NCBI GenBank assembly: GCA_002189035.1
Contig: NEEC01000007.1
Span: forward strand, 1,798,001 to 1,862,000
Direction of reading: 5' to 3'
Source of the DNA: Utricularia gibba
Lineage: Eukaryota; Plantae; Magnoliophyta
Length of the DNA stretch: 64,000 nucleotides
Position 1 is the stretch's first letter, and every line of letters starts with the position of its first letter. Positions 1 to 64,000 of the stretch are shown in pieces. A program made the position numbers and the translations under genes. The notes below the pieces were generated by a model, which was not told the origin of the DNA, searched no databases, and saw nothing but the letters and a program-made list of their open reading frames with translations.

Positions 1-425
1 CCATAGGCCCACATCCTGATCATGATGAACCTTTTTTGACTGACAAATACACATATTGTCCCACAGACGCAAACGATCATAGATAGCTCTGTTGTTGACG
101 ATAAGGCATACATTTGAAAGCACAAAAAAACTCCCGTGTAGGAGAAGGCTGGACAAAATAAAAACTTTGCTCTACCCACAGCAACAACAACAAATTAGAG
201 ATCTGCGGCTAGGCAACAACATGAGTTACGCAGATTCTAGGGATTTAAATTAAAAAAATAAAATAAAACCGAAGCATTTACATAACCACAAAAGAAAAGG
301 AAGTCGGAGCTCAGGTTCCCAGAAATTCAAAAAGAAAAAGAGATTCAGTGATCAAATACCGCAACACTCCAGATGAAGAAATCAATAGGCTCTGGTGTCG
401 ACTTCTCTTTCTTATCCTTGCTCAT
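1..425 (-). CDS. Sterile alpha motif (SAM) domain protein, At3g07760-like; 5' part only (exon 1 425-360, exon 2 starts at 15 and runs off the window)
   Basis: Spliced reading MSKDKKEKSTPEPIDFFIWSVA|DVGLW with GT at 359 and CAG at 18-16; matches the recalled family start MSKERPPEPLDFFIWTVEDVGLW. Confidence 0.8.
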
Positions 426-941
426 AGCCGCCGAAAGAACGATCCAACGACCAGACGATTTCGTGCAGCGCGTGCCTGAACTGAAAGAACGAGCTATCGG
501 AGTAAAGAAATGCTGTTGATAGCCTTTCGAAGCCCCTGACTCGCTCAGACAGCCATAAGCCCCCGCCCCCATTTGGATCTAGAAGAAGCAGGACAAGATC
601 CATTGGGCCTACGGAACCTCAGAAAAAGTAGTCTGGTAGTTTCCTTGTACTCGTCGGATCAAGCGGCCCAAATAATTAACATTTTTTAATTAAATTATTA
701 TATGATAATACATTATTTATATAAAGATATTAAGCAAAGAGGAAATTATAAAAACGTGAGGCACAAAAAAAAAAAAAAAACCTCTTTCTAGAACAGCGTA
801 GTGTTATGGTTAATACAGAATCAAATGATTTGCTGTAAAAACGACACCAGAAGCACAAAAAGAGTGACTTTCCAGGCAAGATCAATCACTTGTACAACAA
901 TGAACCTCACCAAGCAGTGCTGCTCAGAAGAAAATCCAGCA

Positions 942-3900
942 CTAATTTTCAATCTGCCACAAATTGCTCTCGTTGCTTTGCTGAACATCTTCAGCAGTTG
1001 GCACTCTGCTGCCCTTGCTGATGATCCCTTTTCCGAAGTACTCTGCAATCACAGAGAAGCCATCCTCGGAATTTTTAAGTTGTTGAAAGAAGTGTTTTTC
1101 ATTTCTGCTGTTCTGCTCTAGTTTTCTCTTCATTTCGGACACGCGTCTGTACTCGGGCTCGCACTCTGGGCATTCCTTTTCGTTGTCACCAAGACAATGT
1201 TGATGGAACGAGTGCATGCACATGAAATGAACTGCGGGAAGGTTCAGTGTGAAGGTACAACGTGTACACTTGCTCAGCTGGAAGATACTGGCATTTGTTC
1301 TTAGATCCTGAGTTTCTTTCCTCATGGAAATAGTCTGTTCCTGCAAATAAAACATCATTCAGTGTCATCCAAAAGGGATTGCGGGAAGAACGATAATGAA
1401 AAGCATGCCACGAGGAAATGCGTTGTAATGAACCTGGTATTTTTCAATGGCTACCCTGGAGTCCTCAATCATCCTCGTTTCCTGTTCTAGCTTTCTGGAA
1501 ATGTAATCCTTAATTACAGACACCGTGAGGCATGGATTTCTGGACAATATTTGAAGAACTATAATTGGAGGCAGAATGTCATCCCTCTCTATGTAACTCA
1601 AAACCTGTTTAACTTCTACCGAGCAATCTTCTCCAAGTTCACTGAAGTACTTCAATAGGTCTACCCAAAGCGAAGGGTCTCCACTAGTACCTGAGTCCCC
1701 GAGTCTCTTGCAGCAAGCAATTAAACCTTCATGGTCATGGGATTGCATGTAGCAGGCAATCACCTCCTTATATAGTTTCAACTTCTCATAAAGAAACAAT
1801 AGACCCTCTTTGAAGTGGTTGCTTTCACATAAAATAAGAGCGAGGTCAACATCATATAGAGGGTGCTCCTGGTCCGACGGCCATGCACTTTCAAGTAAAA
1901 GTAGAAGCTTTCGACACCGCTCTTGGAAACTTTTCTTCTCTGTGTTTAACAGAGCATCAACATAAGATTTTGTTTCTTCTCTATGAAATCTGTTTTCATC
2001 TTTTGTGGCATGCGAGAGTGAGAGCGAATCCAAGTCATTCGATAAATACAATTCTAGCAAAGTGTTATGTATTTCAACTTGAGCAGGAGAATCTTTCACT
2101 TTTTCTATGTACTTTTCAAGAAATTCCATAAGGGCCAGTGGACTATGGACAAATATATTGAGGAAATCAACTGGAGATGGCAGCATGGATAAAAACTGAC
2201 CATTCGATGAACCCATCCTGTCTGATTCCCCTTCAGTGCAAATCTTCATCAATAATTGAATTGTTTCAGCGGGCTTGTGTTCTATCAGAATTTTTCCATA
2301 CTCTTTCACAGTCACACCAGCTTGGCTAGGCTCAAGGCTATTTATGTAACGCAAAGCCTCGTCATACCTACCCAAGTCCTCGAGTAAAATCTTCAGGTAC
2401 CATTCATGCCTCCCTGACTTTTGGGCAACATAAATTGCATGTTCATGGTAATTGGCAGCCCGACAAACCCTTATTGCTGTTTCTACATCAAATTTGTGCT
2501 CCCCAACGCTGTCTTCACTTTTAATGAATACATTCAGCTTCTCCACATCTTTAAGCTTAGTATAGCAGTTGAGCAACAGAGTGGTGTGATCTTTGGAAGC
2601 ACATCCCTTTTCATGCAATTTTTCCAAGTACTGCGTTAGGTTGTGAATCCACTGTGCATCCAGAAACTTTTGTATCACATATGAAGGTTCAAGATGCCCA
2701 ATGGTATCCATGTACTGTTTCATTGCTTCATCATAAGATTGTTTGCTATATAAATGATCTCCATATTTCCTAAGCACCTCAGCAGTTGCTGCAGCATCAG
2801 CCTGCTGCCTTTGGACCAAATCAATAGCTATGGCATAGAGGTTCTTCTTGAAAAGCATATCTAATTTAGTTTCCATATCCTTCTCTGAAACAATAGTAAC
2901 AGACCTGTCAGCCATTATCAGAACTACACTACCCCATTCAGATACCATGTGCGAAACTTTTTCAACTGCAATACTGTGAGCTATTAAACGATTCTTCAAA
3001 TCATAAATGTTGAAGGTGTTCTTCTCAGTTCTCTGGTCAGCAATTACACAGATGAGGTATCCTCGAAACCATCCCACAAACTTCTTCTCTCCCTCAAAGG
3101 CCCAACATGGTCCTCTACCATCAACCTCATAAAAGAAAATGGCCTCAGGACGCCCGATGATCAATTCCTGCTTCCATAGTAATGCATATCAACTATTGCA
3201 TGAGCACACTAAATGAGTATACTGTGTACGGAGGATGATTAAAAACAATATAGCAGCAATCTTACCGAGTGATCACTCATCGCAACACACGAAATTTCAG
3301 AATCAATTTGATCCAGGATGTGACATTTAGGTGTATGGGCCTGTAAATTAAATAAGCTAACAGAGCCAGGTGTGACAGCAAATAGTTGAATTTCTTGACC
3401 ATCCACTCGAAAACCAAGCCCTGTAACAGCCGAACGTACTCCACCCGACTGACTGTTAACAACTTCAAGCTTGAAGCGCTTAATTCGTTCCCGGGCTATA
3501 TCACCATGAATGCAATAAATATGTCCATTATCAAGTCCAAGAGCAATCAGAATCACTGGCGGAGCTTCCTCAAGAACTACAAACGACGTGATCTGTATCG
3601 CAGCAAAAGAGGCTATTTGTTTTTCAAAGCTCAATATACTGAAAACATGGCGCCAGAATAAAAACTATACCTTAGCTTCCGGGAATTGGGTAGTGAATAT
3701 CCGCAAGATCTGAATACATTCTGGACCTGACGTACTTGATCCCTCTTCTTGCCTTCTGTCGAGGTCAAAAACCTTTAAACAAATAGAAGATTTCTTTTGT
3801 GCGATTTGCTCATCCTCTCCCACAGTCAATAACAAATTGCATTGCTGATTCAAACGCAAAGCCACAGGATCATATCACATAAGAAAACAGAATACTTTAA

Positions 3901-4169
3901 TTCCCCTCCCGACTAAAAAAGATGGAATGGCGCAGCGGATTAGCAAAACTTTGTACCTTCAGTTGCCGGAGAAAAAGAACGGAAGAGGAGTGAGCGGAGA
4001 AGGAGAACTGCAGCTGAAGAGCACGATCCAAGAGTGAAACGACGCCGTCGTCGGTGCCCAATACGATTCGGCCTCTCCCGCTAGAGCAGCAACAGATTTG
4101 GCCCTCAACCTCGTCCGGGATCTTCGAATTCTTCTCTTCGAAGAACTCGAACTTCCTCAATTGATACAT
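942..4169 (-). CDS. VPS11: Vacuolar protein sorting 11 (HOPS/CORVET subunit); exons 4169-3957, 3844-3671, 3592-3266, 3167-1434, 1340-942
   Basis: N-terminus MYQLRKFEFFEEK, clathrin-repeat region (KYGDHLYSKQ, HTTLLLNCYTKLKD), C-terminal RING CTRCTFTLNLPAVHFMCMHSFHQHC; all four introns GT-AG and in phase. Confidence 0.96.
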
Positions 4170-4342
4170 AATTCAACCTTCCCCTTCGCCGTTTCGGTAA
4201 TTCATATCATATATGCATCAACAACAATGGCTGAAAACTGTAAAATAAAAACTAAATATATCTCTGAATGGAAATTACGCTTTTAGCCATAGATCGATTC
4301 ATTGAAGTTTCCAGTGTATGACTCGAATATGCGAGACATTTG

Positions 4343-4570
4343 GCCGGTCCGATCGTTCAAAACCAACACTAGAACTAAACACCGTATGGACCGGTGCACT
4401 TCAAGCCGGTTTAACCACCCTGTGTTTGGAACCAATTCGGTTCAACCGATTTTACGAGAGATATGTGATATTTCAGTTCGATATCAACCGGTTTAACTAT
4501 CATGCGAGTGACACTTGAGTTGGATTTGATTCGGTTCAACAAGGTCCTAGAACACATCGGAACCGAGAGA
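4343..4570. repeat. Cluster of degenerate AACCG/CGGTT/CCGG motifs between the VPS11 start and the RING stop
   Basis: Repeated ggccggtcc, ggaccgg, gccggtttaacc, ttcggttcaaccg, aaccggtttaac, ttcggttcaac and ggaaccg within about 230 bp. Confidence 0.45.
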
Positions 4571-4735
4571 GAATTTTTTTGTAAGCAGCAAGTCAGGAAC
4601 TGGGAAGTATACATAACCGCATCTGTATCTGTTTCTGATCACCAAGACAGAGACCATATAGCTACCAAAAGGGAAACACAAAGGCAAATAGAATCACTAA
4701 TCGCAGTTGCACGTAGAATTTTGATCTGAAATGGA

Positions 4736-5359
4736 TCAGAAGATGTCAAGAATTTCAGCAATGGAGTTGTTACAAAGAGGGCAGCTACCTCTCTGAACCC
4801 ACACGTCCCTGGAGCACTGCCGGCAAAAGGTATGCCCGCAAGGAATGAACGCCGCCCCCTTGTGTCTCACCATACACACACAGCACCTGTTGTTGCAGTC
4901 CCCGTTCTCCAATTCCACTGACTCTTCCCCGTTTATCCTCACCTCCGATTCCGCCCACATTTGCCGATCATTCTCCGCCAGCAGCGCCATCAACGACACC
5001 CTCGTCGGTTCACGATCCGGCTGCGGGTCCCCGGAAGAAGCACCCTGGGCCTCCCCGCCGCCGCCTCGGCGAAGGAGACGGATCTTGTCTGCCAAATTAC
5101 GCCAGCTTTTTCTAGCGTCTATTTGGGAAGGCGCGGCTGAGACTCGTTCCTCGTTGATAATGTCAAGCAAGGTCCTAGTTGACTGGTTCCGCGTTTCGTC
5201 GGAAGGCTCCGGCGCGGGAGTTAACCGTCGTTTTTCCGTGAGAACGGCGTAGAGAGTCAACCCAGATGATGAACTATCCCGCTCTTCCTCCCTGAGCCTC
5301 AACAAGTCTCCCAAATTCCGGGAGTAGAGCTTTTCCCCATTAACGCCCAAGATCTCCAT
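4736..5359 (-). CDS. Intronless C3HC4 RING-finger (RING-HC) protein, putative E3 ligase
   Basis: C-terminal CCVCMVRHKGAAFIPCGHTFCRQCSRDVWVQRGSCPLCNNSIAEILDIF typical of the plant family; first ATG at 5359 (ORF track starts at an upstream TTG). Confidence 0.9.
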   Translation of the reverse strand: MEILGVNGEKLYSRNLGDLLRLREEERDSSSSGLTLYAVLTEKRRLTPAPEPSDETRNQSTRTLLDIINEERVSAAPSQIDARKSWRNLADKIRLLRRGGGGEAQGASSGDPQPDREPTRVSLMALLAENDRQMWAESEVRINGEESVELENGDCNNRCCVCMVRHKGAAFIPCGHTFCRQCSRDVWVQRGSCPLCNNSIAEILDIF

Positions 5360-6375
5360 CCACCCACAAACCCCAACCACCAAAAAACACTCCGATAACT
5401 CAAGAAACCAGATCTGATACGCAAGATTTGGGGCCAAACCCTGCAGAATGAAAAGAAAAACAGAAGAAAAGCGTCAGATCTGATACGGGATTGGAGCGGA
5501 AACTTGAGGAGAAGAGTGACACGCGGTGAAGCGGAAGACGAAGATATAAATTTTGTGGGCACAAATGAGTGAAAAAGGATGGTAAGGGAAGCTAATGTTG
5601 TACTCTGATTTTTGGTACCATTATTCTACTGCATTTAATAATTAACCATATTCGAAATTCAAGATATTTGACCCTATCCACCTACCTTTAATTTCAAACC
5701 CACACTTTGAAAACTGCCATAAATTTAGACTTTTTAAATGCCCATTTGTCTCATCCCTTAATTAGGCTCATTTACAAGTCTCTCCCACCTTAAAATTAAA
5801 AAATTATATTAAAAATAATCAATTTTTTCAATTAAATTTGAAATCACCCATCTAATTTTGAAATTTCAAGTGCAATCATGACACCTTTCAACTATCAAAA
5901 TCATACAATTAGCATTTTAAAATCCCTGAATTTTGTACACTTAGTAGTTAGCCCGATTCCATGATTTTTTGGATTCGGGTCCAATATTTTTATAAAAATA
6001 AAAGATCCGAAATTTAAGAACATTTAAATTTAAATATTATATTTTTTATAATATATATTATTATATATTATTAAAATTATATATATTTTTTATTGAGTAT
6101 TGTAATAATAATTTCAATAAAAAGAATAATTATTTTCAACCGTGTGTTCGACCGAGGAATATTACAAAGGTGATGAAAATTTGCTTCCTACGTCGTCGCG
6201 GATCCTCTCTTCATTTCTCTGGTTTTTGTTGCATTTCTCCCTCGGGTAGCGACGAATGGAAAGCACCAAAACCAAAAGCTCTCTTCATTTCGCTTAATGT
6301 TTGTGAGATTTTCTTGTAATTTCGTTGTTCCCATGATTTGATTGTTTTCCATCCTCCGATTTTTTTTTCATCACG

Positions 6376-9300
6376 ATGTCTGCTTTCGTGGGCATCCTCG
6401 TCTCGGATCCCTGGCTCCAAACACAGTTTACTCAAGTGGAGCTTCGAAGACTCGAATCACGAGTAATGAATTGGATTTTTTTCGACTAATCAATCGATTG
6501 ATTCTATATTATGTTTTGATATCGTGAATATCCCATGTATGCAGTATCGCTCTGCGAGAAATGAATCAGAAATTGTGGTTCTTGGAGCCCTCCCTGGAAT
6601 TATGGTGCAGTTGAAGGGCATTAGTGGCACGCTTTCTGAGGAGGAGGTTAAGAGCATCTTGAGCGAGTCCTGTTCTGATTGGGACCGAGAAGTTGATTTT
6701 GAGTCCTTTCTTCGGGTTCCTTTTCTGTTCATACCTATACAAGACGTTGCACATACTTTGTTGTCTGAATGATTAGATTGCTCTGTTTTGTAATTGTGAA
6801 GGCTTATGTGGATGTACAAGCTAGGGTGCCTGCTAAAAAGGGTGACTCGAGAAGCAGATATTCGTTCCGCTCGACTTCATTCCTCAAAGCTTCGACGACA
6901 ACTCTTCGTCACACGATCAGCGAATCCGAGAAAACTTCTTATGTTTCCCACATCAACAGTTTCCTTGGAGAAGATCCTTTTTTGGAGAAGTATTTTCCTA
7001 TAGATCCCTCGGGGAATGCTCTCTTTGAGCTCGCTAAAGATGGTGTTCTTTTGTGGTAACTTGGAGTTCTTCATATTAACTAAATCGCGACTCCTGTATT
7101 CCATTCTTTATTCTCTCTGTGCCTGCAAGCTGGGTTGCATTTTGAAAGTTGATTCTATTTGCAGTAAACTCATCAATGTAGCTGTTCCTGGCACCATAGA
7201 TGAGAGGGCTATAAATGTGAAACAGCCATTGAATCCATGGGAAAGGAATGAGAACCACACCCTGTGTCTCAATTCTGCTAAGGCAATTGGATGTACTGTT
7301 GTTAACATTGGAACACAGGATCTGGTGGAAGGGAGAGTAAGCTACTGCGTTCTTTGTAATTCATCGGAGCAAACTCAATAGAACGCTAAACTGTGTTACT
7401 GAGTGTTAGTTATTTTGCAGCCCCATCTGATCCTTGGGTTGATATCTCAAATTGTCAAGGTAAATGCGGTGTTTCAAATTGATAACTTCCAAGTGTTACA
7501 TGCTTTTTAACGCTGGTGAAAAATTTCCACTTTTGGGTTTCTCAGATCCAGTTGCTAGCTGATATTAATCTGAACAAGACTCCAGAACTAGTTGAGCTAG
7601 TGGAGGATGACAAGGTAACAAAATACTGATTCTAAATTTTGAATATGTGGCATAAGAAACGCGCACTACTCATTGCATTTGATCACTTTTGAGTAAACGG
7701 AAAAGGGTTGTTGTGCACTGGAATGCGGATCTCAATGTCAAGAGTGACAAACTAACCATTTATGAGTAACTAGATGTCATCATAGATTTGGATTTCATTC
7801 CATTTGTTTTCTCTGATTACAGAGTGTTGAGGAGCTTATCAACTTACCACCAGAGAAAATTCTTCTCAAGTGGATGAACTTCCATCTTAAAAAAGCTGGA
7901 TACAAAAAAGTTGTGACGAATTTCTCATCTGATCTAAAGGTAAATTAATGAATGCAGACAACCCTCATTCACAATCTCCGAAGCTTCTTTTGTTGTTTTT
8001 CTGAGATGTCAACAAGCTGTGGTCGTTATTCAATAGTAAAAAGATGGTAGTCATGGTTCAGAAGCTATGAGTGTAATCAATCATATTTTCTGATATAATC
8101 TGATTTACTTTTCACTTCAGATATAACAAGTTCATGCAAACTGCAGGATGGGGAAGCATATGCTCACTTGTTGAATACTCTTGCCCCGGAATATGGCACA
8201 AAAGCAACACTGAATACAGATGATCCTGCTGAGAGAGCAAATTTGATTCTCCAACAAGCAGAGAAAATGGATTGCAACAGATACGTAACTCCAAATGACA
8301 TTGTTGAGGGCTCTACAAACCTGAATTTGGCATTCGTTGCACATATATTTCAACACAGGTTCTTTTATTCCAAGTTACTTACATGCAGTGACCATACCTT
8401 AAAATGCATGCTATACACTACAACACAAGCATTTCATTGAAATTTGGAGGACTCATTATTTGTTTTTATTTATTCTCAGAAATGGATTATCCGCCGAAAA
8501 CAAAACCAGTTCATTTGCTGAGATGATGACATATGACACTGAAACTTCTAGGGAGGAAAGATGTTTCCGGTTGTGGATCAACAGTCTGGGAATTGAATCC
8601 TTTGTCAATAACATATTTGAAGATGTTAGGACAGGGTGAGATTTAACATTATTTTCTGTGTCATAGAGTTGTACTTTGGCTTGATTTTGATTCACGACAA
8701 GTGCAGATGGGTTCTGTTAGAGCTGTTAGATAAAGTTTCTCCTGGAAGTGTAAACTGGAAGTTGGCAACAAAGCCTCCCATCCAGATGCCTTTCAGGAAG
8801 GTTGAGAACTGCAACCAAGTTATAAGTATCGGAAAGGAACTGAATTTCTCCCTTGTGAATGTTGCTGGCAATGACATTGTGCAGGGAAATAAGAAGCTTA
8901 TATTGGGTATGAATCTTCCTTGAATGTTTAACAGCTAGCTTTTCCAAGGATTCTATTGATCAGCATCTTCCCTCTCCTCTGTAGCTTTTCTATGGCAGTT
9001 AATGAGATTCACAATGCTCCAGTTGCTGAGGAACTTGCGATCTCATTCCCAGGGAAAGGAGATAACTGATGCTGATATTCTCCGTTGGGCAAACAACAAG
9101 GTCAAGAAATCCGGTAAAGATCACCAGATGGAAAGCTTCAAGGTTAGAAAAACAAAAAAATCAATCTCTTGATGAATCGATGGGATGTCATAATGGGATT
9201 GTAACGAACAGGATAAAAGTCTCTCCAGTGGGACATTCTTCCTTGAGCTTCTAAGTGCAGTGGAGCCGAGGGTCGTCAACTGGAGCCTTGTAACAGACGG

Positions 9301-9657
9301 CGAAACAGGTAGGTATACACTTTCACCAGAAAAATCATAACTTTAATCTTCTTCCTCATCAAAAAAACAAAAAATGCAGATGAGGATAAGAAGCTGAATG
9401 CAACTTACATCATAAGCGTTGCTCGAAAGCTGGGATGCGCGATCTTCCTGTTGCCTGAAGACATCATGGAGGTATCTGCTGTGACTGTCTGTAAGTGATT
9501 TGCTGCGCCAACTTTCAAAGTGTGGCAAAAATATGTTCCCTTGTACGGACAGGTGAATCAGAAGATGCTGCTCACCCTTACCGCAAGCATCATGTACTGG
9601 AGCCTGCAGAGGGGGACTGAAGAAGAGACTGAACCAGCGTCCCCTAGCAGTATATGA
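6376..9657 (+). CDS. FIM5: Fimbrin (actin-bundling protein, four CH domains), FIM5-like
   Basis: [24 protein letters not shown] start; [60 protein letters not shown] motifs; consistent GT-AG exon chain ending ...SPSSI-stop. Paralogue assignment is less certain than the family call. Confidence 0.93.
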
Positions 9658-10144
9658 GCGACTGCAGCGTAGTACATTGAAACTATAATTTGTATACAAT
9701 TTTATTAAAAAAAATACACAATAATCACGCCTACTTATTCAAGCATAGCTATTTGTTGATTTTTAAGTTCTAATTCCACATTAATAAATCTGAAAAATTA
9801 ATAATTTAAAAAAATTAAAGAGATTATTTATTTTAAATATTTAATTTTCATTATTTTATGTTATTTTATTTCAAAAGTACTCATACAAAATCAAGAAAAT
9901 TATTAAAAACGGGCTGTGGGTGCTGCTCTCTCTCCCGCCATTTTGCCACATGGGGATGTGCCCTTTCTGGAATTAGCAGTTTCATTTCACTGTCTCCGGT
10001 GGGTACCGGAGTGTGTAGCAGACGCTTTGGTGTTTTGTCTTCGTGGGTTCCTTGAGGGAGCTGTCCGCAACTTCTTGGTCTCTGAAGAAGGTTGAAATTT
10101 GAGTTCCTAGGGTTGGCGTTTCCCCCAATCAGGATTTGGCGAGA

Positions 10145-13100
10145 ATGTCGTCTTTCGGCAGGATTATCCGTCTTGAACTTGATAATTTCAAGTCTTACAG
10201 AGGGAAACAGACCATAGGCCCCTTCTACAGTTTTACAGCAATTATCGGGCCTAATGGTGCGGGAAAGTCCAACTTAATGGACGCCATAAGTTTTGTGCTT
10301 GGTGTTCGTACAGGGCAGCTCCGTGGAACAAATCTTCTGGACCTCATTTATGCCTATGACGACCGGGAAAAGCATCAAAGGGGACGCAGGGCTCATGTCA
10401 AGCTTGTATACCAGACGCCTGAGGGTTCCGAGATTAAGTTCACACGCTCCATACTACCTACTGGTGGTAGTGAGTACCGACTTGGTGATGCGAATGGGGA
10501 CCTGGTCGTGAACTGGGATGAGTACAATCGGAAGCTCAAATCTATTGGCATCCTTGTCAAAGTTCGGAATTTTCTCGTTTTTCAGGTGATTAATTCTATT
10601 TTTGGTTGCCAAGCTCTGGGAAGTTACAGGAAAATGGATATGCCTTTAATATGGGAAAATGAATTTCAATCACTAACATAACCTAGTTACCTGAGTTTAC
10701 TGGTTTGAGAGAAGGCATTAGGATAAGATTATTAAAATAATTGTAGAATCCTTTCTTATCCATCCAATGGGTGCTGTATCAATTTCTAAGAAACTTCTGT
10801 TATTTAATGTAGCTCGCTTTTCGAATATTCACCCAGTTTAGACATAAACGAATGTCTCCTGTCGCCAAGACCAGTTCACGTGGCCAATTGTGCTTACTTG
10901 ATAAGAAGAATCCAGAATGTTTAAATTTTGATCTGGTTTGTTGGATTTTTGTCATCGAGTTTTTTTTATTCCAGGGAGATGTTGAGTCTATTGCCTCGAA
11001 AAATCCCAAGGAACTGACAGACCTTGTAGAACAAATTTCTGGCTCCGAAGAGTATAAGAGAAGATATGAAGAATTACAAGTACAAAAAGGCATGGCTGAT
11101 GAAAAAGCAGTGCTTGCTCATCAAAAAAAGAAAACCATTTCAGCTGAGAGAAAACAGAAGAAATTGCAGATGGAGGAAGCTGAAAGGCATCGCAAGTTGC
11201 AAGAGGAACTGGTATCTATGATGTTTTGTCTTTTAGTGCGTAATGTATGCACTAAGTTTAGTGTGATTCCGTAATTTATTTTGAAGGTTCAAGTTTATTG
11301 CTTTTACCATTTGATGTGCTATTCTTCATATGTCCAACTAACATAGAATTTGTATAGAAAAAATGGCTTCTGCTTGTTCTATTATTCAGCTGGATTCACC
11401 TTGACATCTCAACAGAAGTTGGTAATTCTTCATTCTAAATTCTGTGTTCTCTTTGATATTCCCATGCAGAAATCTTTGAAACAGGAACATGCATTATGGC
11501 AACTGCTGAATATAGAGAATGATATTGACAAGGCTAACGAGGACCGAGGTGTTGAAGATGACAGCTTGAAACAGATTCTTGCTGAACTGGAGGATTATGA
11601 GAGTGAGTTAAAGAGCAAGAAAAAAGAACAAGACGGGCATTTGAAAGAGATGGAAAAGTGCCAAAAGAGGATAGTTGAGAAACAAAAGAAAGTCGATAAT
11701 GTATATGTCCTTTTTCTATTTTCTGGGTTTTACCTATCTCCTAGTTTTCGATATGCTTTTGGTGATTGTAGGCCAGAAAAATGCAATACTGTCTGCCCAT
11801 GGATTGCCTACACCTTATGTTGTTTATATTCTAGCTGTTCTTCTAGCATAAAGAAGCGTGTGTGAAGTATTCCTTAATGCTAGTTCATTTCCTTTGATGA
11901 CAGCAACAATTGGAGCTTGTAAAGCAGAGAGAGGAGATATCACGTTTAAGTTCTAAAATAAAAAGTACTGAGAAGGAGTATGGTAAGAGAAAGGAAGAAA
12001 GAGAGAGACATTTACTCGAGGTTAAAAAACTTGAGAATGACTTGTTAGGCGTGACCAAGCAACTTCAAAGCTTACGGGAAAAAAGTGAGGATGCTGGTGG
12101 AAAGATTCAGTTGGTTGACAGTGAATTGGCAACATATCACCAGATGTAAGCAATACTCATATAATTGTTTTCTCAATGTTGCCAATTCCAGCGAACTTTA
12201 GTGATTACATAAGAGCCTTTTTTGTAGTAAAGAGGAGGCTGGGATGAAAACAGCTAAATTGAAGGATGAGAAAGAGGTTCTGGACAGGCAACAGAGTGCT
12301 GATATTGAAGCCAAAAAAAATTTAGAAGAAAATATTCAGCAGTTGAGAAACCGAGTGGATGAACTGAAGTTACAAAAGGAGCAAATGGAAGATAGACAAA
12401 AAAAGAATGTTCTGGCAGTTGAAAAGCATAAAGCAGATATTGAGCGTGCCAAAGAGGAACAGAGGAAATTGAAGGAGAAGCTTGCAGAGTCTAGGTAAGT
12501 TGGAATCTACTTCCCTTTCACTTATTTTGTGACACCAAGATTTTTTTTTTGTTTTTGTTTGAATACTTAATGCACGTTTTCAGGCATAAGCATGAAAATC
12601 TGAAAGCAAGGATTAGTGAAATTGATAGCCAGCTACGTGAAATGCGGGCTGACAGACATGAAAGCGAGAGAGACAAAAAGTTATCTCATACAGTTGACAC
12701 ACTTAAACGCCTGTTCCCAGGTGTTCATGGCCGCATGACTGATCTCTGTAGGCCTACTCAGAATAAGTATAATCTTGCTGTTACTGTTGCCATGGGGAAA
12801 TTCATGGATGCAGTGGTTGTAGAGGATGAGCAAACAGGAAAGGAATGCATCAAGGTAAACGAAGATTTTCAATATCAACTTGTGCCAACAATTTAGGAGT
12901 ATTTGGCTACATCACAGCTTCTCTCACGTCTTATCCTTTTTTTTTTAATTTTCTTTCTGGCATAGCATGCCACGAGCATTTATATATTTCTTTAACAGGA
13001 GTGTGGAATTATTTCATCCGCTGTTTTCTTTTCTATGGACGTCCTTTTAATTCCTTTTGAAGCTTACATGTATTCTCAATGGTTTATTCTTGTGCATGTT

Positions 13101-16100
13101 GCTTTTTTATTCTTTTTTTGTTTTATCGTGTTAGTTCTGATGTAACATGTTATCGTCTTTGTCTCTCAAAATGTAGTCTTGGTTGCGTATTTTGATTTTT
13201 GTGCAAAATTGAAAAATTGTTGCCTACCATTATGATAATTTATGTGCACGCTTACAGTATTTGAAAGAGCAAAGGCTTCCTCCTCAAACATTTATACCAC
13301 TTCTCTCTGTGCGTGTGCGACCTGTTGCAGAGAACTTGCGCAACTTAGGTGGCACTGCAAAGCTTGTTTTTGATGTTATACTGTATCCTTCCATAGCTGA
13401 GATGTTTAATCACAATCAGTTCTTATGCACATGCTGTGCCCCTTCTCCTATCCATCCTCCTTTGAGATTTCTTGAATTTTGTGGAGCAGAATAGGTGTCT
13501 TATACGTGGTTATAAGGTTGGTTAATCCGTAAAATTGTTGAAGCCTACTTTTTTTATAATTATGATTTTTTTATTGATTACTTATAAACTTAGGACAGGT
13601 TAATGAAATGGCTTCAATAAAACAAGTACACCACTGTAATGCCTTAAAGGCTGTACTGTATTATAAACATCTAACTCATACTAGAAATCTCAAAGTCTGA
13701 CCTCAGTTAACCGAGTGCCACAAAGAATCCATCTATGTAGCTGCAAAGATCAAACTTCCTGAACTTCTGTAGATTTGATCGTGTGCTGGAAAATGCTATC
13801 TTGTTTGCTGTCGGGAATACATTAGTTTGTGATGATCTAGAAGAAGCCAAACATCTTAGCTGGAGCGGGCAGAGATTTAAAGGTGCAATATTTTATATCC
13901 TTGTCACCTTGAGCTATCGCTATTCATCTAATTTATGTTTTCTGGATTTACTTTGCAGTGGTCACAACCGATGGGATCTTATTGACCAAGTCAGGTACAA
14001 TGACTGGTGGCACTAGTGGAGGCATGGAGGCACGTTCACACAAATGGACTGACAAAAAAGTTGAAGGTCATCTAATTTAAATCCTTCAACATGCTAGCAG
14101 TGTATGCGCTGTTGTTCAACCTAGTTGATTTTTTTCCTTGGCTCTCAGGACTCAAGGAAAAGAAGGAACAATTGGAGTCTGATATGGAAAAGCTTGGATC
14201 TATAAGGGACTTGCAACTTAAGGAATCTGAAGCATCTGGGAAAATCAGTGGCCTTGAGAAGAAGATTCAGTATGCGGAAATTGAGAAGGTATATATGGAT
14301 AACTAATCTTTCAAGTAATCAGTATAGAAGGCATATATAAATTCATTATGCGGAAATCAGTGGCCAAGGGTTTACTAATGTTGCAAGTTGATTGGAGCTT
14401 TAGTTACATAATATATATATATATATATGCGAATGTGCAATGCAAAAACCGAATGGACAAAATTGCACTGAAAATTACTAACGCTACTTGCAGAAAAACG
14501 GAAACTAATAATCTGGGAGCCATGCTGCTTGATATTCTTGATGCATTATAGATGCTTTATATGCTTAAGGAACATTCGTTTTGCAGAAAAGTATTGAGGA
14601 TAAACTTGAAAAATTGAATGTGGAGAAGCTTGAAGATGAAATTGCTCGTCTCATGCCTGAACTTGAAAAGGTGCTTTTGTCTTTATTTGTTGACACAAAA
14701 GACTTCAATTTGTTTATTATTTTCCCTTTCCCCTCATTCCAGCTTGAGAAAATAATTGATGCAAGGGCAGGGAAGATCCAATCTCTTGGGCAGAGGATTG
14801 ATGAGATTGTTGAGATAATATACAAGAAATTCAGTGACTCTGTTAGGGTTAAAAACATTCGTGAATATGAAGCAATCAATCTCAAGGCCATAGAGCAGAT
14901 GGCTGCGGAAAGAGTAAACTTACATAATCAACAATCAAAGCTCAAATACCAGTATGAAAGTTTGTCACCTTTTTTCTACTATCATTCTTGCACTTATCAT
15001 TCCAAATGAAGTTTTGTAGTATCTGAATGTTTTCCTTGAGGCTGCCTCGTATCTGATGGGAAGTGTTTACGCATATATCATGCATCTATGCCATAGCTAA
15101 TCGTCTGAAGATTTGGATTTTGAAAATTTGCTTACTTGAGAATTTTGTATTGAATTCCCAGCCACTGGAGCTGTGTTTTCCATTTCTTAGAGTTGTTTGC
15201 ATCTTTGCACAATTTTGTCTAGGTTGGAGTATGAGAACAAGCGTGATGCAGTTTCACGTATTGCAAAATTGGAATCAACACTTGGTAGCTTGCGGAGTGC
15301 ATTGCAGGATGCTGAAAAAAAGAAAAGGGAATTAATCTCTGCTATAAAGAATGCGAATTCTGGGGTTGAAGATCTGAAGAATGAAGTAACTGGTGCAATT
15401 ATTACTTCCTCTTTCTACATTCTTTATATGCAATACGCTCCTCATGATCAGCATGCCGTTGGTTGGGGTTAATTACCTGCATTGCCATTTCTTGGAGATA
15501 ATTATGCGCGTTGAGGCAAAAATAACTGTCTGAAAGATTATAATATTAAAAATGATATAACTGCAGCCGGCCACATGATGTCATAATGCTCGGAGTTGGG
15601 AATCTGCATAATAGATATTTCTGCTTCTTCACTGTCGCATAGCTAGTACCATGATCTTTGCCGCTTTTTTTTTGTTCTTAATGTCTTTAGTCATGCTTTT
15701 GTGTCTCCATCATCTCTATATTGCACAAACAAGTTTCACCTTCTTTGTTTCTTAGATTGGAAAACCAAGGCAGATGAATGCGAAAACAACATCCAGGACT
15801 TGAGGAAAAAGATATCGTCTGCTACATCTAATATTACGAAGCACAATCGCCATATTAAGTCGAAGGTTGGTCTCAGAATCTTCTCAAAATGAAATTCGTT
15901 TACCTAGGTCATTCCAAATACGTTTACCTAAATGATTTCAAGAGGTGTTTACCTGTTCTGTTTTTTCTTTTTCAATAATTTTCAGGAGGCATTGATAGAC
16001 CAGCTGACATTGCAGAAACAAGAAATATTAGAGAAATGTGAAGTAGAACAGATACACATCCCTACTATGGGGGATGATGACATGGACACAGGAGAATCAA

Positions 16101-17376
16101 GTGATGACCCAGCTATTGATTTTAGTTATCTGAGTGATTCTTACAAGCAGAAATCAAGGCCATCTGATAGAGACAAGATTGAAAAGGATTTTGCACAACA
16201 GATTTCGTCTTTAATATCAGAAATTGGCAGAACTAATCCAAATATGAAGGCACTTGTTCAGTATGAAGCTGTACTGGAGAAAGAAAGATCTGCAACGGCA
16301 GAATGGGAAGCTGCTAGGGATGAGCAGAGCCAAATAACTGCTGAATACAACAAAGTGAAGCAGCGCAGGTACACCCATGCATTCTGCAGGACAGCTCGTG
16401 TGAATTGTGCATACTTCCTTGACTTGTTGGCTGACAGTCACTTAACCGTTATTTCAGGCAGGATTTATTTATGGAAGCTTTCAACCACGTATCACTTAAT
16501 ATTAACAAAATATACAATGAACTTACGAAGAGCAATATCCACTTGGTTGGTGGGCAGAGCAGCACTCATGCTGTAGGTGGAACAGCCCATTTGAATTTGG
16601 AGAACCCCGACGAGCCTTACTTATATGGGATCAAATACACTGCCATGCCACCATCCAAGAGATACAGGGACATGTCTCAGCTTTCCGGCGGTGAAAAAAC
16701 TGTTGCTGCACTTGCGTTGCTCTTTGCAGTCCACAGGTACATGAAAAAGCTCAATAAGTAAATCAAATTAAAGGATACAAAAACTTGAAACAAGGGAAAA
16801 GTTTCAAGCAAGTTGCTCAAACACCGGTACTCTCTGTTTTTGCTGAGTCGTGCGTGATCTCGAGAGTTATTTTCTGTCTACCTTTCATTTCATCTGTTAG
16901 TTAGATTGAATGGTAGGATGTTATTGGGTTCCACTTTAGCAGGGCATCATTACCTTCGTTTGACTCTGTGGCAACCTCTAATTCTGTCTGCCTCAACTCT
17001 TGGGCGTCACAGTTTCAAGCCTTCCCCTTTTTTTATACTGGATGAAGTGGATGCGGCATTGGATAATCTAAACGTTGCCAAAGTTGCTAGCTTCATCCGA
17101 TCAAAGTCCTGTGGAGGAGGAGTGCCGGGCGAAGAGGATGCAGCCGATCTGGGTCGTGGATTTCAGAGCATTGTGATTTCTCTCAAAGACAACTTCTACG
17201 ACAAGGCGGAAGCTTTGGTTGGTGTTTACCGGGATTCAGACCAAAAGTGAGAAAACCCATCAACCCTCTTTACTTCTGATGCCACCTTTCCCTTCCTCAC
17301 TCACATCTGTTTCTGTTTGTGTCGCAGCTGCTCGAAAACACTCACCTTTGATTTGACGAGGTACCGGGAGGACTGA
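10145..17376 (+). CDS. SMC1: Structural maintenance of chromosomes protein 1 (cohesin subunit)
   Basis: Walker [10 protein letters not shown], hinge [12 protein letters not shown]...[15 protein letters not shown], signature LSGGEKT, Walker [13 protein letters not shown], end [10 protein letters not shown]-stop at 17376. Confidence 0.96.
13383..13772 (+). other. U12-type (minor spliceosome) GT-AG intron in SMC1
   Basis: 5' site GTATCCTT at 13383, branch-point-like TTCCTGAAC at 13756-13764, 3' TAG at 13770-13772; splicing restores [23 protein letters not shown]. Confidence 0.85.
14411..14428. repeat. (AT)9 microsatellite in an SMC1 intron
   Basis: Direct reading of the sequence. Confidence 0.9.
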
Positions 17377-18351
17377 GTGGAAGAAGCGGCTGGAACCCGG
17401 CTTAGGTACCACTACAACATTATGTATCAGTCGTTAACATGCAGTACATATTGTTTGCTCTGAAAACCCTCTCCCTTGGAAGGTAAATTGCATAGTTAAA
17501 GTCTCTGATCAGGATTAAACAGGCATTTTCAGCACCTGTCACATGTTATAATTATGTCATAAGATATTTTCTTAATTTTCCAAATTTTGTGATTTGCAAT
17601 AGAATCATCCTCTATACCATTGCCTTGGAGTGAGACACATAGGAAGCCAGAGGGAGCATGATTTCTAATTATTTTGGAAAAAAAAGGATTGAATAATTAT
17701 TAGGTTTTTACCGTTTCATCCTTTCACTCTGAGGGTTTTGTGAGGTGAAATTTGTAATTTGCATAAAAAATGTCTGTTGTTTTTTTCTTTACAAATCATT
17801 TGTATTTGCTTTAAAAAAATTGAATGAATGTGTAACGTTGGCGCTCCTCTTGTTCTTACACCACGTTGAAGTACTCAGATTTCAACGTCTCCGCAAGCGT
17901 AGGTCTCTGAGCAATGTCCCCCTCCACAAACATTCCGTATCATCCCGATTCTCACGCTCGATTTTCCGAAGCGATTAATCAAAAAAACTCGGATACTCCT
18001 TTCGTCGGGGATTTCCTCCGGTGGCTGTGAAATCATGTGACGGAGGCGCAGCCAATTGTAGGATCATCAGATGTAGCAGGGGTTGCTGGTTTCTTGAAAA
18101 TCTCAGATGGTATTATGTCCTTGGGATGTTTTTCGGATTCATTTGTTCGACATCATGCTACAAACATAAAGATCTGAATAGTTGAAGAAGTGAAAAGATA
18201 CTAAACAGAGAGTTGCCTTTGAATTGAATTTTTTTCGGTTTGTGGTTCGTTCTAAGATGATCTTGTGCAGTTAACGAAGCAATGCTAAAGCTTTGTTCTT
18301 CAACATATGATCTTACCGCGTTGAAGTCAATTCCGAAAGTTAAACAGTAGG

Positions 18352-21300
18352 ATGGTGTATGGAACTAGAAGCTTGCAATACAAAGTTCCAACTTGGTAGT
18401 TGGTAGTGATTGAGTTATGAATGGCAATGTGATAGTTATCAAGTATTCAAATTTTTCATTATTTCCGCTATGTCATTTGCACATTCCTCAAGGCAGCGTT
18501 TTGTTTACGAGTACAGGGCACCCAGTTCAACTTTGTTAAAGGTTCTCACGTTTGGATTGAAGACCCAGAACTAATTTGGATTGACGGGGTGGTTAAAAAG
18601 ATTAGGGGACTGGATGAAGTCAAAGTCCAAACATCTGATGGAAAGAAGGTGGGCTTTCATATGTGATGAAACTTTAGCAAACCCATGTTTGTGCAAATGT
18701 CATGAGATATTTCCTGGTGCTTTGTTGCCTTTCAAATTATTGGTAAACTCCTAAATGAACCTAATTATGTCTTCCATGAATAGCGCAGCACATATAAAGT
18801 TCTTTGATCCTTCTTTTCCCATATGATGGAGCTTTATTTTAAAAAGGACTACATCTTTTTTTTTTTTTTGAGTTGCGCCTCCGCATTCTGTTCTTGGAAA
18901 GCTTGATATTTGTGGAACATACAATTTCTTATTCGGACTTCTTCCATGTAGCTCATTTTTCCTTCGCCTCTGTGTCAATTTTATAGGTCATTGTTAACAT
19001 ATCCAGAATATATCCCAAAGATGAGGAGGTGCCTGCTGATGGAGTTGATGATATGACAAAACTTTCCTACTTGCATGAACCAGGAGTGCTTCATAATTTG
19101 ATAACTAGATACCAGCTGGATATGATATATGTAAGCTAATATGCTTCACAGTCTTTATTGTTATTTTCCATCCTTCTCCCATTGAATTAAGAATATAGAT
19201 TGGTATCATTCTTATTAGTTTTTCTCTTGCTTTATTTTTTTTTTCCAACCATGCTGCAGTATATAAGTCAATCACTCATATTATTACTGTATCATACTCT
19301 GAAATTGTGTCAGACATATACTGGAAGGATACTTATTGCCATCAATCCTTTCAAAAGGATTCCTGACCTGTATGATGCTCAGATGATGGAACTCTACAAG
19401 GGAGCATCTTTAGGAAAATTGAGTCCCCATGTGTTTGCCATTGCAGATGTTGCTTTTCGGTGAGACTGCTGTATACTTCAGTTTCAAGGATTTGTGAATA
19501 AGGTAGCTTCAGTTATTATTTCTGATTCTGGTCTGACGAGCCAGGGCAATGATTCATGATGGAAAAAGCAACTCAATATTAGTTAGTGGAGAAAGTGGTG
19601 CTGGCAAGACCGAAACAACAAAGATGCTTATGCAATACCTTGCCTTTTTAGGTGGCTACAAAGGAGTTGAAGGCAGAACAGTTGAACAGCAAGTGCTTGA
19701 GGTAAGATGTCCACTAAATTCCCTCTTGGTTAACTGTATCTCACTCACAAAAATTTATTGGCCTCATTTCTACGAAAATGACTATGACTATTCTGCCATT
19801 TTCTGTATTTTTTGTGTTTTTTTCTGGAAAAATATTGTTGATGCTATTGGAATAGTATCATTTATGGCATTCTCACAGATTGAAAAAGTGGTTCAAGCAG
19901 GCATTAATCTAATTTCTTTGAAGAAACTTTCTAATATTGAAGTTTTAACATGAAAACTGAAATTCTTATAGTCAAATCCAGTTACTGAAGTATGTGTTTG
20001 TCGTTATTTTTATTTTTGTGAGCTTACTGAGTGGCTTTCCCTAGTCAAATCCAGTTCTTGAAGCATTCGGAAATGCAAAGACCGTCAGAAATAACAATTC
20101 AAGGTAAGATTCCTCCTTTTTTACTCTTTGTGTGTGCATGGGTAAAGGAGGTTGGCAATGTGCTACTTAGGAGATATGACACTTTTTGGTGACTTTTCAT
20201 ATTTAAAAGTGACTTGGGGCCTAGGAGAACCCAAATGTCAAACATGATTGAGGTGGTCGAAAAATGGTCAAGGAAAAAGTGAAATGGTGAGAAATATACT
20301 GTAAGCTGATATTGTCAATCTTGAGGAAAATGTTGACAAGATAAATAGTCTCATTGTGTGCGGGGCAGTACAAGGGGGTCATGAACAAAATGGATTTCAT
20401 TAGCATTTGGAGCCTGAATAACTAAATAAAATTATTCACTTCATGCAGCCGATTTGGAAAATTTGTTGAAATCCAGTTTGACAGTCATGGAAGAATATCA
20501 GGGGCAGCTATTCGAACGTATCTCTTGGAAAGATCTCGAGTGTGCCAAATTTCAGATCCTGAACGAAATTATCATTGTTTTTACCTTCTTTGTGCAGCAC
20601 CTCAAGAGGTAGGCTTGCTTGAAGAATCCATCTTCATGCTCATCATACCTTCTATAAATATGTAACATGCTCCTTTTCCATCAGGATATTGAGAAGTATA
20701 GGCTTGGAAATCCAAAGACGTTTCACTACCTTAATCAGTCTAACTGTTATGAACTGGTTGGTGTGAGTGATGCTCATGATTATTTGGCAACTCGAAAGGC
20801 CATGGATATTGTTGGAATAAGCCAAAATGAGCAGGTATAGTCACTACATCGTAATTTCTACCATCTGGGTAACATTGAGTTTGATAACGTGACTAGGGAT
20901 CTTCTGATTCTCCAGGATTGTATTTTCAGAATAGTTGCGGCTATTCTACATCTGGGTAACATTGAGTTTGATAAGAGTGATGAAAGCGATTCTTCAGCTC
21001 TCAAGAATGATGAGTCCAAATCCCATCTTCAGATTGCCTCGGATCTTCTTATGTATACAAGATTGTTTGTGCTGTTTGTAATCCAGTGTTCTCATTTGAA
21101 GTTGTTCTTTAAGCTGAACATGTTTACCAATATTTAGGTGTGACTCTAATGCACTGGAAAATGCCCTGTTGAAGCGTGTTATGGTTACTCCAGAAGAAGT
21201 TATAAAAAGAAGTCTTGATCCAGATGGTTCAATAGTGAGCAGAGATGGGCTTGCTAAGACCTTATATTCCCGATTATTCGACTGGTAATGGATGTTTTTG

Positions 21301-24300
21301 TGTGTGATTTATAATTTATTTATCCACAATATGTGTTGCAATTTTCTCCATTCTAAATAAGTCACAATATGGTTGCAAAACCGGCAGGTTGGTGGACAAA
21401 ATAAATATCTCAATAGGGCAAGATTTAAATTCAAAATCTGTGATTGGAGTTCTTGATATATATGGGTTTGAAAGTTTTAAAACCAACAGGTAAGCAAGCA
21501 GTCAACAAAGGCATTGCTTAAATATATCATGCCCTCTACACTCTAGAGCTAAATCATTTTTTATTATCCAGCTTTGAACAGTTCTGCATTAATTATACCA
21601 ATGAGAAACTGCAGCAACATTTCAATCAGGTTCTTCTGATCTTAAAAGTTTTAAACTGTAGCAGTAATTATCTTCCTACAATTTTAGACATTATTTATTT
21701 TCTCAGTACATTTTCAAGATGGAGCAAGAGGAATACGTGAAAGAAGAGATTGACTGGAGTTATGTTGAATTTGTCGATAATCAAGATGTCTTGGATCTCA
21801 TTGAGAAGGTCCAGCTCGCTATGTTGCATGACAGTGAATTCCCATCCATCCAGTGAATACCTTTTTTTAACAATACTGGTCTCTCTGCTTTGAGAAGTTT
21901 TACTTTAAACAGGCACATTCCATGAAAGACCAGTTTTTTATATCTCAACTTTTAGCTTTTATTTCATTGAGATTTTTGTGGGTTGATGACTTTTTTTTTT
22001 CTATCTTGATGTAGTTTATGCCAGCACATAAAATGCTTCCTAATGTTTGTATTCTCAAACTTTAGCTTTTACCCCAAGAAAGGCTGGATTCTACATTTTA
22101 ATTACCCATGAAGACTATGGTTTCTGTGATGCTATTGCCATGGCCTTATTTTTTATTTTTTATTTTTTATTTTTCAGAAACCTGGAGGGATTATTGCTCT
22201 TCTAGATGAGGCCTGGTGAGCCGTAGTTTGTAATGTTTGATGATAGTTTGTCTTTGCTTCTGTAACTTGCTGGCTAGCTCTGTTTCTCCTGTTATAGTAT
22301 GTTTCCAAAGTCAACGCATGAAACATTTTGTGAAAAGCTTTATCAGTCATTCAAGTCTCACGGACGTTTCACAAAACCAAAATTGTCACGCAAAGACTTT
22401 ACCATTTCTCATTATGCTGGGGAGGTAAGCAACTCTTGCTCATCCGTTTAAGGTTTTTAATTCTTGTAACACACTTGTATTTCCTTGCAGGTTCAGTATC
22501 AATCAGATCAGTTTTTGGATAAGAACAAAGATTATGTAGTCCCTGAATATCAAGATCTGTTGACGTATTCTAATTGCCCATTTGTGGCAGCACTTTTCCC
22601 TCCTGTTCAAGATGAAATTCTCAAGGCATCAAACAAGTCATCTAAGTTTTCGTCAATAGGCTCTCGTTTTAAGGTCCTTTTAATTGTTTAAACTTTCCAA
22701 CCAAAAAATTCCAACAATAATCTGAACAGTGAATGATTCTTTATAAGGATACTGAACCTATTGACACCATTCTCTGATGCAGCAACAACTCCAACAATTG
22801 ATGGATACCTTGAATTCAACAGATCCTCACTACATTAGATGTGTGAAACCTAATAATCTTCTTCAGCCTGCTATTTTTGAGAGCTCTAATGTCTTGAATC
22901 AACTCCGCTGTAGTGTGAGTGCAATTTGATCTTCACCTGGTATGCTATTATTTTTTCAAGATTTTTATACACAAAGCTGAACTGTTTTATCTGTTTCCAT
23001 CGACAGGGTGTTTTGGAAGCAATTAGAATTAGTTGTTCCGGTTATCCTAATCATAAGACATTTGATGAATTTCTACATCGATTTGGTATTCTAGCTCCTG
23101 AGGTCATGAAAGAGAAGTTAGCTACTGTACTTCATTATTGTTGTTTTTTTTTTTTCCTTTGGAAAAGTTTGATATGGTAAAACATCTTCTTCTGCTTTAA
23201 TGTGTGTAGTAATGATTGGAAGGTTGCTTGTGAAAAAATAGTGGCAAAGCTGGGTGTATCTGGGGCACAGGTAAAGTCAGTTCTAGTTTTTTTCTCTTTA
23301 TTTTTACTGCAGCCACCTAGCATTCTGATGCTGAAGTTTTGTATTATATATACACTCTAGAGAACACTGGGTTTCCTGTTTCTTGTGACCCTTAATATTT
23401 TCTTTCTTGTATCTTGATAAAAATTTCGAGGTTTTTTTTTTTTTAGTGTTTGTGGAAATATTGATCATTTGCATTGTAATTTCAGATTGGAAAAACTAAG
23501 ATCTTCCTTAGGGCTGGTCAGATAGCTGATTTAGATGCTCGGAGATCAATAATACTTGGTGATGCATCAAATAAAATACAGAGAAGGTTTAAAACATACA
23601 TTGCTCAGAAACATTATGTTGCAGTGGTCAATGCTGCAGTTACTGTGCAATGTGTATGCAGAGGTAATTTTGTGTTCTTAGTATTTAATTACGTGTTCTT
23701 AATAGAATAAAATCTTTTTTGTTTTCATGCCTATTTGAATGATAACCTAGGCTCATACAAACTTCATCTAGAGTTTGGTTTCATTGGCTTGGCTTCCAGG
23801 AATACTTTCTTGCAAGACCTTGAAAAGGTTAAAATGGGACTCAGCCTCTCTTAAAATCCAAAGTAACTTGCGAGGGCACATTTTTAGGAGGAGCTATGGA
23901 AGAGTTAGATACTCAGTCATTGTATTGCAAACTGGCATAAGAGCAATGGCTGCCAAGGAAAAATTTAGGAGCAGGAAGCGAATGAAGAAAGCAACGTATA
24001 TACAGGTTCGTAATTTTTTCATCTATTATTGGTTTATCATGTAAACATTTAGGCTAATGAAAAAAGGGAGCCCTTTTAGGCTCATTGGCGGCGCCATAGA
24101 GATTTCTCACGCTACAGAAAACTCACAGAGGCATCGACGTGGATTCAATGTGGATGGAGAAGATTGGCTGCAAGCAGAATGCTTAAAGATTTGAGAGTTG
24201 TAAGGATTGGAGAGCTGAGATGTTTCTTGCTTCATGAATTCATCGTTCTACAAGAAAATATGATCTTAAACTCTTCAATAATGCATATCTAAAATACCTG

Positions 24301-25549
24301 CAGGCAGCAAGAGATGCGGGTACACTTCAAGAGATAAACTTGAAGCTCCGAAAGCGTATTGAGGAGTTGATTCTCGATTTACAGCTGGAAAGACGGCTGA
24401 GGGTTAATCACTGCCTTGTTCTTGTTTTTTTTTTTTTTTTCCTTCTATACTAAAATGAAGTGTGGAAGGTTGTGATTCACTTATGTAACTCAGAATGAAT
24501 CACGGAGTGATGATGGTTCCATTATTTTTTATAAGTATAATATTTTTCTTATTAAGAGCGATCCATTTCCAGGCTGAAATGGAAGTGGCCAAGGACCTGG
24601 AATTAAGTAAGCTGCAGAACTCCGTGGCAGCTTTGCATAGGAAAGTACATGGAACAGGGAGTGATTCCTTTGAAGAATGTGCAACTCATCCTGGAGCAAG
24701 TGAACACTCACTTACCATAGAAACACCGGATCGAGTCGAAGACTTGGAGAAGATGAGAAGTTTGACATCAGAAGTAGGAAGTATGAAGGTACTGCTCCCC
24801 CTTGTCATGTTATTCTTGTTAACGAACCCCCTAAACAATTTGTCTTCGTAGATATTATTGCAATCTGCAAAACAACGTGCTGATGATCTAGAGAAGATGT
24901 ACTTCGAAGTACTTGAATCCGAAGATAGAAAGCGTCAGAAGTTAGAGGAAACTGAAATAAGAGTTCATCAGCTTCAAGAATCTCTGAATAGGTACCCACA
25001 AGTCTTGTAAACTATCATTGTACTTGTATCTTCTATAACCCAGTTCGTTTTCATCATGGTATGGAATATTGTCATATGTTTGTAGACGTATATACACTAT
25101 GTGCTGTTTAGTTAATAATAAATACGATCTAGTGTGCCTCAGGATGATGTACAGCATGTCAGGCCAATTTTCGGAGCTAAAAATGTTATTATGCACAACC
25201 TCAACCAAGATGGGTTCAGCTTCGGGACGTGATCCTAAGGATGTGGATGATGATATTTATGCGTCATCTGATTCATCTACAGATTCTGATTTCACTTTTC
25301 CAGCCCCAACCTCAATCCCTGAAAATTTCTCCACTTTCAGTTCGGGTGCCTTCCAGCTCATTGTACAGGATCTCTCAACACATGAAAATTCCGGTGAGTC
25401 AAACACTCCATTGCTCCCTCATTGAATGCATACGATTCTTGGGCTATGTTGTATGAAGATAATGCTACGATGCTTTTTTTGATGATGCCTTGCTGTGTGC
25501 AGGGAGGGGAGAACGCGATAGGGAAGGGGCATTTGATGACTATTTCTGA
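18352..25549 (+). CDS. Class XI myosin, short-tailed XI-J type: SH3-like N-terminus, motor, about 6 IQ motifs, short coiled coil, no DIL domain
   Basis: P-loop GESGAGKT, switch I NNNSSRFGK, switch II DIYGFE; ends ...SDSDFTFP...[15 protein letters not shown]-stop at 25549. Exon 2 starts at 18517; the lone-ATG first exon could be at 18352 or 18107. Confidence 0.92.
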
Positions 25550-25834
25550 TGGAATTTTCATGCTCTTGTTTGCACAAAATCTTGTACATAAAATCTCTAG
25601 TACTAGCCTACCAACAGAGCCTGCTAGTCTTCAAAATCAAAATGAGAATAGGCTCCCGGAATATTGGATACAAGGGATTGCATTGTGGTTGTATGAATAC
25701 ATCTTCATCTCTTTTCATTGAACAAATAAATTAATGAAGTCAACAGGACGACAAACCACATTGCAGCCAAGGCATGGGGACCAGGAACATGTTTATCTTA
25801 ATATTTCATTCAACTACATTGCCGCATGCATCAA

Positions 25835-28608
25835 TCAGTCCGACCCAGGGAAACCTTTTATTACATCTCTAAGAGCATGGTAATGGCTATCACACTTGTG
25901 ATCTGAAATAAGGTTGCTGGAAAGGAGTATTCTGGTAGGGAGTTCACCAGGTCGGCTCTTCAACATGGTGAAATATTCAACGGCAGGTATGTCTGAATTT
26001 TCAGCCTCAAAGCGTCTCTGCAAGTAGTACACAGTCCCTGGTACAAACAGATCATCATCTACCTTCTTTGCGACCTTCCCTTGGTCACTATTCCAACTGA
26101 CCTCACGGTCAGAAGCTTCATCTACAGGAAAATATGCAAATTGAAAACATATATAACTTGGAAACACTGCGTCTAGTAGATAAGGAGAACTAGGTAGTAA
26201 CCGTAGAGTTTCGACTGCCCTCTAATCTTGGTATATTCAGCAAGTTTCCCAGATATGTCTTGTATGGATGAAACAACTTGCTTAGCACTGGAAACAAGCT
26301 CAAGGATGCCCTTCCAATCTTCTCTACTAAAGACACTTACCCTGCAAGATCATTTAAACATTCAAGACATGGGATAGCTCACGAGCCAATCTGAAAGTAC
26401 GGGATTGAGATGCTCAAAAAATGAATATTTCCATTACCAATCTGTTCCAACAATTTCATTCCGCAGTCTTTTTACAGAAGCAGCGCTGAGTCTTGGGACT
26501 ATGTCCCCCTACATGAAAAGGTAATATAAGATTAACAGTTTGGTGCCATCGACTTTGAAAATGATATATATACTAGAGAAGCATGCCTGCATCACCACTG
26601 TAGTCACAAAATCAGAACAGCTTTCAGCAAGCTCCTTAGAAACACAAGGAGGTGTCCCATATGTAATCGCAGTGACAACATCAGGACTGAATCCAAGCTC
26701 TATGGATGACTTCCTCCTAAGCATGATAGCAAGCAAGGCAGCAATCGCACCTCCAAGAGAGTGGCCAACAAGCCTCAATCTAAAACCCTGCCAAATCATT
26801 AGTCTAGCAAACACTGTGTTATGAAATGATGAGACAGGATAAAATTGACAGTGGAATGAAGAGATTGTTAAACAAACCTTGTGTTTGTCCAGGTACCACC
26901 TGATGGTATCTATCTCATAGGTGAGAAACCAGCGAGATGCCTCTGCGGTTCCAAAATGGGTGGAATAGCCTTCAAAAGTGACTTCTTCATGGCCAGAGGA
27001 TACAATATCTGTAATAATGTCGTAGACATTTTGTGTTCCACGGATACAAAGAATGACAAGTTTCTTCCGTCTATCGATGCCAATATAATAACCAGGCCTC
27101 AACACACTTGATCGTCTTGTGAACTTCACTACATCTTTTACTCGAAGCATGCTACTCCTAGCGACACCAGCAGCATTATCCCTATAAGAGCCTCTTGCAA
27201 GTTCTAAATGGTATATAAGTTCATGAACCTAAAACACCAAAAGACAATATGTTTAGATGTTATTTAAAATAAGAACAATGCGTGCCTTCACAGAAAAAGA
27301 AGATAAAGGTGGACAGAATTGATTTGCCTACTCAAAAATATGGAACTGACGAAGATCAAAGTGCGTGGCAATTCATCTCAAATTGCTAACTATTTTACAA
27401 ACTCATAACATTTTTATGAGACAGGCCACGCATATAGTTAACTAGGCTTCAAGTTCTAAACATTACCTACATTGGAAAACAAGATAATCCTCATGGTATG
27501 AGAAACTCAATTTTAAATCATCTGATCATTTGCACCTTAGTTTCAAGTACTACAGTTATCACGAAAATGCTGAAAGGACAATTCTCCATTTTTTTTCTGT
27601 GGTATCTGGCAACGTTGCTCATAAACTTCTGCAATGCTCATCAGTTGCAAGGGTTTATAAAGGTAATTAGGCACTCACTAATGATTCCGAGGTGATGACT
27701 TCCCCCTTCACATCATCCACGGAACTCTCAGAAGCTTGCCTAAGATACAAGAGATATAATCCTATTGTAAGGTCACTCAGAGTCCAATCCTGAAACCCAA
27801 GTTTGCTCCTTTGTATGCTGGCAAATATTTCAGCAACCGATCTATCTGTAGGCGGGAGCTTGCTCGATACTCCACTTCCTAAAAACATTGACTCTCTGAA
27901 TAAGTTTTTTGCTGAACCTAAGTGAAAGTCAATAGTAAAGCTACTAGATATTTCTCAAGCTACGCCATTATAAGCATCCACTCTTTGAGCTCAAAAGGAA
28001 ACTAACTCAAAGAAATCCGCATCCTCAAGCGTCAGTAATAAAAACATCCCAAACGTCCCGATTTCAGGGTAAAACATGACTTTCCAAAGAAGAAGCAGCT
28101 AACAAAAGTCACAACATGAAGTTGGAGAGAAACTAAACCTGCGGGAAGCACCCACTTGTACAACTGCAAAGCGGGTTCAAGAGCTTTAGAAAGCCAAGTA
28201 ATTTCAGGCTTCCACCTGTAGCTATAAAGGCCCGAATCTTCGTTATCCACGACAGGGGTAACACTGCCGGGAATGTCTTCCAAGCTCTTCTCTTCCTTCG
28301 AATTGGACCACTTCAATCTACTCAAAAAAGTGTGCTCGTACTTCTTACATAAGTCTTTGGACAATCTCAAGCTTCGTCGAAAATCTGCGAACAAAAAGCA
28401 AGCTTAGTTGCGCGATGGATGATCATACGTACACAAGGAAACAGAAGTATAAAAGACCGACCCATTTTCAAGAATCATTTTTCTGCCCCACCACCATGCA
28501 ACCGATCAAAGAAGACCAGAAATGTATGCACAGCGACAGATTCATGGTGAAGGCAGCCTTGATCAGAACCCGCTTGAAATAGTGGTAGCAACCGCCGCCG
28601 TTCGCCAT
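25835..28608 (-). CDS. Class 3 lipase (mono/diacylglycerol lipase-like alpha/beta hydrolase)
   Basis: IRGTQNVYDIITD, GHSLGG nucleophile motif, YGTPPCVS, GDIVPRLS, DLFVPGTVYYL. The 5' exon is uncertain: candidate ATG at 28608, firm coding from 28385. Confidence 0.88.
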
Positions 28609-29266
28609 TCCGAAGATGTTCAACGGTGGCCCAAAATCTCAATTAACGGATGGGCACAAGCTCACCCAATCACTCGGCCCGTCTAAAATACACGGCCCAG
28701 TAACCGTTTGTTAAAATAACTGTTAGAATATATTAATTTGATCGTATTTAACCCAATAATTTTCATGAATGATTCACAACCTACAACAATTTAAACATCA
28801 TTTAATTACAGTTTTTTAAACATTGGACTCAAGTTATTTTGAATTGAGCCTGAATGGGGCATATCTTTTTTTAAATAATATGTATAAATGCAAATAAAAC
28901 ATTAAAAATACAAGAGATTATCAAAATGGATGATGATGAAAGTTTTACTGGATTATTTTGGTCTTTATCTCTATTCCCATGATTGTGATTTTTGAATTGA
29001 TTTCATTATCTTTTAAATAACTTCTTGATATTAAAGAATATTTTTTTGGAAATTATTTGATTCACATGATATGGTGGATAAAAAGAAAAATCAATTGATT
29101 GTAGCTTTAAACTGGCACACAAATTAATTGCCAAAGGAAGAAAAAGGTCTTCGCGAAATTGAAAAAATAATATTAAGAATTTTCAAGAGGGAAAAGTTTA
29201 CAATTCTTGCTACGTTAAAAAAATCAAAGAATGAATTCAGAAGCTGAAAAGATCAGCTTTGATTCC

Positions 29267-30582
29267 TCAGGAGAAGGCGGTTGGCAGGGCGGTGCAGTTG
29301 AGAGCTTGGAGGGTGGGTATGATGAGGCTTTGCTCGATGCGGACGGCGATCTCCTGTGTGAAGTGAATGCCGTCCCAGAACATGTGGCGTTCGGGATGGG
29401 AGCATGCGGGCACTCCGGCGCTGCCGCAGAATCTGTTGCTGCTGTAGTTGTACGCGCCTCCGATCCCGCAGCAGGTTCTCAGGGCGGTGGCTGCGTGTCC
29501 CTCTGCGCATGAACCAATTCAATGGTAAATAAATGATGAGCATCTATGCTGACAACAGATCCAGAATGAATGCGAGGGCTTGCCTTGATTCAGTCTGTCG
29601 AGGATTTGGAGGAAGCCCTCGTCGAAGGCACCGTAGATGAGGGTGACGTTGGGAACTCCCTGCCCAACTCGTTGATGGCTTGCCGGAGGTAGTTGTTTTT
29701 CATGGTGATGAGCCTGTTGACGCTGCTGAGGCATCCCAGGCGATCGTAGGCGGTGGGGTCGCCGGAGGGCATCGCGGTCAGGATGTAGGGGAAGCAACCC
29801 AGAGGGGCGCTGCCCGGGATGACGATGAGCCTTGCTCCCATCCCGATGAGTTGCTGCGAGTAGGGAGATTATATCAGTATGAAGGAATGGCCACAACTGG
29901 TATTTTTTGTGTGACGAAAAAGGGATTGATTAGTTACCCTGGTGGCCTGGATCTGTTCTCTGGTGATGGGGCCGACGTAAGACTGCGCTTCCTGAAGAGT
30001 CTTTCCCTGCGTGAGGGCGTACCCGATGTCGTTGGCCTCGAGGTCTCCCAGCAGCACCAGCGAATTGGCGAGCCTGTCAGCGATGCAGTCGGAGGAGTTT
30101 GCGCCGCCGCAGACGGACCGGAGGTGGGTTTGGAACCATTCGAGTTGAGTGGCGAGGGAAGTGGCGTAGCGTGGGATCCGGATGCCTCTCCGCGAGAAGA
30201 AGCCGTGGTCCATCACCGGACTCCTGGCGACCGAGAAGATGACGCCGTTGCTGGAGTTGGCCCTTTCGGAGAGAGAAGGAACGATATCCGGGAAGCCGAA
30301 GTCGAAAGCCGCGAAGTCGAAGTCGACGAGGCCGTCAGACCATCGCCCGTTGGGGGTGCCGGGGTACGTCCGCCCGTAGGGTGCACGTGTGGGCGGGAGT
30401 GAATCCTGAATGAGGACGGAGTTTCCGACGTCGGTGGCGCCGTCCCCGAAGTGGTAGAGGTAGGGAAATGGGCACACGGGATTGCCACCAGTCCGTGAAG
30501 AAGCAACCGCAGCGCTACTACAAGTACTCACAGCAACGATCGCGAAGAGGAGAAGGAGCTGAGAGGAGAAACCCATCATCAT
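29267..30582 (-). pseudogene. GDSL/SGNH esterase-like gene, left copy, with a 1-nt deletion frameshift in exon 2
   Basis: Reads gagttcccaac versus gagttccccaac in the right copy (29651-29653); frame changes from REFPNVTL to REFPTSPSST. Could be a consensus error. Confidence 0.7.
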
Positions 30583-30654
30583 CTGAACTGATCTGATCTG
30601 ATCTGCCGTTGGTTGTTGAGGTTGAATGATGCAGTGTTCATGAAATGGTCGAAC

Positions 30655-30977
30655 ATATATAGGCATGGAGGACTCGAAGAAGTCAACTTTCGTTTCATGG
30701 ACCGGTGACTGTCTTTTTCCATGTGTTTCTCTATCCAACCGCGTTAGAATTTGGACAAAAATACCTAATCTATTCATCCCAACTTGTAACCCAGTTGCTA
30801 GATTCAACCCATTGACAAATGTGAATGAGCATTCAATGCGAGGATTTGGTCATCTTCTTGGTCTTCAGACGCGCCCAAGCTCCGGCCGTGTTTCGGGTTC
30901 CTACACAGACACGGAGAATAGAACAGGTCCATGTCCATGCCCTTCCAGGAAAAGCCTTTCTATGGAATACTATAAAT
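30655..30977. promoter_or_regulatory. Divergent promoter spacer with TATA-like boxes: TATATAT (minus strand, 30661-30655) and TATAAAT (plus strand, 30971-30977)
   Basis: Each box starts 30 nt before its repeat-arm boundary and upstream of a short leader and ATG. Confidence 0.6.
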
Positions 30978-31054
30978 TCCACGCACCCCCAGTTCATCTC
31001 CATCATTCAACCTCAACAACCAACGGCAGATCAGATCAGATCAGATCAGTTCAG

Positions 31055-32371
31055 ATGATGATGGGTTTCTCCTCTCAGCTCCTTCTCCTCTTCGCGATCG
31101 TTGCTGTGAGTACTTGTAGTAGCGCTGCGGTTGCTTCTTCACGGACTGGTGGCAATCCCGTGTGCCCATTTCCCTACCTCTACCACTTCGGGGACGGCGC
31201 CACCGACGTCGGAAACTCCGTCCTCATTCAGGATTCACTCCCGCCCACACGTGCACCCTACGGGCGGACGTACCCCGGCACCCCCAACGGGCGATGGTCT
31301 GACGGCCTCGTCGACTTCGACTTCGCGGCTTTCGACTTCGGCTTCCCGGATATCGTTCCTTCTCTCTCCGAAAGGGCCAACTCCAGCAACGGCGTCATCT
31401 TCTCGGTCGCCAGGAGTCCGGTGATGGACCACGGCTTCTTCTCGCGGAGAGGCATCCGGATCCCACGCTACGCCACTTCCCTCGCCACTCAACTCGAATG
31501 GTTCCAAACCCACCTCCGGTCCGTCTGCGGCGGCGCAAACTCCTCCGACTGCATCGCTGACAGGCTCGCCAATTCGCTGGTGCTGCTGGGAGACCTCGAG
31601 GCCAACGACATCGGGTACGCCCTCACGCAGGGAAAGACTCTTCAGGAAGCGCAGTCTTACGTCGGCCCCATCACCAGAGAACAGATCCAGGCCACCAGGG
31701 TAACTAATCAATCCCTTTTTCGTCACACAAAAAATACCAGTTGTGGCCATTCCTTCATACTGATATAATCTCCCTACTCGCAGCAACTCATCGGGATGGG
31801 AGCAAGGCTCATCGTCATCCCGGGCAGCGCCCCTCTGGGTTGCTTCCCCTACATCCTGACCGCGATGCCCTCCGGCGACCCCACCGCCTACGATCGCCTG
31901 GGATGCCTCAGCAGCGTCAACAGGCTCATCACCATGAAAAACAACTACCTCCGGCAAGCCATCAACGAGTTGGGCAGGGAGTTCCCCAACGTCACCCTCA
32001 TCTACGGTGCCTTCGACGAGGGCTTCCTCCAAATCCTCGACAGATTGAATCAAGGCAAGCCCTCGCATTCATTCTCGACCTGTTGTCGGCAGAGATGCTC
32101 ATCATTTATTTACCATTGAATTGGTTCATGCGCAGAGGGACACGCAGCCACCGCCCTGAGAACCTGCTGCGGGATCGGAGGCGCGTACAACTACAGCAGC
32201 AACAGATTCTGCGGCAGCGCCGGAGTGCCCGCATGCTCCCATCCCGAACGCCACATGTTCTGGGACGGCATTCACTTCACACAGGAGATCGCCGTCCGCA
32301 TCGAGCAGAGCCTCATCATACCCACCCTCCAAGCCCTCAACTGCACAGCCCTGCCAACCGCATTCTCCTGA
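31055..32371 (+). CDS. Secreted GDSL/SGNH esterase-like protein (acetylajmalan/sinapine esterase-like clade), 383 aa; exons 31055-31699, 31784-32054, 32136-32371
   Basis: Signal peptide; block I FGDGATDVGN, PYGRTYPGTPNGRWSDG, block III GDLEAND, CCGIGGAYNY, block V WDGIHFTQ; intron 2 is GC-AG. Confidence 0.92.
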
Positions 32372-32717
32372 GGAATCACATCATTTTTTGTCCTTCTCTT
32401 TAACCATTCTTTCATTAGTTCTAATGTAAAATGACGTGCTTAATGGAATGCATTCATTCACATGTTCGAGTTGCCCTGTTCCCATTCCAAAGAAACCGAG
32501 ACTGCCGCCACATCACGATGTTCTGAAAAAACCACTATTCTGTGGGCTACTTGCAGAGCGAAGACATGTCTAATCCAGGTCTAGATCCATAACCCCAAAG
32601 AAAAAGATGCACACAAAGTCCATCACGAGGGGTAGCAGCAGAAGCGATGTTCGTACGAAAACCGAAAACGATAAACCAACTCGGAGTTGGGGGCGAACCG
32701 GTCGGAATTCAGTGAAG

Positions 32718-33207
32718 TCAATACCGGTCGAAGGAAGGTGGCCGGCCTCCCCTTCTTGGGCGGTCGTAGGGGCCAGGTCTCTCCCTGTAGTTTCTGCCTT
32801 CGTATCTTGGAGGTCCACCGGCGCTGCCGCGGGCGCCTCCTTCACGGTCGTAACCCCTCTCCTTGCCATATCCATTCTGTGGGTATCCTTCTGGGGCGCC
32901 GTACCTGTCATCCGGAAAACGGTCTCCGGGCGGCGGGTACCTGAACAATCATAAGAATTGATATGGTGGATAAGGTGTGGGGGTTGGCTCGGCCATGAGA
33001 ATTAAGCATGTACCTGTCGTTGAAATATCGGTCTCGGTTTCCAAATCGATCATCTCTGCTTTCGAAGCGATCCCTGTCGCCATAACGGCCCCTGTCGAAT
33101 CGGTCGTTTACATATCTCTCACGATCATCCAGGTAGCGATCCCCATGGTTACCAGGCCCTCCGAACCTGGGGCGTGGGGGGGAGAAAGGGCGACCGCGAC
33201 CACGACC

Positions 33208-33239
<32 letters not shown>

Positions 33240-35836
33240 TGCCAGCAGATGGGCAATCTCTTGCCCAGTGACCGGACCGACCACATCTGAAGCATTCATC
33301 CTGCCCAACAGATCTATTCCCACCAGCATAACTGCTCCTCACTCCTGCAGAATAATTACTGAAACCATGCCCAGGCTCTTCACCTCCCATCTTGGGCTCA
33401 GCCTTGTTAACGGAGATGACCCGATCACCAAACTCCCGACCGTGCATCTCACTGATGGCATCCTCCATGGCCCTCCGATCAGCAAAAGTCAAGAAACCAA
33501 ATCCACGAGGACGCCCAGTATTCCTTTCCAGCATAATCTATACCACAGTGTGTATCAGAAAACCATACAGACAAAAACAAAGACAAGATTCAAGCATCTT
33601 TCGAAGACTGGTGTCCCACAGATTTCAAGCAACTCTAATCAGTTCCTTGAATTCACAGGCTGCACACTGCTTTCTATTTCAAACAGCTTACATTTCTCGT
33701 CATTCCGCAGCAGTCAGATTACATAATATGTAATAAATCCCTCGTTAGGAATGGAATGGGAGCAGTTCTCACATGCACATAAGAACAGATGCCAAAAAAA
33801 TGCAGATACCTTCATCTCACACACAAAAAAAGACGTAATCAATCAGATCATGTACGATTTACTGAAACCTCACAACCAACAGAGCAAAACCCCCACCAAC
33901 AGATCACACAGCCAAGAAAGGAGAGGGCTAGGAAACAAAACAGCTATGATCTCCCCATTTGATATCATTCATTTTCCATTAACCAGCCGCTGTCAGTCTC
34001 CTACACACAACGGATCCCAGGCGAAGTTCTGCCATCTGAAGTCACAAAAGACTAGACGGAAGATGCTATCAAAGAGTATCATCGACATGCATGATGAAAA
34101 GTTACACTAGAGGTCATTACTTGTGCTTTTTTCTTCATATATTGTAGTGAAATATACAAGGCACAGATTGCAACTGAAGCTATAGTGTTATGACAAGTTT
34201 TTCAAGACAAGACGGACTATTGGAAGGTCAATACATATTTTAGTATGTGAAATTGTTGCTGTAATCAACACAACCTATTTTATTGAGATGTTCGCTTCCT
34301 TCTTCGACACTACAAGGCCAAAACCAGTATCAAGAAAGACAGCAACTTATACATGATAGAAACTGAACATGTCTTTCAAAATCAATTGGCCTTCAACACA
34401 AAAAACTGGAAACCTTGACTTACTCAGTCCAAATACTTGTTCTTTACTGCATTGACGCAACAATCACACAACATTGATTTTTAATGTTGTACCTCAGCTC
34501 TGATTTCGTCAATACAGATGGTAATCAACTGAAATTCTGAACCTCAGCCCGAAGTAACTCACAGTTAAGATGCTGTACCTCAGTAACTGAATGCATTGCA
34601 CAAAAAGAGTGCATTATGCAAAAAGCCACCATGAAATTTCCAAGCAGTGCAATGAAGACTCAGCTGATATTCAAATACATAAACGCCGATTATGCCAATC
34701 TTTCCACAAACTAGTGATGTCAAAAACATACCCCAGTTCCTTCCATTCCCCGTGCACACATTACAACTGCACCAGAATCTGGCTTAAACATAATTCAATC
34801 CTGGAAACCAATGCTGGGAACGCAATCTGATTTGGCGGACAAACCATATTTATAACACAAATGCTGGTAATGTTACACATGCTGGCCAGGATCAGTGATA
34901 CACCAATCAGTTTAACAAATTTTTTTCAGGAGAAGCTTGCAGCCACGTTGCTTAAACACTTCCTCACTAACCTACTTTACAAATGCTCAGAAAAGCAACC
35001 CACTGTCATTTCAACTGAAAACATCAAGGTTGAGGTGAGAGAGTGTGTGTCCAATCAGCGAAAGTTGAATTCAATGACTCATGGCACTATCGTACAAGCC
35101 AGAATGCATACACTAGCCGATGACTCATCTTAAGTAAACCCAGAATCGACTGCAACGGAAACTATGGTCCAACTAAAGCTGAAAAAATCCACAGAGAAAC
35201 TGGCAGAAAAAGACACAGGAGCGGCAAATTCACCTATGGGGGTAGAATCACAAAGCCCTTTAGATGTATAATTTTTAAAAAGCTAAGAATTTATCTCAAG
35301 GATGGAACAACAGAATCTGTGCTTCCGTGTTCCTAGAACAATGGATCAATAATACTCATCAACATATGATACAACGATTTATAATCGATGAAGAAATGCA
35401 GTAGATAGTTAATTTTAGGTGAAAATTCTTGATAATACAAATTAAGCTAAATCCCATTCGCAGAGAAAATCTCCATATGCATGCACTGAATCTCAAAGAG
35501 ACCCATTCTACAACCCATAAAGAATAGATATCACCGCAACGCTACAACTCACATGTCTGGAATAAGTTAGAAAGCCCGCATCGAGAAAATAAGAAAGCAA
35601 ATTTAACACAAGTAGAGACAACACTAGAAACAAGCATAAAACTCCACTTGAAAGTCACACAACCCAGATATGCATCGTAAATCCATTAAAACGAATATGA
35701 AGAAAAAGAACAACTAAATCTTCACCTGACTGTCAATAACTTTCCCGAAACGGCTAAACGCGTTTTCCAGCTGCCGCTCTGTGACGTCCGCCGCTAATCC
35801 ACCGACAAATATGCGATTTTCCTGCTCCGCCGCCAT
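32718..35836 (-). CDS. RZ-1 type glycine-rich RNA-binding protein (RRM, CCHC zinc knuckle, Gly/RD-rich tail); exons 35836-35726, 33537-33014, 32940-32718
   Basis: [17 protein letters not shown]1 [22 protein letters not shown]; closest to recalled RZ-1B/RZ-1C. Confidence 0.93.
33217..33237. repeat. (GCC)7 trinucleotide repeat encoding poly-Gly of the RZ-1 protein
   Basis: Direct reading of the sequence. Confidence 0.9.
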
Positions 35837-36322
35837 CTCTAAACTCTTACATCAACGAAGGAAAAAGCATCAAGCAACAGCAGAGTAAAATTCAAAAAAC
35901 GCATTGGAAGAATCGCAGAACACTTGCCTCGGCCGCCGATCCACAAGAGACGAGATAGGTAAAGGTACGAGGGCGGAACTCCAAACAAAACTAGGGCAAA
36001 CCAAGAGTAACCATAATTCGGCTTTTTTCCATCCTCTTAAAAAAAAAAAAAAAAAACCCAACCCGGTGTAAGCCCGTGACCGGTTCGATAGAGACTCCAA
36101 TTGGGCATAGTCCAATGCGAAAGCCCAATTTTGAGCCCGTGATCCAACTGCTCTTCAAATAATATTTTTTAATGAAAATAATTATTTCGAAATAATCGAT
36201 TAATTTAATTATTTATTAATGAAAATTGAGAAAAAAAAAGGGCGCTTTCCAAAATATTAAAAATTTAAATTTTATTTTAAATTATACAACTAAAATTTTA
36301 AATAAAATACGAAATGCATCAG

Positions 36323-37254
36323 TTAAATCTTTCCTACAATATCCTCTAAGGTAATGTTCAAGGAATCAGAAGACCCCTTCTTCACAGTCTCCCCACGAGA
36401 AGCCAGAAACTGTTCAACACTTCCTGGATCCCCAAACCATCCCAAACGATCAGCCATCAGATGCAAATTGTTGCACCCGTCGCATCTTGCAATGACGACG
36501 CCTTTGTTGTACGATTCCCGGCAAGCCGTCTTAACTGATCGGGTATCACAGACTTTGCAGGTGAACACCATCACCAAGTCATGTCTTTCAGATATCTTCA
36601 GCTTTGAGTTCACTTGGGGTATCACTGTGGTCTCTGTGTTTGCTGGAGCAGAAGCAAGAATCCCGGTTCCGGGTGCCGAGCTGCCGCTTCCTGCCTCTGA
36701 GAGTTCCTGGGGAAGAGCGGGGGTGGGCTCAGCAGGAGACTGAAATCTCCTGGAATACTGTCCACTGGTGGGAGAAGGATGCCGTGCAGAAGTGCCGATG
36801 CATGAGATATCTGCAACTTCAAAATGGTGGAAACGGTGAGTTCAAATGAGGTATTCATTGACACTGTTGAAATACATGAAACAGCACCTCAACTTCTATT
36901 TTCAAGATACGGAAAACAAGGGATACGACAGGATTTACAGCTCATGTAAAGGGAAATGAGTTATGACGCCTCAAATGCTCAACTCTAAAGCTTTGTGGAC
37001 AGGCATTTGAAAGAGATTTGAATATAGCGTGTCGAGTGTACATTCGTCTCAGCTATTAAGATGCAGCAAAATTCGAAACCCTAATGAAATCGAATTGCAA
37101 GGGAGTCCCTTCTCTGAATCAAAATCCAAACTTGGCAAAACCCAGATTAATAAAAAGAAAACCCACGCATGTGAGAGAAGGATGGACGACCTCTAGAAAG
37201 CGGGTGTGGATGAGATTTTGACGCCAGGAGATTGAGAACTCGACGAGCCGCCAT
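36323..37254 (-). CDS. DNL-type zinc finger protein (Zim17/Hep1-like organellar Hsp70 escort); exons 37254-37191, 36810-36323
   Basis: MVFTCKVCDTRS...GVVIARCDGCNNLHLMADRLGWF; transit-peptide-like start MAARRVLNLLASKS. Confidence 0.92.
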
Positions 37255-37950
37255 CGCTGAGCAGGCTTCTTGGTCCAGCTGCTCCACCACGGATCCAGGA
37301 CTCCCGAGTTTCTCAATTCAAATAAGACAGCTTAGGAAGAAGGTGGAGTGACCAACAAGCAAGACGTGGGCCGAACCGACCCCCTACATGGGCCGGACCT
37401 CCGGTTCACCATATCCAGCGCCGACTACCGGCGGATATCTCGATTCTGATCAAATTCCCGTAGAATCTGAATACCAAGGCGGCATGCCGGAGATTCGAGT
37501 TTTGCGAGTTACCGATGGAGTCCTACATGATCCTCCAGCCGGAACGCCATCAAAAGGAATCCGGGGGATTCGCAAATCATGAAACAAAATCAGAAAACCC
37601 ATCTAACAGACAGACAGAAAAGGCAAAAACCCAACGAATTCACTACATTTTGTTTTCCAAGAATCCAATTTCATGGAATGAACAGAATACGTATCTAAAA
37701 GCCGACACTCATCAGTTATCCAAAGCACACAAGAAGCATGATGCACATTTATAGTCCACCGCCCTTGAAAGTGCTGCTGCAAAAGAATCGTCAACCTGGT
37801 GGGACGTGGGAGGGGGACACGGATGCGTAATGTAAAACAAGAACCGAACTAGACAGGTAAAAGAGTAACGGATAACTGCTAAACAATTTAGAATGCGTCC
37901 TACTTTTTACCGCAACTGCTACCAGTGCCATTCCCAGGATGGCGTGCTGT

Positions 37951-43322
<5,372 letters not shown>

Positions 43323-44691
43323 CACATCAATCCAAATTTCACTCAAACTCCATAACAAACGGTATACCTCACATGACCTTGCGATATTCCAAAACTTCCA
43401 GTCATCAAGATTCACACCCCCAAGAACCAAGAGCAGTCCTGGAAGCACCAAAAGACAACTATTACTAAAAAACCAGAACAGGAAAACGCCAAACCAGTGG
43501 GCGCAGTATGCAATGTATGACTTACCCTGCTACAAGGAATTAACAGCTCCCACTGATAAGAAGCAAGGGAGTGTGAATTCCAGCCGGCGATGAACCGATA
43601 ACAAGGGCTTTCGATTTGGGGATTAGACCATATCGAGAAATGCGAACTCCCCAGTACCTTCCTGAATCAGCAGAGCCTCAGCACTTCGGATTTAGATTGC
43701 TCGGTGGTGATGGGCGGCCCTTCCGGATTTGGGCTATCCCACAGAAAGATCCGCCAACAGAAAAACAACCAACTAATCTTATAAACCCAAAAAAAATAAA
43801 AAATTGGATCTAAAAAATTGTTTGATACTCAATATAATTAAAAATAATATTATTAAAATAAAAATATTATTTTAATTTCAAAATGTATTTTGTATGTAAA
43901 AATTATATTATATTGATTAATATAAGGATTATCTTATCACATATATTTAAAAATCGTTGTACAATAATTCCTCTTCACTATAAACATATTTTTCAACTTT
44001 AATAATCTTATTTATGAATTACACATTTTTATATATTATATAAAATCTCATATATTATGAGAATATTATTATATTTATTGAAATTTTTTTTTGAAAAAGA
44101 TTTTAAATATTTACTGAATAATGTGATATTTATTGTAACTCTCCAAACATATATTATAATTAAAATAATATAAAATAAATTCAATAATAATTTAAAAAGT
44201 GTTACTATATAAAACAAAAGTATACCACCACTTTTGAATAAAATCATATTACATCTTATCTTTATAAGCCACATTTTTTATTTGTGCTAAAAATTTGTAT
44301 TTTATAAATTTATAATTCAATAATTATTTTTTTATTTTAAAAAATAATAAAATGATTTTTAGTGAAAAAAATTCGAACTCTTAATTTTCTTGTTATACAA
44401 GAATACAATCAAATAATTCAATACGTATAATATTAAATATTTATTGTGTCACGTATTTAATACGTGTTCCTAAATTATTTTCGTAATACCATCCTTATCT
44501 TTTTATGAGATGTATTACAAATTTGGACATGATAAAGTGTGAAAAAAATTGGTTACCGTCAATTAAAAATTTTTGCGTAAATGAAAATGAGAGATTTGTC
44601 AATTTTATGAGATGGAAAACCGTCAATAAATAGTAGGACACAGTGCTGCTTGAATTCTGGACAACTACAGCTTCCTCTTCTGCTCTTCACG

Positions 44692-46107
44692 ATGAAGCCT
44701 GACGCCTTTCTGCTTCTGCTGGCCACTGCGATTCTCTGTGTTGTCGCCGGGGAGGTGTCCGGCGCGGCGATGACTCTGCAAAACAAATGCAGCTACACGG
44801 TTTGGCCGGGAATCCAGCCCGGCGGTGGGAGCGAGATTTTGGCGAACGGGGGATTTGAGTTGGCGAGTAACGAGGGGCGCACTATTGAGCTGCCCGCTGG
44901 GTGGTCAGGGCGTGTATGGGGCCGGAATGGGTGCTCTTTCGACGCCAGTGGGCGTGGGAGTTGCGCCACCGGCGATTGTGGTGGAGCGCTGCTCTGCAAT
45001 GGGTTTGGCGGGACTCCTCCGGCCAGCCTTGCCGAGATTACGCTTGGGAGGGAGAAGGACTTCTACGACGTGAGCCTCGTTGATGGATACAATATAGGCA
45101 TTTCCATGACGCCGATTGGTGGATCAGGTACAATATTTACCATCCTTTTCTTTGCATGCAATTTGATACCTCCATGTTTTGCATCAACAAGTAATCAAGC
45201 ATGTGGCCCTTACAATATTTTAAAACTGTTGGGTCAATATATTTTTTATATATTTGATTTTATATATATTTGCTATGATATTAGATAATAGATATGAAAT
45301 TTCATATTGTTAGTTGAAATGAATTTCAACTAATTTATATAATATGATACATTTTGAATTTTGATGAATTTAAGAATGAATTGAATATCGTATACGTATA
45401 GAATTTATTAGATTGGATTGATTTTTCGAAAACCTTTCAAAACTCAAAAAGCTACATGTATAATGATTTCTATGATCGAGATCATGTTCTCAAGTGCTCT
45501 CTTCAATGTTAGAGTATCGAAAAATCATTTAGAATATTATGTATACTTGAGTTTTAATCGTTTTTTTCATTTTTATATTCAATTTTCAACAATTGCATCA
45601 CTATGAATCCATGTGAAAACATAGATGTGGACAATGCACAAAGTTTTTCATTCTCATTTCTACTGAAAACTAAACAAAACAGCCAGAGGGAGATTCGAGT
45701 ACGTAGTGATCAAACCATTTGTGGCTATCATGTTTAAGAAAGAGCACAGATGAAAATGAAATGCGTGCACAGTCGGGGCGTGCTGATGAGAACAAACTGT
45801 TGTTGTTTCAGGGGACTGCGCCTACGCTGGATGCGTGTCGGATCTGAATGCCATCTGCCCGGCGGCGCTTCAGGTCCGATCGACCGACGGGCAACAGGTG
45901 GTGGCCTGCAAGAGCGCATGCCTCGCCTTCAACACTCCCGAGTACTGCTGCACAGGCAGCTATGGCAGCCCCGATACGTGCAAACCGACTGAATATTCAA
46001 GGATCTTCAAGGTCGCTTGTCCCAGAGCTTACTCTTACGCCTACGACGATCCCTCCAGTCTCGTCACTTGCACCGGCGCTAGCTATTCCATCACTTTCTG
46101 CCCCTAA
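44692..46107 (+). CDS. Thaumatin-like protein (PR-5 family); exons 44692-45127, 45812-46107
   Basis: Signal peptide, family signature [44 protein letters not shown]. Confidence 0.95.
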
Positions 46108-47863
46108 TATGTAGCCGAGGAGATACTAAATACATGTAAGGGTTTTATAATATCTATTTCTTACAGCATTGTCGGATTATAAATTATGGGTTGACTGGTT
46201 GCAAATATATATTATTAAATTTAATATTTATATATTTCTAAAAATTTTAATTTTTTTTATCAAAAATATTGAATCGAGTCTAAAAATTATCATGGATTCG
46301 AATTCAATCAAAAGTTTAAACCCAATTTTAAAACATAATTAAATTGGACGATGGATATATCTATCGAGAGTATTATAGGATTTTTGATATTATAATATAT
46401 AAATTTATAGTTATATTTAAATATATATCATTTTTTGATTAATTAGTATATATGCATGATAATTTTGTATGATTATATTATTCATATACTCATTTTTTGA
46501 ACGTGTAGATGATATATATACAAATGGCAAAGATGTAATAATTATATTTATATTATTCATATACTTAAATTTCTATTCTTACTTATCAAATATTATATAC
46601 AATTAAATTATATATATATTTATTTAGTTATATTATATTTAGACATATTAATACATTAATATCAAATCAAAGTTATTGGATCGAATGAGACTCGTTAAAC
46701 AAGGCATAAGTACAGAATCTTAAATTCTACTGCCCACGGAAATGGAAAAAAAAAGAAAGTCAAATGAAGAAACAGGCATAGGGTGGAGGGAGACCTACAA
46801 AAACCGCTGATAAGCGAAGGTGGTTCAAGGACAGGGAGCTGCAGCTCATCCCTTCCACCTCTACCCACAGAAAGCAAGCAAAACAGTTTACTGGGTGCTG
46901 GTTCATAATTTCCAATGGGCGCCATAGGCAGTAGATCTAGTAGCCAGAGATTTATCACCCACAGAGAAATTGGTTCACGTGAAAACAAAAAAAGATCAGA
47001 GAGAATATCTTAAGGTGTTGTTGTCAACATTCCGTGAAGAAAGGGGAAGCCTTTGGAGTTCACTGCGTTTAAGTGCCATTGCCATTCAACGGTTACATCC
47101 CTATAAAATGGGAAACATCGTTTCTTCCAGCAATACGCTTCAGCCGTATCCGTATCTTGAGTTGCAGTAAAAGAACCGTGTTGTAAAATCGTAGTAAAAG
47201 GATTTCTTCCTCTTTCCCCGAGAGTAACTCTCTGTTTTTTTTTTTTGGCCCTCTTTTACTCATTACTGTGAAATGGAAGTGTGTGTTGTGAAACGTTGCT
47301 GAGTTTGTCTCCAGAGGCGGTGACAACACCAAGGTGGGTAACTTATTCATCTTCGACTGCTTTGGTTTTACAAAGTTTACTATTTTACTTCAGAAATTTA
47401 CGCGGGTCTGGGAAAGACTTTCACTTTCTGTCATCAGTACTCTGTGGTCGGGCATGCAGAAATCAAGAACCTGTTTTTCAACCTTTTATGTTACTATTAT
47501 CGTTCAAGAACTGATTGCAACTATCACTTTTTGTTGAGAGGAGGGTGTGATGGTGTAAAAACTATATCTTGATGATCTGAATCATATTTCTTCTTTCAGT
47601 ATCGTTGAGATTTAAAATTTCAAATGAAAGAGGTTATAGTTTGAATGTGTCGTATATGCATCGCTTCTATGCTAAGAGTTTTGTAATAACTGCAGCTTCG
47701 CGACGCACTCCAACCGTGCAGATTCGAATTTCTTCTGCTGGAGGAAAATTCGTAGGACCCGGCTAATTTTGCATGTAGCTTGAAATTTTGTTTTATTTGA
47801 TCCCGCAGTGGTGGATGGGAAGATCAAACTAGTGAAGCTTTATAGAGTTGAAGGACTGCGAAA

Positions 47864-49953
47864 ATGTGTTTAAGAGCAATGTGGAAGGTTTTGCTTTTGC
47901 TCTTTGTAAGTTCTTTTGGTAATCTAGTGATTGCTAGGCATGAGGAAGAACCTGTAAGCAGATTGATAGCTGCCCCAAATTGGAAACCATGGGGCACTGT
48001 GATAGATGGGTCTGGCAAGGAGTACACCTTAGATACAAGCGGTGTCGATATGGGTCGAGATATAGGTGGAACTAACAGAGTGCCAGTGCTAACAGTTGCA
48101 TTTTGCACTTTGGCAATGGCTGCTGCCACTGGTTTTGGGGCTGTGCCTTTCTTCTTTGTGGAGCTTGATCCTCAGTGGGCTGGAATATGCAATGGGATTG
48201 CTGCTGGTGTGATGCTTGCTGCTAGCTTTGATCTCATAAGGGAGGGGCAAGATCATGGGAGTGGGAGTTGGGTGGTTTCGGGTATTCTGGCTGGGAGCAT
48301 TTTCATAATGTTTTGCAAGAAGGTGTGTTCCCAATTACACATTTCATCTACATTGTTTTCAAACGTAGTCATCTTTGTCATCTGTTATGTTGCTTCGCTT
48401 TACAGTTTCTTGAGAAATATGGTGAAGTCAGTATGTTGGACATAAAGGGAGCAGAAGCAGCTAAAGCAATTCTTGTTGTGGGAATTATGACACTGCATTC
48501 TGTTGGAGAGGGCTCCGGTGTTGGAGTTTCGTTTGCTGGCTCTAAGGGCCTGTCACAAGGGATCCTGATTGCTTTGGCCATCGCCGTACATAACATCCCG
48601 GAAGGATTAGCTGTTAGTATGGTCTTATCATCAAGAGGGGTATCTCCGAAGAATGCAATGTTATGGAGTGTGATCACATCACTGCCGCAGGTTTGAAGTT
48701 ATGAACTTTCACTAAATTTCCTCGCTTCCTTGTTAATGATCAGAAGCTGAACTTCTCTTTGTATTTGCAGCCCATTGTTGCTGTGCCATCATTCATATGC
48801 GCAGAGGCATTCAGCAAGCTCTTGCCATTTGCAACTGGCTTCGCTGCAGGATGCATGATCTGGATGGTGATGTCCGAAGTCCTCCCTGATGGTTTCAAGG
48901 TAATTCGAAGGCCTCACTTTCTATACTCAATTGTCTTCACGAAGCTTATGTGTTGAAACTCTGTTGTCCTCTGCTCATTGCAGGAAGCTTCCCCATCTCA
49001 TGTTGCGTCAGCAGCTACACTTTCTGTGGCATTCATGGAGGCTCTTAGTACTGCGTTTGAGCATTTTGGTCACAGTTACAAGTGAGACACCTCCTTCACT
49101 ATGCTTATTCGATCTCTCCGGTTTTTACTAAACTGAGTCGACTTTTCAGTCTTGAGGATGCTTCGGGTTTCGCTGTCTCTCTTCTGTTCGGACTAGGCCC
49201 CTTGCTTGGTGGTCTGGCCCTTGCGGCATTCGCGCTGTCGTTTAAAACTCATCCCTCCCTGCTCACGGGTGTGGCCTCCGGCATTGCTGCTGTACTCAGT
49301 TTATGGAGACCTCTCCAACTCTTTCTATCTTCCAAAATGGGCTTCTTCCCTGTTCTCCTTATCGGCATTGGATCAGCATCAGCTCACGCAGCCTTATCCT
49401 GCGCTACCAAGTTCAGAAATGAGCAGAAAACTTCAGCAGACATCATAAAAGGTTCACCATTCAGCCCCATGACACTCATCCATGCCATCCTTTTATCTGC
49501 CGCCATCTCTTTCCACGCTCTTGCCGAGGGACTTGCACTAGGGGTGGCTGCTCCGAGAGCGTACGGTCTAGGGAGGCACATTATCCTCCCGTATCGCTTC
49601 ATGGGTTCCCTCGGGGTGCCACGGCAGCCAGCTGCGTGCTAGGCGCGACCAACAACTGGTACCTGTCGTCCTTATCGGCTGCGGTCGTCGGCGTCGCGGG
49701 TCCGCTGGGCGCCATTGGAGCAATCCTTGGTGGGATTGGCTACAGTGGACTGGATCATGTGATGATGCTGGCTTGTGGTGCGCTTGTGCCTTGCTTTGGG
49801 AGCATCATTCAGCGAGGTGTGAAGCTGGATAAAAGGAGAAGTATTGGTGGTTTTCTTGTTGGTGCTGCCTGCGCAGCCACGTGTTTAATGTGCACGAAGC
49901 TTGTCTGCTTGCATACGCCTTACTGTAATTCTGCTCCAGAAGCAGTGAGGTAG
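47864..49953 (+). CDS. Putative zinc transporter with two ZIP domains (At3g08650-like); apparent -1 frameshift near 49590
   Basis: TLAMAAATGFGAVPFFFVELDPQWAGICNG, HNIPEG, HALAEG, end LVCLHTPYCNSAPEAVR; last exon switches frame at atcctcccgtatcg. Confidence 0.9.
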
Positions 49954-50100
49954 GCAGATGATGAGGAAGATGAGTTGTACGAAACGAGAGCTTTATCTGA
50001 AAATATTATTAAAAAAATCATTATATTATATATTACAAAGAAACGATTTTGCGACCATTCGGAGAATTGCACTCACGCCGGAGTTTGCGACGGGCCGGCC

Positions 50101-51765
50101 ATGGCGGTGCAGTTGTTGTACGCGGCGGCGCCCAACAGTCAGTGTTCATGCTTAGCGTTAACCATCAAGTCATCGTCGATTGTTCCAAGCAATTCCGACC
50201 CAGAGCCCCTGGAGATTCGCAAATGTACGCGCAGGGACCTGTCAAGGTTTTTGAGAACGGATGCCGCCATTCGAGCCATAGAGAAAAAGTCGAATTCATC
50301 AAAGCACACCAACCTCTGGCCAAGGGCTGTCTTGGAATCTCTTCACGATGCCATTCAAGATAACCGCTGGGAGACTGCTCTTAAGGTTTTTTATTCTGTA
50401 CTTTCAGACTTCTTGAAATTTATTGGAAGATATAGCAACATAAAAGGGAGCAAAAGTCATCCTGTGTCTTTATAATGTGCTATCCAGAGTATAGAGATGA
50501 TATAATAGTGTGGTTTAAGTTTCTATTATTTTTATCAGAAGTGAAAAGTTGGAGAGGATTGTGGGTCATTTTTATGTATTGGATTTAGATTCTAGGAAGA
50601 TGAAGCAAATGGAATATTACTGATTGGTCTGTTGCTCTTTCGGTCACTTTCTTTTCACGTTTGTTTGTAGATATTTGGTCTTCTAAGGAGGCAACAATGG
50701 TATAAGCCTAGATGCCAAACTTATACAAAGCTACTGATGATGCTTGGCAAATGTCGGCAGCCAAATCAGGCTAGCTTGCTGTTTGAAACCATGCGTTTTG
50801 ATGGGCTTCAACCAACAGTCGACGCCTACACTGCACTTGTGAGTGCCTATTCTTCCAGTGGCCTCTTGCATAAGGCAATACAAATTATTGCTGAGATGAA
50901 GTCAACACATGATTGCAAGCCTGATACTTTCACTTTCACAATCCTTATCAGGTCATGCCTTAAATTCAAGTGCTTTGATGTGATTGGACTAATTTTAAAG
51001 GAGATGTCAGATTTGGGAATTGAGTGTAGTAACGTAACCTACAATATTTTGATTGAAGGATATGGAAAAGCCAGGCGATTTGAAATGATGGAGGACTCAT
51101 TAATCAACATGATTCAAAGTGGAAATTGTTATCCAGATATTTTTACTTTCAACTCCACAGTAGGGGCTTATGGCAGATGTGGGAGGATTGCAGAAATGGA
51201 AAAATGGTTTGAGGAGTTTCAGTTGATGGGATTGAATCCTGATGTCATGACGTATAATATTCTTATTAAAGCGTATGGGAGCTGTGGGATGCACAATAAA
51301 ATGATGTCTGTATTTGATTTTATGAAAAAGCGCTTTATTTCACCATCTTTAGTTACCTATAATTGTATTATTGACGCATTTGGGAAGGCTGGTGACATCA
51401 AGAAGATGGATGATATGTTTCTGGAAATGAAGGATAGAAGTCTGAAGCCTAATTCAATTACATATACATCTCTTATCGGTGCATACAGCAAAGCAGGCCT
51501 GTTGGAAAAGATCAGTTCAGTTTTGAGGCAAGTGGATAATTCTAATGTAGTTCTTGATACGCCTTTCTTCAACTGTGTGATAAATGCTTATGGCAATGCT
51601 GGTCAGTTGGAAAGGATGATGGAGTTATTCACTGCATTGAAGGGAAGTGGATGCAAACCAGATGAGGCAACTTATGCTGCAATAGCTCAAGCTTATCGTG
51701 CTCATGGAATGACTGAATCTGCTCAGGATTTTGAGCATTATTTGATCCATCCGAAGAACACTTGA
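50101..51765 (+). CDS. P-class PPR protein, At3g53170-like; 2 exons (intron about 50386-50670)
   Basis: LSRFLRTDAAIRAIEKK...LWPRAVLESL...RWETALK|IFGLLRRQQWY followed by tandem 35-aa PPR motifs (VTYNILIEGYGKA, DTPFFNCVINAYG). Confidence 0.93.
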
Positions 51766-52196
51766 ACTCTGCTTACTGCTGTACAAGCTATCAATTTCCA
51801 CCATTGGTTCTCGATTTCACTGCTCCCAGATTGTTGCTCTTGGTGTTTTGTACTGTTCTTACAAGGCAAGAATGAGGAAATTCTTGAATGAGTATGGTAG
51901 TTCAGTTCTAGTTGGTACAGGAAGAAGCATGTTATTCTAGATTACTTTGTTAATTATCTGCCTTGTGGATATGCGAAAATTGAAGGTGAAGCTTCACTCA
52001 GAAGAATACCTTGTAAAACTACGAAACAGTACAGTATCCAATTATGGGAAAATTGAAAGCAGATTTCGTTGATCCCTGTGCTTTCTTTTTTAAAATGCAA
52101 GGGAATGTGAAAAGTTCGTCAGACCAGATAATAGTGGATGCTGAGATCATTGGAACTCAATTACAGCTTTAAGGGAAAGGAACTCAAGATCTATCA

Positions 52197-53551
52197 TTAC
52201 AAATTAATCAGCTTCTTCTCCAGGAGGTTATCAATGGTGTCCTTAACACTCGTCTCAAGACAAGTGAATTCAACCCCCAACGACTTTGCTTTCTCATTCG
52301 ACACTTGGAAAAGAGGTGCCTCTAGTTGACCTGGAACCAAACTGCACAAGGAGAGCAAAGCTGAAGAAGATTCTGTGGAATATTTGGAGTGATAACATAA
52401 GAACAAGTATCATCATCTATGCTATTTACCACCTTGGTTGATGGTTGAGGAGAGTAGGGTAGTGCTGGTAAATGACCCTCAAAATATCAAACACAGTGAC
52501 TACTTTTTGCACAAGACAGTAGCGACCCTCAGCTGAAAGTTCCTCCAATGCCAAGATATGTGCTTGTGCAACGTCTCTGACATCGACGAAAGTAACATGT
52601 CCTAAAGGCATTCCATATGGAGCCACCTTTCCTGCAAGGTAAGAGAAGTAAGATCTAGTAAAGAAGCTTGATGTATGCAAACACCATACTTTGTGTGAGT
52701 AAGGAGAGGATAATGCCAGACGAAAAATTGATGCTTGGTTGAAGGGGAGGACCGATAGTTAATCCTGGATTCATGACAACCAAGTCTAAAGCACTTCCCT
52801 GCACAAACTGCGTGGCTGCTTCTTCTGCCAATGTTTTGGACAATGTGTACCATTGCTATCATGGAAGGAAGATTGACTCAGGTTTGAGCAAGATGAGAGT
52901 AAAAGAACAATGTATATACCTCGGTTTCTCTGCAGTATTCAGCGTCAGAGAACCAGGATTCATCGACTATGGCTCCCTGGGAAAAGACTTTTTTGCTAGC
53001 CATAACAGAAGACATAGAAGATGTCAAGACAACTCTCTTAATCGATGGCACCTTGGCACAAGAATGGAGAACATTGAGCGTTCCCTCAACAGCCGGGTCA
53101 ATGATTTCCTTCTGTTACATTGAAGTGCAGTGCAAGAGCACAAGATTCTGTGAATAAATGCAACTGGAAGAACAACCAAAACAGTGATATGGGGATGACA
53201 GGACCTGTGGATCAGTAATGTTCTCGAATTCAACTGGAGAGGCTGTGTGGAAAACACCATGACACCCCTCGACAGCAGCATCAAAAGATCCCTGTTCAAG
53301 CAAGTCTGCTTGGAACAAAAGCAGTCTCTCCTTAGCACCTTCCAGTGCTTTCAAGTGATCAACCTTGCCTGAATCCCCTGATGATGCAGCAAAATTATCA
53401 CAGATGCATCCTCGGATGCCAAAATGTGAGATGATTACTTACTGATATTCCGGACCGTCGCATTTACAGTATAACCCCGTTGAAGGAGAAGCTTGACAAG
53501 CCACGATGCTATGAAGCCGGAGGCTCCCGTCACACAGACCACTGTACTCAT
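52197..53551 (-). CDS. Cinnamoyl-CoA reductase / phenylacetaldehyde reductase-like NAD(P)-dependent SDR
   Basis: [19 protein letters not shown] Rossmann motif, GVFHTASP, catalytic [14 protein letters not shown]. Confidence 0.93.
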
Positions 53552-54138
53552 TTCTTCTGTCCAGCAAGAGCAAGAAACCAGCAGCTGCACAGAACCAGAG
53601 TAACTCTGGAACCTCTACTATGGCATTTCATTATAAATAGGCATTTCATTCGCTCACAACACACAGGTGAAAAGCAAAACCAGGATGTGGTGACATTCTG
53701 CTACGTTACCTTGGTAATAAATCTGTGGTAGCCCTGTTCTCAGTAGACAAAGGAGAAACAAACACCTGACATTTAGTTACAGGACACAGGTACTTGTCCA
53801 TTTTAGTACATCTAATTTTTCATTAATTGTAGACATTATTTCTTGATCATTGTCTGATATCACTAATTTATCAATATTTTGAAGATTATTTATTCAGTAT
53901 ATAACTTTCCGTTAAAATAAGTATACAATTCTTCCATTTATTACAAGCACCATATACTAACATTCTTCCTCCTAGAAATGTTTGGGGTAAAAAGGGAATG
54001 AATAACAAGTGTATGGGCTTTTCAGCAATTATGAAGAAGTTGAGGCCTTTTGATGCAAGTACCGACGAGCTTCATTTACTCAACCTACTGAAGTCAGTTT
54101 GTTTGGGTAACCAACTCCTTTCACTTCAAGGCTCCGCA

Positions 54139-55194
54139 ATGGCGAATGCAGGTGTCGGTTTTGGCTTTCTTGCCTGCATTCTCGTGGCTTCGCTCTCATC
54201 TGCCTCCGCTGCGCTGAATCGTAAGTTTTCTACGTGTAGTCTCGAATTGAATTCCCTGGTTTTAAAAAGAATGCAAAATTCGGATTGAAGATGATGACGA
54301 TGTCGTTTGTGAATCAAGAACTGAGTGTGTCGATGGATCTATCGTCTGATTTTCAAAATGTGTAATGTTATTAACGTGGTTTGATTCAAGCTGGAGATAT
54401 TTGGGAGAATTTGTGTTGATATCCTGTCGGTAGCTTCCAACTCCCGTTAGCCTGATAGTTCTCAACGCTAAAAGCCATAAAGTGATTGAGAAATTGCAGT
54501 AACTGTTTGAAGATTGTTAGCTAAATATGCCTTGCTGAGACTAAAGTAACGATTTTTTTTTTTTTTTTGTGGTTGGAACCCAGAAAAGGTAACAGATAAC
54601 CCTGCTGATCAGCTGGTGGCTGTGATCAATGCTAACAGAACTGCAAGCCACTCATCATCCTTGTACAGCAACCCGGGTCTGGGATGCCTAGCTCTACAGT
54701 ACATAAAGGCATATGAGGGTGACTGTAAGGCTGTTGGTGGACCAAATGCAATGAAACCTGCCGACTCCGAGTTTCCCAGATCATTTGCACCAAACTGTGG
54801 CGTTGAAGTCTCCACTCTGACACCGATCACAGGTCGCCTCCTGGCGTGCCAATCCAAATATGTCAGCCCTTCAGATGCCTTTTCTCAGATTCTGATGGAA
54901 AATGAGAGAAGCATTGCATTAGTTAATAGTAGGAACCATTCAGAGGTTGGTGCTGCTGTGACTGGCTCTGGCGGTGGAGGTCCCTATTTTTGGTGCGTAT
55001 TGTTCAGTAACGGAACATCAAATGCCAGCTTCGTTCTACAAGAAGGCGTTGAAAGGGTCGAACGGCCGGGGTGCTTCAGTGGCGCTGCGGATGCTTGTAG
55101 TGGTGCAGCCGCTGCATTCGCAAGAAGCATTCTTGATCTAATGTGGTTGGCTATTGCAGGATTTGTTGCATTTTCTTGTGGGGTGGGATTTTGA
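54139..55194 (+). CDS. Uncharacterised secreted, probably GPI-anchored Cys-containing protein; exons 54139-54220, 54596-55194
   Basis: N-terminal signal peptide, NPADQLVAVINANRT...GLGCLALQY, GPYFWCVLFS, small-residue omega region (CSGAAA) and hydrophobic C-terminus. Confidence 0.85.
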
Positions 55195-55394
55195 GATGAG
55201 CTGCTTGTCTCGATGATTCATTTGCTTGTAACTCAAACGTCACATCCGGTTTGGATGGACGTCCACTTGTCCTGGTTTCATGATTGTGTTTTCTTGACAT
55301 CATTTTTTTTTTTTGAACTAATTTGTAATAAAAAGACAAAATTTTCAGAAATCTGTTGAGACATCACGTTTCTCTCTCCTCTTTCCTGTGTTCA

Positions 55395-55412
55395 CTCTCT
55401 CTCTCTCTCTCT
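55395..55412. repeat. (CT)9 microsatellite just upstream of the GSK3 TATA box (55454)
   Basis: Direct reading of the sequence. Confidence 0.9.
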
Positions 55413-56295
55413 TTCTGCGCATTTTCCCTCGTCTAGTGTCCATTGGAGTCCCGTATAAAATAAAACCACACAGCACAATTATTCTTGTGTCCTTCACCGA
55501 TGAATGTTGCTGCGCGTTTCTGCCAGGCTCACGGCATCGTCATCGGTAATCCATTCCATTTCCTCTTCATGTACCTGAAGTTTTTGAATTTCCTCTGGTT
55601 TGCATGTTTTTTTTTTTCAAAATTCACTGTTTTGTGTTAACCCAATCACTCTAGAGAGCGACCCTTTCCTTTTTTTGAGAATTTAGATTCAGGACGGAAT
55701 GCCCGTTTACTGCTTTATTCTGTTGTTTCTTTTGCCGGATACTTGATGGTTATTTTGTTTGTCTGGGATGTGTTAATTTTCTTTTGATTGCCAACTGATT
55801 CTTCCCCCTTTTGTTTTCTTGAATTATTCTGGTTTCTTCCCTTGCTGCACATATTCGATAAGGGCATTTCCAATTATTTCTCCTGTGACTGCTGGGTCAG
55901 CAGCTAGCCTTTGAGATAAAGGGTGCAGTTCTGTGTGTAACCTTTTCTTTTGTAGTGTTAATCATTTTATGTCGGTATAATTGATAGTTGAGGCAGCTGC
56001 AAAAGAAACACTTCTGTACATTTTGTTACAGATTCGGGCATTTGAATTGATTTTTCAAGCTTTTGTCTGCAAGAAAACATATCATCATCATTGAAAGCAT
56101 GATTCATACGGTTCTTATTTCTGCAAAGAATTTCCCATAGTAATATGGTTGTAAAAAATGTTTATTGCTGGTGTTTCTTACTTAGTTCCCAGGAAATTTA
56201 ATGATCAATATTTACGTTTGTAATCTAACTCCATATCCATCTTCTCTTAGGTGAATGACCTGCCAAGGCCATATCGTTGTTTGTTGTTTTGCTAA

Positions 56296-58772
56296 ATGGC
56301 TTCAGCGGGCATGGCTTCAAACTCTTCATTGAAAGAGTCATATAGCCATGCCATAGGGGCTGAAGACTTATTAGAAGATATGAATAATATGAAACTACAG
56401 GAAGAACAGGTACATATTTCAGCTTTCAGACATTTTACCATTCAAATGAAACAGATTTGAAGGGGGGGACATCCAGTGAGACTGCTTTCCATCTGCAGGA
56501 AATGGAAGCAGCGATAGTAGATGGCAATGGAACTGAGATAGGTCATGTCATCGTGACAACTGTTGGTGGCCAAAATGGCCTGCCAAACAAGGTGATTCAC
56601 AATCTTGCATGGAAATTGGACGTTTTCTTTGTAAAAATGAAAAAATTTTCGATAAATTTTGAATCAATATAATTGGAGTCAAAGATGGAAAATTTGGGTG
56701 CACATATAAACTCCCACAGCTTTTTATTGAAGATGTCATATAGCTCGATGTTGGTGTATTCAAATTCCTACATGGTTTACTTTCAGACGATCAGCTACAT
56801 GGTTGAACGCATAGTTGGACGTGGATCATTTGGAGTTGTGTTCCAAGTCAGCATTTATTTCATGTTACATACGAAAAGAATGCAAATGTGCAACTTCAGT
56901 ACATGCTAAATATAGCTCCTTTTCTCATCCAGGCTAAGTGCTTGGAGAATGGGGAAACAGTAGCAATAAAAAAAGTCCTTCAGGATAGGAGATACAAGAA
57001 TAGAGAGTTGCAGATTATGCGTCTTCTTCATCATCCTAATATTGTTTCACTTAAAAATTGTTTCGTCTCCAAAACGGGAAGGGATGAACTCTATCTCAAC
57101 TTGGTACTTGAATATGTGCATGACACTGTTCACCGTGTTGTCAAACATTATAACAGGTTGAACCAGAGGATGCCTTTGATATATGTAAAGCTGTACGCTT
57201 ACCAGGTATATTTGCAACTCTTACTATAAACCCACGAGATTTGAGTGCTTTCATGATGGTTTAATGGACCTTTTACTTTCCCTGAGGTGCAATTCAACTT
57301 TTCCTGGAGATTTTGATTTTATTAACAATCTAACTAACTCGATATTTGCAGATCTTCCGAGCATTGTCATATATCCATCGTGGAGTTGGAATCTGTCACA
57401 GGGATATAAAACCCCAAAATATTCTGGTACATCTAGCATTATTTGCAAGTGAACATTTCATTCTTCTCTTTGATGATCCGCATGTCATGCCCAAATCTAT
57501 TCATTCTCCACATTTTTTAGATTTCAGGTGATGCAATATTTTTTTTACAGTTTTTGCACATATGGATTTATGCTGTCACCCAAAATGCCAAATATTACTG
57601 GGATTTCATGCTTTGAATTAGCCTTGTTCTATCTCTCTTTGTTGACATATTTGAACTGTTTGCTCCAAATATTGTTATAGATCAACCCTCACACCCACCA
57701 AGTCAAACTCTGTGACTTCGGAAGTGCAAAGGTTTTGGTAAGAAAATAGTCATGAAATCAAGATTGTGAGAGCGAATTTCACCGGCTAATTATGCGTCTC
57801 CACTTGTTTTCAGGTCGAGGGCGAGCCAAACATATCCTATATTTGCTCTAGATACTACAGAGCTCCTGAGCTCATCTTTGGAGCGACAGAGTATACTACG
57901 AGCATTGACGTTTGGTCAGGTGGATGCGTGCTTGCTGAGATGCTACTTGGACAGGTGCTTTACCATTTCACAGTAAGCTCTTTCAGACAGAGTGGCTTCT
58001 TGATCCTTGGCTTGCATATTACTCTCAGCCTTTGTTTCCGGGTGCGAATGGAGTAGACCAGCTTGTGGAGATCATCAAGGTTCTTTCTCCCTTCTTACTG
58101 CAGAAAACATGCGTTCAGCTTCAATGGATTCCATGACATGAGTCATAACTACACTCTATTTCCTCCTCCTGTCTCAGGTTCTGGGCACCCCAACACGGGA
58201 GGAAATAAGGTGCATGAATCCTACCTACAATGAGGCCAAGTTTCCTCAAATCAAAGCTCGTCCCTGGCACAAGGTGCTTCTTCTCTAGCAAGTTTATTCA
58301 TCTGGTTCTCACCATTCACTAGCCATTTCCTTATTCACCAGATCTTCCATAAACGCATGCCTTCCGAAGCAGTAGACCTGATTTCAAGACTGCTTCAGTA
58401 TTCTCCTAGCCTGCGTTGCTCAGCAGTGAGTCATCTAACCCCACATTTCTGATCAGCACGCAGAGCATTCAGTAGTTTCATGTTTTGGATTCCATTGCAG
58501 CTAGACGCCTTGACTCACCCCTTCTTCAACGAACTGCGCGACCCGACCGCTCGTCTTCCGAATGGTCGGCTGCTCCCCCCGCTGTTCAACTTCAAACCTC
58601 AAGGTAACAACAACCACCATCTACAATCCTCAGAGTTTTGAGTTTCTCAGAGCAGTAACCAGTCTTGGATGCTGCTGTTCTGCCTTCAGAGCTGAAGGGT
58701 GCGTCTCCTGATACGGTGGCAAAGCTGATCCCGGAGCATGCTCGAAAACAGTGCCCCTTCCTTGACCTGTGA
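56296..58772 (+). CDS. Shaggy-related / GSK3-like kinase (group I, ASK alpha/epsilon-like)
   Basis: [47 protein letters not shown], end [12 protein letters not shown]. Confidence 0.95.
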
Positions 58773-59315
58773 CCGCTCCTCCATTCCCTTGAAGACTCCA
58801 GTTCTCTTCCCCTGTTCTGCTGCTTTCCAATTGTAACCCCTGGGAACGCACTTCTCTTGTCTCTGTGCTTTGCTCATCTTGGATTTATATACTCTCCGGT
58901 ATAGTGAACCTCAACCACCAACACTATCGAATTCTTGGTTAATCCTGCAAATTTCACATTGATTTAATAATTTTGATGTAGTAAAAATGTTTGAAAATTT
59001 TGAATAATTATTTTTATTATTGGTAATACTTTTTACAATGATTTGTATTGAATTTAATTCAAAACTATACATGAAACTAAAGAATGGATTGAATATGATT
59101 TTAAAAACAATTGGGGATAAGGAAATGAAATAAAAAAAAACATGGACCTTTTACATAAACTTTTCTTTCATTAAAAAACGTAAAATAATGAAAAATTAAA
59201 TTCGTGCTAAAATATAATGAAGATATTTAGTTAATTTTATCTATTTAGTATCTACAAATCTATTTTCAAAATTATAACCCAAGAATTATAAAAGATGATG
59301 TTCTTTAAATAGAAA

Positions 59316-59335
59316 ATATATATATATATATATAT
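59316..59335. repeat. (AT)10 microsatellite
   Basis: Direct reading of the sequence. Confidence 0.9.
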
Positions 59336-59532
59336 AAAAAAGCATTATAAACCACATGACGGACCACGTCCCTTATTTATTAGACAGACAAACAAGAAGG
59401 CGCAGGAGTACAATACAGCAATAATCAAACAGCAGCAATGCAAGGGAACAGATGGCGGCGCTGGTCCGAATGAAGGAACTTCATTTGAAGGGGCTTTTTA
59501 GGCATCCTTGACTTCCACGGTCGCACCGGTCT

Positions 59533-60156
59533 TCACATCTCCCGCCGCCGGGGATCGGACACTTCCGCATCCTCATCGTCCTCTTCACCGACGTCCGCCT
59601 CGATCTCGATCGGCGCCGAGACGTTCTCCTTCCCCTCCTCCAGTTGAAAGGCCTCCACCGGAAACGAGCGCCACAAGCCGCTGAGAGCCCTGAAGTTGAT
59701 GTTTCCGGTGGGTGGATCATCGAGATCGATCTGTCGGATGCTGACCCAGAGGAGGAGCTCCTTGGCCTTCACCCCCGTCAGCTTCTTGATCTTCCCCGGC
59801 TCCACGTACGCCGTGATCTCCCTGATGCATGAGTTCAGATAAGAAACCTGTACAGGTATGGTAGAGATCTGATTGCGCAATCCTTTTCAGATGAAATCTA
59901 AGCACCTGGCGTATTGGACGAGTCTATCGATTTTGTCGAACCGGTGCTGCGATTTCTCCTTCTGGATGAGCCACACGAATCCGGTCTCCTTGATGTACCC
60001 GGTTTCCTCAATGTCCTTCAGGGGGAGGAGCCCGTTCGGGAGCCCCACTTCAGAGAGGAGGAACTGGGATTTCTCCTTGCCGATGGCGTCGCCGTGGTAG
60101 AGCTCGTCGGCGGCGGCCCTGATCTCATCGGTAATCTTGGACTTGAAGTTTGCCAT
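59533..60156 (-). CDS. DUF538 (SVB-like) protein; exons 60156-59906, 59821-59533
   Basis: LLSEVGLPNGLLPL, GFVWLIQK, YAR|EITAYVEPGKIKKLTGVKAKELLLWV, RSFPVEAF. Confidence 0.92.
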
Positions 60157-60222
60157 ATTACCGATGGTGGTGAGGACGGAGCAGACGACGCAGTGTTTAT
60201 ATAGAGAGAGATTTTAGAGTCG

Positions 60223-60247
60223 TTTTCTTTTCTTTTCTTTTCTTTTC
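60223..60247. repeat. (TTTTC)5 repeat in the DUF538 promoter region
   Basis: Direct reading of the sequence. Confidence 0.85.
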
Positions 60248-61381
60248 TTTTTTTTTTAAAAGTTTTTTAACTTCCACCAATAATCCAATCTAATTAATTA
60301 TTTTGCATTTATAAAATAAATCATATAGGAAATTACATTTTTCATTTAATTTATAATTAATTTTCATTTTTTCATCTCGGTGTTTTCGTACAACATAATA
60401 TATGTGCATGTAGGGTAATGCCAGGGTACTCTTTTTTTTTTTTTTTCTAAGTTCATGACATTCAATGAGACCACGTAACCGTACAATCACTAACAAAAAT
60501 GTCGCAGACAACTTTCGTGGATTTTATTTTATTCATTTTTTTTCCTAATTAGATCTAGAAATAAGATATTCAAACTATTGTGGGATGGAGATGTGCATTT
60601 GATAAACATTAAAATTATTTTAATTCTAAGAAAATTCTCTAAAAAAAACTACAAATGGGTCTACTTGCTTTAGAATACATGTTTTCAGAATAATAATGGA
60701 AAAACCATTTCTACAAATAGTTTTGAAAAAAAATAATTAAAATATTATACAACATGAATTTGAAAAAAAAAACATCTATCAAATAAACCTAATTTTTAAT
60801 ACATGTGTTTGAAATGGTAAATAAACACGTAGTTCTTGTTATTTTCGTTTTATATTTTTTTATTGAGAGTAATAGTGAAAATAGCGTGGGAACACGTGGA
60901 CGGCTGAGATCCGTTGTTGGAGTATGGTGTGACTCGTAATTAATGAGTGCGGTTACACCTATGAACCAACAACAACAAATACTGCTCCATTGTTTAATAA
61001 TAATAATAATAATAAATGATGTTATTTTTCGATGGCCGAATTTTTTCTATCCCAAGGGATGGAGAGAGAGAGAGGAGAACAATAGTTGGCAATAATTCAT
61101 CATATTATTAATTAATAATATTTGTGGATGTTATTTTTTAAGTATCTTATTGTAGATAATGTAACAATTAATAATTTTTAGATATAATTTGTAAATACAG
61201 AAATTAAAAGTGGGGTTAAATATGAAATAAAGCTTGAAATTATAGCAATATTAATATTATGAAAATATTCGCCTCTTTTTTTTTGGCGAATCACCACCCT
61301 GAACTTTTAAAAATTACGAATTGCTCTACAAGGCGGATTTAGGGCTGTGTGGTGGGGTCTTGAAAGTTGCAATTTTGGGGA

Positions 61382-61555
61382 TATGGGCCGAGTATGCATA
61401 TTTGGTATGGGCCAGTGTATATTGGGTATTGAGGATATGGGCTGAGTACGTAATTTTGAGGTTTATTTCTTGATGGGCCCAGTATCAGCTGGAATGTGCC
61501 CGCCCCCCATGTGGAGAGTTCTTTGTGTCGGAAATGCAAACCCCCTAAGCCCTAA
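61382..61555 (+). promoter_or_regulatory. Cluster of four site II elements (TGGGCY) plus a telo-box-like motif
   Basis: TATGGGCC 61382, TATGGGCC 61406, TATGGGCT 61436, TGGGCC 61474; AAACCCCCTAAGCCCTAA 61538-61555 followed by a CT-rich leader. Confidence 0.65.
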
Positions 61556-61859
61556 TTCTCTTCTGTTCGATTCCTCTTCCTTGATTCTTCTACTCAGCTT
61601 CTGGATTGTTGTGTCGGAATTCATCGCGTTCGATTGTTTCTACAATAATTTACGATATCCAGGATCCTTCTGAATGGGAGATGAGACATTGCCGTTTTCG
61701 CCATGGAATTGAGCGGCTTCCTGTCGAGCCCTGGGTTTCGCGTGGCCGATTCAGGCGAGGCTGACCTTCGAAATGAGCGTGATCGTAATTTGGAACACGC
61801 AGAGCTGCAAAGATGCTTCTTTGCATGCGTACCATGGCTGAGTCCTGAGAAAGGAACCA

Positions 61860-64000
61860 ATGTCCACGGTAAGCTCCGGCGGTCGGCTGCTGTCAGGAGT
61901 GTTTAGCACAGCACAGCTCACGTCTATCATCACCACTATTCTTAGAAACTCAGCCTCCTCACCATCCTCCATTTACGCTGGACTTTCCTCGTACCTACCC
62001 TATCTCACCCCACCCATAATTCACTCTGTTCTCTCTTCACCGCTCCTCCATCGGCATCCATCAGCGCTTCTCTCTTTCCTGAACTGGGCACAAGCTCAGT
62101 CGTCTTTAGGGCGGGGTGTCACCCCTTTGCCTTTGGCGCCTCTCATCTCTTTACTCTCGTCCCTCATCCAGGCCCATAAATTTGACGATGCGAAGCGTAT
62201 ACTTCATTCACAAATTCTCTCCGAGCATCCCCAGCATCAGCTCCACCGACACCTACTCCACCCCGCTCCTCCCGTGCCACCGCCGACGAAAGTTTTTCTG
62301 GATATCTGCATTTTTTCATACTGCCGCGCCGGTTGGCCCCATCTTGGCGTGCAGATTTTCAAGAAAATGAAGCGGAACAGGATGCTGCCTAATGTGCTGA
62401 CTTTCAACACCTTGCTGACCTCCCTACTAAAGACAAGCCCGTATTCTCATTCTGTGAGTTTTTGCAAGGAGCTTTTTTGTGATGCTGTTAAGATTGGGCT
62501 TTTACCAACCGTGGTTACTTTTAATATTCTGATCAATGGATATTGTTTGGTGGGCAAGTACAAAGATGCAATGGAGTTGGTGGAAAAGATGGAGGTTGAT
62601 TTTAAATTAAAGCCAGACAATGCGACGTATAATACCATACTGACTGGTTTGTGCAAGAAGGGGAGGTTTCATGATGTCCGTAATGTGCTGTCCGATATGA
62701 AGAGCAAAGGGCTGTGTCCCAATAAAACTACATATAATATATTGGTTGATGGTTATTGTTCAATGGGGTTGTTGAAGGATGCCGCAAGTATTGTTGAGTT
62801 GATGTTTCAGAATCACATGCTGCCAGACGTTTGGACGTATAATATGCAAATCAGTGGAATGTGTAACTCTGGAAAGATTGATGAGGCATTTAGGCTGAAA
62901 GCAGAGATGGAGGAATCAAAGATGTTGCCAGATGTTGTTACTTACAACACTCTGATAAACGGGTGTTTTGAGGCAAAAAAAAGTTCCGAGGCTTTGAAGT
63001 TGGTGGATGAAATGCGAGATAAGGGTGTTCATCTTAATCAAGTGACTCATAACATCATGATTAAGTGGTATTGTAAGGAGGGAAGGATGAGTGACGCCAG
63101 TGAAGAAGTCGTGAGGATGGAAGAGGCTGGATTTTCTCCTGATTGTGTCACATACAACACCCTCATTAACAGTTTTTGTAAAGCAGGTAATATGGAAGAG
63201 GCTTTTAGAATGATGAATCAAATGGCTGCGAGGGGTTTGAAGATGGACACTGTGACACTGAATACTGCTCTTCACAATCTATGCTTAGAGAAGAAGCTTG
63301 AGGATGCCTATGAGTTGCTGAGTGCTGCAAGTAGGAGAGGATACATTGTGGATGCAGTGAGCTATGGAACTCTTATTGTTGGGTATTTCAAAGAAGAAGA
63401 TGCCGAGAAAGCTTTGAAAATTTGGGATGAGATGAAGGAAAAGGAGATAATCCCCAATCTCATTACCTATAACTCTTTGATGGGAGGGCTATGCAAACTG
63501 GGAAAGACAGATTTGGCTATAACCAAGTTCGATGAGCTCTTAGCAAATGGTTTAGTTCCTGATGAGACAACGTACAATACAATTATACATGGTTATTGCT
63601 GGGAAGGGAAAGTTGAGAGAGCATTTCATTTTCACAACGACATGATCAAAAAGTCCCAATTCCAGCCTGATACATACACTTCCAACATCCTTCTTCATGG
63701 ACTATGCAAGGAGGGCAGGTTAGATAAAGCCATCAAACTCTTCAGATCGTGGGTTGCAAGAGGCAAGAGCCTTGATGTTGTGTCGTACAACACAATAATA
63801 GCAGGATTATGCAAGGAGGGGAAGGTCGAGGAAGCCTTCGCCTTCCTTGCTGAAATGGAGGAGAAGGATATAGAGCCTGATGGTTACACTTATAACCCCA
63901 TTTTAAACGCTCTTAATGATGCTGGAAAAACCAAGGAAGCTGAGGAGCTATTGAAGAAATTTGCAAAGACTGAAACAAACCCGTCCACCGCACAGTCAGG
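61860..64000 (+). CDS. Intronless P-class PPR protein, At2g16880-like; 3' end outside the window
   Basis: Frame from ATG 61860 is in phase with the window end; KPDNATYNTILTGLCKKGRF, LPDVVTYNTLINGCF, DAVSYGTLIVGYFKEE, VPDETTYNTIIHGYC. Absent from the ORF track, presumably because it has no stop. Confidence 0.93.
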   Translation, partial: MSTVSSGGRLLSGVFSTAQLTSIITTILRNSASSPSSIYAGLSSYLPYLTPPIIHSVLSSPLLHRHPSALLSFLNWAQAQSSLGRGVTPLPLAPLISLLSSLIQAHKFDDAKRILHSQILSEHPQHQLHRHLLHPAPPVPPPTKVFLDICIFSYCRAGWPHLGVQIFKKMKRNRMLPNVLTFNTLLTSLLKTSPYSHSVSFCKELFCDAVKIGLLPTVVTFNILINGYCLVGKYKDAMELVEKMEVDFKLKPDNATYNTILTGLCKKGRFHDVRNVLSDMKSKGLCPNKTTYNILVDGYCSMGLLKDAASIVELMFQNHMLPDVWTYNMQISGMCNSGKIDEAFRLKAEMEESKMLPDVVTYNTLINGCFEAKKSSEALKLVDEMRDKGVHLNQVTHNIMIKWYCKEGRMSDASEEVVRMEEAGFSPDCVTYNTLINSFCKAGNMEEAFRMMNQMAARGLKMDTVTLNTALHNLCLEKKLEDAYELLSAASRRGYIVDAVSYGTLIVGYFKEEDAEKALKIWDEMKEKEIIPNLITYNSLMGGLCKLGKTDLAITKFDELLANGLVPDETTYNTIIHGYCWEGKVERAFHFHNDMIKKSQFQPDTYTSNILLHGLCKEGRLDKAIKLFRSWVARGKSLDVVSYNTIIAGLCKEGKVEEAFAFLAEMEEKDIEPDGYTYNPILNALNDAGKTKEAEELLKKFAKTETNPSTAQS

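Follow-up and report, generated by a model that had tools for sequence, protein, structure and literature searches.

A head-to-head pair of GDSL-like genes in Utricularia gibba whose arms form a mosaic of identity, with probable partial gene conversion

The inverted gene pair and its products

We analysed a 64-kb stretch of the Utricularia gibba genome, referred to here as the window, in which two copies of a GDSL-like gene lie head-to-head, one in each arm of an inverted repeat. The left arm, with copy L, occupies positions 29260-30631 on the minus strand (1372 nt), and the right arm, with copy R, occupies positions 31001-32378 on the plus strand (1378 nt). Between them lies a unique spacer of 369 nt (30632-31000) that holds both divergent promoters, so that transcription of the two genes runs outward from the spacer. 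This layout of two inverted arms around a unique spacer is that of a palindrome. The initial annotation had described two inverted arms of 1.37 kb, and two methods agree with this description: the repeat finder returned three collinear inverted-repeat segments (955 nt at 100% identity, 432 nt at 94% and 52 nt at 96%), and gapped alignment of L 29260-30631 with R 32378-31001 gave ungapped blocks of 391, 937 and 44 nt.

Homology between the arms was said to stop 7 nt after the stop codon, and the alignment ends at exactly that point, position 32378, the stop codon of copy R lying at 32369-32371. The 3' UTRs and the spacer had been called unrelated, which our comparisons bear out: no significant similarity was present between the 3' flanks of copies L and R, and the two halves of the spacer show no significant similarity to each other, having in common only an 8-mer and a TATA box, which on either side lies ~21 nt ahead of the point where homology begins. 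The neighbouring genes differ as well: the left arm is flanked by a Lipase_3 gene, which is multi-exon, and the right arm by an RRM/zinc-knuckle gene. Within the 64-kb window there was no further copy of the GDSL gene, and no non-coding RNAs or tRNAs were detected.

Each copy consists of three exons. Copy R, on the plus strand, has exon 1 at 31055-31699, an intron of 84 nt with GT-AG borders at 31700-31783, exon 2 at 31784-32054, a second intron of 81 nt with GC-AG borders at 32055-32135, and exon 3 at 32136-32368, and its reading frame of 383 codons is intact. On the minus strand, the corresponding parts of copy L are exon 1 at 30582-29938, intron 1 at 29937-29854, exon 2 at 29853-29584, intron 2 at 29583-29503 and exon 3 at 29502-29270, with the stop codon at 29269-29267. 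The exons were searched one by one, and joined coordinates were used only for length, stops and codon positions. The spliced R protein is collinear with a homologue from Castilleja (P0007), including the 14 residues between the QIL/QVL and CCG motifs.

Both arms had been treated as intact genes at first, an assumption that does not hold for copy L as assembled. In exon 2, a run of four C in copy R (31984-31987, plus strand) is aligned with GGG at 29651-29653 in copy L, which reads as CCC on the coding strand. Copy L is one base shorter in this run and consequently shifts frame after GREFP, meeting an out-of-frame stop 19 codons further on, ~8 nt short of the exon 2 border; the reading of copy R, EFPNV, is the version conserved in homologues. 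Either copy L is a very young pseudogene as assembled, or the C-run is a consensus error.

The proteins carry the sequence FGDGATDVGN as block I in both copies, in which the GDS nucleophile serine is absent. The same change from serine to glycine was found in all of the homologues whose block I was found (21/21). Block V, the Asp-x-x-His block, reads FWDGIHFT in exon 3 of both copies, and homologues retain it as well; in copy L it sits behind the frameshift and is hence lost from the product as assembled. Exons were scanned separately for protein domains, and exon 2 alone scored 22.2 bits against PF00657 (E 1.7e-4), just below the whole-protein cut-off of 23.6; PF00657 is present in all full-length homologues, and the gene is placed in this family. 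Judged from its motifs and homologues, the gene belongs to a serine-less (FGDG) GDSL subfamily of the Lamiales. The gene has also been described as a secreted lipase-like plant gene.

The nearest proteins all come from Lamiales, namely Rehmannia, Striga, Castilleja, Phtheirospermum, Paulownia, Phlomoides and Buddleja. The best homologues are 64% identical, and a protein search with exon 1 gave no match above 67% identity over the aligned parts and no self or near-identical match. In the phylogenetic tree the window protein stands on a long branch (0.71), its nearest neighbour being a fragment from a read assembly (P0017). The genes of the relatives have five exons, and exon 1 of the window gene matches their exons 1-3, which indicates that two introns were lost.

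The base composition of the gene sets it apart from its surroundings. Its GC content at third codon positions (GC3) is 0.75-0.84, against 0.37-0.51 in five neighbouring genes, and homologues from Castilleja, Rehmannia and Striga have values of 0.29-0.37. The excess lies in C: 78 of 87 twofold Y-ending codons and 115 of 205 fourfold codons end in C, while G ends 18 of 31 twofold R-ending codons, a proportion like that of the neighbours. The introns are 39-47% GC, and GC3 does not differ between the inner and outer parts of the gene. Were the underlying process strand-symmetric, G should have risen to the same extent as C. As a footprint of GC-biased conversion, for which high GC3 is weak evidence, this C-biased, strand-asymmetric excess is therefore ambiguous, and we did not count it as support; selection or a transcription-linked bias toward C-ending codons is at least as likely a cause. 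Horizontal transfer from a GC3-rich donor was ruled out, as all homologues are from Lamiales and have the same FGDG motif.

Distribution of differences between the arms

Exactly nine substitutions separate copy L from copy R, and all of them fall in the outermost block, at R 32045-32362. Four are located in intron 2 (32076, 32079, 32088 and 32092). The other five are exonic and all synonymous (TTG/CTG, CAG/CAA, GCC/GCT, ACA/ACC and GCA/GCC), so that both the positions and the codon pairs correspond to those reported in the initial annotation. The remaining, spacer-proximal part of the arm, 31001-32044 on the plus strand, is free of substitutions, intron 1 included, and here too the alignment agrees with the earlier reading. 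The outer, older-looking part comprises 334 nt (32045-32378, plus strand, with its partner in copy L at 29593-29260).

The sharp step in identity that had been proposed for this pair stands in that the inner part has zero substitutions; the inner part is not identical, however, since two indels had been overlooked. One of these is a difference of one unit in a pentanucleotide microsatellite, (AGATC)n, in the 5'UTR, where copy R (31028-31049, plus strand) has one unit (5 nt) more than copy L (30588-30604). The second is the one-base difference in the C-run of exon 2. These two indels sit exactly at both ends of a perfectly identical block of 937 nt (31050-31986 on the plus strand, partner L 29651-30587), which represents the minimal conversion tract. 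The indels may be younger than the conversion, or else they may mark the limits of the tract. If they are tract limits, 44 and 57 substitution-free nt beyond them would have to be accounted for by chance, with P of ~0.3 and ~0.2, respectively, at 2.7% divergence.

To evaluate the step statistically, sites were weighted by synonymous degeneracy, which left the inner part with 361 neutral-equivalent sites and the outer part with 144. The neutral differences were distributed as 0/361 inner versus 9/144 outer. The neutral divergence of the outer part is 0.063 (0.065 with the Jukes-Cantor correction), and at this rate 22.6 substitutions are expected in the inner part, where none was observed (Poisson P(0) = 1.5e-10). 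By our own arithmetic, the divergence of the inner part is bounded at less than ~13% of the outer value. If nine substitutions are placed uniformly, a maximal substitution-free gap that takes up 75.8% of the arm or more has a probability of 2.9e-5. This value rises to 1.4e-3 when the four clustered changes in intron 2 are counted as one event (six events in total), and when indels are counted as differences, the gap of 937 nt has a P of 4e-5 to 1e-3. The identity of the arms is thus far above the expectation from the age of the duplication, with P ranging from 1.5e-10 to 1.4e-3 depending on the test.

Within the exons of the outer part, the five changes occurred in 55.7 synonymous sites, against no change in 190 non-synonymous sites. 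This pattern of five synonymous and no non-synonymous changes indicates that purifying selection acted on both copies during the divergence of the outer part. Since intron 1 is identical too, the identity of the inner part cannot be put down to selection on the protein.

Origin of the mosaic

A single duplication followed by uniform divergence cannot yield a mosaic of 0/361 and 9/144; this is the trace that a gene-conversion tract is expected to leave in an older duplicate. Taken together, we consider a recent arm-to-arm conversion tract of ~0.94-1.04 kb, laid over an older inverted duplicate, to be the best explanation and a probable one. The proposal of the initial annotation that the pair was homogenised by arm-to-arm conversion is upheld in one respect, as the mosaic goes beyond chance and fits a conversion tract; the donor, which in the same proposal was the other arm, may instead have been a third paralogue. 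As a pattern, the conversion is well supported, and we infer its mechanism, donor and timing.

According to this model, a serine-less GDSL-like gene would have been duplicated head-to-head some time ago, and the outer part would have accumulated ~6.5% neutral divergence since, with purifying selection acting on both copies thereafter. Later, a non-crossover recombination event on the same chromatid may have copied ~0.94-1.04 kb of one arm onto the other. The putative tract would span the 5'UTR, exon 1, intron 1 and most of exon 2, erasing all substitutions there. It would adjoin the spacer on one side and end within exon 2 on the other, past the C-run at 31984-31987 but before the first substitution, which is at 32045. 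The event may have been gene conversion following a break within or close to the spacer, or intramolecular template switching at an inverted repeat with a short spacer. The differences in the microsatellite unit and the single nucleotide of the C-run could then have arisen after the event, or they could be the edges of the tract. A further suggestion, that crossing-over between the arms may flip the spacer, is reasonable in principle.

The main rival to arm-to-arm conversion reverses the history of the two parts: a young duplication would have left the arms identical at first, and the outer 334 nt of one arm would later have been overwritten from a third, slightly diverged paralogue. Some of the observations speak for it: differences that are only synonymous fit two diverging functional paralogues equally well, and the lack of homology beyond the arms is what a young duplication with sharp breakpoints would leave. 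The overwriting scenario needs an extra partner, however, and the 64-kb window holds none; in addition, its tract must end at most 16 nt from the end of the arm homology, or else replace the flank. Conversion between the arms is favoured because it needs only the two partners that are present and because its tract adjoins the spacer, as would be expected for repair of a central break or for template switching across a short spacer. We therefore regard overwriting from a third paralogue as rather unlikely. Less probable by a wide step is the proposition that no conversion took place, and that after a single duplication the nine substitutions clustered toward the 3' end by chance or through local heterogeneity in the mutation rate. 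It is true that four of the nine fall in a 17-nt stretch of intron 2, where they could represent one complex event, but the maximal-gap test remains at 1.4e-3 even for six events, and the probability that all events fall in the outer part, given the neutral weights, is 5e-4. Moreover, the inner part offers 2.5 times more neutral sites, a whole intron among them, and has no substitutions, which leaves clustering without conversion very improbable.

Errors in the assembly or in its polishing deserve separate consideration, as consensus calling across a repeat could in principle have generated the inner identity, the 1-nt frameshift, or both. A one-base difference in the length of a C-run is typical of residual error in long-read consensus sequences, and for this single difference an artefact is quite possible. 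Seven ORFs from the two arms (sense, antisense and alternative-frame) had no exact match in the sequence collection. For the structure itself an assembly artefact is unlikely: a fold-back or missed-adapter chimera was ruled out by the unique spacer of 369 nt and by the different unique genes that flank the arms, and the whole structure measures only 3.1 kb, a length that single long reads would span. The part that is identical is precisely the spacer-proximal one, which would be resolved by reads with an anchor in the spacer, and the two indels inside the tract indicate that the arms were assembled separately and were not collapsed to one consensus. All in all, we assign only a small probability to repeat consensus calling as the source of the identity, the frameshift or both.

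Comparison with other inverted pairs and implications

Inverted pairs of the same FGDG subfamily were also present in Castilleja foliolosa, at two loci (L001 and L004). The pair at L001 is head-to-head, with arms at 6738-8475 and 9872-11821 of that locus; its proteins are 87% identical and its nucleotide identity is flat at 0.86-0.91. The pair at L004 is tail-to-tail (arms at ~9465-11404 and 13505-15395 of that locus) and is a mosaic, with an identity of 0.88-0.91 in the outer portions and of 0.965-0.975 in the 600 nt nearer the centre. The Castilleja pairs thus resemble the window pair in the FGDG motif and the inverted arrangement, and L004 also in its higher identity near the centre. They differ from it in that their arms are 82-98% identical and reach into the promoters and 3' flanks, and in that their spacers are 1.4-2.1 kb long. 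When the flanks were compared by tblastx, the window shared only the GDSL genes with the loci from Castilleja, Rehmannia and Striga. No orthologous locus was found among the loci of the relatives that were compared, and the best homologues are not syntenic. The Castilleja and window pairs are probably independent events, or too rearranged to tell. Taken with the window pair, the Castilleja pairs suggest a recurrence of inverted duplication and partial homogenisation in this GDSL family.

Conversion between the arms of palindromes has been established in mammals and in a plant, the willow (PMC8600007, PMC8981503, PMC7023750). The palindromes of sex chromosomes (human Y P1-P8, those of the mammalian X, and those of the Salix purpurea W; PMC8600007, PMC8981503, PMC7023750) likewise consist of gene-bearing inverted arms and a unique spacer. 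They also share with the GDSL pair a near-100% identity of the arms that is best explained by intrachromatid conversion, and in both the next conversion can either rescue or spread a mutation that inactivates one arm. The arms of the GDSL pair, however, measure 1.37 kb, the length of one gene body, compared with 10 kb to 1.5 Mb in the palindromes of sex chromosomes. They fall short of the ~10 kb or more of that classical class, of which the pair is a miniature, single-gene version. Furthermore, the GDSL locus is situated in an ordinary, gene-dense part of the genome that shows no sign of being non-recombining, and its putative conversion covers only part of the arm, both unlike the situation on sex chromosomes.

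Partial conversion of linked duplicates is known from classical cases such as the primate gamma-globin pair and the GC-rich Hsp70 duplicates. Pairs of this type likewise have a sharp boundary between a homogenised and an older segment inside the unit, homology that corresponds to the gene body, and purifying selection on both copies. They are mostly direct repeats, in contrast to the inverted GDSL pair, where crossing-over would invert the spacer and would not delete or add a copy as it does in direct repeats.

A broader and more speculative view, to which we give a low probability, is that the pair belongs to a group of small, single-gene palindromes of the GDSL family in a very compact, deletion-prone genome. 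Inverted duplicates would persist there preferentially because recombination between them inverts DNA and does not delete it, and correction from arm to arm would keep a fast-evolving family of secreted pseudo-enzymes intact, as an autosomal miniature of the self-repair of the Y chromosome. If so, the frameshifted copy L would have been sampled before its mutation could be rescued or spread.

The feature is real and its kind is already known. No new mechanism is involved, given that conversion mosaics and gene-bearing palindromes are both well documented. The locus offers a clean, small and PCR-sized case, from an autosomal region of a plant, of inverted gene copies that are partly homogenised; as assembled, one arm has freshly been inactivated by a change at the tract edge. 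For measuring how often conversion and spacer inversion occur in a plant with a small genome, the locus could prove tractable. That inverted GDSL pairs recur, here and in Castilleja, is a more interesting pattern than the single locus.

Differences between the palindrome arms

The frame of the left GDSL copy (29260–30631, minus strand) is shifted in exon 2, where a run of C (29651–29653) is one base shorter than its counterpart in the right copy (31984–31987). The resulting premature stop lies ~ 8 nt upstream of the last exon junction, and because of this position the transcript would probably evade nonsense-mediated decay. The predicted left protein is probably truncated, ending before the Asp-x-x-His block. 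A homopolymer consensus error could also account for the difference in the C-run. Four of the nine arm-to-arm substitutions fall within 17 nt of intron 2 (32076–32092), a cluster that may represent a single complex mutation or a short patch.

The spacer (30632–31000) contains two divergent promoters that are unrelated overall. Each side has a TATA box (CTATATAT and CTATAAAT), ending ~ 21 nt before arm homology begins, and both promoters carry the 8-mer GGTCCATG ~ 65–70 nt upstream, with a probability of roughly 0.02 that such a collinear match arises by chance. This could reflect old homology or a common cis-element.

Homologues in other Lamiales

Two inverted pairs of the serine-less GDSL subfamily to which the window gene belongs, in which FGDG replaces the GDS nucleophile motif, were found in Castilleja foliolosa, another Lamiales species. 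The pair at locus L001 (6738–8475 and 9872–11821) is head-to-head with a flat identity of ~ 89%, and the pair at L004 (9465–11404 and 13505–15395) is tail-to-tail with a mosaic identity.

Exons 1–3 of the Castilleja (L001, 10019–10990), Rehmannia (L002, 10070–11156) and Striga (L003, 10031–11092) homologues correspond to a single exon 1 (31055–31699) in the window gene, which has therefore lost two 5′ introns. A different intron is absent from the L004 copies, where positions 10816/10817 are contiguous.

Base composition and genomic surroundings

The GDSL gene (31055–32368) and its left copy are compositional outliers, with GC3 values of 0.75–0.84 compared to 0.37–0.51 for neighbours and 0.29–0.37 for homologues from other Lamiales. 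C-ending codons on the coding strand account for nearly all of the GC3 excess of the gene, in which GC1 and GC2 are elevated too.

The surroundings are ordinary and gene-dense, including VPS11 (1368–3164), a class-3 lipase (26512–28394), a demethylase-like JmjN/JmjC/C2H2 gene (37954–43451) and a PPR gene (50737–51762). Since a splicing-factor-like gene with RRM and CCHC zinc-knuckle domains (32911–33534) is transcribed towards the palindrome, read-through from it could in principle generate a hairpin RNA of both arms.
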